In this document: positions 1-64,000 of the stretch, in pieces
Numbering within the stretch: the first letter of the stretch is position 1
Layout of the letters: each line of letters starts with the position of its first letter
NCBI RefSeq assembly: GCF_006345805.1
Contig: NC_042998.1
Coordinates: forward strand, 175,212,001-175,276,000
Direction: 5' to 3'
DNA from: Octopus sinensis
Taxonomy: Eukaryota
DNA length: 64,000 bases
Position numbers and translations under genes: made by a program
Notes under the pieces: model-generated
Database searches by the model: none
Told to the model about the DNA's origin: nothing
The model's input: the letters and a program-made list of their open reading frames with translations, nothing else

Positions 1-2454
1 GGTCACCAAGCTATATTTGTTCGCATTCTTCTAATTTCCTACTCAAGGGAAGGATTGAGTTTATAGCCTGTGGGATGGGAGAATAAGTTAGCTTTGTGCT
101 TAATATCGCATTTGACATGCTGAAAATTAGTTATTTGGTGAAAATATCTGAACAAAAATCTATGTTCTTGAGAAGTTCAGTTCTGAGAAGAATTGCACAT
201 GTTATTTGGTGCAGCAGTTATTCAGAAAGTGAGCTGCAAGTGTTTTTAATGTGGTTGAGAAGTCAGCAACTTTGCAGGGGCAGAGAATTTCATTGTAATA
301 GTAGATGACACAAATGAAATGTAAAATATAATGCCTTTCTTTCAGTAGTAGTGGGGGAAGGGGTCTTGGGCACTATCATAATACACAGAGTATCTTGGGC
401 ATTTTGAGCCTGTCAGAGGTTATTTTTATCCAAATCTGAACATAACCAATTTCTTCCAGGAAGGAAGTGCAAGAAAGAGAGGGGAGTGGAGAAAGTGATG
501 GTGAATCAACTCAGTACTTTACTAATATTTTATCAACCTTGAAAGGATGAAAGGCAAAGTTGACTTCAGTGGGGCTTGAACTCAGTCAGAATGAATACTG
601 CAAAGCATGCCAATCCTTGCTCTAATAGTTCTGCTAATCCATCACCAATCAAATCCTTCAGTGCCAAAGTTGAACTCCAGCTTTATTGTATCAATGGGAT
701 AATAGGTTAACCATCCTGTCAACAAGACACCAGTCTATTGTGTATAACACTCCTGGAAAATCCTGGGCCCACTGGTGGACTGATTCAATATTGCCCTAAG
801 ATTTTGTGGTATACCTAACATGCCATCCAGATTATACCATTTTCTTAGACCTTTAGCGAGCTTTTAGCCCACTAATTTAATATAATGTCCAGCCATCCTT
901 CGATAGCTGTAGGAATTAATCCAGTGAGAAACAACAGCAATTCGTATGAGTTTTCGAAGCCTTCGTGTACATGGTAGATTTATTCCAATCCGGGAGAAGA
1001 GCATTCATAAACAGCTTGTATATTTAACATTTAACAGAACAGAATGGAAGTTGAATAAGAAAAGGTTTTCATCTTGCCACCTTCCATGACTAGAATAGTG
1101 GATTCAACTCAATTCAAATCAACGTGGGGTAGTCCAGTAGCAGAGAGGAAGATGATGCAGTTAGCAGCAAGCCACTTTGGTCAGTAAAAGAGACCATTCT
1201 TGGCTCTGCGCGCCTTTTTATCCCTATCTCACGAGCACCACCTCATTGTTAACAATGTGACCAGGGGAGATAACTCCAGATGACCCACGTTCAGACATGG
1301 ATTCAACTATGGTTGCCTACAGACCTTTGGTATCTCAAGCTGAGACCTGTATGTTGTAAACATTTGTACAATCATGCAGACATTGAACCTGCAAATGTTG
1401 AGGCTGGATATTTGTTGTATTAATATCATCCAATCTTGTTCAGTTATAGACTACTCCTCCACCACTGATTAATTTATATAGGAAGAAAAAAATATATATT
1501 TTGCCCAGGAACACATTTAGTGAATTTAGAGACACAACCCTATGAACAGATAAATCAATGCCCCTTAATTACTTGGCCATTTCACCTTTTCTTGTTTACA
1601 TCATCTGAGTTTGTAAGCAGTATCCAGATAATGGAAAAGAGCAGAGAAGCTGAGTACATTGGTAAATTAATGGCTGGCAAGCCTATGTTGGAGTTTGCTT
1701 ACTAAAAGTAGCAGCTAAATTTCCCTCATATCACTCTCTACTAAGAAAGTAAATGTATTGGATTATGTATTTCTGTATCTGAAAAAGAAGAGACAGGATG
1801 GTCATGGTTGGAATACCTTTTCTCACTTTGGTCTGACATGGGGCAAAACAACAATGACTAATAACTGAAGAGTGTTTCTTAATTAAATGAGTTATTATGG
1901 TCTAGCTTTCCAGCTGCAGCTAACTGACTGCACACTAGATCTGATAAGGTCACCTAAATAACAGCACTTATCTATTATTTTAAGTTCACTCTGAAAATTG
2001 TTGCAGTATGGAAATTTTTCTTTCAAAAGAAATCTTAATTAAATTATTTATGCTAGAAGGGCAATAATTGGTGATGTTGCATATGTGTGAAGCACTGCTT
2101 AATGTCAGATCATATCGTTATCCATGACCCATTTTCACTTGCAAAAGGTTTGTATTTGTAATAGATGACTTTTTATGTAACTTTTTAATGTCACATGTAA
2201 TGATGGTTTAAAACACATTGTGATACCAGTAAAAGGGAAGCCACCATGAGCCAATGAAGGAACTGTTGTCTGGTTGTTGCTGAACCTGTTAGCAATAACA
2301 GCCAGATATCATTCAAGTCATACATTGCCATCTTCAAACAGGAAGGACACACTGGATATTATGGTCTAGAGTGTAGTATACCTGGAAAATAAAAAGAGGG
2401 ATGGTCATTACAGGAATGCCTTTTTATCATAGGTTTGTTCAGTTCAGGCTCATA

Positions 2455-2892
2455 CCTTGAAACTCCGACATCTGGCAGCTGACTTGGCAGACACCCATAA
2501 AATTATTAACCATCTTACAAACAATAACTCTGAGCACCTTTTCAAACTCCATTTGTCTAACACCCGTGGACAGGTTTACAAAGTCAGAAAACAGCACAGA
2601 TCCTATGACTTTCAGAAACATTTTTTCACGTTAAGAGTTGCTGAAGTATGGAACAAACTGCTGGCATCAGTTGTTAGTTGTCGGAGCACTGCATCCTTCA
2701 AAACTTCCATGCTTTGTGAGATTTGCCAACACTACACCTGATTTTCTCCCCTCCATACACACGCAAACATGTATCTGACTCATACACTGTTCGCTTTCCA
2801 GACATTTGTACATTACTGCATATACTTTATACGCACTTTTGACAAGTTGTGGTGCACTTGAGCACTGTATACAATAATTTCATTATTATTAT
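2455..2892 (+). mobile_element. CR1-clade LINE 3' fragment
   Basis: ORF2 C-terminus NTRGQVYKVRKQ...[13 protein letters not shown]...ASFK, then 3'UTR and (ATT)n tail. Confidence 0.85.
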
Positions 2893-3835
2893 ATAAACAT
2901 CACAAGACAAAGGTTTTGTGTGTATGTATATTTGAAGCTATGTTTAACTGCAGTTCAAGAGGTGTTAGTGGTTAGTATCCTATCACCAGCACACTTCTAT
3001 GTCCCTAGAAACTTAACATGCATTGACCAAATCAGCTTAACTGAAATGGGCACAACAGAGAGGTGCCACTTGTCATTTTAAGTAGTAATAGCAGCACTGT
3101 ATAATTGATACATGTTTCATAGTACCAAACTCAAATTCTTGGGTCTGACTCGAGGAGCCACTCATTTTCTTAAAGCCTATAAGATTAGAACTCATCAATC
3201 TGTTCATATGATTAGGAAACATTGAGCAATTTATTCTATTTATTGAACTTGTAGGAGATAAATAAAACATAGGAAAATTGGGAAAAGGATAGATTTTCTT
3301 TGGTAGAAAAGAATGAGTGAGTAGGAGGTTTGTTTATGCTGTGTACTGTGAAGAGAAGATACATGAAGTATTTCTGAATAGCAAGGTTGTATGGTTACAT
3401 GAACCAGGATATTTATTGGAGGAGTGAATTGTTTGAAATGGTTCAGTTCACTCAGCTTTGGTGACAATCCCAGGATTTGAATTGAGACTATAAAATGACA
3501 TGACTAAATACCATTCAACATATATATTCCTAAGTGATAAAGTTCTAAATAGTAATAATAATAACTTTCATCAGCCTAGATAAAACCTTAGGTACAGTCA
3601 AATGCTCTGCAGTTTTGGTGGGCACTGAGATGCATAGTGAAAGAGATCATTAAACAAGTGTACAGATTCAGAACTTGATGTCCTTGACAACACATATAAG
3701 CTGATGATCTAGTTTTCTCTGCAGAATCTGTTAAGATCTGCACAAAAAAAAAAGGTTCAAGTCTGTAAAAAGTGGTTTGTTAAAAGCAAATAGTGAAGTA
3801 TTTAGTTAAAAAATAGGGATCTGTTCAGTTTCGAT

Positions 3836-4736
3836 CATAGATTTTTTTAATTGTGTTTTTTTTTTAACTAAACAGTTTGGAACTTTGTATACTGGTGTAA
3901 TTTCTCATACTGAACATAGTTTACTTTCAATATTTCATATTAAAGTTGTTGTATTTGGGTAATTTTAACCAATCAACAATGTGTATTCAGTTGAAGAAAG
4001 CTACTGCTGTTTGCAACAGTAATCGAAGAGCCACAGCTTCCAGGTCACCTCTACTAAATGTCACCAATCTGTTCTGTTCATATGCCAAGCAAAGGGCGAA
4101 GGGAAAGTGTTGCTCCTTGGTCATAGCTGGCTCAAAAGAGAAGTTTAGCTGCAAGAAAGATGATGCTACCTTTATCCTTTCTTCCTTTTTAGTCAACACC
4201 GTGCATTCCTTACTCTTTCCCTCTCTACTAGCAGACAGCCACTTCTACACTATCAACTACCAACCAGCGAGCGAACTTGTTGTCACTGCCACTACAATTA
4301 CTGCTGTATCTCTAACAATATGTCAGGCAAATGAATAAATATATGTAAATAATATTTCTTCCTTCTTAGTGTTGATTCTTCCATGTTTACTGGTTACTCC
4401 AACGTGTGAAACAAAAGAAAAGTGTGTGATATGCATCACAGGCAGTAAATAAAAATAAAATAGAACAGAGTGGTGACATTTAGTAGAGATGACCCAGAAG
4501 CCATTGCTTTTCGATTACTGTCGCAAACAGCAGTAGCTTTCTTCAACTGAATACACACCATTGATTGGTTAAAATTACCCAAATATGACAACTTTAACCC
4601 CAAAAAAAAACCTTCTAAAATACGTAATTTTGTCAAAAATGTTGAAAGTAAACTGTGTTCAGCATAAGAAATTACATCAGTTTACAAAGTTTCAAACTGT
4701 TTAGTTTTAAAAAAATAATAATTTTAAAAATCTGTG
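3836..4736. mobile_element. Foldback/MITE-like element with ~245-bp diverged terminal inverted repeats
   Basis: 3836-4080 is the reverse complement of about 4460-4736 (e.g. aactaaacagtttggaactttgtatactgg vs ...tttacaaagtttcaaactgtttagtt); unique ~380-bp core. Confidence 0.8.
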
Positions 4737-5278
4737 AGGAAGCATTAAAAACTCAGGAAAAATGGTCTTGCTAAGTTTGTAAAGAAGTGGTAACAACTCA
4801 ATACTGGATACTCAAATTCTGTCTTGACTGAGCAAGCATTCTAGCTTTGACCATCTTTTTGGGGAGGTGGGGGTTAGCATTGTGACTACATAAGACTATT
4901 ATTTAATGCTTTTTTCCTTTTCTAAAACAACAGTGTGTAATTTGAAGGGAATTTGGCTACTATTCCTTGTAGATCAAGCAACCATGTAGAAGCTTCCTTA
5001 TTGGATAGTTATGTGTTTGCATGTCTATGTACACATGTTTACAATGCACATGTTGATTTGTGGTTGTTTGTATAATCAAAACCTGTTTTAGGTTATATTT
5101 TCACAATGTTTTTTTTCTAATTATGGAACAAAGATTTTAATTTAAAAAATCTCAGGTTACATGAGATGTCAATCCTAAATAAGACTTTAGTCTGAAGAAA
5201 GTTAATTTATCGTGTGCACTTAAAATTAGTCTTTCTTCTTTCTTACATCAGCGTTTGTGTGTGCGTGAAAGTGTGTGT

Positions 5279-5331
<53 letters not shown>

Positions 5332-5363
<32 letters not shown>

Positions 5364-5753
5364 TTAGCGTCCGCTTTCCATGCTAGCATGGGTTGGACGG
5401 TTCAACTGGGGTCTGTGAAGCCAGAAGGCTGCATCAGGCCCAGTCTGATCTGGCAGTGTTTCTACGGCCGGATGCCCTTCCTAACGCCAACCACTCCTTG
5501 AGTGTAGTGGGTGCTTTTTACGTGCCACCCGCACAGGTGCCAGACGGAGCTGGCAAACGGCCACAGACGGATGGTGCTTTTTACGTGCCACCAGCACGGG
5601 GGCCAGGCGAGGCTGGCAGCGGCCACGATCGGATGGTGCTTTTTACGTGCCACCGGCACGGGGGCCAGGCGAGGATGGCAATGGCCACGAACGGATGGTG
5701 CTTTTACGTGCCACCGGCACGGGGGCCAGATGGGGCTGGCAACGGCCACGAAT

Positions 5754-5756
<3 letters not shown>
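5332..5756 (-). mobile_element. RTE-related SINE with internal ~62-bp minisatellite (about 4 units) and (TGA)n tail
   Basis: ggatgcccttcctaacgccaacc motif; unit starts at 5569, 5631 and 5693; sister copies at 13269, 27110 and 36435. Confidence 0.8.
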
Positions 5757-5792
<36 letters not shown>

Positions 5793-5796
<4 letters not shown>

Positions 5797-5980
5797 TCGC
5801 CATGATAGATCTTTAGCCACTACACACATTTTTTCTCTCCTTGTTTTTTCTGTGTCCCTTTCTGTAGAAGAGCATAGGCTCGAAACGTAAAAGACTTTTT
5901 CTATTCCTGAGCGTTATACTAATACATCTGTTTGTTTTGTACACCACCTGTCTTCGTCTTTTGTTTTTTTCGTAAACTCT

Positions 5981-5985
<5 letters not shown>
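5793..5985 (+). mobile_element. Short Penelope-like terminal-repeat fragment flanked by (TA)n on both sides
   Basis: gaagagcataggctcgaaacgtaaaagac...attcctgagcg...cacctg.cttcgtcttttg shared with 39300-39445. Confidence 0.6.
5858..5893 (+). ncRNA. Minimal type I hammerhead-ribozyme-like motif (A6U core variant) in a Penelope-derived repeat
   Basis: cttt-CTGTAGA-A-GAGC(atag)GCTC-GAA-ACGT-A-aaag: helix I, core, extra A, helix II, GAAA and palindromic ACGT mini helix III. Confidence 0.5.
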
Positions 5986-6030
<45 letters not shown>

Positions 6031-7017
6031 ATCTCATTAGTGCTGGTACTATGAAAAGAAGCACCCCGTACACTCTATAAAGTGACTGACTTTAAGAAGG
6101 ACGTCGCCATAGAAACCATACCAAAGCAGATATAGAAGCACAACACAGTTCTCCAACTTCTTTTAATCCTGTTAAATAATGATGATAATATGTGTGTTTG
6201 TGTATTCATCTATCTACATAAATACATAATATATTATTATATTATACTCATCAATACAAGAGGGGAAGCCTTTGTAGAATTCTGTTACATTCTTGACAAA
6301 TATTTTCATTTTGAATTGATTTGCTTCCTTTCCTGACCGATTCACTTACACTGCAAATACACATGGGACCGGTAGGAACTTCACAACTTCACATTTCTAG
6401 CTCTTCATTAAAATAAAGTTTTTGCACTTCGTCAAAAGAAACTAATACTTCTGATACAAATTTTATTGAAGAATAGTACTATATTAGAAGTATAAGTGTA
6501 ACATGCTGTATGGAGGCTTATTTTCTTTCAGTAAAGTCAAATATGGAATTGACAGAGTTAAAATAATAGTAGGAATGGGATAGGGGAGTGGAGGAGCAGA
6601 AAGTAAAATATGAAAGAAAGGGTAGCAGTTGAGTAAAATGATCAGTGTAGGAGTAGATTAGGTTTACAGTGTAAAGTATATAATGTCAGGCAGGGAAGCT
6701 GTTGGCACAGACAGTAGCTGAGAGGCATTAATGTAAGCAGCACAAAAATGGTACTGGAACTAGAAAGGAGACAAGAGTGGGTGGTGTTTTGTTGTTGTTG
6801 ATGATGTTTTTGCTTGCCCCCCCCACCACCACCACCTCCACCTGCCCAATCCACTTCCAAGATAGCTCACAGATAAACAAGTCGTATAACTTTAAGATTA
6901 TATGCATTTAATTTTATGCTTGTAGATGTGTGGAACCATAGCAACAGATATGCAGAAGAAATATGAATGTATCAAAACCTAACAGTTGATATATAAAACA
7001 CACAGATGGATAGACCC

Positions 7018-7120
7018 ACACACACACTCACACACTCTATCTCTCTCCTCTCTCCTTCCTCTCTCTCTCTTCTCTCCCCCTCTTTCTCTCCTCTCTCTCC
7101 CCTCTCTCTCTCTCTCTCTT
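7018..7120. repeat. (CA)n/(CT)n microsatellite block
   Basis: Direct reading; one of many (TA, CA, CAT, ATT) microsatellites in the window. Confidence 0.9.
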
Positions 7121-8400
7121 TAAAGATTATCCACTAATGCTGTGTTGAGCGCTCATTCTCACTGTTCTGTACTCTCATATGTGTGTGTGCAGACAGACAA
7201 TAGGTGAATGCTAGATGTGCTCAATATAGAAAACATGTAGTTCTCAAATGCATTTGAACTTAAATTCTGAATTCTCCATCTAAGACTAGGTCCACAGCAT
7301 CAAGAGTGGCTATTAGAGAAATCTAAAACAAGCTGCTATGGTGGTAGTAATGCAGATAAACACAATTAGACTTGATGCATACACACACACACACACAGAA
7401 AGATAGATGTGTGTGTGTGTATATATTTTTAGATAATAAATCGAATGGTGTACACTTGGTAGTTTACTGGTAAAACACAGTCACTTTCACAGAGTTTGTT
7501 GGGTATTTGATTAATGAGTGACACACGCACAAATATAATTACATAGAACATTAAAAAATACAGAATTCTAAGAACAGAATACATAATTTCTTGTATGGAT
7601 GTGGGTGGAAGAGGTGAGGTATTAAAATGTTCAGAACCTGACCAGCCAATATTTTCTTGAATGAATCCACTCTTTTGACAGCCAAAGTTTTGTATGATAA
7701 ACTGAGTTCTGATTAAAAAGCTGATAATATAACCCTGCATTTAGACCTAACCAAATGCTTTTAGCAGTGTTACCTCTAATTTCATTGAAGGTATGACATA
7801 GCTGCTAAAAATTAGCTGTTTGTATCTACTTACTATGCTCAAATTACAGCAGCCATCAATTTCTTGATACTAGTTCTCACTGGTTCTGCAGTGAATACAA
7901 GCTCTGCTACCACCAGTCAGTAATTGAACTTACTACACATCCCACTCGAGTAGCACAGTACATGTATGTACTAAGTGCAAGTTTCTTCAACCTTCATCAA
8001 CAATGACATAGTTTACAATCATCAATTATGGCTTTGCTGCCATTTAACTTAACAGTCATAATATCCAGTGTTATTTCACATATATCTGTGTTACGTAGTA
8101 CTTATAATGATCCTGTTCAATTTCAGAAGACCACACCATATTTGTAAAGGGGGGGGGGATATGATTAAGTGAATTAACTCCAGTACATGACTGGTACTTG
8201 TTTTTACTGAACCAGGAGAATGACAAAGTACAGATGTTTTTGGGAAGGGTTTGAACTTAGAATGCAAAGGGATGAGATTTAAATACCATGAAGCATAAAT
8301 ATTTGTCACTTAATATCTGTTGTGCCCAATATCATTGTGTTGGGCATTAAGTGCCCAACATCATTGGGTACTTAATATCTGTGCCACTCTGCCAACCTTT

Positions 8401-8760
8401 CCTTTTGACTTTTATTTGTTTTAGTCATTAGACTGTGGCTATGCTGGGACACCACCTTGGAGAATTTTTAGTTGAATGAATCGACTCCAGTACTTAGTTT
8501 TTGTTAATCCTGGTACTTATTCTATTAGTTTCTATTGCCAAACTGCTAAGTTACAGGGCCATGAACACACCAACAGTAGTGGGGAAGGGGCAAACACACA
8601 TTCACATGATGAACTTCTTTCAGTTTTTGTCTACCAATTCCACTCACAAGGCTTTGGTCAGCTCAAGGCTGTAGTGGAAGATACTGCTCAAGATTCCACA
8701 CAATAGGACTGAACCTGGAACCATGTGGTTGGGAAACAAGCTTCTTATGACACAGCAACA
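8401..8760 (-). mobile_element. Degenerate tRNA-head SINE (family A)
   Basis: ctaccaattccactcacaaggctttggtc...gaacctggaaccatgtggttgg. Confidence 0.7.
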
Positions 8761-9484
8761 CATGCGCCTATTGTTTGTCAATAATGATAATGATATGTTT
8801 TTAACAGTATAGTTAGGATGCTTCAGATTTTTTAAGACAGTAGCAGTACCATCATAAGGCAGAGGCACATTGGGCAGTTGCTCAGGGCCTTCACAGGTAC
8901 AGGGGATCAATTCTACTCGATGTATGCTGTGGCTTGCTGTCAAAAGAATACATACTATTGGGCCCAGTACATTGATTTACTGAAAAAGAAAAGATAAAAG
9001 ATAATTTACTGCTACTTAATGTATTAACCTCCTAATATAGTTTAACTGAAGCCTTATTTATCATAGCCTGACTTAATATAGTCTAACTTAACCAGTCCAT
9101 TCATCTAATTCCTAAAACATCATATGCTCACCAGGCAGGCCACATTCTTTGTCTAAATTTTGCTTCTAGGTATATTAACATCTTAGATTTGTGTATCATA
9201 GTTCTGAAAAGATAAAAGTATCCCAATATCCTATTTTGCCTCCTAAACCCCCACTCTTCATTCATATATTACTTTCTAAAATATTTTTCAAACTATAACA
9301 GACAAGAGGATTAAATGGAAGTCAGTTTTCAGTTATCACAGATATCAGACTATTTCGCAGTTACTAAAGTATAAATACGCAGTTTTTATTGCTCATTCTG
9401 TTTACTCAGTTCTTAGTTTTATCATGCGCCACTTATTTCCATCATTGATGTATAGTTTTTTACTTCTATTTTAACATAACTTTC

Positions 9485-9917
9485 ATAGGTGCAGGAGTGG
9501 CTGTGTATAGGCGCAGGAGTGGCTGTGTGGTAAGTAGCTTGCTAACCAACCACATGGTTCCGGGTTCAGTCCCACTGCGTGGCATCTTGGGCAAGTGTCT
9601 TCTGCTATAGCCCCGGGCCGATCAATGCCTTGTGAGTGGATTTGGTAGACAGAAACTGAAAGAAGCCTGTCGTATATATGTATATATATATATGCGTGTG
9701 TGTGTTTGTGTGTCTGTGTTTGTCCCCCTAGCATTGCTTGACAACCGATGCTGGTGTGTTTACGTCCCTGTCACTTAGCGGTTCGGCAAAAAGAGACCAT
9801 TAGAATAAGTACTGGGCTTACAAAAAGAATAAGTCCCGGGGTTGAGTTGCTCGACTAAAGGCAGTGCTCCAGCATGGCCGCAGTCGGGTGATTGAAACAA
9901 GTAAAAGAGTAAAGAGT
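9485..9917 (+). mobile_element. Full-length tRNA-head SINE family A with duplicated 22-bp 5' end
   Basis: A box gtggctgtgtggtaag, B box ggttccgggttcagtccc, core gtgagtggatttggtagac, tail (agtaaaag)n. Confidence 0.9.
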
Positions 9918-10924
9918 ATTTACATCATAGTTAACAGCAGTTCATAAATACACTAAATTGTTTAACCATTGAGCAAGTTGCTGGCTAGAAGGCCAGTCAC
10001 ATTGTTGTAAAGTTTAGTTTTCTTAGTGGTCTAGTTTATTTATTTTTTATCAACTGGTTTTCAGAAGACTTCTTTAGAATAGAATTAAAATACAGATGAT
10101 AAATTTCTTCTTTTTATTTCATTCACCTAAACTACAGAAATAAGTTGAAATGAACTGAGCAACAGAATGAACCTATGACACAGCAAAATTTATATACTGT
10201 ATTCTATTCTATTTCTTTGTGTGCTTTCATCAAATTTCTTTTATTTCTCTATCAGACCTGTTTCAACTAGTATGTCACTTTAGTATATACTAGCTGTTGT
10301 TTTTTTTGTTTTTTTTGTTTGTTTTTTTTTCCACATGAATAGATGAGTTCATCTTGACTTTAACATAGTTATTTAATTGGACACAAGTTTGCGATTAATC
10401 CCCTATTCGATGATATTCTAATTTAGAATTGGTAAAGTAACATATAAATTATTTTTACATTCTGAGTTCAAATCCTGACACGGTTAACCTTGCCTGTTAC
10501 CTTTCACAGGTTGATTAAAATAGGTTAAGTATAGCAATCAAAACTTCGATCCACTTGTGCCCTGTCTCTAAACTGAAGCCTTTTAATAATATTTCATAAA
10601 AATCACACCTAAGTTCTTAAGATATTATCATACAAGCTAAAAGGTCAGTAATTTCTCTAGCATTGTGTTGTATATGGTAAAGATGCTTAACTTTCCACCT
10701 AGCTGTAAACAGATATCTAAATGAAGTACAACTCTTAGTTTGTAATGCTGAGTACATACATACAGTCCAGCAATAAACTGACATTCCTACAAGGAGTGGA
10801 TGGTATCTTGCAAGTCACTTAAAGACATGAAATTTGGTAAAGGCACCAGCACAGTTTTTTTATTCATGTGTGGAACGTTTTTAATGACAGGTACCATTTA
10901 CAGGAAATTGTGATAAAAATTTTA

Positions 10925-11310
10925 AATAATAATAATAATGAAATTATTGTATACAGTGCTCAGGTGCACCACAACTTGTCAGAAAGTGCATATAAAGTAC
11001 ATGCAGTAATGTAGAAATGTCTGGAAAGTGAACATGCTTGTGTGTGTATGGAGGGGAGAAAATCAAGTGTAGGGCGATGAGTGCTGTCCTAGAACTGTGA
11101 CAACCTCTTTTCGGCCGAAAATAAAGGACTTTAACCAGTTATAGAGTTCGTCTCTTACACCCAATGCAGAAAGCTTCACCATAAGTCTTTTGTGTGGCAC
11201 AGAGTTAAAAGCCTTAGCAAAGTCCAGGTAAACAACATCCACCCAGGATCAGTGATATGGGTAACGTCCTCAAGAAACTCGATGAGTTGATTACAGCAGC
11301 TGTAATTTCA
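10925..11310 (-). mobile_element. Internally deleted CR1: RT segment fused to terminal codons and 3'UTR
   Basis: Minus strand reads VDVVYLDFAKAFNSVPHKRLMVKL...WLKSFIFGRK...SSPYT*, followed by the CR1 3'UTR and (ATT)n. Confidence 0.85.
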
Positions 11311-13268
11311 TTCAAATAAAATATAACAGTCTTCCCTGCAACATCAGAGGCTTATGACTTTTAAGCAGACTTAGCCACTGTTATGGAGTCCTCAGACATT
11401 TTGCTTGATAGAATTTTAAAAACTTTTTAGAACTTATTAATTGTTTTTTATTCGTTAACCTTAGAAAAATTGCAGAGTTCACAGCGTTTTCTAAACTTCC
11501 TATGCGAGATTAGTGCAATTAATGCTCTTTTCAGCTGTTGCAGATTAGTGGCTGAAAGAGAATTTCAAAAGGATGGAGAGAAACAAATTAAGCAAAAGAT
11601 TTAGTATGAAGTTTCTGCAAATTAAGATGTTGTTGGTAATATAACCACAAGTCGACCAAACATTTGTTTGTGAGTGGATTTGGTAGATGGAAACTGCAAG
11701 ATCTATTGAATTACTGTGTGTGTGTGTGTGTGTGTGCATGCGCACATGTGAGTTTATATCTGCACTTGCATCTGCAAAAGTAACAACATTTGAATGCTGT
11801 TAGGATTTCTCCAGTTAATAAATTGCCTGCCAACTTCATGTGTCCAGTGCTTTATAGAATAAGAGATTCTTTACTTGAAAAACAGGTACAGGTTAGTGCC
11901 AAGAAGGGTGTCTGATTGTAAAACAATACCTTAATAATATATCTGTCTGACCCATGCATAATGGAAAATGAATATGAAAACAAAACAATATTGGCTATGT
12001 GATCAGTACTATAATGTAGTATATAAATGTACTCTCTAAATGTTTAGCAGCCATTTAGCGCTGAAGCATTCTATAACTATAAAAAGTAGAACCCATCCTT
12101 GTGTCTCCATCCCACTACTCACTCATGAAAAGGTGGTGTTCCTGTTTGATTATGATCCTTTATTGAAATTAATGGTCTCAGTCTAATGGGCCTCCTTTTT
12201 TTAGACTTGCTGCATGGACAAGTATTCTATCAGAACAGATCAGTCATACTTACAACCACATGCGTTAATCTTCATAAACTTTACTTCATAAACTTCACCA
12301 GTTTCTGATGGCTTGTCATGGAAATTGCCTGTCAACAACATAGCTAAAACTGCATCACAGTGTCTGAGATTTCTCTTCAGGGAGATAGAAACTAAGTTCA
12401 ATGCCCAATAGCTGCTAACCCATTTTAAGATAAGAAAAGATTGTTACAGAAGATTTGGCTGCTACATTATGCAGGTCAGATGACTACATGGAAAGGCTCT
12501 TTGTTCTATCATGATGATATTGTTGGTATTAGATGTGTTTATGTTTGCCATCTGTATTTATATCCCTTAATTGATTTAATTTCCTTATTTCAAGGCCACA
12601 TTCACAAGAGTGCTGGGTTTCATTTGATCAATAAAAAATTTCCTCTCATATCTTATTCAAATCTCATATTTCAGTGAATTGAGTAGAATTATTTGTTCTA
12701 TAGAAGTTTACATTTGAAAATCTATCTGCTAGATATAATTTTATATATATGAACATATAAATATGTGAATGAATGTTATTTTAATATTAAATTTTTTTTT
12801 CTTTCTTTTTTTTTCAGTTTATTATGTCAGCAGCTGAAGCTTTGCTTATGCATGTAGTTGCAGTTGAATCTTGGTCTTTAATTCTGTGAAATTTTGGATT
12901 AGAAATAATCCTGAGGACTTGTGCTTCTATAGCAGCAAGTACTTGTCTTAAAATCATGGAAGCTGGTGGTAGGTTGAAAAACTTTCTACTCATTTTCTTC
13001 TCAACAGATTTAATTCTGCTTTCCATTTTAATGTATATACATATACAGTAATGCCTCGATATACGTGATAATTTGTTCCTGGAGGCCACTCATAAAGTGA
13101 ATGCTTGTAAAGTAGAGCAATAATTTCCCATAGTAGCAGTATTATAAATCGTAATTCGTTCCCAGAAAAATATTTTACCTATAAAATTTATAATATTCAT
13201 AAACAAATGGCAGTAAAACAACAGTAGAATGGAAATGGTATTTTATGTAAAGTAAAAAGTATGTCAAG

Positions 13269-13647
13269 ATCATCATCATCATCATGTAACATCCGTTGTC
13301 CATGCTGGCATGGGTTGGATGGTTTGACCGGGCTGGCATGCTGGAAGGCTGCACGAGACTCCAGTCTGGTTTAACATGGTTTTCTATAACTGAATGCCCT
13401 TCCTAATGCCAACCACACTGAGAGTGTAATGGGTGCTTTTACGTTCCACCAGCATGGGTGCCATTTGCATGACACTGGGGTGCTTTTACATGCCACTGGC
13501 ACAGGTGCAAATTTGCATGGCACTGGTATCTGCTACGACTGCAATTTTGCTCAGCTTGATGGACCTTCTTCTTAAGCCTGACATAATGTCAAAGGTCTCG
13601 GTCATTGCCTCTGTGAGGCCCAACAATGAAAGGAACTCAGCCACATT
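13269..13647 (-). mobile_element. Diverged RTE-related SINE
   Basis: (cat)n tail, ccatgctggcatgggttgg, gaatgcccttcctaatgccaacc. Confidence 0.75.
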
Positions 13648-13783
13648 TATAATAAAAGATATTATTATTATAATAATTTCTGAATCACTTTCACTCACAC
13701 TAGACATATGCACACCATCACCGATTCACAAGAACTTGAAGACGGACTTATAGACTTTTTTTTAAAAAAAATAAGTCTAAAGT

Positions 13784-14183
13784 TATAGGCGCAGGAGTGG
13801 CTGTGTGGTAAGTAGCTTGCTTACCAACCACGTGGTTCCGGGTTCATTCCCACTGCGTGGCACCATGGGCAAGTGTCTTCTACTATAGCATCGGGCCGAC
13901 CAAAGCCTTGTGAGTGGATTTGGTAGGCAGAAACTGGAAGAAGCCCGTCGTATATATATATGCGTGTATATGTTTGTGTGTCTGTGTTAGTCCCCCACCA
14001 CCATTGCTTGACAACCGATGGTGGTGTGTTTACGTCCCCGTAACTTAGCGGTTCAGCAAAAGCAACTGATAGAATAAGTACTAGGCTTACAAAGAATAAG
14101 TCCTGGGGTTGATTTACTCGACTAAAGGCGGTGCTCCAGCATGGTCACAGTCAAATGACTGAAACAAGTAAAAGAGTAAAGAG
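13784..14183 (+). mobile_element. Full-length tRNA-head SINE family A
   Basis: Near-collinear with the 9507-9917 copy. Confidence 0.9.
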
Positions 14184-17137
14184 TTGTTTGCTTAGAAGAA
14201 GCTTTTTTTTTTTGCTCTCTATAATTTTCTCGGTAACATGCAGAAGCATTTGTAATGGTAGTAGAAACTTCTGCACTTTGTTCAAAATTTGGATCTTGTG
14301 CTTGTAAAACAAAACCCGTAAACCCAGGGTCTTGTAAAGTGAAGTATTACTGTACATATACACATGCATGCATTATTATTCTAAAGAACATTGTTTCATC
14401 AAGATTCTACTTGTTTCAGTTACTTTGATATTTTTTAAGTGGTTTACATCTGTTTTGCCAAGCAAGTCTAGGTAGCATGTTTTATTTGCAAATTTAGCTA
14501 TTTTATATTTTTGAAGCAATTGTTTTTTACAGCCAAAAACCCATTTTACTGATAATTGCTCAGTTGTAAAGTAGGAGTGGAAAGTATTCCAGCCAGGTAG
14601 TGCAGCCAACAAAGAAACCTATTTGTGGTCATTCAACCTACTAGAAATAGCAGTTAGGAAAAACACATTGGATAATCTTTTCTACTCTAGCTACAAGGCC
14701 CGAAATTTGGGGGGAGGGGGCCAGTCAATTGGATCGACCAGCAGTAGGCAACTGGTACTTAACTTATCGACCCCAAAAGGATGAAAGGCAAAGTCAACCT
14801 CATTGGATAATGTAATCCTAATAGATTATGTTATGAATATGAGATAGTAATGACTGGATAGCTTTTCCTCAGGTTTGCTTAATCAGGCTTGACCTGGAGC
14901 TAAGCAACAGCAACTCACTTATAAAAGGTAATTTTTTTTTTTTAGAAGAAAGTCTTAGTGCAAAAAAAGAAAAAGCATAAATCAAGGAGAGAAAATAAGT
15001 GGACATCAAAAGTATTGGCAGATATACGAAGAGGAGTTTGTGAAACTGTTTAGCCTATATAAACATTTAAATGGGATAAATGTTGCTAGTTGATTGTAGA
15101 AGGTAACTCAAAGTAAACTTTGTGTTGTATAACCAGATTAGATGAAAATGAGATGCATGGATTATTTCTCCACTGATGTATCCTAGCCATGAAAAACATG
15201 GTAAAATGGATCTCAAATGAATGTTTATTTACTTTGTGGAGCAGGGTTTGAAATGAAATTTCAGATGAATAAACTTGAATAAAAATTTGAATAAAATCTG
15301 AAATTCAAATTTAAATCAATAAAAATATTCAGTTTTTATTGATTTTTAAAAAAAAAGTTCAAATTTGAATTTTTTTCCCCTTCTGATTACATTATCATCA
15401 TCTTAAAATCCACATTTCCATGCTTACTTGAGTCAGATGAAATATTTTGAGGCAGATTTTCTATACTCAGATGCCTTTCCTGCCACCAACCTTCAACTAT
15501 TTCCTATTTAAGAAAATTTCAAACAGAGAGACAATAGCTGTAGGGTTGAGGTGTTAGTGTATTACTAATCATGTGATTTTAAGTTTAAATCTTTACAGCT
15601 ATTATAAGACGTTCCTTTGCTAAATGAGGCAAACTCTAAATTTTCACAAAACCTACAAGAAATAACAGGTTGATATCCCTCAAATCACACCATAACATTT
15701 TTTTTTTAAATGGTTAATGTAATCCTAGATATAATGTGACTGAAAAAACAGATGGTATATTCAAGGTTGAAAACCTTTTGATCAGTGGTGACTTGGGGTT
15801 CAGCAACAACTCTGCTTGCTTATATTGGCAATAAATAATTCAAAAGCAAATAACTGTAATTTGAGTGAGAAAAGGAAGAGGTTTATCATCCTGGGGACAA
15901 GCCCTTTAATGCAGATCTTTCCTTTTGTCATAACTTTTATTTTCAATATTACACATTTTGTCAAAAAAAAAAAAAAAAAAATTGTTAGATTGGTTTCATG
16001 GTTGAGTGTTTAACTTAAAGAGCAGCCAGCTGTAAAAACAATTGCTCAAAGCACAACTTTTTGTTCCATGCAAACATATTAAAATGAATGTAAAGCAGTA
16101 GTTAAAATTTTTTCATGCCAAAAAAAGAGTTGAAAACATATCCCAAGTTTCTAGACCCCCCTGCAGTAATAAATATAAACTTCAGTTATAAGCTTTGTGT
16201 TGAGCTTGACATTTCATTAAAAAAGTATTACTGTTAATAACATATTTTCTTGAGAAATGTAATTTTTTTATATAACTTTTCTTGTAATTTTGTGTATTAA
16301 TGGCAACAAACTATTCTTAGATTAGCAATTGTTGTTAATGATTCATCAGATATGCATTTTTTTCTCATTATTGTTCATCTTTTCAACATTCCAGTTGCAG
16401 CAATTAGTTGGCAACATGCTGTTAAATATTTGAGTAAAAGTTTTGTAGAAGCTTCTTGCATGTTAAGACTGTTATTAACAACACTTTTTTTCTGTGTACT
16501 ATTTACTCTTTACAGAGTAACAATAAAGATAGCTCATATAGAAACTGTATTGCCCTGGGTCAAGCCTTATTGAGCTGGCCTATGATCATAAAATTTCAAT
16601 CATGAACATCTCATCTTTTTAGGAGTATGTAGGACTACACTATCCAGTGTTTCTTTGTTATTCAAGTAGTGGATGGTTATTTGAGAGAAATTTGGCTGTT
16701 GTTTCAAGTTAGCCTGAAGAGGCTCCCTCTTTATTTTCATCATGTAAATGGATAGGTCCAAGTTGTGGTGCACAGAGTAGCAAAAATAGATAATATTAAT
16801 GCCCTGTAAATTAATAATTACAAATAGGTCTTAGAAATGATTAATATTTGCACTAGTACTGACATGCCAAGTAGTAGAGATGGGTCATTTTCAGAATAAA
16901 TGGTTGAATGCAGATATATTATTGTCACATCGAATAATAATAAAATAGTATTGTGAAAACATTGTCAAAATCCTTCAAAGTGACCAAGAGGTTTCTCTAG
17001 TAAAGAAACCTTTGTCAAACAGAGAAAAATAGAGTTTCAAGATAGGAAAATAAATTGTTCTGTATGTATATTTTAAACTTGATCTGGGAAAAGAGGAGGT
17101 TAAAATACTATTTTGATTTCAAGAAAGGTAATCATGA

Positions 17138-17371
17138 AAGGCGGTGAGCTGGTAGAAATGTTAGCATGCTGGGCAAAATGCTTAGCAGTATTTCGGCTGC
17201 CGTTACGTTCTGAGTTCAAATTCCGCCAAGGTCAACTTTGCCTTTCATCCTTTCGGGGTCGATAAATTAAGTACCAGTTACGCACTGGGGTCAATGTAAT
17301 TGACTTAATCCCTTTGTCTGTCCTTGTTTGTCCCCTCTATGTTTAGCCCCTTGTGGGCAGTAAAGAAATAA
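17138..17371 (+). mobile_element. tRNA-head SINE family B
   Basis: ggcggtgagctggtagaa...ctgagttcaaattccgcc...cctttcggggtcgataaattaagtaccag...agtaaagaaata. Confidence 0.85.
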
Positions 17372-18896
17372 GAAATGTAATCATAAGAAATATGATTAAA
17401 TTGGAGCAGATTTTGACATGGGTGGGTGTGGCGGGGAGAACACAATAGCAATGTGTTGCTATCACCATATGATGCAATGTGCAATGAGTTCCGACTCAGA
17501 TGCACTCAGATTTATCCATATGTAACCATGGATACAAACATAGCTGTGTGGTTAAGAAGATTGCTCTGCAGGCCATCTGCTGCCAAGTTCAATCCCATTA
17601 TTTGGCACCTTGAGCATGTATGTGTTTTCTAGCATAGCTTTAGGTTGACCAATGCTTTGTGGGTGGAATCTAGTAGATGGAAACTAATCAGAAGCCCATT
17701 GTGTGTGTGTGTGATTATCTTCATTTTTTTTGTCTGTATGCGTGTATATCTTTTGATGATGCATATTCATAAAAAATGTAAACACGAATGAGATGGGTGG
17801 GGAAACCCCTAACATTTTCCATTGAACAGACTCATTTTCCATGAATAAATGTTCTAAAACTGCAATTTGACAGTTAGGTCTCCCTCAGTAGCTTAACAAT
17901 CAAACACTATAGATCTTAATAAACAACATGAACCTACTTACACAGCTGCTAAACCTGCTAGAAATACCAATCAAATCTCCTTGAAATTACACTCTATTAT
18001 CTAGAAAAATGAAGAACACTTTAAGTAGTGTAGTTCTAAGTATCTGTCTAAAAAAAGGTGAAGTGGTTGATACTGGAATACTATTAATCTTAGTTTTAAT
18101 CATACTTGATCAGGATAGCTATAGAGCTAAACAACAACAAACACACTTCCTTTGCTCTTAAATGTTACACTGCCGTATTCACAATGGCTTTGATGCTAAA
18201 GCTTTCTCTCAACATACTTGTGTTCAGTCTTTTACATCAGTTAACATTATATATCCTGTGAACTTAATAGTTTTAATCTCAGCTATAGCTCAGACCTTAC
18301 TGAATTGAAACCTTTCATATTGACAGCCGTTGTCACTGTCAAACACCTAAGGTATACTAGAATAATTTAGATACCAAGTAAGACACAATCCATTTTGGCT
18401 GTTGCTCTCAGTAACAGAATCATAATTTTCAGTATGGCTGTAGCACAACAGTGTAACAGTACTGCGAAGTACTCCAAGTATTTCAGTGATAAATCCTGCC
18501 ATGTGTTCCCTCAACATCATCTCATTCAGATTACATAGAAAGACAACAACACTAATACCAGCTGAAATCAAAGTATTACTTCAGAGTCTATTATATTTGA
18601 TCATGCCATGTCAGATCAAATCTGTAAATATCTGTTCACTTCACCTTCTACTTGCAAACAGGATACACTGTTTTGGTTTTAATTTTTTGTTTTATATATT
18701 TTACCCTTTTACATTTATTTGTCCCTACCAACTTGAGTGAAAGGATTTTGTACATGTAAATATTTACATGAATATTTCCCAAGTAGTATCCTTTTGGCAT
18801 CTGAATATCCATCCATGGAGTGATAATACCTCCAGTTATCAAGCAAATTGAGCAATCTGCCTTATAACTAATGAGTGTACAAATTCCTGTTCATAA

Positions 18897-19090
18897 CCAC
18901 ATAGGCATGGCTGTGTCCATTAAGAAGCTTGCTTCCCAACCATGTGGTGTTGGGTTCAGTCTCACTACATGGTACCTTGGGTGGCATTTTCTACTATATC
19001 CCTGGGTCAACTAAAGCTTTGTGAATGAATTTAATAGACAAAAGCTTAAAGAAAACCATTATATATAAGTGTGTCTGTGTGTGTGTTGTA
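18897..19090 (+). mobile_element. 5' half of a diverged family A SINE
   Basis: ataggcatggctgtgt...aaccatgtggtgttgggttcagtctcact. Confidence 0.7.
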
Positions 19091-22000
19091 CCCATGTATA
19101 AACATCATCATACAAGCAAGGTAGTTCATTTCTAATCTGTGAAAAATGTGTCTTTCTATGGGAAAATATTACCTTGCTTGGAAACTGATGACGGTTAGCA
19201 ACAGGAAGGGCATCCACCTGTAGAAAATCTGCCTCGGCAAATTCCATCTGACCCATGTAAGCATGGAGATATGAACATTGAATGATGGTGATGACCTTAC
19301 AATCAGTCAGTGATTTAGGACTATAAAACTCACTGCTTTGTGTTTCTCACCAATTTATATTATTTGTATTACAGTGTATTATTGATTTATATTGTATTTT
19401 CATTGATCATTGGAACAACCAAAAAGAAAAGTAGATCTTTTCAAGTAGTGCCTTCAATCTTAGGCTGAACAGCGTAATTTAATTAGCAGTTTGATCCTAA
19501 GCATCAGAAAGTGGCCCAGTCATAGCTTACATAGTAGTTAGACTTATCTTCAGTTTATTTCAAGTTTCAGTGTGTGACATAAAAACAACATGTGATGAAA
19601 AAATTATCTGAAAGATATCTCACTGACTCATGCCTGGTTACAGAAATATCCTAGTGAAGGGAAGATTTTTTTTTTTTTTTTTGCTCTAGAAATAACTCAT
19701 AAAGTATATAGATGTAATAGAACTACTTTTTAATGTGATCATTAGATATTTGTACTTTATTTCTTCCATTTGGTTAGTAAGCATGTTTGACACTACCTTA
19801 CACAGAATGTCTTCTTATTGTGGCAGATATAAACCAAATTCTGTTTTTACTTCATAAGCGCAAGCAAAACCTGATACACAGTATTACTAATAGTAACAAT
19901 AAAATTCCTGTTTCACATTTACAAACACAATATACTGTATTTTAAATATGCAACAAATTATTGATCACTCATTCCAGTGCTATCCAGTCAATTCAGCAGT
20001 TTAGTTATTACTCATTCTTGAGTGGATTCCAACTCCCTTGGCCACTGTCTTGCTGTCTATATCAACTGACAACCTTCTGATGTTCCAACTATCAATTTAC
20101 ACTTCAAACACATTTTAGGCTTTCACCAGAATTTCATCTGGCTTCATCCTGACCAGTTAGGGATCATCATCCTTCAGTTTCCTGGCTGTCTACTTGACCC
20201 ATGTCAGAGTGGATGCAGCAGTCATTCCAAGAGCAGGATTGCTACCATTACCTGCACTCCGCTCACTCATCTGACCCTAGAATAATTTTTTTTTAAATGC
20301 CACCAGCTGTCACAAAAAATAGTGCAAATGTTGCTTGTGATGTTTAGTCACATTATCACTTTGATTATGTCATCAGAGTTTATAGCTTAATGACACCTTC
20401 AAATGGGACTCCTCTGCCCAGTTTTAAGTCAGATTGGAGAATAGGTTGCCAATGCTAATTACACACCTGCAGCAACAGACAGCTTTTCAAGCAATTTTAT
20501 ATCACAATCACAAACACGGATTGTTGAAGATGCAGCAACAGGAAAAAGAAAAGTGGTTGCATCATGCATGAATTTTGGAAAACCTGATAAAACTCTGTGT
20601 CCTTAACAGTTGGTAATGTGCTAGCTTTTTTTTCCCATTAGCTACACCTAGAAAATGTGATGGACCTGGTTAGGAAAAGCCTGTGGATCTTGTGCAGTTA
20701 TGTATTCCTTCAAGATGAGAAACATAACAGGGGGGCTGTTCTGCTTTTCAACTACAACTTTCCATGCAACCAAAATGTGACATGGAACCTATATCACTAA
20801 CTAGCATGTTCTAAAAATCTCACAATATAATAGCAACTGATATCTGTGGAGATTAATGGGTGTCACCGGCAAACTAATACTAATGATATTTTCATAAGTT
20901 CGCCCATGAAACCATGTTATGACTATTACTTCCTCCGAGTGATTAATTCCATTTGTTTTCTCCAGTTCATTAAAGATCTAGAGAACGATGGCATTGAACT
21001 TGCTGATAAGAAACCCATTGATATGAAACAGCTTCACATGGCTTGCAAACATGTTAACCAGATATGGAGACCTCACCAGATTGTTCAATGAGTAAGCACC
21101 CCATGCAGTGAACAAAATTTGCACAGATCAAAAATGACTTACTGCTGTATGAGTACATGATTAAAATTAGCAATGATTGTAGGTAACAGGCACTAATGTA
21201 TAGACTCAAAAGTGTACCATTAACCTGTTGAGTAAAAGCAGTTAGGCAGCAGGCATACACAACCGAGGGGGGTCTTTCCAGTGAAATGTTATTTATGTGG
21301 TTTCATTTAAAAAGAAAATACTTTCCTTATCTGTAGTTATGTTTGTCAGGCAAGTATCATAGGCATGTGCATTTTCCCTGCAATTTTTCCATGTTTTCCC
21401 AGCAAGCATGTTGAGAAAATAAAAATAATATGAGACAGCTGTACATGCCCAGTAAACATGTTCACTGCAATTGACACCAAGTTAGATAAACAAACATGAT
21501 TACTGGATGAACAAATAAGCAACCAAAACCTGGAAATTTCACTCATTTTCTTAAACCTGACTCTAGATTTTTGCCAGAATTTCTAAACTAGGGTTTCTAC
21601 CACAGCCCATTGCTTTACTTTTTTTTATGAATGAACAGTGAATCTATAACAACATTATGATTTATACATATCACTTAGCTCTTGTGGCTCTTTCCTTTTA
21701 CTCAAATTATATATATATAACAATGTCCTAGCTAACAGTGACTTCAAAGATAAGATATACTACAACCCTTCTAATAATAATATGAATCATAAAATAGACC
21801 TAAAAAAATCATTTGGTTCACCCCCAGCATTTCCCCCAAAAAAATCACAAATCCTATGTGTAGCACCTTGAATGAGTGCTTTTTATTGCCCCAGACCTTG
21901 TCATGATGTGAGTCAGTTCTTATTTGGAATTACTGCTCTTATAGATAGAAACTGTGTATCAATTACACATTCTAGTTTTGACATGATTTCAACAGCTGGA

Positions 22001-22673
22001 TGTCCATCCTATTACTAATCACAGAGCATGCTGGATGTATTTTGTCAAGGCACCAGCTCTGGAGAGGTTGATCTTGTTCTCAGCAAGATTAAAATGTCCT
22101 CTCAACACCAATGTCTCTTTTTGTTCATTCATCAACACTAGAGCTTGTCTCATCCCTGATTTAAAAGAGTCCCCTCTTCTCAGCATTATCCCCATTTGTT
22201 TCTTTATTCTTCGCACAATTAGGCTTGCAAATCATATCTTAGGTACCAGGGGAGTAGTCAATGATTATGCTAAAGAGTTCCTTCTGTTGTTCTGTATCAA
22301 TCTATCCTAAAGGGTCTCTTCACACTGTATGTCTTTATTCTTACTTCTATAATTCAACATATTAGGGTCCATACCAGAATAGGGTAAGCTCATAGCAGCA
22401 GCAAAAACCTCTTGTTATAAAATTGTGTCCATTCTAGTCTATAAAAGCTTCCTGGTTTGGTAAGGAGTTTTATGAAGATAAGGCCTAGGATCTCCTTTAA
22501 CGTTGTGATATTAGATAACTAAAGTCTTTATAAATAGGTTATCAAGGGTTTAGTTATCAGAAAGTTAGACAAGTGGCAATGCAAACCGATGAATATAAAG
22601 GTTGCCTTCACACGAGTCAGAGGTGCGTGTGTATGTACTTGGGTTAAGTTATTTGATTATTTCTTTACTTCAG

Positions 22674-22697
22674 TCTCTGACTGAGGTAGCATTATGG
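22674..22697 (+). CDS. Candidate 24-nt start microexon (ATG 22694; supplies ATG G to give M-D-D-F-E-S-V)
   Basis: Acceptor ttatttctttacttcag, exon ends ATGG|gttagt; A at -3 and G at +4; in-frame TGA at 22682; phase 1 matches exon A. Confidence 0.4.
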
Positions 22698-23333
22698 GTT
22701 AGTGGATTACTTGCTCATTGCTTGAGGGTTCTAATCAGCTGTAGACATTTTCACTGTAGTGTGTGCATACCTGTACAGAACACTTTTACCTGACAATACC
22801 TCTGTTCAATCAGCAGTTAAGATTAGGTACCAGATATATGAGAATGCAGCATACGATAACACAGCATTTCGTTCAAGATAAGATCTCCCTAAATGCTAAT
22901 AAAGAGGGAGTAAACACAGACATTTATAATAGTCCAACGCCGATTTATTTCTATTCATGTCCCACTACTCTATAGTAATACTGAGTGTTGAAACTCAGTT
23001 ACCTCCCTTGGATTACTGTTAAGGCTTCTGGAAGTTATTTGGGTACGATCCATCTTTAAGAATCAAGAACGCTCTAGGTCATCAGTTGACCTGCTAGCGA
23101 AAGCAACCAAATCCCCAAATCATATTACACCTCACCATCTAGATACACAGTCTCTAAAATATATGCGATGATCATAGTAATAATGCCATTAACCATTGGT
23201 CTGTTTGATGAGAGATAACTTGGGGCTGAATAATAAGAGGTAACACTAGAATCATCGCAAAATAGATATAATTAGTGAGAGCTTTTTAATGCTCTATGCA
23301 TATTAGCACTATACAGATTGTTTAGCTCTAAAC

Positions 23334-23558
23334 CAATGTTTCTCAACCTTTTTAACCTTGCGTAACCCTTAAAATAAATAACGTCTCCAGAAACCCCTGC
23401 ACAAAAAAGAAAATTTTATACCATATTTTTCTCATTTTTTTTTCATTGTAGTTCACATGGTAAATGTCATATATACATATATATATATATATTACGATTA
23501 TGAAATTGGCATTAGCTTCTCATATTCTTTCTCAAGGAACCTCTGTTGAGAAACGCTG
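23334..23558. mobile_element. hAT (Charlie-like) MITE, 225 bp
   Basis: TIRs caatgtttctcaac / gttgagaaacgctg; perfect 8-bp TSD CTCTAAAC at 23326-23333 and 23559-23566. Confidence 0.88.
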
Positions 23559-24212
23559 CTCTAAACAGTTGTATTTTTCTGTGTTAACTAATGTGCAATG
23601 CTGTTACCATTACTTAGTGATCTCTCATCACTATTTTGGTAAATATTGTGCAGTTACTACTTTGCTGGGAAGATCTAATAAGACTAAAACCTGCCCAGAG
23701 TTGTCTCTTGTATTTGCCAAAATCATATTGGCTTCAAATTTTGGTGCAAGGCCACCAATTTCGGGAATGGAGAGTGGGATAAGTTTATTATATCAACCCC
23801 AATGCTCAACTGGTCCTTTTTTTATTGACTCCCAAAAGCATGAAAGACAAAGTTGACCTTGGAGGAATTTGAACTCAGAACATTAAGACACAATATATTA
23901 CTAAACATTTAGCCCAGGATGCTAATGATTCAGCCAGCACACCACCTTAATTGCCAAAATAATATTAGTCAGTGATTAATATTAGGTTTTCCTCACTGCA
24001 TAATTATTTCCAGTAACTTTCTGATGCTCTCTCCATTGTATGTTTTAGCATTAACTTTATTATTCTTTTAAGTTAATCGTAAGAGTAATTCACTCTCTAA
24101 AAAGATTTGTAGCCATCATTATACAATGGTCATTACCAGTTCTGATTATATTATAGTCTCAGGACCATTGTATATTAATATGTAAGATATGAGTTTATGG
24201 CTTTGTCCTAAT

Positions 24213-24255
<43 letters not shown>

Positions 24256-25350
24256 TGCTTATACTCTAGATTGGAAAGTTAACCAAAGAGGATTGGTAAA
24301 ATAGATACCAGTAATTTAATGGAATTCAACTGAATTTCTCCACTATTGGCTCTGTGCCAATATTAAAATCATTTTTAATGTTAGAAATTATTATTTTAAA
24401 GAAAATATTATTTTTCTTAATTTAAGGAATTCTAACCCTACTGAGACCAATTTTTCTTTCATCCTTTGAGGGTTGATAAATAACTACCAATGAAGAACTA
24501 AAGTTGATATAATTGTCTGTCCCCTTCTTTACTCAATTTCTGCTCTTCTGCCTTTGCTAGAAGCAATTATCATTATTTAATATCATTATTATTATTATTA
24601 TTATTTAGCCCTAGCCTAGACCTAATCTAAGTCCTTTTTAACCCTGATCATCCACTCTTCCTTTTTTGATGCATAGATATCTAGTTCAGTTTTTTTTAAT
24701 GTGTTCTTCTCTTACTGTTCTGAGTTTATTCTTCTATTGTACTGAAGGTATTCTATGTAAAACATACAGTGCCTAGTCTGGTATTTACTGTATTTTGTGT
24801 ATGTGCATAAATCTTGGGCTTTTGCTTATATACTTCACTGCATCCCATGTTTTATCATTCATAAAACATCTATGTTCATAGGGATTGTTTCTGTTTTCAG
24901 TATCCATATTCTGGATATCTCTTTATATCCATGTTTTTATGTTTAGATATTTTAGGATTGTACTTGCTTGGCAAGTAACCTGATCTGAGATTATGTTCAA
25001 ATTGGAAGAGCCACGATAACTGTTTAAAGCACACACATAAATGTTATATTATTTTATTTCTTGTCAGTGTTGTATTTTATAGTGTGTCAAAAGTTTCATC
25101 CTACTTGTACAACTTGATTATTGACATATTTCCACAAGAATAAAGAGATAACATGTGGTGGAATTGTGTCAGTGATCAGATCAAAAATGTACATCACTAT
25201 GTACATTTTTGATATTTTTTTAGTTTACAATACTATCAAGAAATAAGGAAAAAAGTGAATGTAAAAGTATGCATATGTGTTTTAAATAGCTATCATGATT
25301 CTACTACAATTTGATTATTTTATTTGGATAGTTTCTCCATATGTTTTTGA

Positions 25351-25533
25351 TTTATTATTATTATTATTCAGTGGGGTTTTTTTTTATATTGTGCTTTCAC
25401 TTCACTACCGAGCACAGCTTTGTGTGCCTTGGGTATGTGCTGTTTTGTTGTGATGCTCTGATGGTTACTATATTGAAAGTGTTTGCGTAGGATGTGGTCA
25501 GTGCCTAGTAGTGCAATTTTCTGTATGTTGTTG

Positions 25534-25564
<31 letters not shown>

Positions 25565-25570
25565 CATTAT
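25351..25570 (-). mobile_element. R4/Dong-like non-LTR retrotransposon 3' end in (TAA)n
   Basis: Minus strand encodes IQKIALLGTDHILR; (TAA)n on both sides. Confidence 0.75.
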
Positions 25571-26012
25571 TATCCAGTGGAACTTATACATTGATTAGAT
25601 GCTTAATTTCCAGTATTGTTATGTACACATATATATCATCATTATTATCATTTGACTTCTATCTTCCATGCTGGCATGGGTCAGATGGTTTCACAGGATC
25701 TGAGGAGTGCATCAAGTCCCATGTCTGTTTTAATATGGTTTCTACAGCTTGATGCCTTTCTAGTGAAAAGGCTTTAGTGTTGTGCCAAGACAACATTTTT
25801 GGTTTCCATTTTGTGTCCTAACCCTAGTATTGCTCAGATTCAACTTTAGCCATATTTGTTCGACAAGGACAATAAATTAGTGACAGTACCAGATAAAATG
25901 TCTTGTCATATTAATGACCCTCTATATTCTGAGTTTGAACCTCACCAGAGTTGGCTTGGCATTTCATCGTTTCGGAGTCAGTGAATTATAGTTACTGAGG
26001 TCAATTTAATCA

Positions 26013-26418
26013 ACTCTTTTTTACTCTTTTACTTGTTTCAGTGTTTTGACTGCAGCCATGCTGGAGCACTGCCTTTAGTCGAGCAACTCGACCCCAGGAC
26101 TTATTCTTTGTAAGCCCAGTACTTATTCTATCGATCTCTTTTGCCGAACCGCCAAGTGACAGGGACATAAACACATCAGCATCGGTTGTCAAGCAATGCT
26201 AGGGGGACAAACACAGACACACAAACATATACTCATACATATATATACATATATACAACGGGCTTCTTTCAGTTTCCGTCTACCAAATCCACTCACAAGG
26301 CTTTGGTCGGCCCGAGGCTATAGTAGAAGGCACTTGCCCAAGGTGCCACGCAGTGGGACTGAACCCGGAACCATGTGGTTGGTAAGCTAGCTACTTACCA
26401 CACAGCCACTCCTGCGCC
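26013..26418 (-). mobile_element. Full-length tRNA-head SINE family A
   Basis: Reverse complement of the 13784 copy. Confidence 0.9.
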
Positions 26419-26570
26419 AAGTGTATCTTCATCCAAAATTTATGGCCTGGTAAGTTGTCAGTGTTAGAATCAGTGTTATTATTGCTGCTACTAATGGGTT
26501 ATTTGTTGTGTGCTATCACCGTCATATATTAAACATGAGTCTTCAATATTTGTATATTTTTCTACTTTAG

Positions 26571-26671
26571 ATGATTTTGAAAGTGTGATGGGCTCCATCA
26601 AAACTGAGCTGGAGAGAAGTCTACGGCTAGGTAACCAAAAAGTAATCAAGGCAGCATATGCCAACATTCAG
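26571..26671 (+). CDS. MAP3K2: MAP3K2/3 coding exon A ([34 protein letters not shown])
   Basis: Acceptor tttctactttag and donor CAG|gtaact; 101 nt, phase 1 in and phase 0 out; resembles the MEKK2/3 N-terminal helix (MDDQQALNSIMQDL); in-frame ATG at 26588. Confidence 0.85.
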
Positions 26672-29600
26672 GTAACTTCTTAATTTTTATTATTAGAATT
26701 ACTTGTAGAACTCTGCAACTTTTGAGATTTGGATAAATTATTCAGGTTACTGGAGATTTTTCAGGTAGCAGTTCACAGCATATAACCTATTAGATAACAT
26801 TTAAATCAGTCATGGGCAAACTGGGGCCCATTTACCTTTCTGAATGACTTGCCTAAATTCATGAGAAATATAAAATTTAGCAAAATTTTGTTTTTGCCTC
26901 TCACTCTCGCTCGCTCTCCCCCCCCTCTCTCTGGTTTGAGGAAGCTGGTCTCAGAAGGAAATAACTATTAAATGTCCAACAAATTTCCCCTGCTCTTTAA
27001 TGCCTGCTGCTTTGTGGGTACACCAATCAGAAAAATAAAAAATATTTATCATTAGTCATCCATCTAATTTTTAACATGCCTCAGAGTCATGTACGTATAT
27101 AAATCGATCAATGGAAATTGCAGCTGAGATACCAGTGCCGGTGGCACGTGAGAGAACCATCCGAACGTGGCTGTTGCCAGCGCCGCCCTGACTGGCCTCG
27201 TGCTGGTGGCACGTAAAAAGCACCATCCGTTCGTGGCCGTTGCCAGCCCCACCTGGCCCCCGTGCCAGTGGCACATAAAAAGCACCATCCGATTGTGGCC
27301 GTTTGCCAGATTCGTCTGGCACGTAAGAAGCACCCACTACACTCTCGGAGTGGTTGGTGTTAGGAAGGGCATCCAGCTGTAGAAACTTTGCCAGATCAGA
27401 CTGGGCCTGGTGCAGCCTTCTGGCTTCCCAGACCCCAGTTGAAGCGTCCAACCCATGCTAGCATGGAAAGCAGACGCTAAATGATGATGATGATGATGAT
27501 ATAATTAGAAAATGGAGAAAACCATAGGTTAACAAACACATCAATTGGACCACATTTATACCTTATTTTTTAATACAGAGCATAACATAACAACATAGGT
27601 GACATAATATATCCTACGGCCATTACTGATCGCTTGCCAAAATGCAGTCTATAAGCTATAAATGTGGTCCAATCGATGTGTTTGTTAATCTGTGGTTTTC
27701 TCCATTTCCTAATTATTTGCATTGGTTCCTGATAAACTCTTGTTAATCCTGTTATCTGCACTCTACATCTATGGTGTGCCTGCTCACCAATGCCCAGGGA
27801 TAATACAGGTAACGGATACTGAGAGTATATACGAATATTTTATCCCTTAGTTACTATAACCGCTAACTCTATTTACACTATATATATATATTATATATAT
27901 ATATATTATATATATATAGGAAAGGAAAAATTATAATAAGGCAGAATGCTAAATTGAAAGTAAATTTTAATAAAAATGGGTGTATGGAAAATTAAAAATA
28001 TTTTCCATACACCCAATTTTATTAAAATTTACCTTCAATTTAGCATTCTGCCTTATTATAATTTTTCCTCTCCTATCATTTCTCCATGTGCGGTCAACAC
28101 AACCCCACCATTTATTGATTTATATATCATCATCATCATCATCATCATCGTTTAGCGTCCGTTTTCCATGCTAGCATGGGTTAGACATGGTTGGACAAAT
28201 ATATATATATATATTTGTGACTTCATAAATTTAAAGGAGATATTAGAAAACAAAAAATTTAAACCCACATGGCTTAAATATACTCTTCTTTAAAAGGCAG
28301 ACAGCACTCAAAGGAATTGTACATGCAAGCTATGTTGTTAGTGAAAGAATTGCTAAACATTCAAAAAATTATGCCAATAGTGAATGTCTTCCTGCAGTAG
28401 CTGAAATTTTATGACTGTCAAAGTTAAATGTTTGACAGGATTAGCTTGTCTCACCGGACAATAACAAGATAGTTTGAAGAGTGACATGGAGGAGAGAGAG
28501 TGATGGCTAACAGTAGACAGTGGTAATGGTTACAGGTAATGAATACAAACAGCAGACCTAATGCTGTCCCACATTACATGGTATTGTGAGTAAAGCTTAA
28601 ATACAAACAAATTATAAAATGTATAAAATCTTTATATATAAAAGTAAGGTTGTGTGTCTGTCTCCTACGATTTAGATTCCTAACTACTCCCACAGTTTGC
28701 GGTGCAGTTTAACCAAAACCGGGTATCTTATAGTCGTGATTCATATCGAGCCCTTCTGGGTATTAGCGCACATCTATGATGAGTCTACAATTTTTTTAAA
28801 AATTTACCATCATTTTTTTCCATTTTAATGCATTTTTTCGCTATTATATAAGGGAAGTAACTCTCTAAAAGTGTCTACGATGAGTCAACTATTTAAAAAA
28901 AAATTTACCATCATTTTTTTTTTCCATTTTTAATGCAGTTTTTTGCTATTTTTTGGCTATAACTCTCTAAAAATCCTTATATAGTTATTTCCCTTACAAA
29001 CCCGAGCAACGCCGTGCGATACTGCTAGTACTATATAAAATGCTTAGACATTGTAACCTATACACAGTATTGCTAGCACTGTGGATTATGAAGAAGAGTA
29101 ACTCATTCACAGCAGGATTTAAAGTTGGAATGTAATGTATTAGTTATTAAATAACACCACATAGCAGTAAATGTGGGCCAAATTATAAGGGTTTGTCAAC
29201 TGTGAAAGGCTTAAGACATTGAGGTTGTTAGTTATGCAGTGACAATGGCTTTGTGTAATAATAAACAGATTTGCATTTAACTGCTATGTACTCGGAAGGG
29301 TTCACTGACTCTAATTAAACTTATTAGATCTATTGGCAGTTTTTAGATAAGTTTTATGAGATATTTCATATAAATACTCCAGTTGTATAAGTTTTCTAAC
29401 AAGATCTTCAGATAAATGTAGCAAGATGATGGTATATAATGGACTTGATATCGAGGTGTCTCCTTAGTGAATATTTAACTATAATCTTGTGTGAAACCCA
29501 GTGACTGTGATGTAAAGATACTATATGTATTTGCAATATGTCGTGCCAGAAAGAGAACCATTATGCAGTAGTTTAATTTGCTAGAAATAACAGCTAAATC

Positions 29601-30573
29601 TTCTTCATGTCATACCCTTTCAAATTAGAAAAAGAAAGACCCATATGCTTTCCACCCGTTGCGTGTGGGTGCCATCTTTCAAGTTAATGAACTCAATACT
29701 GTGGTTGACTGTTCTATGCTGAAAATTATAACCACCAGTTTCAGAAATGTGAGAGTATGCCTTCTGCAAGTCACTGAGAATTGTGGTTCCTGAAAGAATC
29801 AATTGACATATGCATTCCTCCAGTGTGTTGCAATTCCAACATGGCACCACATAAAAATAAAAAACATATCTGGTCTTACAACACACTCATCCAAAATCCC
29901 ACTACTCATGTAGCACCCTTCCTTAGTTGTATTGCATTTTGAGAAGACTGTTTCATCTATCACAACAATCTTCCCAGGACCACCAATCTGAACTGGATTG
30001 TAAAGCAGGTCCTCCACACATATTTCATGAACATAACTGTTGTAATCAACAGCTGTGCAGTGGTAAGCAGACTAGACCTTGGCTTGTTACTATGGAAATT
30101 CGCATCTTCAGTTTGGAACCCCTATCTTGCACAGAACATTGACCTCCTGGAATCTGTCTAGAGACGTGCAACCAAACGCATACCCTCCATCAGACACCTA
30201 CCATATTCTGAGCGCCTTGTTTCCCTGGGCATGGATTCACTGAAGCTCCGGCGTTTGGCGACGGACTTGGTAAACACCCACAAAGTTATCAACCACCTCA
30301 CCAACAACAACACTGAACACCTTTTTGATCTCCATGTGTCTAACACACGTGGACATGCCTACAAAGTCAGAAAACAATACAGCTCCCATGACTTTCGGAA
30401 ACATTTTTTCACGCTCAGAGTTGCTGAAGCATGGAATAAACTGCCTGCGTCAGTTGTTGACTGCCATGACACTGCATCTTTTAAGGCCCTCATGCTTTCC
30501 GAAATCCGCCAAAACTACACCTGATTATATATACACTTTGGATGAGTTGTGGTGCACCTGAGCACTGTACACA

Positions 30574-30606
<33 letters not shown>

Positions 30607-33600
30607 AACAGGCACCAATATATCTGTGGTTTTTGATTGACTAGAATTACCCAAAATTTGTGAAGTTTAAAAACTATCAACTTATTTATTAATTTATGGC
30701 AAATATGAATTTCGTTTCCATAATTAGCATACAAAGCTACATCAATACACCAGATTTGAATCAAATGGAACAAAAAGTCATTGGAAAGTGTTTTCCAAAC
30801 AGAAAAAAATATGGAAAAAACACTTTGCAGTATTTGTTCTGAGTCTTTACATTTCAAGTTCAAATCTTGCTATGGTAATTTTTTTATCCCTCTGAGGTTG
30901 GTATAAAGTACCAGGCAAGACAATCATATTGACTGACCCCACTACCCTCATAATTGTTGACTGTGTGCCTAAATTAGGAACCATTATTGCTGATGTCATC
31001 ATCGTTATTTAGTTGGTAGAATCAGTAGCATCCCAGGCAAAATGCTTAGTGGCATTTCATCCATCCAAGTTCAAATTCTTCTGAGGTCAAATTTGCGTTT
31101 CATTTTTTCCCGTGTTGATAAAATAAGTACCAGTCAAGTTTTAGGGTCAATGTAATTGACTAGCCCTTTCCCACAAAATTTCAGGTCTTATATGCCTATA
31201 GTAGAAAGAATTATTTTTACTTCTACTACTACTACTTTTTAAAATAAATTTTTTATTTGTATTTCAGAAAAATGGTGAGTTCAAGATTAAGTTTGAATAC
31301 AATTCAGAAAAGAGGTAAGTCTCCTATATATGAATACCTTACATTTTATTTTGCATTATTTTATTTATGTATTTGTCTCTTTGTACATAATTTTATGAAT
31401 TAAAATTCTTAGTAACATTTCATCATCACAATTGTTATTGTCATTTCTTAGAGAGCTGTAGTTCAAGCAACAATAAAATATAAATTAAGTGTAAATGTCT
31501 CCTGAGTCCCACAGATCTTTTAATGACCAGTTATTTCCCCAGTTTCATGATTTGAAGTAGTTGAGAGGCAAATCCCTTAATAGTCTATCATAAATAATAT
31601 TCCCAGATCCATCTATTAACAGCCTCAAACATCTATGTAAACTGAACTAATATAGAATAAAATGTTCTGCTCAGAAATACAACTAAACACTTGGAGTAGA
31701 TCTGACCTTATGATTGGCAGCCAACGGGATTTAACATCAGTACTACAAGCAAATGAAGGACTTGCTAATTTTGCAGTGGTACCACTACTTAAACCAGAAA
31801 ATCTCTCTACTATAAATATGTAATATATAATATGACTACCAACTAGTTACTTGGTTATCCATTATCTTAGCCATTCAACCATGTATGCATTTAATCATGT
31901 ATTTACTGTATTCTAGTGCATTTTATTGTAATTTAGTGTCTTTCTTACTCCTGTTGCTGCTCATAAAGAATTTATATTTATTGCTGTGTATCTTAGGGCA
32001 ATCCAAGTGAGTCGGTCGATACCATATGAAGACTTGGTCCATCATGTTATACAACGATATGGTATGAAGCTGCAAATGTTCTACACCCAGCCTAATGGAG
32101 AAGTAAGTATTTGTAATTTCTGATATTCACATAAATTTTAGGAGACTGGTATGGTCAGTTAGCTGTTTCTACCCTAATAATGTTACATAATTGTTTATTC
32201 ATATGGATGGTGTCCAAAAGTAATTTATTTGGATAGTATGGTGAAGTGAACACTTAGCTGAGAAGGTTTATTAACATCAAAACATGTCCAGAGTTGTCTC
32301 CCATATTTGTCAAGATAAAATGATCATCATTGTTTAACGTCCGCTTTCCATGCTGGCATGGGTTGGACGGTTTGACTGAGAACTAGTCAGTATGACATTT
32401 TACATTGTTTTTAGTTGTTTTTAGCTTTTTTTATTCATCATATAATTGTTTCACACTAGGTTATTGATCTTCTTTTCTTTAAGCATGTTAACATTAACTT
32501 AAGCTCATTTTTCCACACATAAAAACATACCTCACATTTCTAGGTGAGGACATAATCTATTGAATTAAACTCAGTATATTAGTAATAATTTAGCAACTCC
32601 AAGGGGGATGAAAATGAAGACAGCCATGACAAGATGGAAAATCAAACCGTAAAGGAACATAACTAAATACTGTCCAGCATTCTACTCTATTTACCATTCT
32701 CTCAAGGGCTTTATTAAGCTAGTGGAAACGAAACAGAATGCTAAATATACCCAACTGATGTGTTCAGTTTCTTTTTAGCATGCTATCAGTAAGTTTATCC
32801 TGAACAGATAAAAACAGAAGGGAAGTTGAGATTATGCTGGTTGATTACACTGGAATTATGTATGAAAGAGGCTGTGGGAATTTATTGTGTTAATGCTTTT
32901 ACCACCTGCCATTTTTACAGATGCGAAATAATTTACAGCCTAGAACACAATGGCAGCGTTTAATTGTTTTCATCAAAGCAAACTCTGCTGGAGCAACAGT
33001 CAGCATTATTTTTAGTTGAATGAGAGGATCCTCCACACAGGTGCTAAGCCTGCTAGAAATAATAGTCAAATCTCTTTCAAATTACGTCTTATCATCTTAA
33101 AACAAGAAGGGAACATTGGGTAATTTGGTGCTAAATAGAATATGGCCAACAGAAAGATGGAACATTCACAGTTGGAATACCTTTGATCATAGGTTTGCTT
33201 GATCAGAGCTGGCCTTGGGCTAAATAGCCACATGTGTGAAACTCCTTATTGAAAGATCCACACCAGGTCACTAGACTGTCTATCATACTCTCCACTTATC
33301 TTTCTCATTCCTCCTTTTTATCAGGTCATCCCATAAGTTCTGTCCGATTTTACCTTTTTTTAATGGAATTAAAAATCATTTTTATGCATTTGTGTACATT
33401 TAAACTAATTAAATATTATTTTACAGAAGAATAGAATTAAAATTTCTTTGATTAAAACCCTTTCTAACATGGAAGTATCCAAAGAACACAAAAATGGAAA
33501 CTGCAGCCAAAGCGACTCAAAACATACACTCAATTTATGGGAAAGAATGCTTGAATGAAAGAACTTGCAGAAGATGGTTTCCAAAATTCAGGAGTGGAGA

Positions 33601-36166
33601 TTTCACCCTCGAAGATGAAGATCAAACAGGATGTCTAGTTGAGTTTGATGAAAAGCTCCTTGAGGCATTACTTGAAGAAAATCCTGCATTATCAGTTGAA
33701 GAATTGGCAATAAAGCTTAGTTCAAACCATACAACTGTTCATCATCATCTTCAATAACTTGGAAAATGGGTGCCTCATGAATTGTCTGAAAGCAACTGAA
33801 AATCCATTTTCACACTCATTTCATCCTTTTTGGATAGACATGTGACTGGTGACAAAAAATGGATCAGCTATCGAAATGTTAAAGTCCTAAACAGTGGTTT
33901 GGTAAAAGGGAAAAAGCTCAACCACAACTGAGAAGGGAACTTCATGGGAAAAAGGTTCTTCTCTCTATCTGGTGGGGTTGCAAAGGAGTAATTCACTTTG
34001 AATTGTTACCACCTAATGCAACAATCAGTGCTTAAGTCTACTGTCAGCAATTAGAGTGTCTGAACCAAGCTTTGAAGAAAAAAAGACCCGCTTTAGTGAA
34101 TTGAAAAGGAGTGATGTTTCATCAGGACAATGCGCAACCCCACACTGCAAAGATCACATCACAGAAGATCGAAGAGCTTGATTGGGAAAAAATTCCTCAT
34201 CCACCTTATTCTCCTGAACTTGCTCCTTCAGACTACCATTTGTTTCGTAGTTTACAGAATCATTTGGGGAACATAACTTTCACAAGCTAGAAGGGGATCG
34301 AAAGTGACATTTTGGAGTTCTTTGCTTTGAAACCAAAAAAGTTGTACATTGATGGGATTAAAAAGCTTGTAAGTAGATGGAAGGAAGTCATAGATAATCA
34401 GGGAAAGTACATTGATGATTAAATTTCAATTAAATATAACATTTGATCACTTGTTTTCTTTATTCAAAATTCGGACAGAACTTATGGAATGACCTGATAG
34501 TTGAACTCTTCCAGTTTTTGCCTTGTTTGAGACATTGGTTCACCTCACGCTCCAGTTATCTGTTTGATGGCTTTCTCTCTTCCTCTCTCTCTCTCTCTCA
34601 TACTTACCCACCCACACTTAACTCCTCATTCAGCTTTCAGTACTTCATCAATTACTTGCCTATACAGGCATTACTGTGTGGTTAAAAGAAGTTTGCTTCC
34701 CAATCATATGATTACAGGTTTTTCCCCCACTTCTTGAGAGCTGGGACAGGTGTCTTTTTACTATAGCCTCAAGCTGCTGTCTGAAGCCTTGCGGATGAAT
34801 TTGGGAAATGAAAACTGAAAGAAGCTGATTGTGCATGGACTCATATGTATGTGTGTTGCCAGGGTGGAGGTGGGGAAGTATGCATGTGTGTCTGTATTTG
34901 TTTACATTTGCACTTCTTCAGAAATCACTCAACCATGAGTGGTGATATTGTTGTCGTTTCCGTTGTCATTGGGTCTTCTGCTGAAGGTGCCTGGAATAAG
35001 ATTGAAAAAAAAAAAGTAAGGATTAACAACAGGAAAATCTAGTTATAAAATACTGTCTTAATAATATAAATTTTTTATGTTAGCATGGTAAAATGGATGT
35101 GAAAACAAATGAATGATATCACCATTTTCCCTGCCTTTTTTATGTCAGGCAATGAGCAAGGTCTGAAGTATTAGATTTGATATTCCTTGTGGTAATCAAA
35201 CTTATTAAACTCAACTTCTTGATAAACTATAGGTTTATCAAGTATAAAGTAATGTAAACCACCCAATAGTGCAATCTGGGAGACTGCAGCAGTCCGACTT
35301 GCCAGGAAAGAACGTTGTAATGCTGAATAGGAATACAAAATGCACACACCAGAGATCAACAGGAAAAAGCGCAATAGATCATCCAACCATCTCAAGCAGG
35401 TGACAAAAAAGGCAGTGCTTGAATTCGAACAGTGCATAGCAACCAACCCTGACAGCAAAGTGTTCTGGAAGTATATAAAATGTTCAAATCTGATAACATT
35501 TATATATCATCAGCTTTATTAATCCAGGAGTGTAGTAGGGTGGAAAAATAGTTTCTTGGTGCATGGAGTTTACAAAATTGTCTTGAAAAATGTAGTCCTC
35601 TGAGAGCTTTCATATAATGAGGAATGGTTTATTCTTATTTATCTAAAGTGATAGTGTTGGCACAAACGGAAGAGAGTCATCCTAAATACTCTTTTACTTC
35701 AGTGATTTATGATTCAACTTCAGTCTTTTATTCCAGTTTTTAAACCAAATTCTAGTAATTTTCTAGGGTTTGATGTAATAAGATGTTACTCTTCCTATAT
35801 ACCCTAATAGGCATTGTCACAAGTCAAAAGAAATCATTCACGTAAATCTAATGCCTTTCTTGATTTTGTTCTTTTCAGTTTTATATACCTCTGGAGTGCC
35901 AAAATAATTTAGATACAGCAATTAAGTTGATGGATCGTAGTGATCGATCTTCAAGTTTGCGTATCTTTCTCACAAAACCAGCAGATACTTCAGATTATGG
36001 CAGTTCTTACAGTGATAGATCCTCCAGTCTCAGGACTAGTTCATCTGAATCATATTATAATGTAAGTTGTAAAGTTTTTATTATTTCACTACATTAATCT
36101 TATGAATAACAGTATTGATTTCTAACATAAGTACTTCTAAGCAGAGTTCATGTTTATTAACTTCAA

Positions 36167-36198
<32 letters not shown>

Positions 36199-36205
36199 CG
36201 AGCGC

Positions 36206-36236
<31 letters not shown>

Positions 36237-39200
36237 TTCTGTGAATTACTTTTAATTAATGTTTTGATTTTCTCCTCTGTTGCAGCATCGAGATTCACCT
36301 AGTCCACCACCTGGTTCATTACCCCCACATGAAATACATCTTCGACATAGCAGTTCCTACAATTCCATTACTGGAGAGGGACAATTCATTCCAGAACCAA
36401 TGCATCAAGATGAAGTAAGTATCAGTCAATGATTCATCATCATCAACATCATTTAGCGTCCGCTTTCCATGCTAGCATGGGTTGGACGGTTCAACTGGGG
36501 TCTGGGAAGCTAGAAGGCTGCACCAGGCCCAGTCTGATCTGGCAATGTTTCTATGGCTGGATGCCCTTCCTAACACCAACCACTCTGTGAGTGTAGTAGG
36601 TGCTTTTTACGTGCCACCGGCACAGGTGTCAGACGGGGCTGGCAAACGGCCACAGTCGGATGGTGCTTTTTACGTGCCAGGAAAAATAGATAGATTGTGT
36701 AAACTTGAACAGTCTGACTATTCCAAAGAGCAGGCACCAAAATAACAGCAGAAAACATGGACAAATGAAACCATGCATATCTGAGCAGTGACCGTAGCAT
36801 GTTTGTTTATATTGCTCTCGTATTACTCTTTCCTCTGCCTTCACTTCTTTTTACTTTTCCTTCCCCGTTGTCAGCATCATTTGTATTAGTAGTAACAATA
36901 GTCATAGTAGCAAAACCATCAATTGATTTACTATTATAATTGTCATTGCCCCTGCACTGTCAACATTCAACATTACCATCATCATCATCATCTTATTTAT
37001 GTTTCTAATACTTTCTTCTTCATTGTCTCTTTTGCAGCCAATTAGCTGTATGGGTCTGAAACACACATATAGTCCTGATGGTTCAATTGCAGGAAGTACA
37101 TCTTCGTTAGACAGTAATTATATCAGTTGCCAGTAAGTATTCTTTTGTCTCATTATTTTTGGGCTGGAATTATAAGTGGACATTAAACTATGGACTTCAA
37201 TCACAGTGTCACTTCAAAAGAATTTTTTCTTTGAACATATGCCTTCTATTTCTGTCAATAGACAGTGCAACATTTTGTCAACAGTCAGTACATTCCCGAC
37301 TTTGCCAACAAATTGCATCTTCCTTATTTTTGTCAAGAAATTGTACTTAAGTTAACCTCTATCTGATTACCTCTAACTGATGATTGATCAATGGTTCATA
37401 TTCTGCTTGTGTCTGTGATTGAGACATTTGGCTATACCTATCTAGCTGTTGTAATGTCCCACTGTAAGCTGCAGGAGCTTCACAATAGAATTAACAAATG
37501 TCTTGCTGTAATCCAGAGTTCAGCTCCTGTAAATATAGCTTGGTGAAGGATGATCTCTGTCAAGCTAACATGTTCTTGATTAACTACATAAAGACAAACT
37601 ACAATCAATAAGTTATGGGATTCATCAATAAACTCATCAATATCAGTTCGATAACTAGAACATTCTTTTGCAGAACGGAATTTGTATATTTCTGTCATAC
37701 TATCTTATATTGATAACTACAATTTATCACCATTCTTATTCTATAAATTATTAAGGCTGACTAAGTATTAGCCTATATTTTCAATGTTCCCTTTTGATGA
37801 TGATTCTAAGCCTTACATCCTTAGAAGCAGCAACAGAGGTAAACACTTTCAATATTAATTTTCAAAATTACAAATGTATTTTTCAAATTTAATTAAAGAA
37901 CTAGTAATCTTATTAACCTAAGCCCCAGGGTACTTAAATTTCTGAATATTACTTTCAAATTTTCACAGACGATTGAAAATAGGTTAAAATGAAAAAATCA
38001 ATTATCAAAACTCCTTTACTTCAAGTTAAAATGGAAATACACCATGTCCTATAAACAGGACATGGAAACAATGTGATATAGTTTATTTAACCCTTTTGTT
38101 ACTGTATTTATTTTGAGATGCTCTGTGTTTCTTTCGATTAAGCAACGCATATATCATGTAAGTCATTTATATTTATACCATAGAAGCCGTCTGTATTGCA
38201 TCACATAAGTAATATATATTTGAACTTACTTCTTTTTAAACAGTGGGGAGTCCTATCCTTTTCGGAATTCAGCTCGGCGAGACTCAAGGCGAAGTATTCT
38301 TTCAGATGGTAATAAAGAAGATATGCTTCCTGGTAAGACAGCTGATTTTACTAAACTTACTGCATTCTTTCAATTTTCTTTACATTTTGGTTTCATCAAA
38401 GCTTTGCATTTCAACTGTAATCTATTCCTTATACTAAATTTTTTAATATTTTCAGGAAGCAAAATGCAGGCATTTGGTACTTTCCCACGTGGTTACGAAA
38501 CAGGTACACACATGGCTGATGTTGAACGTAAGTTTATTTTTCATTGATTCTACAGGTTGTTGTATGAGATGTTTTTAATGCTATTAACCGCCTCTCCTTT
38601 TTTTGTTTCTCAGGTATTGACTGGTCCAATATCTGTTTACAAAATGACATCCCATAATCCACTAGATCATGTAATTACTACTGAAGACTTTTGCCTTCAC
38701 TTTGTTTAACTAGAACCAGTCTAGAAGAGGTTATTTGTCTCAAAGCTCTTTAGAACATTTGAATTTGTGGGTGGGAAACCTACAATCATGAAAAATGAGA
38801 AATAAAGTATTGTGATATTTCATTTTTGCATTTGGTTTGCAAGATTCCTAATGTGAACTCATATGTTGGAACAGAATTTGTTGTATCTCAGAAAAATCAT
38901 TACACTAATAATGTAATGAAAGAACTTTAACTAATCTAGCTGACTGATAGATTGGTTGGCCAAACAATTAATCAAACAATCAATTAGTTGACTGGTTAAA
39001 TGTTAATGAGTTGGCTAATAATAATAAAGGAAGTGAAATAGAACCTGTGCATGTGTTTATTATTGGCATAATAACCCTCCCAAGATACAACAACAACAGT
39101 TGTTGTGCATATACCTTTTCCAAGGATATATTAGTATGGTAAGAAAATATAACTGGATCCAAACAGGGTTACATATCAATAACAAAGTCACTTTGATCCG

Positions 39201-42200
39201 TGACGGAGAGGTGTGGCCAGGGTAAGTATCCAGGAGGTAAAGAAAATCCAATGTAGAGGTAAGAGTTGATAGTGGTGTTGGTAGAATATAGGATGAAATG
39301 TATCTTTCTGTTGAAGAGCATAGGCTCAAAACGTAAAAGACTTGTTTTATTTATATTCCTGAGCGCCATACTAATACAATTGTTTGTTTGTATTCCACCT
39401 GCCTTCGTCTTTTGTTTATTTTCATAAAGCTTCCCATTACATATCAAGCTGACTGTGACCTTATTTCTCTTCTCCCTGCACCCACTAGATTCTTATTTAT
39501 AAAAACACTAAACTCAGAAGTATAACAACTGTTTCTAAAACATAAATTTGCAGTAGCTGAGTAGATAACCTGTCAAATACTGGTTTTGCAGTTTCTAAGT
39601 TTGAGTCTTGTTGTAAGCATTGTGCTTGACTCATGGACAAGACAATCAACGCAAATTGTAAGAAATTTACTACAGATTGCCCTGATTACACATGTCGTCA
39701 TGTTATCATTTTGACATCTAATTCCATGCTTGCATGGGTCAGTCAAGATTTCTACAGCTGGATGCTCTTCCTGTCACCCACCCACACTTGTTTCTTGTGA
39801 CCAGACGTTTTACAGAAGGTTAGAAATGAAGACACTACTTATCTAGTGGTGAGGATGGTTTGCAACTATCATGTGATGTCCAGACAAGAAGACACTGACA
39901 CTGACACATGTGTACACATGCACTCTCACATATGTGCATGTACACACACACACATATATATAACAGGCTTCTTTCAGTTTCCATCTGCCAAATCAACTAA
40001 CAAGGCTTTGGTCAACCTGAGGCTATAGTAGAAGACAAGGTGCTATGCTGTGGAACTGAGCCCAAAACCATGTGGCTGAGAAGCAAACTTCCCAGCCACA
40101 CAGCCACTCTTGTCTTCAATAGTACTTACATGATTTTTTTTTACTGACCAGGCTATCAGATGTTGCTATACATCGCTGGTCACAATGCGCTTCACATTGT
40201 TTTAGCCTTCAAATGATGCCACCCCGCTGGCTAAGCAAGTAGGCCAACAGAAGAAAGAGTGAGAGAAAGTTGTGGCGAAAGAGTACAGCAGGGTTCACCA
40301 CCACCCACTGCCGGAGCCTCATGGAGCTTTAGGTGTTTTCGCTCAATAAACACTCACAACACTTGGTGTGGGAATTGAAACCGCAATCCTATGACCGCAA
40401 GTCCGCTGCCCTAACCACTGGGCCATTGCGCCTCCACACTTGCATGATATATCTAAATATAATGTTCATATGTTTTAATATATGTATCTTTGGTTCTGTC
40501 CTACATTAGTCCTTAACAATTATAAATTTAATTTAATCATTAAATTAATTTAATTTAATGATTAAATTGAAATTTAATTTAAACATGCATATGAATATGT
40601 GTGAATTCTTATGTAATTTAGTAAGTCACAGAAGCATGGTTGCCACTTACAACTTGTAAAGATAATTCATTTTAATGAGAGAATAAGTTATACAGAAATT
40701 AACTCAGCTTGAGTCAGGTATAAATTACTTAAACATCTTTAAACAAAGCATTTTTCTTCTCTTTTTGATAAATTTAATTTGTTAATTTAATGAATTAATA
40801 AAATTATTCCTTTATTCAGGTCATCGAACATTTCCTCGCTCTAATAACCGCCGGCCAGAACTTTGCTCTAGGTCAGTCCCAGCATTGCTGACCCGTGGTA
40901 GTGAGGGTACACTCAGTAGCACACGCAGTACCAGTAGTAGTAGTAGTGGTTTACCACCTGATCCTGATTTGGACTCACCTGAAGGCAGATTATTGATGAA
41001 ACGGAACAGTGATATGGACAGTCCTAGTTTTGGCTTCTCTGATGTTCATTTTTCTAAATGTGAGCTCATCCTTTGATTATTATTCATCCTGTTCAGTTTT
41101 GGTTAAAATGCTTAATTATATAGATTCTCATTAAATCAGTTAAGTTAAAATTTAATAAAACATTACTACAAGTTTAATTCCAATAAAATTAAATTCACCT
41201 GAGCAAGAAAAAGAAATATACTGATACTGTGAAATGTTGATTGTAAAGGTTGAAGGCCCACAAGAGTAGTGGTTGAGTGAGGTAGGAAAACCACCAAATA
41301 TCAAAGACATTAGTTGAGCTACACAATAGGATTACTATTGTTTAGTCCAAAGTCAGTCCTAATCAAGCACACATTTATCAGAAACATTCCCAGATGACCA
41401 TCTTGTCTTTTGTGCGGACTACATTATCCAGTGTGTTCTTTTTATTTAAAATTTTTAAGGTATAATTTAGATGAGAATAAGTTGTTATTTCTAGTATGCT
41501 GAGCTACCACATGTGCACTGGCTTGAGAGAAGACGTTATATAGGCATGTAATGCAACCAAATACTAAATGGAAAATAAACTGACATTATAGATATGATTA
41601 TATGAGTTTGCAGTAGGCCAAAAAAGACTTGATGTAAAACCTTAGAAGGATGCAATTGCAGCGTGGAAGGTGTTTATAAGCTATTTAAGAAACAGACAAA
41701 AACCGTTAGATTCACTTCAACATTTAAATTTAATTTGTCAAAATATTTTCGTCGCTTTGAGATCGCGACCTGTTCGCTGACAAAACTTCGTGCTGCATGA
41801 AGTTTTGTCAGTGAACAGGTCGCGGTCTCAAAGCGACGAAAATATTTTGACAAATTAAATTTAAATGTTGAAGTGAGTCTAACGGTTTTTGTGTGTTTCT
41901 TAAATGGCTTATAAACACCTACCCATGCTAGCATGGAAAGCGGACGTTAAACGATGATGATGATGATATGCTGCAATTGTTTTCATTCCAGCACACGATC
42001 TCAGATCAAGTCACTCGCTATGCAAGTACAAGGAGGAATGGTAATATAAGATTGAGACATGTGAAAGGTGCTGAATGTTGGAAGTAAGAAAACCTAACAG
42101 GAATGGATGTTAAAGTTAGGATTATGATAATAGTTTGTTATTGTGCTGCGGAGTTCAGTTTTGTCATACATAGCGGAAATCTTATAGATAATTCTGAGTT

Positions 42201-44115
42201 CCTACCTTTCACCTAAAGAGTTCTCTCTGTATGTGTTTGTTAGTCTGTTACATTTTCTAATTGTGATTTTCAAATCTACTTGAAGCTCCCCGAGCACCAA
42301 CAAATTGGAAGAAAGGTCGGTTACTTGGTCCTGGTGCCTTTGGTGAAGTGTATTTGTGTTATGATGAAGACTCTGGCCGAGAACTAGCAGTCAAACAAGT
42401 TCAAATATCAGCAGACAATGCAGAAGTTTCTAAGGTAAATTTAGTCTTTATAGTCCTGAGATTCATTTTAATCAACTATATTTTCCCCTAATATTTGTGG
42501 ACATGTGCTAAAAAAAAAGAATGGTAGAGGAGGGAAAAGTACAGTGTTTTGAACAATTTAGTCTTGAGTATATTTAAAAACTATTCCAGGTATACCCAAT
42601 ATAATTTTCCCATTATGACACCATCCTATGACTTGTATTTCAGGATATCATTATTTTTGTATTATCGTCTTGGCTGCTAAATAGTTTCTTTTGTAACAAG
42701 GGAGTGTGTGTATCTCACATATGGATGTGAGAAAAATTATCCCTCTGATACAACATGGGTATAGGGACATTATTCATCTAATATCACATAAGAATAAAGA
42801 CATTGTCTTTCTGACAAGCTAGCTTTTCATGAGTTATGCAGGAATATTATTTCTGCATATATCCAATTTCTTAAACCAACATTAAAACTCCTGTTCTCTT
42901 CATTATGCTTTACAGGAAGTCCGGGCTTTGGAAAATGAAATCCAGCTTCTTCGAAACTTTCATCATGAACGAATTGTTCAGTATTTTGGTTGTATACAAG
43001 GGAAAGTACTATCAATATTCATGGAATACATGCCTGGGGTAAGAATAAGTTTGTTGTTTCATACAAATTTCCTTTTATTTTTTTTTTATACTGTCACTAC
43101 CATCATCATTTTCATCATCACCACCACCAACAACATCATTATTATCAGCACTACACTATCATCATAAGCATAGTAAGTTTTTCAATTTCTCAATGACTTG
43201 TATTTTTCCAGCTTGTGTAAACCCTGTTGATCTTTACACAGACCCACATGCATATTGTCTCTCTCTCTCTCACTCATAATGGCCTCTACTTCTGGAGCCA
43301 GTTAGTCTTATACCTCTACCACTCAGGGATTTCCATCCCACTTATCGCTCTACCTCTCAGTACTCTTGGTACATTTGGTTACCGTTTTCCCCTTCACTGA
43401 CCACTGTGCCCAATCCTTTTTCCCCAGAACATATCACCTTTGAAATCTCCTTCTGGCTCAAACTTTACTTGCAGCTGTTGCCATAACAGTTTAAACAGAA
43501 CATTAACAGTATTGAACTCACCAGTCTTAGTAGACCTGCAAAGGTCATGAACTCTGCCCTTTACACAAGTAAAAAATAAAAAATTAACTTGCATGACTCT
43601 ATTTCATGTACATTGATTTGATACAGTTGTCTCATTACTGTAAATTAAATGTAGCTACATAGCATATTAGCAGGTTACATGTTTATGTAGAATTCTTTGT
43701 TTGGACATGGTTAACTGACCTGTATCAAAATTTAAGCAGGCCTTTTAGGTTCAGTGTCTGTTTCTTATTCCTATGTTATTTCAATTAGTAAACCCTTTAA
43801 TTGTTTGGACTCAGGATTTTAGTTTTAATGTAGAATTTAAATATTCTTATTCAGAGGATTGTAATGACATATGGATGGGAGCATCAATTCTTGACATTCA
43901 GAATAAAAAAATTGTGTCCCTATAGTATTGTCTGTTCCTCACATGTATAGAAAAGTAGACATTCAAATGATGATGATGGCTATGATTTAGTAATTAAAAC
44001 CTGGAAGTTAATTTCTTTCAGTAAGACTTATTTCTGATTTCATTGTTATTGCATGTTCTCTTTCATTGATGCTTTTGTTCCTTTTTTTTTATGTGCCGCA
44101 TCACTGCAGTCATTG

Positions 44116-44149
<34 letters not shown>

Positions 44150-44940
44150 TTTTGTTTCTGTTTACTACCTTATGTTTTTTAATGCTTAGACTCAGATGTC
44201 AAGCTCAAGTGAAACATGTTTAATCAAAGTAGAGCAAGCAGACTTAAGTGTTTATACATGAAGCACAACACACTGACAATAGCAAGATCTGAGTTTATGA
44301 CCATGTGGTCAGCATTTCAATGTCTTGTAGCCATTGTCTCTCTCTGTCACAGACATTATTATCCTTTTCTATTTCTTTACTACCCACAAGGAGCTAAACA
44401 CAGAGAGGACAAACAAGAACAGACAAACGGGTTAAGTCGATTATATTGACCCCAGTGCATAACTGGTACTTATTTAATTGACCCCAAAAGGATGGAAGGC
44501 AAAGTCGACCTCAGCAGAATTTAAACTCAGAACGTAGTGGCAGACGAAATACTGCTAAGCATTTTGTCCGGCGCTCTAACATTTCTGCCAGCTCGACGCC
44601 TTTATTATCCTTTTCATCATCTTAATTACTACCTTCTTCATTATCATCAACAACAACATTTTCTAAATAATTGGCATTCTTTTAAAACTATTTGTGTCTG
44701 ATAATTTCATTTTTTTTCTTGTTCATTTCAGGGTTCTTTACGGCAGCAATTACAAAATTATGGTCCATTAAATGAAAACCTTGCTCGGAAGTACACCCGA
44801 CAAGTTCTAGAAGGATTAGCATTTCTGCACAAAAATGTTATTGTACATAGAGACATAAAATGTAAGTACTGACTTCATATTTTAGACCAACATTATTTTT
44901 ACCTACTTTTCTTTTAATCTTCTCTTAACCTTATTGTGCT

Positions 44941-44972
<32 letters not shown>

Positions 44973-47900
44973 TAGTTTTATTTTTATAGCGTGCTTTCAC
45001 TTCACTACCGAGCGCAGCTCTGTGTGCCTTGGGTATGTGCTGTGATTTGTTGTGATGCTCTGATGGTTATTGTATGGAAAGTGTTCTGCGTAGGATGTGT
45101 ACAGTGCCTAATTATTATTATTATTATTATTAAAAGTAGCTATGATGACCTTTGGGGATTTCCTTACAAGCTGTTGGCATTCATATCTTCTCCAAATAAA
45201 GTTCCGAATTTGCAATGGAACTTATATTGTTGATGTCTTAATACAACATTTTGCTGAGTGTGTCACAAAATTATGTAAGGTGTAACACAACACTTTCATA
45301 TTTGCTAAATCATATAGATATGCCACATTGCAATGTATAATTGCAAAATTGTCCTCAAAATATTTTATCCCACCTTCTTTGCTTATCTTTCCTTGTTTAT
45401 CCTATATACTCCAACCCTTTCTTATATAGTATAATATGGAGTAGCCACTGTATCCTTACTATCATACTTTAACTTCTTAACACCTTGTAAAACAACTACA
45501 TCTCTGCTATACTCCCTCTTAGTTGAAGGAGCTCTTTGTTCTAGTGAGTTATATGGGGATCTCAGTAGTGCTGATGCCATGAAAAAAGCATGCAGTACAC
45601 TCTGTAAAATGGCTATTATTAGGAAGGGTATCCACCTATTTAAAATTATGGCAAAACTGAGACACTGGAGCAAGACAAAGTCTTCTAATCTGTTGTATCC
45701 TATTCTTCTAATCTGTTGTATCCTATTGAACCATCCAAGCCATGCCAGCATGAAAGTGGTGTGGTGTGTGTACCAATGGTTGATCTCTTTTAACCTCACA
45801 TACTTATTTTTACATATGAGCCCAAATAATTTTTTTTTTAATGTATATGTAAATAGTGTGTTGTCTCATTTTTAGTGAAAAATAACTGTGTTACTTTCCT
45901 TTAAAAGTTGAAAAAATATTGTTTTAAAGATTATAAACCCACTCAAATTATTTTAAATCATGGTTGACTGGACTTATCTTTACTTTTATAATGATTTTTA
46001 TTTTACAGGTGCTAATATCTTAAAGAATGTTCAAGGTAATGTTAAGCTTGGAGATTTTGGAGCTTCCAAACGATTACAAAGTATTTGTAGCATGTCAGGA
46101 CTGAAAACAGTAATTGGAACTCCTCATTGGATGGCGCCGGAAGTTATTAATGGTGAGGGTTACTGTCGGAAAGCTGACATATGGTAAGCTTCTATATTGT
46201 TATTTTTTAAAACAAAACAATGTTAGTAAATTAGGAATATTTTTTTCAAAGGTTATAATAGCAGTGAAATGGTCAACTATGACAGTTATTAGCTATCAAA
46301 AGGATATTAATAGCACAAGGAAAATGATTCCATTAAGAGTCAAGATTAAATCACAAACAAATTTCTCTGACAAGCTAGGATGATTTCACAATAAACACTA
46401 TACCGATTATGCTGAGGAAGCCTCTGTGCAGCCACTCAACTTGCCAGAAGTGGCAGCCAAATTTTCCTTTACAGTCTTGGAAAGAAAGGACAATGCTAGT
46501 TGTGGTTATGCTGTGTCTGAATAAAAAGGCATTGAATGGTCATGACCTTAGAACTGCTCAACTAGGATTGATCTTGGGCTAAACACCAACACTATAATAT
46601 GTACAATAATAATTTTTCCTGAGAGCAAAAACTTTTAATAAAAGGAATTGATGTAGTTTGCCAAATTAATATCAATATATTACTTGAGGAATCTCTTAGA
46701 TGGTTGTTCAACTTGCTAGAATTAGCAGCCAGATCTCCATGAAAAGAACACATTTGATAATGTGATCCATAGTGCACTGTACCTAGGAAAAGGATTGGAT
46801 GGTCATGATTGGAATGCTATTGATAACAGGTCTCTTTGGTTAGAACTGACCTCAGGTGAAACAATGACTGGTGTTTATCAACTTTCAACCCCTTGGTTGA
46901 TAAAAAGTAAGCTCAGTCTTGATGGCATCAAATAAGGTCTTATTTGGTTATCTCCACCATAACAATAATAATAATAAAAACCTTCTAACTTTAGTTTAAA
47001 ACTAGGAATTTAAGGACAGACTGTAATTAATTAAATAGACCTTAATACTTAATGGACATTACTCAACTCATGCCTATTGACAAGAAAGTTGATTCAGGTG
47101 GAAACAAGGCATTTAGTCTATTACCTTTCTACTTCAGTTATTCTGCCATTTAATGATTATCATTATCTTTAATTCAGTAATCTTACTTTTATTGCATGCT
47201 ATCACTGCATATCCAAACACAGATTTGTAGGTTTTGGGTACATGTAGTGTTTTTTTGTTTTGTTGAGGTTTTTTCTATTGCATTGAAGGTACTCTATGTA
47301 ATATGCATGCAGTGCTTAATAAATGCAGTTTCCTGTATGTCAAGTACATGAGTGTAAATTTTGGCATTTGGGCTAAGAATACTGTAATAATGATGGCCAT
47401 AGATCCAATGAAATAGGGAAATGGTGGGAAGGAATTCAATTATATTAATAATCTGATGATGATGATGATTAAAACTTTTCAGCAGAACTTTTTTTAATTT
47501 TACCTCTATTTTCTATGCAAATTGTGTAGAATAGTTCTACAAATTTTGTGATATTTTCATATTAATTATCTGACTTACATATTTGATAGCAGGTTGACTC
47601 AGCTCCACACTATTTAAAGGGATCTTTTCCTTTTGAACAGCAGTTTGTAACATAATTTCTAGGTAACTAAAAAGTTTTAAACTTCGTATACTGGTAGAAT
47701 GTGTTCATAAAACATCATTTTCTCTTGGCTTTATTGAGAAAATTCTATAGGTTGTAACATATTTCGTCTTTAATTTCTTGCATTTCGGCAATTTTAACCA
47801 ATCACTGGCGTCTATTTAGGTAAACAACATTCTGTGCCGCATGAATATGTCCCTCCTTTAAGAAACAGATTGGGTTTATTTACATTTGTGAAGAAAAAAG

Positions 47901-49640
47901 ATACCCTTCCCCCACCCCTAACCCTAAATCTAAAATAGATTGAAATGCAATAGATCGGTACTAGGGTTATAATTATGGGTGACAATTTCATACGACACCA
48001 CTAAGTTTTTTATAGCAGTGTCGTATGAAATTGTCACCTATAATTATGACCCTAGAATCGATCTATTGCATTTCAATCTATTTTAGATTTAGGGTTAGGG
48101 GTGGAGGAAGGGTATCTTTTTTCTTCACAAATGTAAATAAACCCAATCTGTTTCTTAAACGAGTGATATATTAATTGGTTAAAATTGCCGAAATGCAAGA
48201 AATTTTAGACGAAATATGTTACAACCTATAGAATTTTCTCAATAAAGCCAAGAGAAAATGGTGTTTTATAAACACATTCTACCAGCATACAAAGTTTTAA
48301 AGTTTTGTGAACAGAAATGGACTATTCTCCCACTGACTACAAATTTTAAAAATTAGTAAAGGATAGAATTTTTACATGATTTTGACAAATTAAATTTAAA
48401 TGTTGAAGTGAATCTAACGGTTTTTGTCTGTTTCTTAAATGGCTTATAAACACCTACCCATGCTAGCATGGAAAGCGGACGTTAAACGATGATGATGATG
48501 ATATGCTGCAATTGTTTTCATTCCAGCACACGATCTCAGATCAAGTCACTCGCTATGCAAGTACAAGGAGGAATGGTAATATAAGATTGAGACATGTGAA
48601 AGGTGCTGAATGTTGGAAGTAAGAAAACCTAACAGGAATGGATGTTAAAGTTAGGATTATGATAATAGTTTGTTATTGTGCTGCGGAGTTCAGTTTTGTC
48701 ATACATAGCGGAAATCTTATAGATAATTCTGAGTTCCTACCTTTCACCTAAAGAGTTCTCTCTGTATGTGTTTGTTAGTCTGTTACATTTTCTAATTGTG
48801 ATTTTCAAATCTACTTGAAGCTCCCCGAGCACCAACAAATTGGAAGAAAGGTCATATCATCATCATCATCGGTACTAGGGTTATAATTATGGGTGACAAT
48901 TTCATACGACACCACTAAGTTTTTTATAGCAGTGTCGTATGAAATTGTCACCTATAATTATGACCCTAGAATCGATCTATTGCATTTCAATCTATTTTAG
49001 ATTTAGGGTTAGGGGTGGAGGAAGGGTATCTTTTTTCTTCACAAATGTAAATAAACCCAATCTGTTTCTTAAACGAGTGATATATTAATTGGTTAAAATT
49101 GCCGAAATGCAAGAAATTTTAGACGAAATATGTTACAACCTATAGAATTTTCTCAATAAAGCCAAGAGAAAATGGTGTTTTATAAACACATTCTACCAGC
49201 ATACAAAGTTTTAAAGTTTTGTGAACAGAAATGGACTATTCTCCCACTGACTACAAATTTTAAAAATTAGTAAAGGATAGAATTTTTACATGATTTTATT
49301 AAATATCTATTTTTTAGTAGTTTTATTTTTCCTTTTCTTTTTTGTTTGTCTTTTTACTTAAATATTTTTTTTTAAAATTCATATTTGTTTTTTCTTTTAT
49401 TTCAGGAGTCTTGGTTGTACTGTAGTAGAAATGTTCACAATGAAACCACCTTGGCCTGACCTTGAATCTATGGCTGCTATTTATAAAATTGCTACATCAG
49501 AACATCCAAAATATGAACTTCCTTTTCATGTCTCTGATATAGCTAGAGACTGTATTCGAAATTGTTTCAGAAAAAATTCTCGAGAACGTCCTACTGCTGA
49601 AGATTTGTTACGCCATAGATTTATATTCGAAGGTCTATAA
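26571..49640 (+). CDS. MAP3K2: MAP3K2/MAP3K3 (MEKK2/3)-like kinase, spliced CDS over 14 exons; PB1 + STE11-family kinase domain
   Basis: 14 exons joined by GT-AG introns with consistent phases; 1857 nt (618 aa + stop) from ATG 26588 to TAA 49638-49640. Motifs include [10 protein letters not shown] (PB1), [62 protein letters not shown] and WMAPE. Likely the single invertebrate co-ortholog of MAP3K2 and MAP3K3. Confidence 0.95.
27110..27500 (+). mobile_element. RTE-related SINE with ~3 minisatellite units
   Basis: ggcacgtaaaaagcaccatcc repeats, ttaggaagggcatccagc, (tga)n tail. Confidence 0.85.
28629..29028 (+). mobile_element. Non-autonomous Helitron, 400 bp
   Basis: A|TCtttatatataaaa 5' end; subterminal cccgagcaacgccgtgc hairpin; CTAG|T 3' end; inserted between A and T with no TSD. 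Confidence 0.85.
29640..30020 (-). mobile_element. Merlin (IS1595/ISXO2-like) DDE transposase remnant
   Basis: [25 protein letters not shown] and [11 protein letters not shown] motifs over two frames. Confidence 0.8.
30090..30604 (+). mobile_element. CR1-clade LINE 3' fragment
   Basis: [39 protein letters not shown]...TRGHAYK...[14 protein letters not shown]; (ATT)n tail. Confidence 0.9.
31268..31314 (+). CDS. MAP3K2: MAP3K2/3 exon B, PB1 start ([16 protein letters not shown])
   Basis: Acceptor atttcag, donor AG|gtaagt; 47 nt; matches MEKK2/3 VRVKFEHRGEKR. Confidence 0.93.
31997..32102 (+). CDS. MAP3K2: MAP3K2/3 exon C, PB1 ([35 protein letters not shown])
   Basis: Acceptor tcttag, donor GAA|gtaagt; 106 nt; phases fit both neighbours. 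Confidence 0.93.
33321..34497 (+). mobile_element. Mariner DNA transposon with both ends, decayed transposase (about 33469-34422)
   Basis: TA|tcaggtcatcccataagttctgtccga ... tcggacagaacttatggaatgacctga|TA; WVPHEL, VTGDKKW, HQDNA and [13 protein letters not shown] motifs; stops and frameshifts. Confidence 0.95.
35275..35480 (+). mobile_element. LINE ORF2 internal fragment (endonuclease-RT linker)
   Basis: [20 protein letters not shown] resembles the CR1 linker motif NPKxFWKYV. Confidence 0.55.
35879..36061 (+). CDS. MAP3K2: MAP3K2/3 exon D, PB1 end + linker ([31 protein letters not shown]...SESYYN)
   Basis: Acceptor cttttcag, donor AAT|gtaagt; 183 nt, open frame. Confidence 0.93.
36286..36414 (+). 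CDS. MAP3K2: MAP3K2/3 exon E ([16 protein letters not shown]...[14 protein letters not shown])
   Basis: Acceptor ctgttgcag, donor GAA|gtaagt; 129 nt; conserved SPPPG and EGxFIPE motifs. Confidence 0.94.
36435..36680 (-). mobile_element. Truncated RTE-related SINE just downstream of exon E
   Basis: Same body as the 5332 copy, about 1.5 minisatellite units. Confidence 0.85.
37038..37132 (+). CDS. MAP3K2: MAP3K2/3 exon F ([31 protein letters not shown])
   Basis: Acceptor tttgcag, donor CA|gtaagt; 95 nt; corresponds to vertebrate SGSCPSLDSP. Confidence 0.88.
38244..38332 (+). CDS. MAP3K2: MAP3K2/3 exon G ([29 protein letters not shown])
   Basis: Acceptor tttttaaacag, donor G|gtaaga; 89 nt; GESYP conserved. 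Confidence 0.88.
38456..38527 (+). CDS. MAP3K2: MAP3K2/3 exon H ([23 protein letters not shown])
   Basis: Acceptor attttcag, donor C|gtaagt; 72 nt; GTFPR corresponds to vertebrate GTYPR. Confidence 0.9.
39300..39445 (+). mobile_element. Short Penelope-like terminal-repeat fragment with hammerhead-like motif (G12A, probably dead)
   Basis: tcttt-CTGTTGA-A-GAGC(atag)GCTC-AAA-ACGT-A-aaaga at 39303-39340. Confidence 0.6.
39950..40112 (-). mobile_element. 5' half of family A SINE
   Basis: cacacagccactcttg head, ggcttctttcagtttcc core. Confidence 0.75.
40144..40437 (-). mobile_element. tRNA-head SINE family C
   Basis: Minus-strand head gtggaggcgcaatggcccagtggttagggcagcggac...ggtttcaattccc; sister copy at 52215. 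Confidence 0.85.
40820..41059 (+). CDS. MAP3K2: MAP3K2/3 exon I (RHRTFPRS...KRNSDMDSP...VHFSK)
   Basis: Acceptor tttattcag, donor T|gtgagc; 240 nt; RTFPR motif and KRNSDMD (vertebrate RRGSDID). Confidence 0.93.
41668..41920. mobile_element. 253-bp near-perfect palindromic MITE (126-bp arms, 1-nt loop at 41794)
   Basis: Arms differ at 6 positions; lies 366 nt upstream of exon J. Confidence 0.92.
42286..42434 (+). CDS. MAP3K2: MAP3K2/3 exon J, kinase subdomains I-II ([39 protein letters not shown])
   Basis: Acceptor ctacttgaag, donor AAG|gtaaat; 149 nt. Confidence 0.96.
42916..43038 (+). CDS. MAP3K2: MAP3K2/3 exon K, kinase III-V ([26 protein letters not shown]...FMEYMPG)
   Basis: Acceptor tttacag, donor GGG|gtaaga; 123 nt. 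Confidence 0.96.
44369..44602 (-). mobile_element. tRNA-head SINE family B
   Basis: Reverse complement of the 17138 copy. Confidence 0.85.
44732..44861 (+). CDS. MAP3K2: MAP3K2/3 exon L, kinase VIa-VIb ([13 protein letters not shown]...IVHRDIK)
   Basis: Acceptor catttcag, donor T|gtaagt; 130 nt. Confidence 0.96.
44943..45132 (-). mobile_element. R4/Dong-like 3' end in (TAA)n
   Basis: Minus strand encodes [14 protein letters not shown]; collinear with the 25351 copy. Confidence 0.78.
46009..46183 (+). CDS. MAP3K2: MAP3K2/3 exon M, kinase VIb-IX ([23 protein letters not shown]...GTPHWMAPE...KADIW)
   Basis: Acceptor ttttacag, donor TG|gtaagc; 175 nt; DFG and APE present. Confidence 0.97.
47669..48306. 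mobile_element. ~640-bp foldback (palindromic MITE) in the last intron
   Basis: Left arm 47669-47997 and right arm about 48018-48306, with a ~20-nt loop and a ~50-bp indel in one arm. Confidence 0.9.
47954..49297 (+). repeat. Direct duplication 47954-48383 = 48868-49297 flanking an inserted copy of 41844-42318
   Basis: 430-bp copies identical by eye (offset 914). Confidence 0.95.
48379..48853 (+). pseudogene. 475-bp duplicate of the 3' end of the intron preceding exon J, plus the first 33 nt of exon J
   Basis: Matches 41844-42318 with only 2 substitutions seen; intact acceptor ctacttgaag|ctcccc at 48820/48821. Confidence 0.93.
49406..49640 (+). CDS. MAP3K2: MAP3K2/3 last coding exon ([16 protein letters not shown]...[18 protein letters not shown])
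   Basis: Long polypyrimidine acceptor ending ttcag; 235 nt; TAA at 49638-49640. Confidence 0.96.
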
Positions 49641-50169
49641 TACTAGCTTTTTTTGACTTTCTGCACTTCTATCAAAAGTCTTTCACTGGTAACAAAAGCA
49701 GATATGGATAGGAAATGAAAGAGTAAAAAGATAATGAAGGAGAGAGAGAGAGTGAATCAAGTAAACAAAGAGAGATTATTGGTTTTGTTGTGTGAAATAT
49801 CTAAAGAATTTCTACATCTGTTTCAAATCTGGTCTGTTTTGCTCTTCTTCTTTAACCTGATTTTTCTGGACAAAGAAAACCAGGTATGATAGAAATATAA
49901 AAAGAAAAGTGTTGCAAATGATCTGTTTAGTTATCCTATATTTTTTCCAAAGAGAAAAAATGTAAGAGGTGGATCAAAGCCAGTGAACGTCTGCAATTAC
50001 TGGAAATCTTCAAGAGGATGTTGAAGCCAATGAATGTTCTCAGTGTCTGTGCTCCTTTTATTTACAACTGAGTCAAAGAAGTACAGCTGAAATGGTGCTA
50101 AATATTATTCAAGATTTGTCAAAAAGAGGCTTTGGTGTTTACTATCTTGGATTCAAGGTATGAAGAGAG

Positions 50170-51125
50170 AATAAAGTTGTTAGAAGTTGAAAATAAAAAT
50201 CAAGAAAATGGCATTCTAGTGTGAGAATGTTGACTGCAGCCATGGTTCTTGACAACAATTATGCAAGGGAGATAACAAAGATATTGGTTACAACAACAAT
50301 TCTTCAAACACCAAGTTCACTCTCTTTTTCTCTCTCTCTCTCCTCTCTTTCTTTCTCTCTACCTTCTATACATATTTCTTCCTACCTTATTATTAAGGCA
50401 GAGAAATGGTCTGATTAAAAATATAGAACAATTGAAATTATAAACAGCTGCCCTTAAAGTAGTACTGCTGTCCACTTAAAATATATTCTAAAGAATTTGA
50501 CTGAAATTGTTTCTACTGCTGCTGGCAGCATTATTATGATAAACACCACCTCAACTACAACCACAACAACAGTCTCAGTATAAAGAGCAATGAATAGATT
50601 GCAAGGATTATTACTCCTTATATGTACACTAAGCATGCAGGTACATGCACACATGGCTGTGTACGTATCATTCACTCACCAACAGTCTGCTAACATCCAA
50701 CACTTATTTTGGCCTGATTCTAGCAGTGACAATGAATATGAACTGGAAAAAAGAAAACTCAAAAGATCGAAGTAAATTGTCTGTAGCATTTGCATACCAG
50801 ATTCTTTTCACAGAACAATGGCTCTGGGGGTTGAAGTACTTAGACTATCTACACATGGTCGTGTGTTCAAACTTTGCTCTTTCTACAGCCATTGTGTTAC
50901 ATCCCACCTAAGAAATACACATTACTTTGTTTGCCCCCATTCTGCTTAGCTAGCCATGAATACCACTTCTGCTTGATGGTTAGCAGCGGGAAAGGGCATC
51001 CATTTGTAAGAACAATTGATCCAACAAAATGCAAATGTTCAAAAATGCAAAAAAAAATAGATATAACCCATACATCCATGCTAGCATGGAAGAAATGGAT
51101 GTAAAGCAGTAATAAATAAATAAAA
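50170..51125 (+). terminator. Candidate poly(A) signals for the MAP3K 3'UTR
   Basis: AATAAA at 50170, 50192 and a cluster near 51113-51125; the hexamer is common in AT-rich DNA. Confidence 0.25.
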
Positions 51126-52183
51126 AGTAACTCAACCCACCCACCCCCCTATTCAGTGAGTGTTTTATAATTAATACAAGTAGAACTATTGGAGGCCAAT
51201 GAGTAACTCTCAGTGAATCAGTACAGAATATTTCTTACCCTGAAAATAATATTTAAACCATATTTTATGGTAAGGAATACAATTTATACAGATGTACAAA
51301 CACTATGTGGTTCATTACAAAAAGAAAAATAAGAAAAAATGTAATTTAACTTATCTTCTGCTTCTTCTATTTGTTTCATTTGTTTGTTGTTAACTACTTG
51401 TTCATTTATTTTCTTATAATGCTGTTATATTGTTAACATTTGTTCAGTTCATATTTCTTTCTTCACCCGTACCATTACCCTTTGTTATTGTGTTGATTCT
51501 GTAACACATTGGTAGGTGTATCTATTCATTGTAGTATCGTGGATTGTATTGGACATGTGTAAAAAATGTGCACAGTGAATGTGTGAGGCGTGTGTAAGAA
51601 GACTGTGCAGTATATGGAATATGTAAGAAGTGTGTAAAATGTATGAGACATGTGATGTAATGTACGACATGTGATGTACGAGAAGAAGTTTGTACAGGGA
51701 TTGCAAAAGGATCAAGTTGGATATAGCTTATTGGATGTGCAATGTTAATCTAGAGGAAAAGCTGAGTGTGAGTGAGCTGGCGAAACAGAACGTTTTCCAA
51801 AGCATTGATTAATTTGTAATAGAGAGATATCATAGATATCTATACCAGTCAAACAGATGACCTATGCTGAATGAAAAGGAGTCAGAAATTTACAGTATTG
51901 GATACCTGTTGTAGTGCTAAACAAGAGAGAAAATGGTGAGGTCAGAGCTGAGAACATTTGGGCCCCGAAGATAAATTGACACAGGACTAAGATGCATTAA
52001 CTGGCTCTTTATTTCAGATCCATCCAACCCAGGCCATCAATGGAGAAATCTATATGGAAACCAAGTAGGCTGATGAGGATGAGTGTACTCACTTCCTCTG
52101 CTACTTTTTCCAAATATTTCAAATGAAAGTTCTCATTTCAAGGAGAAGTATATGTATTAATATGGATATGTATGGACAGCTAT

Positions 52184-52214
<31 letters not shown>

Positions 52215-52221
<7 letters not shown>

Positions 52222-52482
52222 ACCAACCAGACCATCAGATGTTGCTACACATCGCTGGTCACAATGCGTTCGCATTGTTTTAGCCTTCAGAAGAAAGAGT
52301 GCAGGCCAACAGTAGAAAGAGTGCGAGAAAGAGTGGTGAAAGAGTACAGCAGAGATCACCACCCCCTGCCGGAGCTTCGTGAGGCTTTTAGGTGTTTTCG
52401 CTCAATAAACACTCACAACGCCCGGTCTGGGAATCGAAACCGCGAGTCCGCTGCCCTAACCACTGGGCCATTGTGCCTCCAC
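52215..52482 (-). mobile_element. tRNA-head SINE family C, internally deleted
   Basis: Collinear with the 40144 copy but lacking two short internal segments. Confidence 0.85.
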
Positions 52483-53121
52483 ACACACACACACATATAT
52501 ATATACATATACACATACACACACACATCAACATATACTCATATAGATCTATTTTTTGTGTATGTATACAGAAAGATAATTACAAATACACACACATACA
52601 CGCATGTAATTGTTATTCTTATAGAAGAATGTTGTTGACAGTAACTTCAAAGTTTTGGCCAGCTAAGTCATCGCCAGACTGCTTAGCTGGTCAAAACAAA
52701 TAATAAATTTGTACTCTACAAAAGTATAGAGTAAGCCATCAGCTTAATGTAAAATTGTTTTCATTATAACTGAATATAAAAACAAACATTAATATCCATA
52801 CATATACATCATCATCATAATGAGTTGGAAAGGACCCATCTAACCTATGCCAGCATGAAAAAGCAGATGTAAAAACTGGGATGATGACACATACATGTAT
52901 AAATCAATATGCTCCATCTTGTCAAACATTGAGGCATCCCCATATTCTATAACCTTTTTCACATAGCTGTACCTATAACGTCCCAGGGGTCATCAGGAAC
53001 AAAAAAATTACTTAATACATACAAACATTGCTTAAGTACCAATAGATTAAGTTGGTTTCTCCTTATAGAAGATACATATTTGTTTAAGGTTATCTACAAA
53101 AAATTCTAATATACCAATATA

Positions 53122-53348
53122 TATTTCTGTACTACCCACAAGGGGCTAAACACAGAGGGGACAAACAAGGGCAGACAAAGGGATTAAGTCGATTACATCG
53201 ACCCCAGTGCCTAACTGGTACTTAATTTATCGACCCCGAAAGGATGAAAGGCAAAGTCAACCTCGGCAGAATTTGAACTTGGAACATAACGAATTACGGC
53301 TACGCAATTCGCCCGGCATGCTAACGTTTCTGCCAGCTCGCCGCCTTT
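53122..53348 (-). mobile_element. tRNA-head SINE family B
   Basis: Reverse complement of the 17138 copy. Confidence 0.88.
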
Positions 53349-54442
53349 ACCAATATAATTCAACTTGCACTCATACACAGTTACATATTTATGTATATGT
53401 ATACCAGTTGATATGTGATATATCATCATCATTTAACATCCGCTGTTCCAAGCTTGCATGTGTCGGATGAAATTCTATGAGACAGAGTTTCTGGAGCTGG
53501 ATGCTATGTAGGAGACTCTTACCCAAGGTGCCTCTCAATAAGACTGATGCTGAAACCACTATACAGAGATATATTGTATATCCACATATATGTGTGTGTA
53601 TGCATATTCAAATGTGTACATTTACTTTACAGCTAAACCTATATATACTGACGGCACGTGTACATGGTGTGTGTGTGTATAATTTCAAAAGTTGGCAGTG
53701 TATTCTGAGTTTCACCTTTAGCTGTTCACAACTGTTTGATACCTACATTATGTAAAATATGTTTTATATACATCACAATGTGTGTGTATAAATGCTAATA
53801 CATGCACATTCTTCTATATGTTCTCGGTATGAAAACTGGAGTATAAATATATTAGTAAAGGTGTTAATAATTATGATACAAAACAGCTGCTGTATATTCA
53901 AACCTCCACTTTTTTTAATTGTAGTTATCAAATCCTCTAAATCATTGCATCTCATTTTCATAAACCTCTCTCTCTCTCTATGTACACAAGCATGCACACA
54001 CACACACACACATACCGCAGTTTCATATTAAAACTGATAAACATTTCATGTGGGTTATTGAATGAAACTAAGTTTTAAACAGCTTTAACACAACTCCACA
54101 AGTGAAAAAGAAACCTGTTAGAATAACGATTCTTATTTTTCACATCCAAATTTTTAAAAGAATAAAAGGGATTTTTCCCATTGGCACAAGGCCACATTTT
54201 GTAGGAAAAGCATATAGTTGGTGAAATGGACCCAGGACATGCTTATTTATTTTATTAGCTACAATCAAATATAAATCAGTGTTGACATTAGCACAATCTA
54301 AACTCAGTACACAGAGGAACAAATAGGTGGATACTGTTTGCCATTTAGTTTGGCTTCCTACTATTTCTGTTGCTTCACAGCCTTAGACCAAAGAATAATA
54401 TGTTCTAATTTTCCCGACAAATAACCTAATCATCAACATAAT

Positions 54443-54682
54443 AGGCGGCGAGCTGGCAGAAACGTTAGCACGTCGGGTGAAATGCGTAGCCGTATTTCGT
54501 CTACCGTTACGTTCTGAGTTCAAATTCCGCTGAGGTCGACTTTGCCTTTCATCCTTTCGGGGTCGATAAATTAAGTACCAGTTACGCACTGGGGTCGATG
54601 TAATCGACTTAATCTGTAAAAAATGGCGGTGCCCCAGCATGGCCACAGCTCATAGGCTGGAACTGGAATCAATCAATCAATC
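54443..54682 (+). mobile_element. Chimeric SINE: family B head + family A-like tail + (aatc)n
   Basis: Family B through gtcgatgtaatcgact, then ggcggtgccccagcatggcc. Confidence 0.7.
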
Positions 54683-56877
54683 ATATTGCTTACATTTCAA
54701 TTAATTTCTTATATGATCATCATTAGCTGTCTTATTCTTGGATGTTTACATGGTCCCAGACTGAATTTGAACTAGGAACCTTTTGTTTATCAGCTTTAAC
54801 TACTAGTAACAAAAATGTTTTCTATGAAGCGACTGTAATTGCACACACACACACATACACATACACACACACACACTCATATATATCTTATTTTATAAAT
54901 AATATTACAAGTTCAAATACAGTCTAGGATAAAACATCTGATGACAGTCAGAGATCAATGCACTAAAACTTGTCAGTATTGATATTTTATATATATTTTT
55001 CTCCTTTTGCTTGTTTCAATCATTGAACTCCACCCATGCTTGGGCACCACCTTAAAGGGTTTTCATTGAACAAATCAATCCCAGTACTTTTTAGATCTGG
55101 TACCCATTCTATTAGTCTCTTTTGCCAAACTGCCAAATTACAGAGATTTAAAAAAAACACTGGTTGTCAAGGAGTGGGAGACAAAGACACACACACATAC
55201 ACATATTCCATTACAATAATAAACATGTTACTCATTTCTTACATGGGCACAAGTTGATCAACTATACCCCACACAAAATTTGATATCTTGTTCCTCAAAT
55301 CTGTGGTGGAACAGGGTTATAGTTAATGATATCATTTCCAGTTTTTGACTGCTACATTTTTCTATCGACTCCAGAAAAATGAAAAGCAAAGCTGACTTCA
55401 GCAGGATTTGGGACCTGAAATCAAAATACAGCAGGTTATTTACACGGGGCTCTACTGATTCCATTGTAAGAAGAATCTGGTATTTTAACACAGAACCAAA
55501 GGAATTAGAACACAAAATACTGCAAGCATTTAGTTTGATGGACTGATGATGTAGTAGCTTTTTCTTGTTAGAGGAGGTGGGTCAGTACCTATAGCCATCA
55601 CTTTGCAGCTCTCCCAGGTTGGTGACATTGATGGAGTTGTATCCAGCCTGAACATTTTCAGATCAATGTCTTCAAGAAAAACCAAGCTGTTGAAAGAACA
55701 ACTAACAATCTGGTCCAAATGCTTGCAACACAATGAACTCAGCTGCAAGACCCATGGATCAAGTAGTGGTTTTGAACTGGGCAGTGCCACTCCACCATCT
55801 TAATAATAATGATACTGATGATAAGTGCTTATTCTTTCTGATCACAAAAGTCCATGGGGTTAAATGATGCTTATCTTTGGTTTTGGTACCATTAATTAAA
55901 AACCGAGAGATAAATCTCTGGGATTTGGGTCAGGCTTTTCATTGGCAGCTTTTCCTGTGGGTGGGACTAAACTCAATGCTACTCCTGATTAGAATTTTGA
56001 ATTATACCACTCTCTGCAAGAAATAACAATCAAATTTCTCTCAAATCATATCCAAGAATCTTAAATAAAAGGATACTCTAGATATTATCAGTCTTTCATC
56101 ATAAGTCTGTTTGATCAAGATTGACTTGGAGCAAGCAACAATTAAAAGTTGATCTGAGAGTTAAGTTCCACAGGCACATGCAGTAATAAAGGCGCAACCA
56201 ACCTCTCTGGTGGTGGTTTAGAATATAACCAACTTAACTATCCATAGGTAATATATATATATATATATATATCATAATCATATTGGTATTATATATATTT
56301 TAACTATATAAATATTATATTTCTTAATTACATGAATGGTATGTAGCGTATTAATACAAGAACTACATATTTTTAATTTACAAGGATTATTTTGTATACT
56401 TTTTTGTTTTTTACAAATATTTTTATTTTATCTAAATTGTTTCTTTTTTTTTTCTTTCGTATATTTTATTATTAACCTTTAAAGTGACACAATGGCTGTT
56501 AGTATTGTATACTGATGGCTCTCAAGATACCTGACTATATTTGCTAACAAAGCACTGTGTTACAAATTTCTAAGAAAGAAAGAAACATTATATTAGATAA
56601 ATATTCTACATGATAGTCACATTAGGAAAGTCTGATCCTTCTAGTCTGGTGTCCTTTCAACTGAGCAATATGAAATGGTTGTCTGGGTTCAGAAAACTGT
56701 TGTATATGAAATTTTGCTGCAAGCTTTTTTGTTGTGCATAACATCATTTTCAAAGTCTCAGTGTGATAGGCAGAGCTTTCTCTTTCTAAAATGTATACTG
56801 CGGTGCTCTTACTGCTGAGCTCCTGGGTGTTATTACCTTTTGGAATATATCAGAAGTACTCTTAGAAAACAGTTTAA

Positions 56878-57096
56878 CCCTTTAGTGTTCTGATTATTCT
56901 ATCAAACATAATGCTTATTGATTCACATTGATTTGAATTAATCATGCATTATCTCATATCTTCAAGATTTTGATGGTGTAATTACTTAATGTAGAATAAC
57001 ATTGTAGGGTAGGTGTGAGAGCCTGGATCTGGTCAGTTTGAACATAAAACAGATTAAATATTTTGGCTGGATATGGCTGGTTTAAATACTAAAGGG
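56878..57096. mobile_element. piggyBac-type MITE, 219 bp
   Basis: TTAA|ccctttagt ... actaaaggg|TTAA. Confidence 0.85.
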
Positions 57097-58344
57097 TTAA
57101 AGAGCAGTATGGGTTTGTTTTGATTAATATTTCAATAACCTGTGGCTTTGATTAGTCTTAATATTTATTTTTAACCTATAGAACACATTGTTTCGTTGCA
57201 ATTGTTTGACAAGTTATTTGTTGTTGCTTTGCTCCAGGTCAGTCCTGATTGAGCACATCTGTAATAAAAGGCAATCAAGCATGACCATTCCATTTATGTC
57301 CTTTTCTGGTAGTGAGCTACAGTGTCCATTGTAGCTTTCCTTTTTTTAAAAAAAATAGGGTGAAATTTAAGAGAGATTTGGTGGCTATGTCTAACAGATC
57401 ATATGACTTTGTAGAAGAGCTGTCAACCCTGCCACTGTTAAATATTTGACTTTGGGCCTCTGTTAATCATTATTTTAAAAATAATGATAAATATCATAGT
57501 TTCTCTACATGTTTTATTGCCTACATAACCAGTGTAATGTAATTAATTACAAAAATATACCTATTATACAGTAAGTTATTGACATACTTTTGTCTTTTAA
57601 TACCTAAAATCAAGACAATACCAGAATATATTCACATAATATTCTTTATTGCTTTATGTGTGAGAAATACTGTGAAATTCATGTGAATATTTGTGAGGTT
57701 ATTAAGAATACAATTATGTAATAAATAACATACTGCTGTCAGGGTTCCTATATGAATCATAATTTTGACTGAGAAATATGTTAAAACCTATTTAAATGCA
57801 TGTAAGTTGGATCTCGTATTTATATTTTTTAATAAATGATGGGAAACTCATAGCATATCTTATAACTCACTACACATTTTTATCTAACAAAACAACTAAA
57901 CTATAAAATGTTGAGTTCAGGGCTAGCCTTTCCCTTTTGGACCTACAAGCATCATTCAATGTATCTTCTTTGTATAAGACAATGTGTGATGTGAAGATGT
58001 AGTTTCTATTATTAATAGGTTGAGTTTAAGCAGTCTTATAAAGATCCCTAGTTGGTTCAGAAGACATGTACAACACAGGTGTGTGACAAGAGACATAGGT
58101 ACTATTAATTAATAAACTAAGTAACAACTTAGGTAATTGAAAGGGGCAAATTTATCAGGTTTTTACACTCTAACATACTCCCCTATGCATATTCATAACT
58201 AGCTCGTTTTGAACAAAATATTGACACAGTATGGTATATATGCATAGGTGTATAGATACATATATGGACAGTACAGTGGTTAAAAGTTCTCTTTGTACTA
58301 ACAAAGTTAATTTGATTAGTAGAAATTGAAAAGAAGCCCATCAT

Positions 58345-58475
58345 ATAATAATAATAATAATGAAATTATTTTATACAGTGCTCAGGTGCACCACAACTTG
58401 TCAAAAGTGTGTATAAAGCATATGCAGTAATGTACAAATGTTTGGAAAGTGAACAGTGTATGAGTCAGATACATG
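58345..58475 (-). mobile_element. CR1 3'UTR fragment
   Basis: (aat)n-gaaattat...acagtgctcaggtgcaccacaacttgtc, same as 10925. Confidence 0.8.
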
Positions 58476-58743
58476 CATGCATGGTGTGTGTTCATATAAT
58501 TTTGTATGTATGCATAGGTGTGTGTTTCAATTTTATTGTTCCAGTGTTATGCAAGTTGTAAACAAACATCACTATCATACAAGCAGTACTGTTCTCAGTC
58601 TCGCACATAAACATGTTCCAACTCAAGGGGGAAATACTACATTGTTTGGAAACAGGTTCAGGAAAAGCATCTAGCCATAGAAAATCTGCCTCAATGAATC
58701 CTATCGAACTCCTGCAAAAATGGAAGTGTAGTCATTAAGATAA

Positions 58744-59137
58744 TCTCTTTTACTTCTTTCAGTCATTTGACTGCGACCATGCTGGAGCACCGCCTTTGGT
58801 CGAGCAAATGGACCTTGCGACTTATTCTTTGTAAGCCCAGTACTTATTCTATCGGTCTCTTTTGCCGAACCGCTAAGTGACGGGGACGTAAACACACCAG
58901 CATCAGTTGTCAAGCAATGCTAGAGGGACAAACACAGACACACAAACATATACGCACACATACATATATACGACAGGCTTCTTTCAGTTTCCGTCTACCA
59001 AATCCACTCACAAGGCTTTGGTCGGCCCAGGGCTATAGCAGAAGACACTTGCCCAAGATGCCACGCAGTGGGACTGAACCCAGAACCATGTGGTTGGTCA
59101 GCAAGCTACTTACCACACAGCCACTCCTGCGCCTATA
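58744..59137 (-). mobile_element. Full-length tRNA-head SINE family A
   Basis: Reverse complement of the 13784 copy. Confidence 0.9.
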
Positions 59138-59883
59138 ATGATGATGATGATACATACACATATATGTGCATATATAATGGTGATTTATTCTTCTGTTAGT
59201 TTTGACAATCAACATTCAGGTGTTTAGTTAACTGACCTACCTACTCATTAAATTTAATATGTAAGTGGCTGAATATTCCACAGACATATATATGCTTAAT
59301 GTAATTCATAACCCAAATGAGCAAGACACAATACATAATAAAGCTTGAGTTTTCAATTGCATACACAATCTATCCGACAGGTTCTCTCTCTGCCAAATTT
59401 CATTTGCATCATGCCATACGATCAAATCCAATACCTGACATTTGCAAAGCAAACTTATCCACTTAGCTATACCTGCATCCATATGTGTGTTTGTATTTGC
59501 ATTCGTTTATTTCTTCAATGTCTTCTCAGCTCTACATCTTTACTAATTTCTATCATAGATTATACAGCATTCGTACACATACATTTTTAACCACCATTCT
59601 TTCCATGAATTTTTTTTTTATTACTACTGTTCTCACTATTTGGCTTTCATCCTACTGATTGACTGTAAGTCAGTAAATGTATCTCTGTCATACCCACAAC
59701 CTACATACATGCAGGTATGTGTGTGTGTGTATATACACATATATATATATATACACACATACACACACACACATGAATACCACATCTAATGAGCTTAAAA
59801 CCTGGCTTTCCAAGTTCTGCTTTTGTTCATGTTTGATATGGAAATAGTTTCAAAAGTCTATTGGCTGAGTTGTACAGTATGTA

Positions 59884-59917
<34 letters not shown>

Positions 59918-60466
59918 ATGTATATAAATTATTTATTCACATTTTCCCCCACCAAAATTATCTTGTATACATAACTACATGCAAAAAAAAAATTTATATT
60001 AAAATGCATACAGTTTTTTTTTTTTTTCTGCATTTACAAAAGACTATTGTTTGATGAGAAAAGAACACAGAATAGAAACTCCCTAAAAAGAAAAAAAAAA
60101 TTTTATATTTTCCTCACAGAAGGAGAACAATATTACAGATTTCCTTGGAATGAAATGATGTGATAAAAACTCTTGTTTTAATTAAAAATCATGAAAAGAA
60201 AGAAAAAACCCACCTATGTGTTTCTACAAACATTGTAAATAAAAAAACGTTAATCCAAAATGAGTTTATGAATAAACTATAACAGATTTTAATCTAGCTT
60301 TTGTTATTTCATTACCTTTTTTTTTAGTTGCTTTTTTTTCCTCCATTTTTTTTCCTTTAGTGAAATTATGATTTTTCTAAAAGCACCAGCAATTGATGAA
60401 TCCAGAAAGTAACCTGAAATATTAGAACTTTCTTTTTCTTCAGAATACAAAATGTATATATATATA

Positions 60467-60625
60467 TGACTTCAGGAAACATTTTTTCACACTGAGAGTT
60501 GCTGAAGCGTGGAACAAACTGCCGGCATCAGTTGTTAGTTGTCGGAGCACTGCATCCTTCAAAACTTCCATGCTTTCTGAGATTCGCCAACACTACACCT
60601 GATTATTATTATTATTATTATTATA
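60467..60625 (+). mobile_element. CR1 extreme 3' coding end, directly followed by (ATT)n
   Basis: [31 protein letters not shown]...HYT*. Confidence 0.85.
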
Positions 60626-60640
60626 TATATATATATTTAT

Positions 60641-61027
60641 ACTCTTTTACTTGTTTCAGTCATTTGACTGTGATCATGCTGGAGCACTGCCTTTAGTCGA
60701 GCAAATTGACCCCAGGACTTATTCTTTGTAAGCCTAGTACTTATTCTGTCGGTCTCTTTGCCGAACTGCTAAGTTACGGGGATGTAAACACACCAGCATT
60801 GGTTGTCAAGCGATGTTGGGGGACACAGACACACAAACATACACACACACACACACACAGAAACACACACATATATATACAATGGGCTTCTTTCAGTTTC
60901 CATCTACCAAATCAGCTCACAAGGCTTTGGTCGGCCCGAGGCTATAGTAGAAGACACTTGCCCAAGGTTCCATGCAGTGGGACTGAACCCGGAACCATGT
61001 AGTTTGTAAGCAAGCTACTTACCACAC
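60641..61027 (-). mobile_element. tRNA-head SINE family A (head slightly truncated)
   Basis: Reverse complement of the family A body. Confidence 0.88.
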
Positions 61028-61279
61028 CATCATCATCATCATTTTAACATCTACTTTTGTGTGTTTGCATGGGTCAGATAGAGTCTATTGAGGTAGATTT
61101 TCCACAACTGGATGCCCTTCCTGTTTCCAAGAAAGGTGATATTTCTCTATGGCCAGACATGTTCTTGCAGAATAACACTGTCTGTATGACTGACAACCAT
61201 TTACAACTATCATGTAATATCAAGGAAAGGAGACATACACATACTCATGCACCACCCTGTCTTGAATTCTGTTCTGTCT

Positions 61280-62200
61280 CCAACACTTCTTGTTAACTTC
61301 CTAGATATTTCTGTTGCCTTCAGACACTCCTCTCATACCAGAGATTCCTGTCACAACTCCTACCACCCTACCAACACCAAACAGTCCATTCTCAATACTT
61401 CCATCTCCATCAGCTCTGTAGTGACAACCATAACTTTGAGACATAGTTAACTCATAGCTCACCACTTCACTCAACAATGATAAGCCTCTGCTGCTATCCA
61501 AATCGGCCTTGCTTGTAACTGGTTTGTTGACTGCACATCCGCCCTCTCTCCATGTGCTCACCCCACCCTTACCTGCCTCCATTTTCCCCTTACCTACCAT
61601 CTCTCCATCTCTATGCTAACCCTCCAATGCACTATTTTACGTACTTTCCACCAACTCCTATCTGACCCCTCCACCACCCTCATCTTCCACAACCATCTCT
61701 CTCCTCTAAATGTGCCTCAACATATGTAACCTACAGGTCCATAGCTTTACCCCTCCCTGCACTCAATCTAATTCCTTCCCTTGTTCTCATCCACACCGCC
61801 ACATTTCACATACACACGACCTTCCTCTCCAACTCCACTATCCTCACCTATTCTCACAGTCACATAAGAAACTCATTCACTTGCACCTCTAGCAATTAGA
61901 TTTACTGCATCCTTTGCTCTCTTTGCCTCTCCCTCTACATTGGACAAACTGGTCAGTGTATAGCTGACTGTTTTGCTGAACTACTACAGAACATCTGACT
62001 TGGTAATAACACTCCAGTTTCATAACATTTCCACTCAACTGTTCATTCCCTACAACATTTGTATACTTTTGAACTGGTTTTGCACAGAGGTCACCGGGAC
62101 TCCCTCTTTCATCTGGAGTAAGAATTAATTTTTTCTCACCTTACCCCTCCTCCCTACACAGTTACACACACTACACATTTCTTACCTTCCTACTGCCCCC
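61280..62200 (+). mobile_element. Decayed Penelope-like element (RT C-terminus + GIY-YIG endonuclease)
   Basis: FLDISV...PTNTKQ RT thumb-like segment; FTCTSSN*IYCILCSLCLSLYIGQTG at 61876. Confidence 0.78.
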
Positions 62201-63041
62201 TCAACTTCTATCCCCCTCACACTAGCACCCACACTTCCCTCCACCTACACTATTGCCACCTGTATTCCACCTAACACCTATTCAATATGACACACTCGAC
62301 ATCCTCCTATAATACACACGACAGATTGCTTCACATGCACACATACATAGGACCAAATACACATACACAAGCATATGAAAAATACAGGCATGCATTAAGC
62401 TTCTCACAAACACACACACATACACACTCTTGTCTGGTAGCCTCATACACACACACCAATTGAAAATGGACATAAACACACACATGCATGCACATAAACA
62501 TAGTATATGTACATGCAATTGCATCTCACACACATGTACACACACACATCCTAGCTACATATGCATGCACACATAAACATATGCATACTTGCACACACAT
62601 ACTCCTCCAAAAGCCTCATACATACACATGCCTCTACACCACACATGTATACATACATATAAACACACAGAATATATACACACAGACACATGTACATTCA
62701 CATACACACATTAGCTTTATACACAAACATGCTTGCTCTCACACACACACATGTAGAAGTGCTTACTCACACACACATACATATGCCAGATCACTATTAT
62801 TCCCCTTACCGCCCATGCTCCAAGCCAACTTCTTCCTTTTCCAGCCATTTCAGCATAAGATAACTATCTAATTGAAATATATACGTTCTTTTCTCTCTGT
62901 GCTTTTTTTCTCTTCATCTATCCTTTCCATAGAAGAGCATATGCCCAAAATGTTAAAAATATTCTAATTTTGTGAATGTAAACCTAATACACATTTTTTT
63001 ACCAAATCTTCGGGGTTTTTTTTTTACTTTTGTACTCTCTT

Positions 63042-63091
<50 letters not shown>

Positions 63092-64000
63092 AGCATATTA
63101 AAAACAAAACAGCAAAAGTCAAAAGAATGTACCCAGAGAATGTATAAGGTTGACGCTCAGTATAAGATGGTAGAAGGATAGGGCATGTAACATTTCAAGG
63201 ATGAAATTTTGTCAGAAAGAAGAGAGATAGGAAAGGTCCAGTATAAGTACACACACACACATATATGCAACAGACTTCTATTGGTTTCCATCTAGCAAAT
63301 CCACTCAAGCTATAGTAGAAGACACTGTGCAACTGAATCCAGAACCAGGTGGTTGAGAAGCAAACTTCTTGCCGTATAGCCACACCCACACATATATAAG
63401 ATCCAAGGTATATAAACAAAAATGAGCTAAGAAAAAGAATTTAAATCAGTCAGTGGCATGTAATTAACAAAAACAAATACAAGCATATCAAAAGCATACA
63501 ACATAAATTCTTGATTTATGAAAGTTATCTCTACTTCTAGAGATGTGTCATAATAACCAAATGGCAAATAAAACCGTATTAGAAGGAGAAATAATATCAA
63601 GTGTCAAGAATTTGACCATGTTGGTATGTTATTAAAGAAAAGGCAAGCTTATATATAGAGAGAGGGTTCCAAAGAATAAACAGAAACACAAAGAAACAAA
63701 CAGAATATTCACACAAGACACAGATGTTGCTCTTTCTTCATCAGTATTTGTCCAAAAAATCCTTACAATTTCACATCTTTAACTGATAATATTGTTCCTA
63801 TTTGGTAGCATCAACAGCAAGAAGCTGGTGGGAATAGTGAGCGAATGTTGAGGACAGAGGTGAAAACAAACATGGTACAAATGTGAATATATAAACAAAA
63901 TAAAAGATGAATATACACAAATATATATATAAGTTCAGTAACATTTAGATTCAGATGAATATGGTACTTCAGTTAAAGGCACCAGAATTTAGTATGGTAT

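What the first reader, a model, noticed from the sequence alone, without database searches (positions are those of the whole stretch)
47954..49297. Multi-junction templated duplication in the last intron (A-B-inverted filler-A')
Seen in the sequence: segment A (47954-48383) runs through a 5-bp microhomology (ATTTT, 48379-48383) into B, a copy of 41844-42318 from 6.5 kb upstream. B stops 33 nt into exon J. A 17-nt filler ATATCATCATCATCATC (48854-48870) follows; it is the exact reverse complement of 48488-48504 inside B. The filler rejoins the start of A through a 3-bp ATC microhomology, giving an identical 430-bp A'. The entry point into B and the return point at the start of A both lie in hairpin-forming MITEs. 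Established: serial microhomology switches with short inverted templated inserts are the signature of MMBIR/FoSTeS or Pol theta-mediated end joining. Inference: a very recent replication-based rearrangement seeded by foldback elements, or a chimeric-read assembly artefact at palindromes.
Basis: partly seen in the sequence, partly recalled or inferred. Interest (0 to 1): 0.75.

Follow-up and report, generated by a model that had tools for sequence, protein, structure and literature searches.

The report
Recent templated duplication in kinase-gene intron
A 914-base insertion in the last intron of a MAP3K2/3-like kinase gene looks like a recent DNA-copying accident in which the polymerase jumped templates about four times at short matching sequences; this is a clean example of a well-known process, and no sequencing reads were available to confirm it.

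Summary
A (47954-48383) and A' (48868-49297) are 430/430 identical. B (48379-48853) copies 41844-42318 with two differences. The filler is an inverted copy of a (GAT)5 tract inside B.

I add four refinements:
- With its flanking bases the filler match is 19 nt, and that 19-mer occurs nowhere else in the window.
- Both B-versus-source differences equal the reverse complement of the left arm of the source foldback. B is therefore a mosaic, which implies a fourth template switch between the hairpin arms.
- The two foldbacks are very stable hairpins. They have no target-site duplications and no other copies in the window, so the label "MITE" is unproven.
- The (GAT)5 tract is the tail of a 5'-truncated SINE-like repeat.

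Best reading (0.68): one recent, DNA-templated, microhomology-primed serial template-switching event of the MMBIR/FoSTeS class. It adds 914 bp and a decoy splice acceptor to the last intron of a MAP3K2/3-like gene.

An assembly or library artefact looks unlikely from the architecture (about 0.1) but cannot be excluded, because no reads or same-species sequence could be reached. The only outgroup is a set of congener contigs, which carry a SINE-like tail at the same site as one breakpoint.

This is a known kind of event, of modest interest.

The parts
41665..41923 (.). Source foldback S: arms 41665-41793 and 41795-41923 (129 nt each, 95% complementary, 1-nt spacer, apex at 41794)
   Evidence: Folded as single-stranded DNA it gives -144.4 kcal/mol, z = -32.7 against shuffles. 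No target-site duplication and no other copy in the window.
41683..41744 (-). Left-arm segment whose reverse complement matches the first 50-62 nt of B. This is the inferred first template after the A->B switch.
   Evidence: B carries the left-arm state at both diagnostic sites (41711/41877 and 41695/41893).
41844..42318 (+). Source segment S copied into B. It comprises 80 nt of the right hairpin arm, a SINE-like 3' fragment, unique intron sequence with the 3' splice site, and 33 nt of exon.
   Evidence: 99.58% identity over 475 nt.
41918..41969 (+). 5'-truncated SINE-like 3' end with a (GAT)5 tail. The tail is the template of the filler.
   Evidence: Alignment with five other copies in the window. 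The 19-mer match is at 41952-41970.
42286..42435 (+). Its first 33 nt are duplicated in B.
   Evidence: Acceptor AG at 42284-42285.
46184..49405 (+). Last intron of the MAP3K2/3-like gene (phase 2; 3222 nt now, 2308 nt without the 914-bp gain)
   Evidence: donor GT at 46184-46185; acceptor AG at 49404-49405.
47670..48306 (.). L/A foldback: outer arms 47670-47802 / 48174-48306 (94% complementary) and inner arms 47841-48003 / 48013-48175 (93%), apex near 48008
   Evidence: Folded as single-stranded DNA it gives -282 kcal/mol, z = -53. No target-site duplication.
47954..48383 (+). Segment A. It starts 54 nt before the apex in the left inner arm and ends 77 nt past the foldback.
   Evidence: 430/430 identical to A'.
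48379..48383 (+). Junction 1 (A->B): ATTTT microhomology, 5 nt
   Evidence: P of at least 5 nt by chance = 0.0076.
48379..48853 (+). Segment B, a mosaic. 48379-48428 carries left-arm-complement states and 48441-48853 carries right-arm/source states.
48429..48440 (+). Junction 2: a 12-nt zone (TGTTTCTTAAAT, equal to source 41894-41905) within which the copy switches from the left-arm complement to the right arm
   Evidence: The four left-versus-right diagnostic sites 41877, 41893, 41906 and 41921 read L, L, R, R in B.
48487..48505 (-). In-cis candidate template of the filler inside B (snap-back), 348 nt upstream of the 3' end of B
48821..48853 (+). Duplicated 33-nt exon fragment, preceded by a full copy of the genuine 3' splice site (AG at 48819-48820). 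It is a potential decoy acceptor.
   Evidence: If spliced from the 46183 donor, the frame reads [19 protein letters not shown]-stop, with the stop at 48876-48878. Whether it is used is an inference only.
48853..48871 (+). Junctions 3 and 4. The filler has 14 unattributable nt (48854-48867), and the 19-nt inverted match includes microhomologies of 1 nt (C) and 4 nt (ATCG).
48868..49297 (+). Segment A', the second copy of A. It retains only a 50-nt-stem hairpin (48868-48917 / 48927-48976).
   Evidence: inverted-repeat pair I7.
49298..49640 (+). Unique intron tail X (49298-49405) and the last coding exon (49406-49640, stop included)
   Evidence: The congener contigs align from 49290 onward.

Best explanation
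**Claim.** A single, recent, DNA-templated rearrangement made by serial microhomology-primed template switching (the MMBIR/FoSTeS class, that is, break-induced or stalled-fork replicative repair).

**Ancestral order (inferred):** left foldback arm - A - X.

**Steps (all inferred from the sequence):**
1. A 3' end that had copied A up to ...CATGATTTT left its template.
2. It annealed through ATTTT, 6.5 kb upstream, inside a 259-bp foldback. There it first copied about 50-62 nt using the left arm in inverted orientation.
3. It switched within a 12-nt identical stretch to the right arm. It then ran 413-425 nt through a SINE-like tail, unique intron sequence and 33 nt of an exon.
4. It folded back with 1 nt of pairing and copied 14-19 nt of the (GAT)5 tract in inverted orientation.
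5. It re-annealed through ATCG inside the second foldback at the start of A, re-copied A and continued into X.

The mirror-image order, with synthesis running leftward from a break at 47953|47954, gives the same product and cannot be told apart.

**Outcome.** A net gain of 914 bp: a 430-bp direct duplication that brackets a 475-bp dispersed duplication plus a short inverted insert. The gain places an intact copy of a 3' splice site in the last intron.
For: **Shown in the sequence**
- The boundaries of the A/A' duplication coincide exactly with the ends of the B+filler insert. This argues for one event.
- The source is retained and B is truncated at both ends, so B is the copy.
- Junction microhomologies are 5, 12 (within homeologous arms), 1 and 4 nt. 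Random junctions in this window reach at least 5 nt with P=0.0076 and at least 4 nt with P=0.022.
- The filler plus its flanking bases is a 19-nt inverted match unique to S/B.
- Both differences between B and S convert B to the complement of the other hairpin arm, in a contiguous L, L, R, R pattern.
- Chance alternatives for that pattern are 6e-6 (two mutations in B), 0.002 (two later mutations in S) and 0.011 (allelic differences).
- Both re-entry points lie in foldbacks that cover about 11% of the region (P about 0.012). These foldbacks are extremely stable as single strands.
- There are no substitutions in the remaining 903 compared bases. By my hand calculation the 95% upper bound on divergence is about 0.33%. 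The foldback arms differ by 5-7% and the congener by about 10%.

**From the literature**
- MMBIR produces templated insertions through template switching at microhomology (PMC8421209).
- Short (about 5-34 bp) inverted templated insertions form by a microhomology foldback mechanism, and paired inverted inserts from one locus are common (PMC11724301).
- Template switching between the arms of imperfect inverted repeats copies one arm's state onto the other (PMC7202029, PMC8604942).
Against: - No independent reads, amplicons or same-species sequence support any junction. Every attempt returned nothing.
- The direction of synthesis, the initiating lesion and the enzymes involved are all inferred.
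- One junction has only 1 nt of microhomology, which is not different from chance (P=0.47).
- The arm mosaic could instead reflect a source allele that is not in this assembly.
- Gene conversion between A and A' could make the event look younger than it is.
Confidence: 0.68

Rival explanations
1. Assembly or library artefact. An in-vitro chimeric molecule (polymerase template switching during amplification) or a gap-filling or polishing error was built into the consensus, and the genome has only L-A-X.
For: No independent sequence supports the junctions. Palindromes are known trouble spots for amplification and sequencing (general knowledge). A/A' identity is 100%, as would be expected for a copy made in vitro.
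Against: The product needs three or four ordered switches in one molecule and an exact return to collinearity. No shared k-mers could mis-join these loci in a graph, since the overlaps are only 5, 1 and 4 nt. No N bases or gaps are nearby. The whole 914-bp structure fits easily inside one long read. It is the only such structure in 64 kb. A consensus assembly would need most of its reads to carry the chimera.
Confidence: 0.1
2. Double-strand-break repair by Pol theta-mediated end joining or synthesis-dependent microhomology end joining alone, at a break at the A|X site or in the foldback, with no break-induced or fork-restart type of replication.
For: Junction microhomologies are 1-5 nt, and a 14-19-nt inverted snap-back insert was templated 348 nt away. 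Both are typical of templated end-joining products (PMC11724301 and general knowledge).
Against: The synthesis tracts are 475 and at least 430 nt, one template lies 6.5 kb away, and A is re-copied. All of this exceeds the short, local inserts typical of Pol theta (general knowledge). The yeast foldback inserts in PMC11724301 depended on Pol delta. This rival overlaps the best explanation and differs mainly in the enzymes involved.
Confidence: 0.1
3. Two or more independent events: an insertion of B+filler at a break, plus a separate tandem duplication of A.
For: None specific. Each step taken alone is a common mutation type.
Against: The duplication boundaries coincide to the base with the ends of the insert. 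All parts are equally young, with 0 substitutions in 903 nt.
Confidence: 0.04
4. Origin through a mobile element or reverse transcriptase: capture of a gene fragment by a Helitron or Pack-MITE type element, or insertion of a fragment of the gene's own pre-mRNA by a LINE at a nick, with a 430-bp target duplication.
For: A and B are both sense-strand pieces of one transcription unit. In a congener, a SINE-like tail sits at the same site as the A|X breakpoint. The filler has the sequence of a SINE tail.
Against: The 914-bp block has no terminal inverted repeats, no TC...CTRR termini and no short target-site duplication. The (GAT)n tract would lie at the 5' end or on the wrong strand for a 3' tail. 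Both the filler and the left-arm patch need an antisense-strand template that sense pre-mRNA cannot provide.
Confidence: 0.04

Closest known systems
MMBIR / FoSTeS complex rearrangements (microhomology-mediated break-induced replication; fork stalling and template switching), as described in human genomic disorders, cancer genomes and yeast
   Same: Several junctions in cis. Microhomologies of 1-5 nt. Templated inserts in both orientations taken from within a few kb. Copy-number gain with the source retained. Breakpoints at inverted repeats (PMC8421209, PMC4352052, PMC11293582).
   Different: The scale is very small (914 bp in total, against the kb-Mb events usually reported). It is seen in one assembly of an unidentified mollusc-like invertebrate. 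No enzymology or read-level validation is available.
Short inverted templated insertions formed by microhomology foldback at DNA breaks (Yu et al. 2024, PMC11724301)
   Same: The filler is a 14-19-nt inverted copy of nearby sequence, primed by 1-4 nt of microhomology. It lies within the reported size range of 5-34 bp.
   Different: Here the foldback insert is one step within a longer chain of switches, not the whole repair product.
Quasipalindrome-associated template-switch mutation (PMC7202029; PMC8604942; bioRxiv 10.1101/2023.08.09.552703)
   Same: A cluster of changes converts one arm of an imperfect inverted repeat to the exact complement of the other arm (2 of 2 differences).
   Different: The corrected arm appears in a dispersed copy (B), while the source arm remains uncorrected. 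The switch therefore seems to have happened during the duplication, not in situ.
Pol theta-mediated end joining with templated insertions
   Same: Snap-back templated filler and short microhomologies.
   Different: Tracts of 430-475 nt, one from a template 6.5 kb away, are atypically long.

Membership tests
MMBIR/FoSTeS-type complex rearrangement | Two or more breakpoint junctions in cis within one rearrangement | tested here: met
   Three sharp junctions plus one intra-foldback switch zone.
MMBIR/FoSTeS-type complex rearrangement | Microhomology at the junctions beyond chance | tested here: met
   5 nt (P=0.0076) and 4 nt (P=0.022) at two junctions. The 1 nt at the third junction is not significant.
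MMBIR/FoSTeS-type complex rearrangement | Inserted segments are templated copies of nearby sequence, in direct or inverted orientation, with the source retained | tested here: met
   B copies a source 6535 bp upstream. The filler is an inverted copy from 348 nt (in cis) or 6.9 kb away. A is re-copied. All sources are still present.
MMBIR/FoSTeS-type complex rearrangement | Exists in the genome (independent reads or amplicons) and arose in one generation | not testable with these tools
   No reads or same-species sequence were reachable.
MMBIR/FoSTeS-type complex rearrangement | Dependence on break-induced replication factors (Pol delta/Pol32, Pif1, Rev1 and others) | not testable with these tools
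   This requires genetics.
Pol theta-mediated end joining with templated insertion | Short inserts (tens of nt) templated close to the break | tested here: not met
   The filler qualifies at 14-19 nt, but the 475-nt and 430-nt tracts and the 6.5-kb template distance do not.
Quasipalindrome template-switch mutation | Clustered changes that make one arm the exact complement of the other arm of an imperfect inverted repeat | tested here: met
   Sites 41877 and 41893 in B take the left-arm complement state. Sites 41906 and 41921 keep the right-arm state.
   The flanks of 41665-41923 and 47670-48306 show no direct repeat.
   No other copy in the 64-kb window and no protein-database hits to an ORF crossing the inner hairpin of the L/A foldback. 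The two foldbacks do share the 13-mer TCTGTTTCTTAAA near their outer ends. The whole genome was not available.
SINE (for the repeat that ends in (GAT)n) | Multi-copy, 5'-truncated copies, simple-repeat 3' tail | tested here: met
   Six copies in the window. Three extend about 300 nt and three are truncated to about 45-55 nt, including the copy in S.
SINE (for the repeat that ends in (GAT)n) | Head derived from a Pol III gene (tRNA, 5S or 7SL) | tested here: not met
   No Rfam family reached its gathering threshold and ARAGORN found no tRNA in the window. I therefore call it SINE-like.

The most novel reading that the evidence does not exclude
The break that started the rearrangement may have been a retrotransposon endonuclease nick at a recurrent integration site. 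In a congener a SINE-like (GAT)n tail abuts the same intron tail X, within an interval (window-equivalent 49289-49294) that overlaps the A|X breakpoint interval (49293-49297). On this reading an aborted target-primed reverse transcription event was resolved by multi-step DNA template switching. That would link SINE/LINE activity directly to an MMBIR-type duplication.
Probability: 0.08. Interest if true: 0.5.

Novelty: new member of a known kind. Interest (0 to 1): 0.3.

Why it matters
If real, this is a compact, fully resolved natural example of germline serial template switching in a non-model invertebrate. Every template is identifiable within 7 kb. It includes a switch between hairpin arms that is seldom visible in larger events.

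It shows that long foldbacks act as landing sites for wandering 3' ends. It also shows how such events can place functional signals in new positions: here a genuine 3' splice site plus 33 nt of exon now sit in the last intron of a MAP3K2/3-like kinase gene. If that site were used, the kinase would be truncated (an inference).

It does not change current understanding of the mechanism. Its practical value is as a test case for assembly validation and for surveys of small complex structural variants.

Tried and rejected
**Independent support for the junctions: none found**
- Exact look-ups of ORFs spanning the filler junctions and the A->B junction, and of an ORF inside A, were not on record.
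- A 596-aa composite of junction-spanning and unique intron ORFs, searched against 5.8 billion proteins, gave no hit at E <= 1.
- An exact scan of JGI metagenome contigs for the unique tail of A found 0 matches.
- Look-ups of ORFs from the preceding exon, meant to fetch the congener's intron, found nothing.

**Origin of the window**
- A paper search for SRR11869384 and one for a SINE core string each returned 0 papers.
- The kinase search gave a best identity of only 72% (Mytilus and other molluscs). The species and its close relatives are therefore absent from the protein collection.
- Rfam and ARAGORN found nothing in the window.

**Explanations considered and rejected**
- Helitron or Pack-MITE capture: no termini, terminal inverted repeats or target-site duplication.
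- LINE-mediated insertion of a pre-mRNA fragment: the filler and the left-arm patch need antisense templates, and the (GAT)n tract is at the wrong end or on the wrong strand.
- A graph mis-join through shared repeats: the overlaps are only 1-5 nt.
- Haplotype false duplication: B comes from 6.5 kb away.
- Unequal crossing-over: there is no homology at the end of A.

**Not done**
- I ran no further search on finding the taxon, because the taxon would not change the verdict.
Full report
**Observation**

I read 47700-49600 and 41600-42600 and compared the segments by script.
- A (47954-48383) recurs exactly once, at 48868-49297. It is 430/430 identical, and identity stops at both ends.
- At an offset of 6535, 48379-48853 equals 41844-42318 except at source positions 41877 and 41893.
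- A and B overlap by ATTTT.
- The 17-nt filler (48854-48870) is the exact reverse complement of 48488-48504 and of 41953-41969.

A self-BLAST of the window shows that these are the only two direct repeats of at least 80 bp and at least 95% identity in 64 kb.

**Gene context**

They lie at about 42286-42435, 42913-43047, 44732-44860, 46009-46183 and 49406-49640, the last ending at a stop codon.

The concatenated kinase domain matches MAP3K2/3-like proteins. Molluscs score best, at only 72% identity. The gene call is therefore secure, but the species and its close relatives are missing from the protein collection.

The rearrangement lies in the last intron (46184-49405).

**The filler**

The bare 17-mer is not specific. 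It occurs six times in the window, because (GAT)n followed by AT is the 3' tail of a SINE-like repeat.

With the flanking C and G the match becomes 19 nt (CATATCATCATCATCATCG). With up to one mismatch this 19-mer occurs only at 41952-41970(-), 48487-48505(-) and 48853-48871(+), against 0 expected in shuffles. The other repeat tails have different repeat numbers and flanking bases.

So the filler is best read as templated from S or B in inverted orientation. It has 1 nt (C) of microhomology on entry and 4 nt (ATCG) on exit. Only 14 nt (48854-48867) cannot be assigned to B or A'.

**New: B is a mosaic**

The source lies in a 259-bp foldback with arms 41665-41793 and 41795-41923 (95% complementary, 1-nt spacer). 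Over the 80 nt of right arm that B includes, the two arms differ at four sites: 41877, 41893, 41906 and 41921.

B carries the left-arm complement at the first two sites and the right-arm state at the last two. Both "mismatches" between B and its source are therefore exact matches to the reverse complement of the other arm, and they are contiguous.

Chance alternatives are weak:
- two mutations in B landing on those sites with those bases: 6e-6
- two later substitutions in S, both falling in that arm, given none elsewhere in the four copies: 0.002
- two allelic differences, both within the first 50 nt: 0.011

The simplest reading is one more template switch within the 12-nt identical stretch 41894-41905 (B 48429-48440). 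The invading end first copied the left arm in inverted orientation. It then flipped onto the right arm, as in quasipalindrome template switching (PMC7202029, PMC8604942, bioRxiv 10.1101/2023.08.09.552703). A source allele absent from this assembly remains possible.

**The foldbacks**

The start of A lies in the left inner arm of a 637-bp foldback at 47670-48306. Its outer arms are 94% complementary and its inner arms 93%. The start of A is 54 nt from the apex. B starts 50 nt from the apex of the S foldback.

As single-stranded DNA the foldbacks fold at -144 kcal/mol (z = -33) and -282 kcal/mol (z = -53). Together they cover about 11% of the ancestral 41-50 kb region, so two re-entry points both landing in them has P of about 0.012.

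Neither foldback has a target-site duplication or another copy in the window. Calling them MITEs is therefore unproven. They do share the 13-mer TCTGTTTCTTAAA near their outer ends (0 expected by chance). This hints at relatedness, and the 13-mer overlaps the arm-switch zone.

**Mechanism**

Several features argue for a single event made by serial, microhomology-primed copying of DNA templates:
- the A/A' duplication brackets the insert exactly
- all sources are retained
- B is truncated at both ends
- all parts are equally young

Random junctions in this window show microhomology of at least 5 nt with P=0.0076 and of at least 4 nt with P=0.022.

The architecture matches MMBIR/FoSTeS-type events (PMC8421209, PMC4352052). 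The filler matches short foldback-templated inverted insertions (PMC11724301). Tracts of 430-475 nt and a template 6.5 kb away argue against Pol theta end joining acting alone (general knowledge).

Rightward synthesis (break at A|X) and leftward synthesis (break at 47953|47954) give the same product, so I cannot tell them apart.

Reverse transcription of the gene's own pre-mRNA is unlikely. The filler and the left-arm patch need antisense-strand templates. The inserted block also has no Helitron or Pack-MITE termini.

**Age**

Apart from the two patterned sites there are no substitutions in 903 compared bases. By my hand calculation (-ln 0.05 / 903) the 95% upper bound on divergence is about 0.33%. 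This is far below the 5-7% between the foldback arms and the roughly 10% to the congener. Gene conversion between A and A' could bias this estimate downward.

**Outgroup**

An exact look-up of the 69-aa ORF of the last exon found three Logan contigs, from runs SRR11869394, SRR11869384 and SRR11869391. They align to 49290-50750 at 89.5% identity, so they come from a related species.

Their first 22-27 nt are not A-like. They are a SINE-like tail...GGACGCTAAAC(GAT)4, that abuts X. The boundary between tail and target falls at window-equivalent 49289-49294. That interval overlaps the breakpoint interval 49293-49297.

By a rough hand estimate, this coincidence has a probability of about 1%. It could mark a recurrently nicked or fragile site. 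It gives no information about the duplication itself.

**Real or artefact**

I could not reach any reads or same-species sequence. The architecture argues against an artefact for these reasons:
- overlaps of 1-5 nt cannot mis-join loci in an assembly graph
- there are no gaps nearby
- the whole structure fits inside one long read
- an in-vitro chimera would need three or four ordered switches, a return to collinearity and majority read support

I put the artefact explanation at about 0.1.

**Consequence (inference)**

B carries 442 nt of the genuine upstream intron, including its 3' splice site, plus 33 nt of exon. If it were spliced from the 46183 donor, the frame would read [19 protein letters not shown]-stop, with the stop at 48876-48878. 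That would remove the C-terminal part of the kinase domain. No expression data were available.

**Verdict**

- The event is a new instance of a known kind.
- Interest is modest (0.3).

Noticed in passing
window 5343-5700(-), 27150-27500(+), 28131-28181(-), 32323-32366(-), 36436-36800(-), 41918-41969(+): A SINE-like repeat family ends in ...CCCATGCTAGCATGGAAAGCGGACGCTAAA(C/T)(GAT)n-AT. The longer copies carry internal repeats of GGCACGTAAAAAGCACCATCCG. Three copies are 5'-truncated to about 45-55 nt. Neither a tRNA nor an Rfam match was found.
   Followed up: partly
L001:1-50 versus window 49268-49320: Congener contigs from Logan (89.5% identity to 49290-50750) carry a SINE-like (GAT)4 tail abutting the intron tail X. 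The boundary interval overlaps the A|X breakpoint interval. This could be a shared nick-prone site or a coincidence.
   Followed up: partly
window 41684-41696(-), 47857-47869(-), 48147-48159(+), 48427-48439(+), 49061-49073(+): The two otherwise dissimilar foldbacks share the 13-mer TCTGTTTCTTAAA about 16-20 nt from their outer (or inner-arm outer) ends, against 0 expected by chance. In S/B the 13-mer overlaps the zone where the copy switches hairpin arms.
   Followed up: partly
window 41844 (apex 41794) and 47954 (apex ~48008): The two re-entry points lie at nearly the same distance from a hairpin apex: 50 nt after one apex and 54 nt before the other. With only two cases, the significance is unknown.
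   Followed up: no
window 47916-47927 and 48089-48100: Telomere-like (CCCTAA)2 / (TTAGGG)2 motifs lie inside the arms of the L/A foldback.
   Followed up: no
window 48819-48878: The duplicated 3' splice site plus 33 nt of exon could act as a decoy acceptor in the last intron. The predicted read-through is [19 protein letters not shown]-stop. After the event the locus has one left foldback arm and two right arms (inverted-repeat pairs I2 and I4), which could make it unstable.
   Followed up: partly
window 2768-2892 and 58351-58475: A 125-nt inverted pair at 95% identity lies 55 kb apart. It is the only other long near-identical repeat in the window.
   Followed up: no
window 42286-49640: The best database match for the MAP3K2/3-like kinase domain is only 72% identical (Mytilus, Candidula, Elysia, Lottia). 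The source species and its close relatives are therefore absent from the 5.8-billion-protein collection, and no spliced transcript of this gene from the congener runs was found.
   Followed up: no
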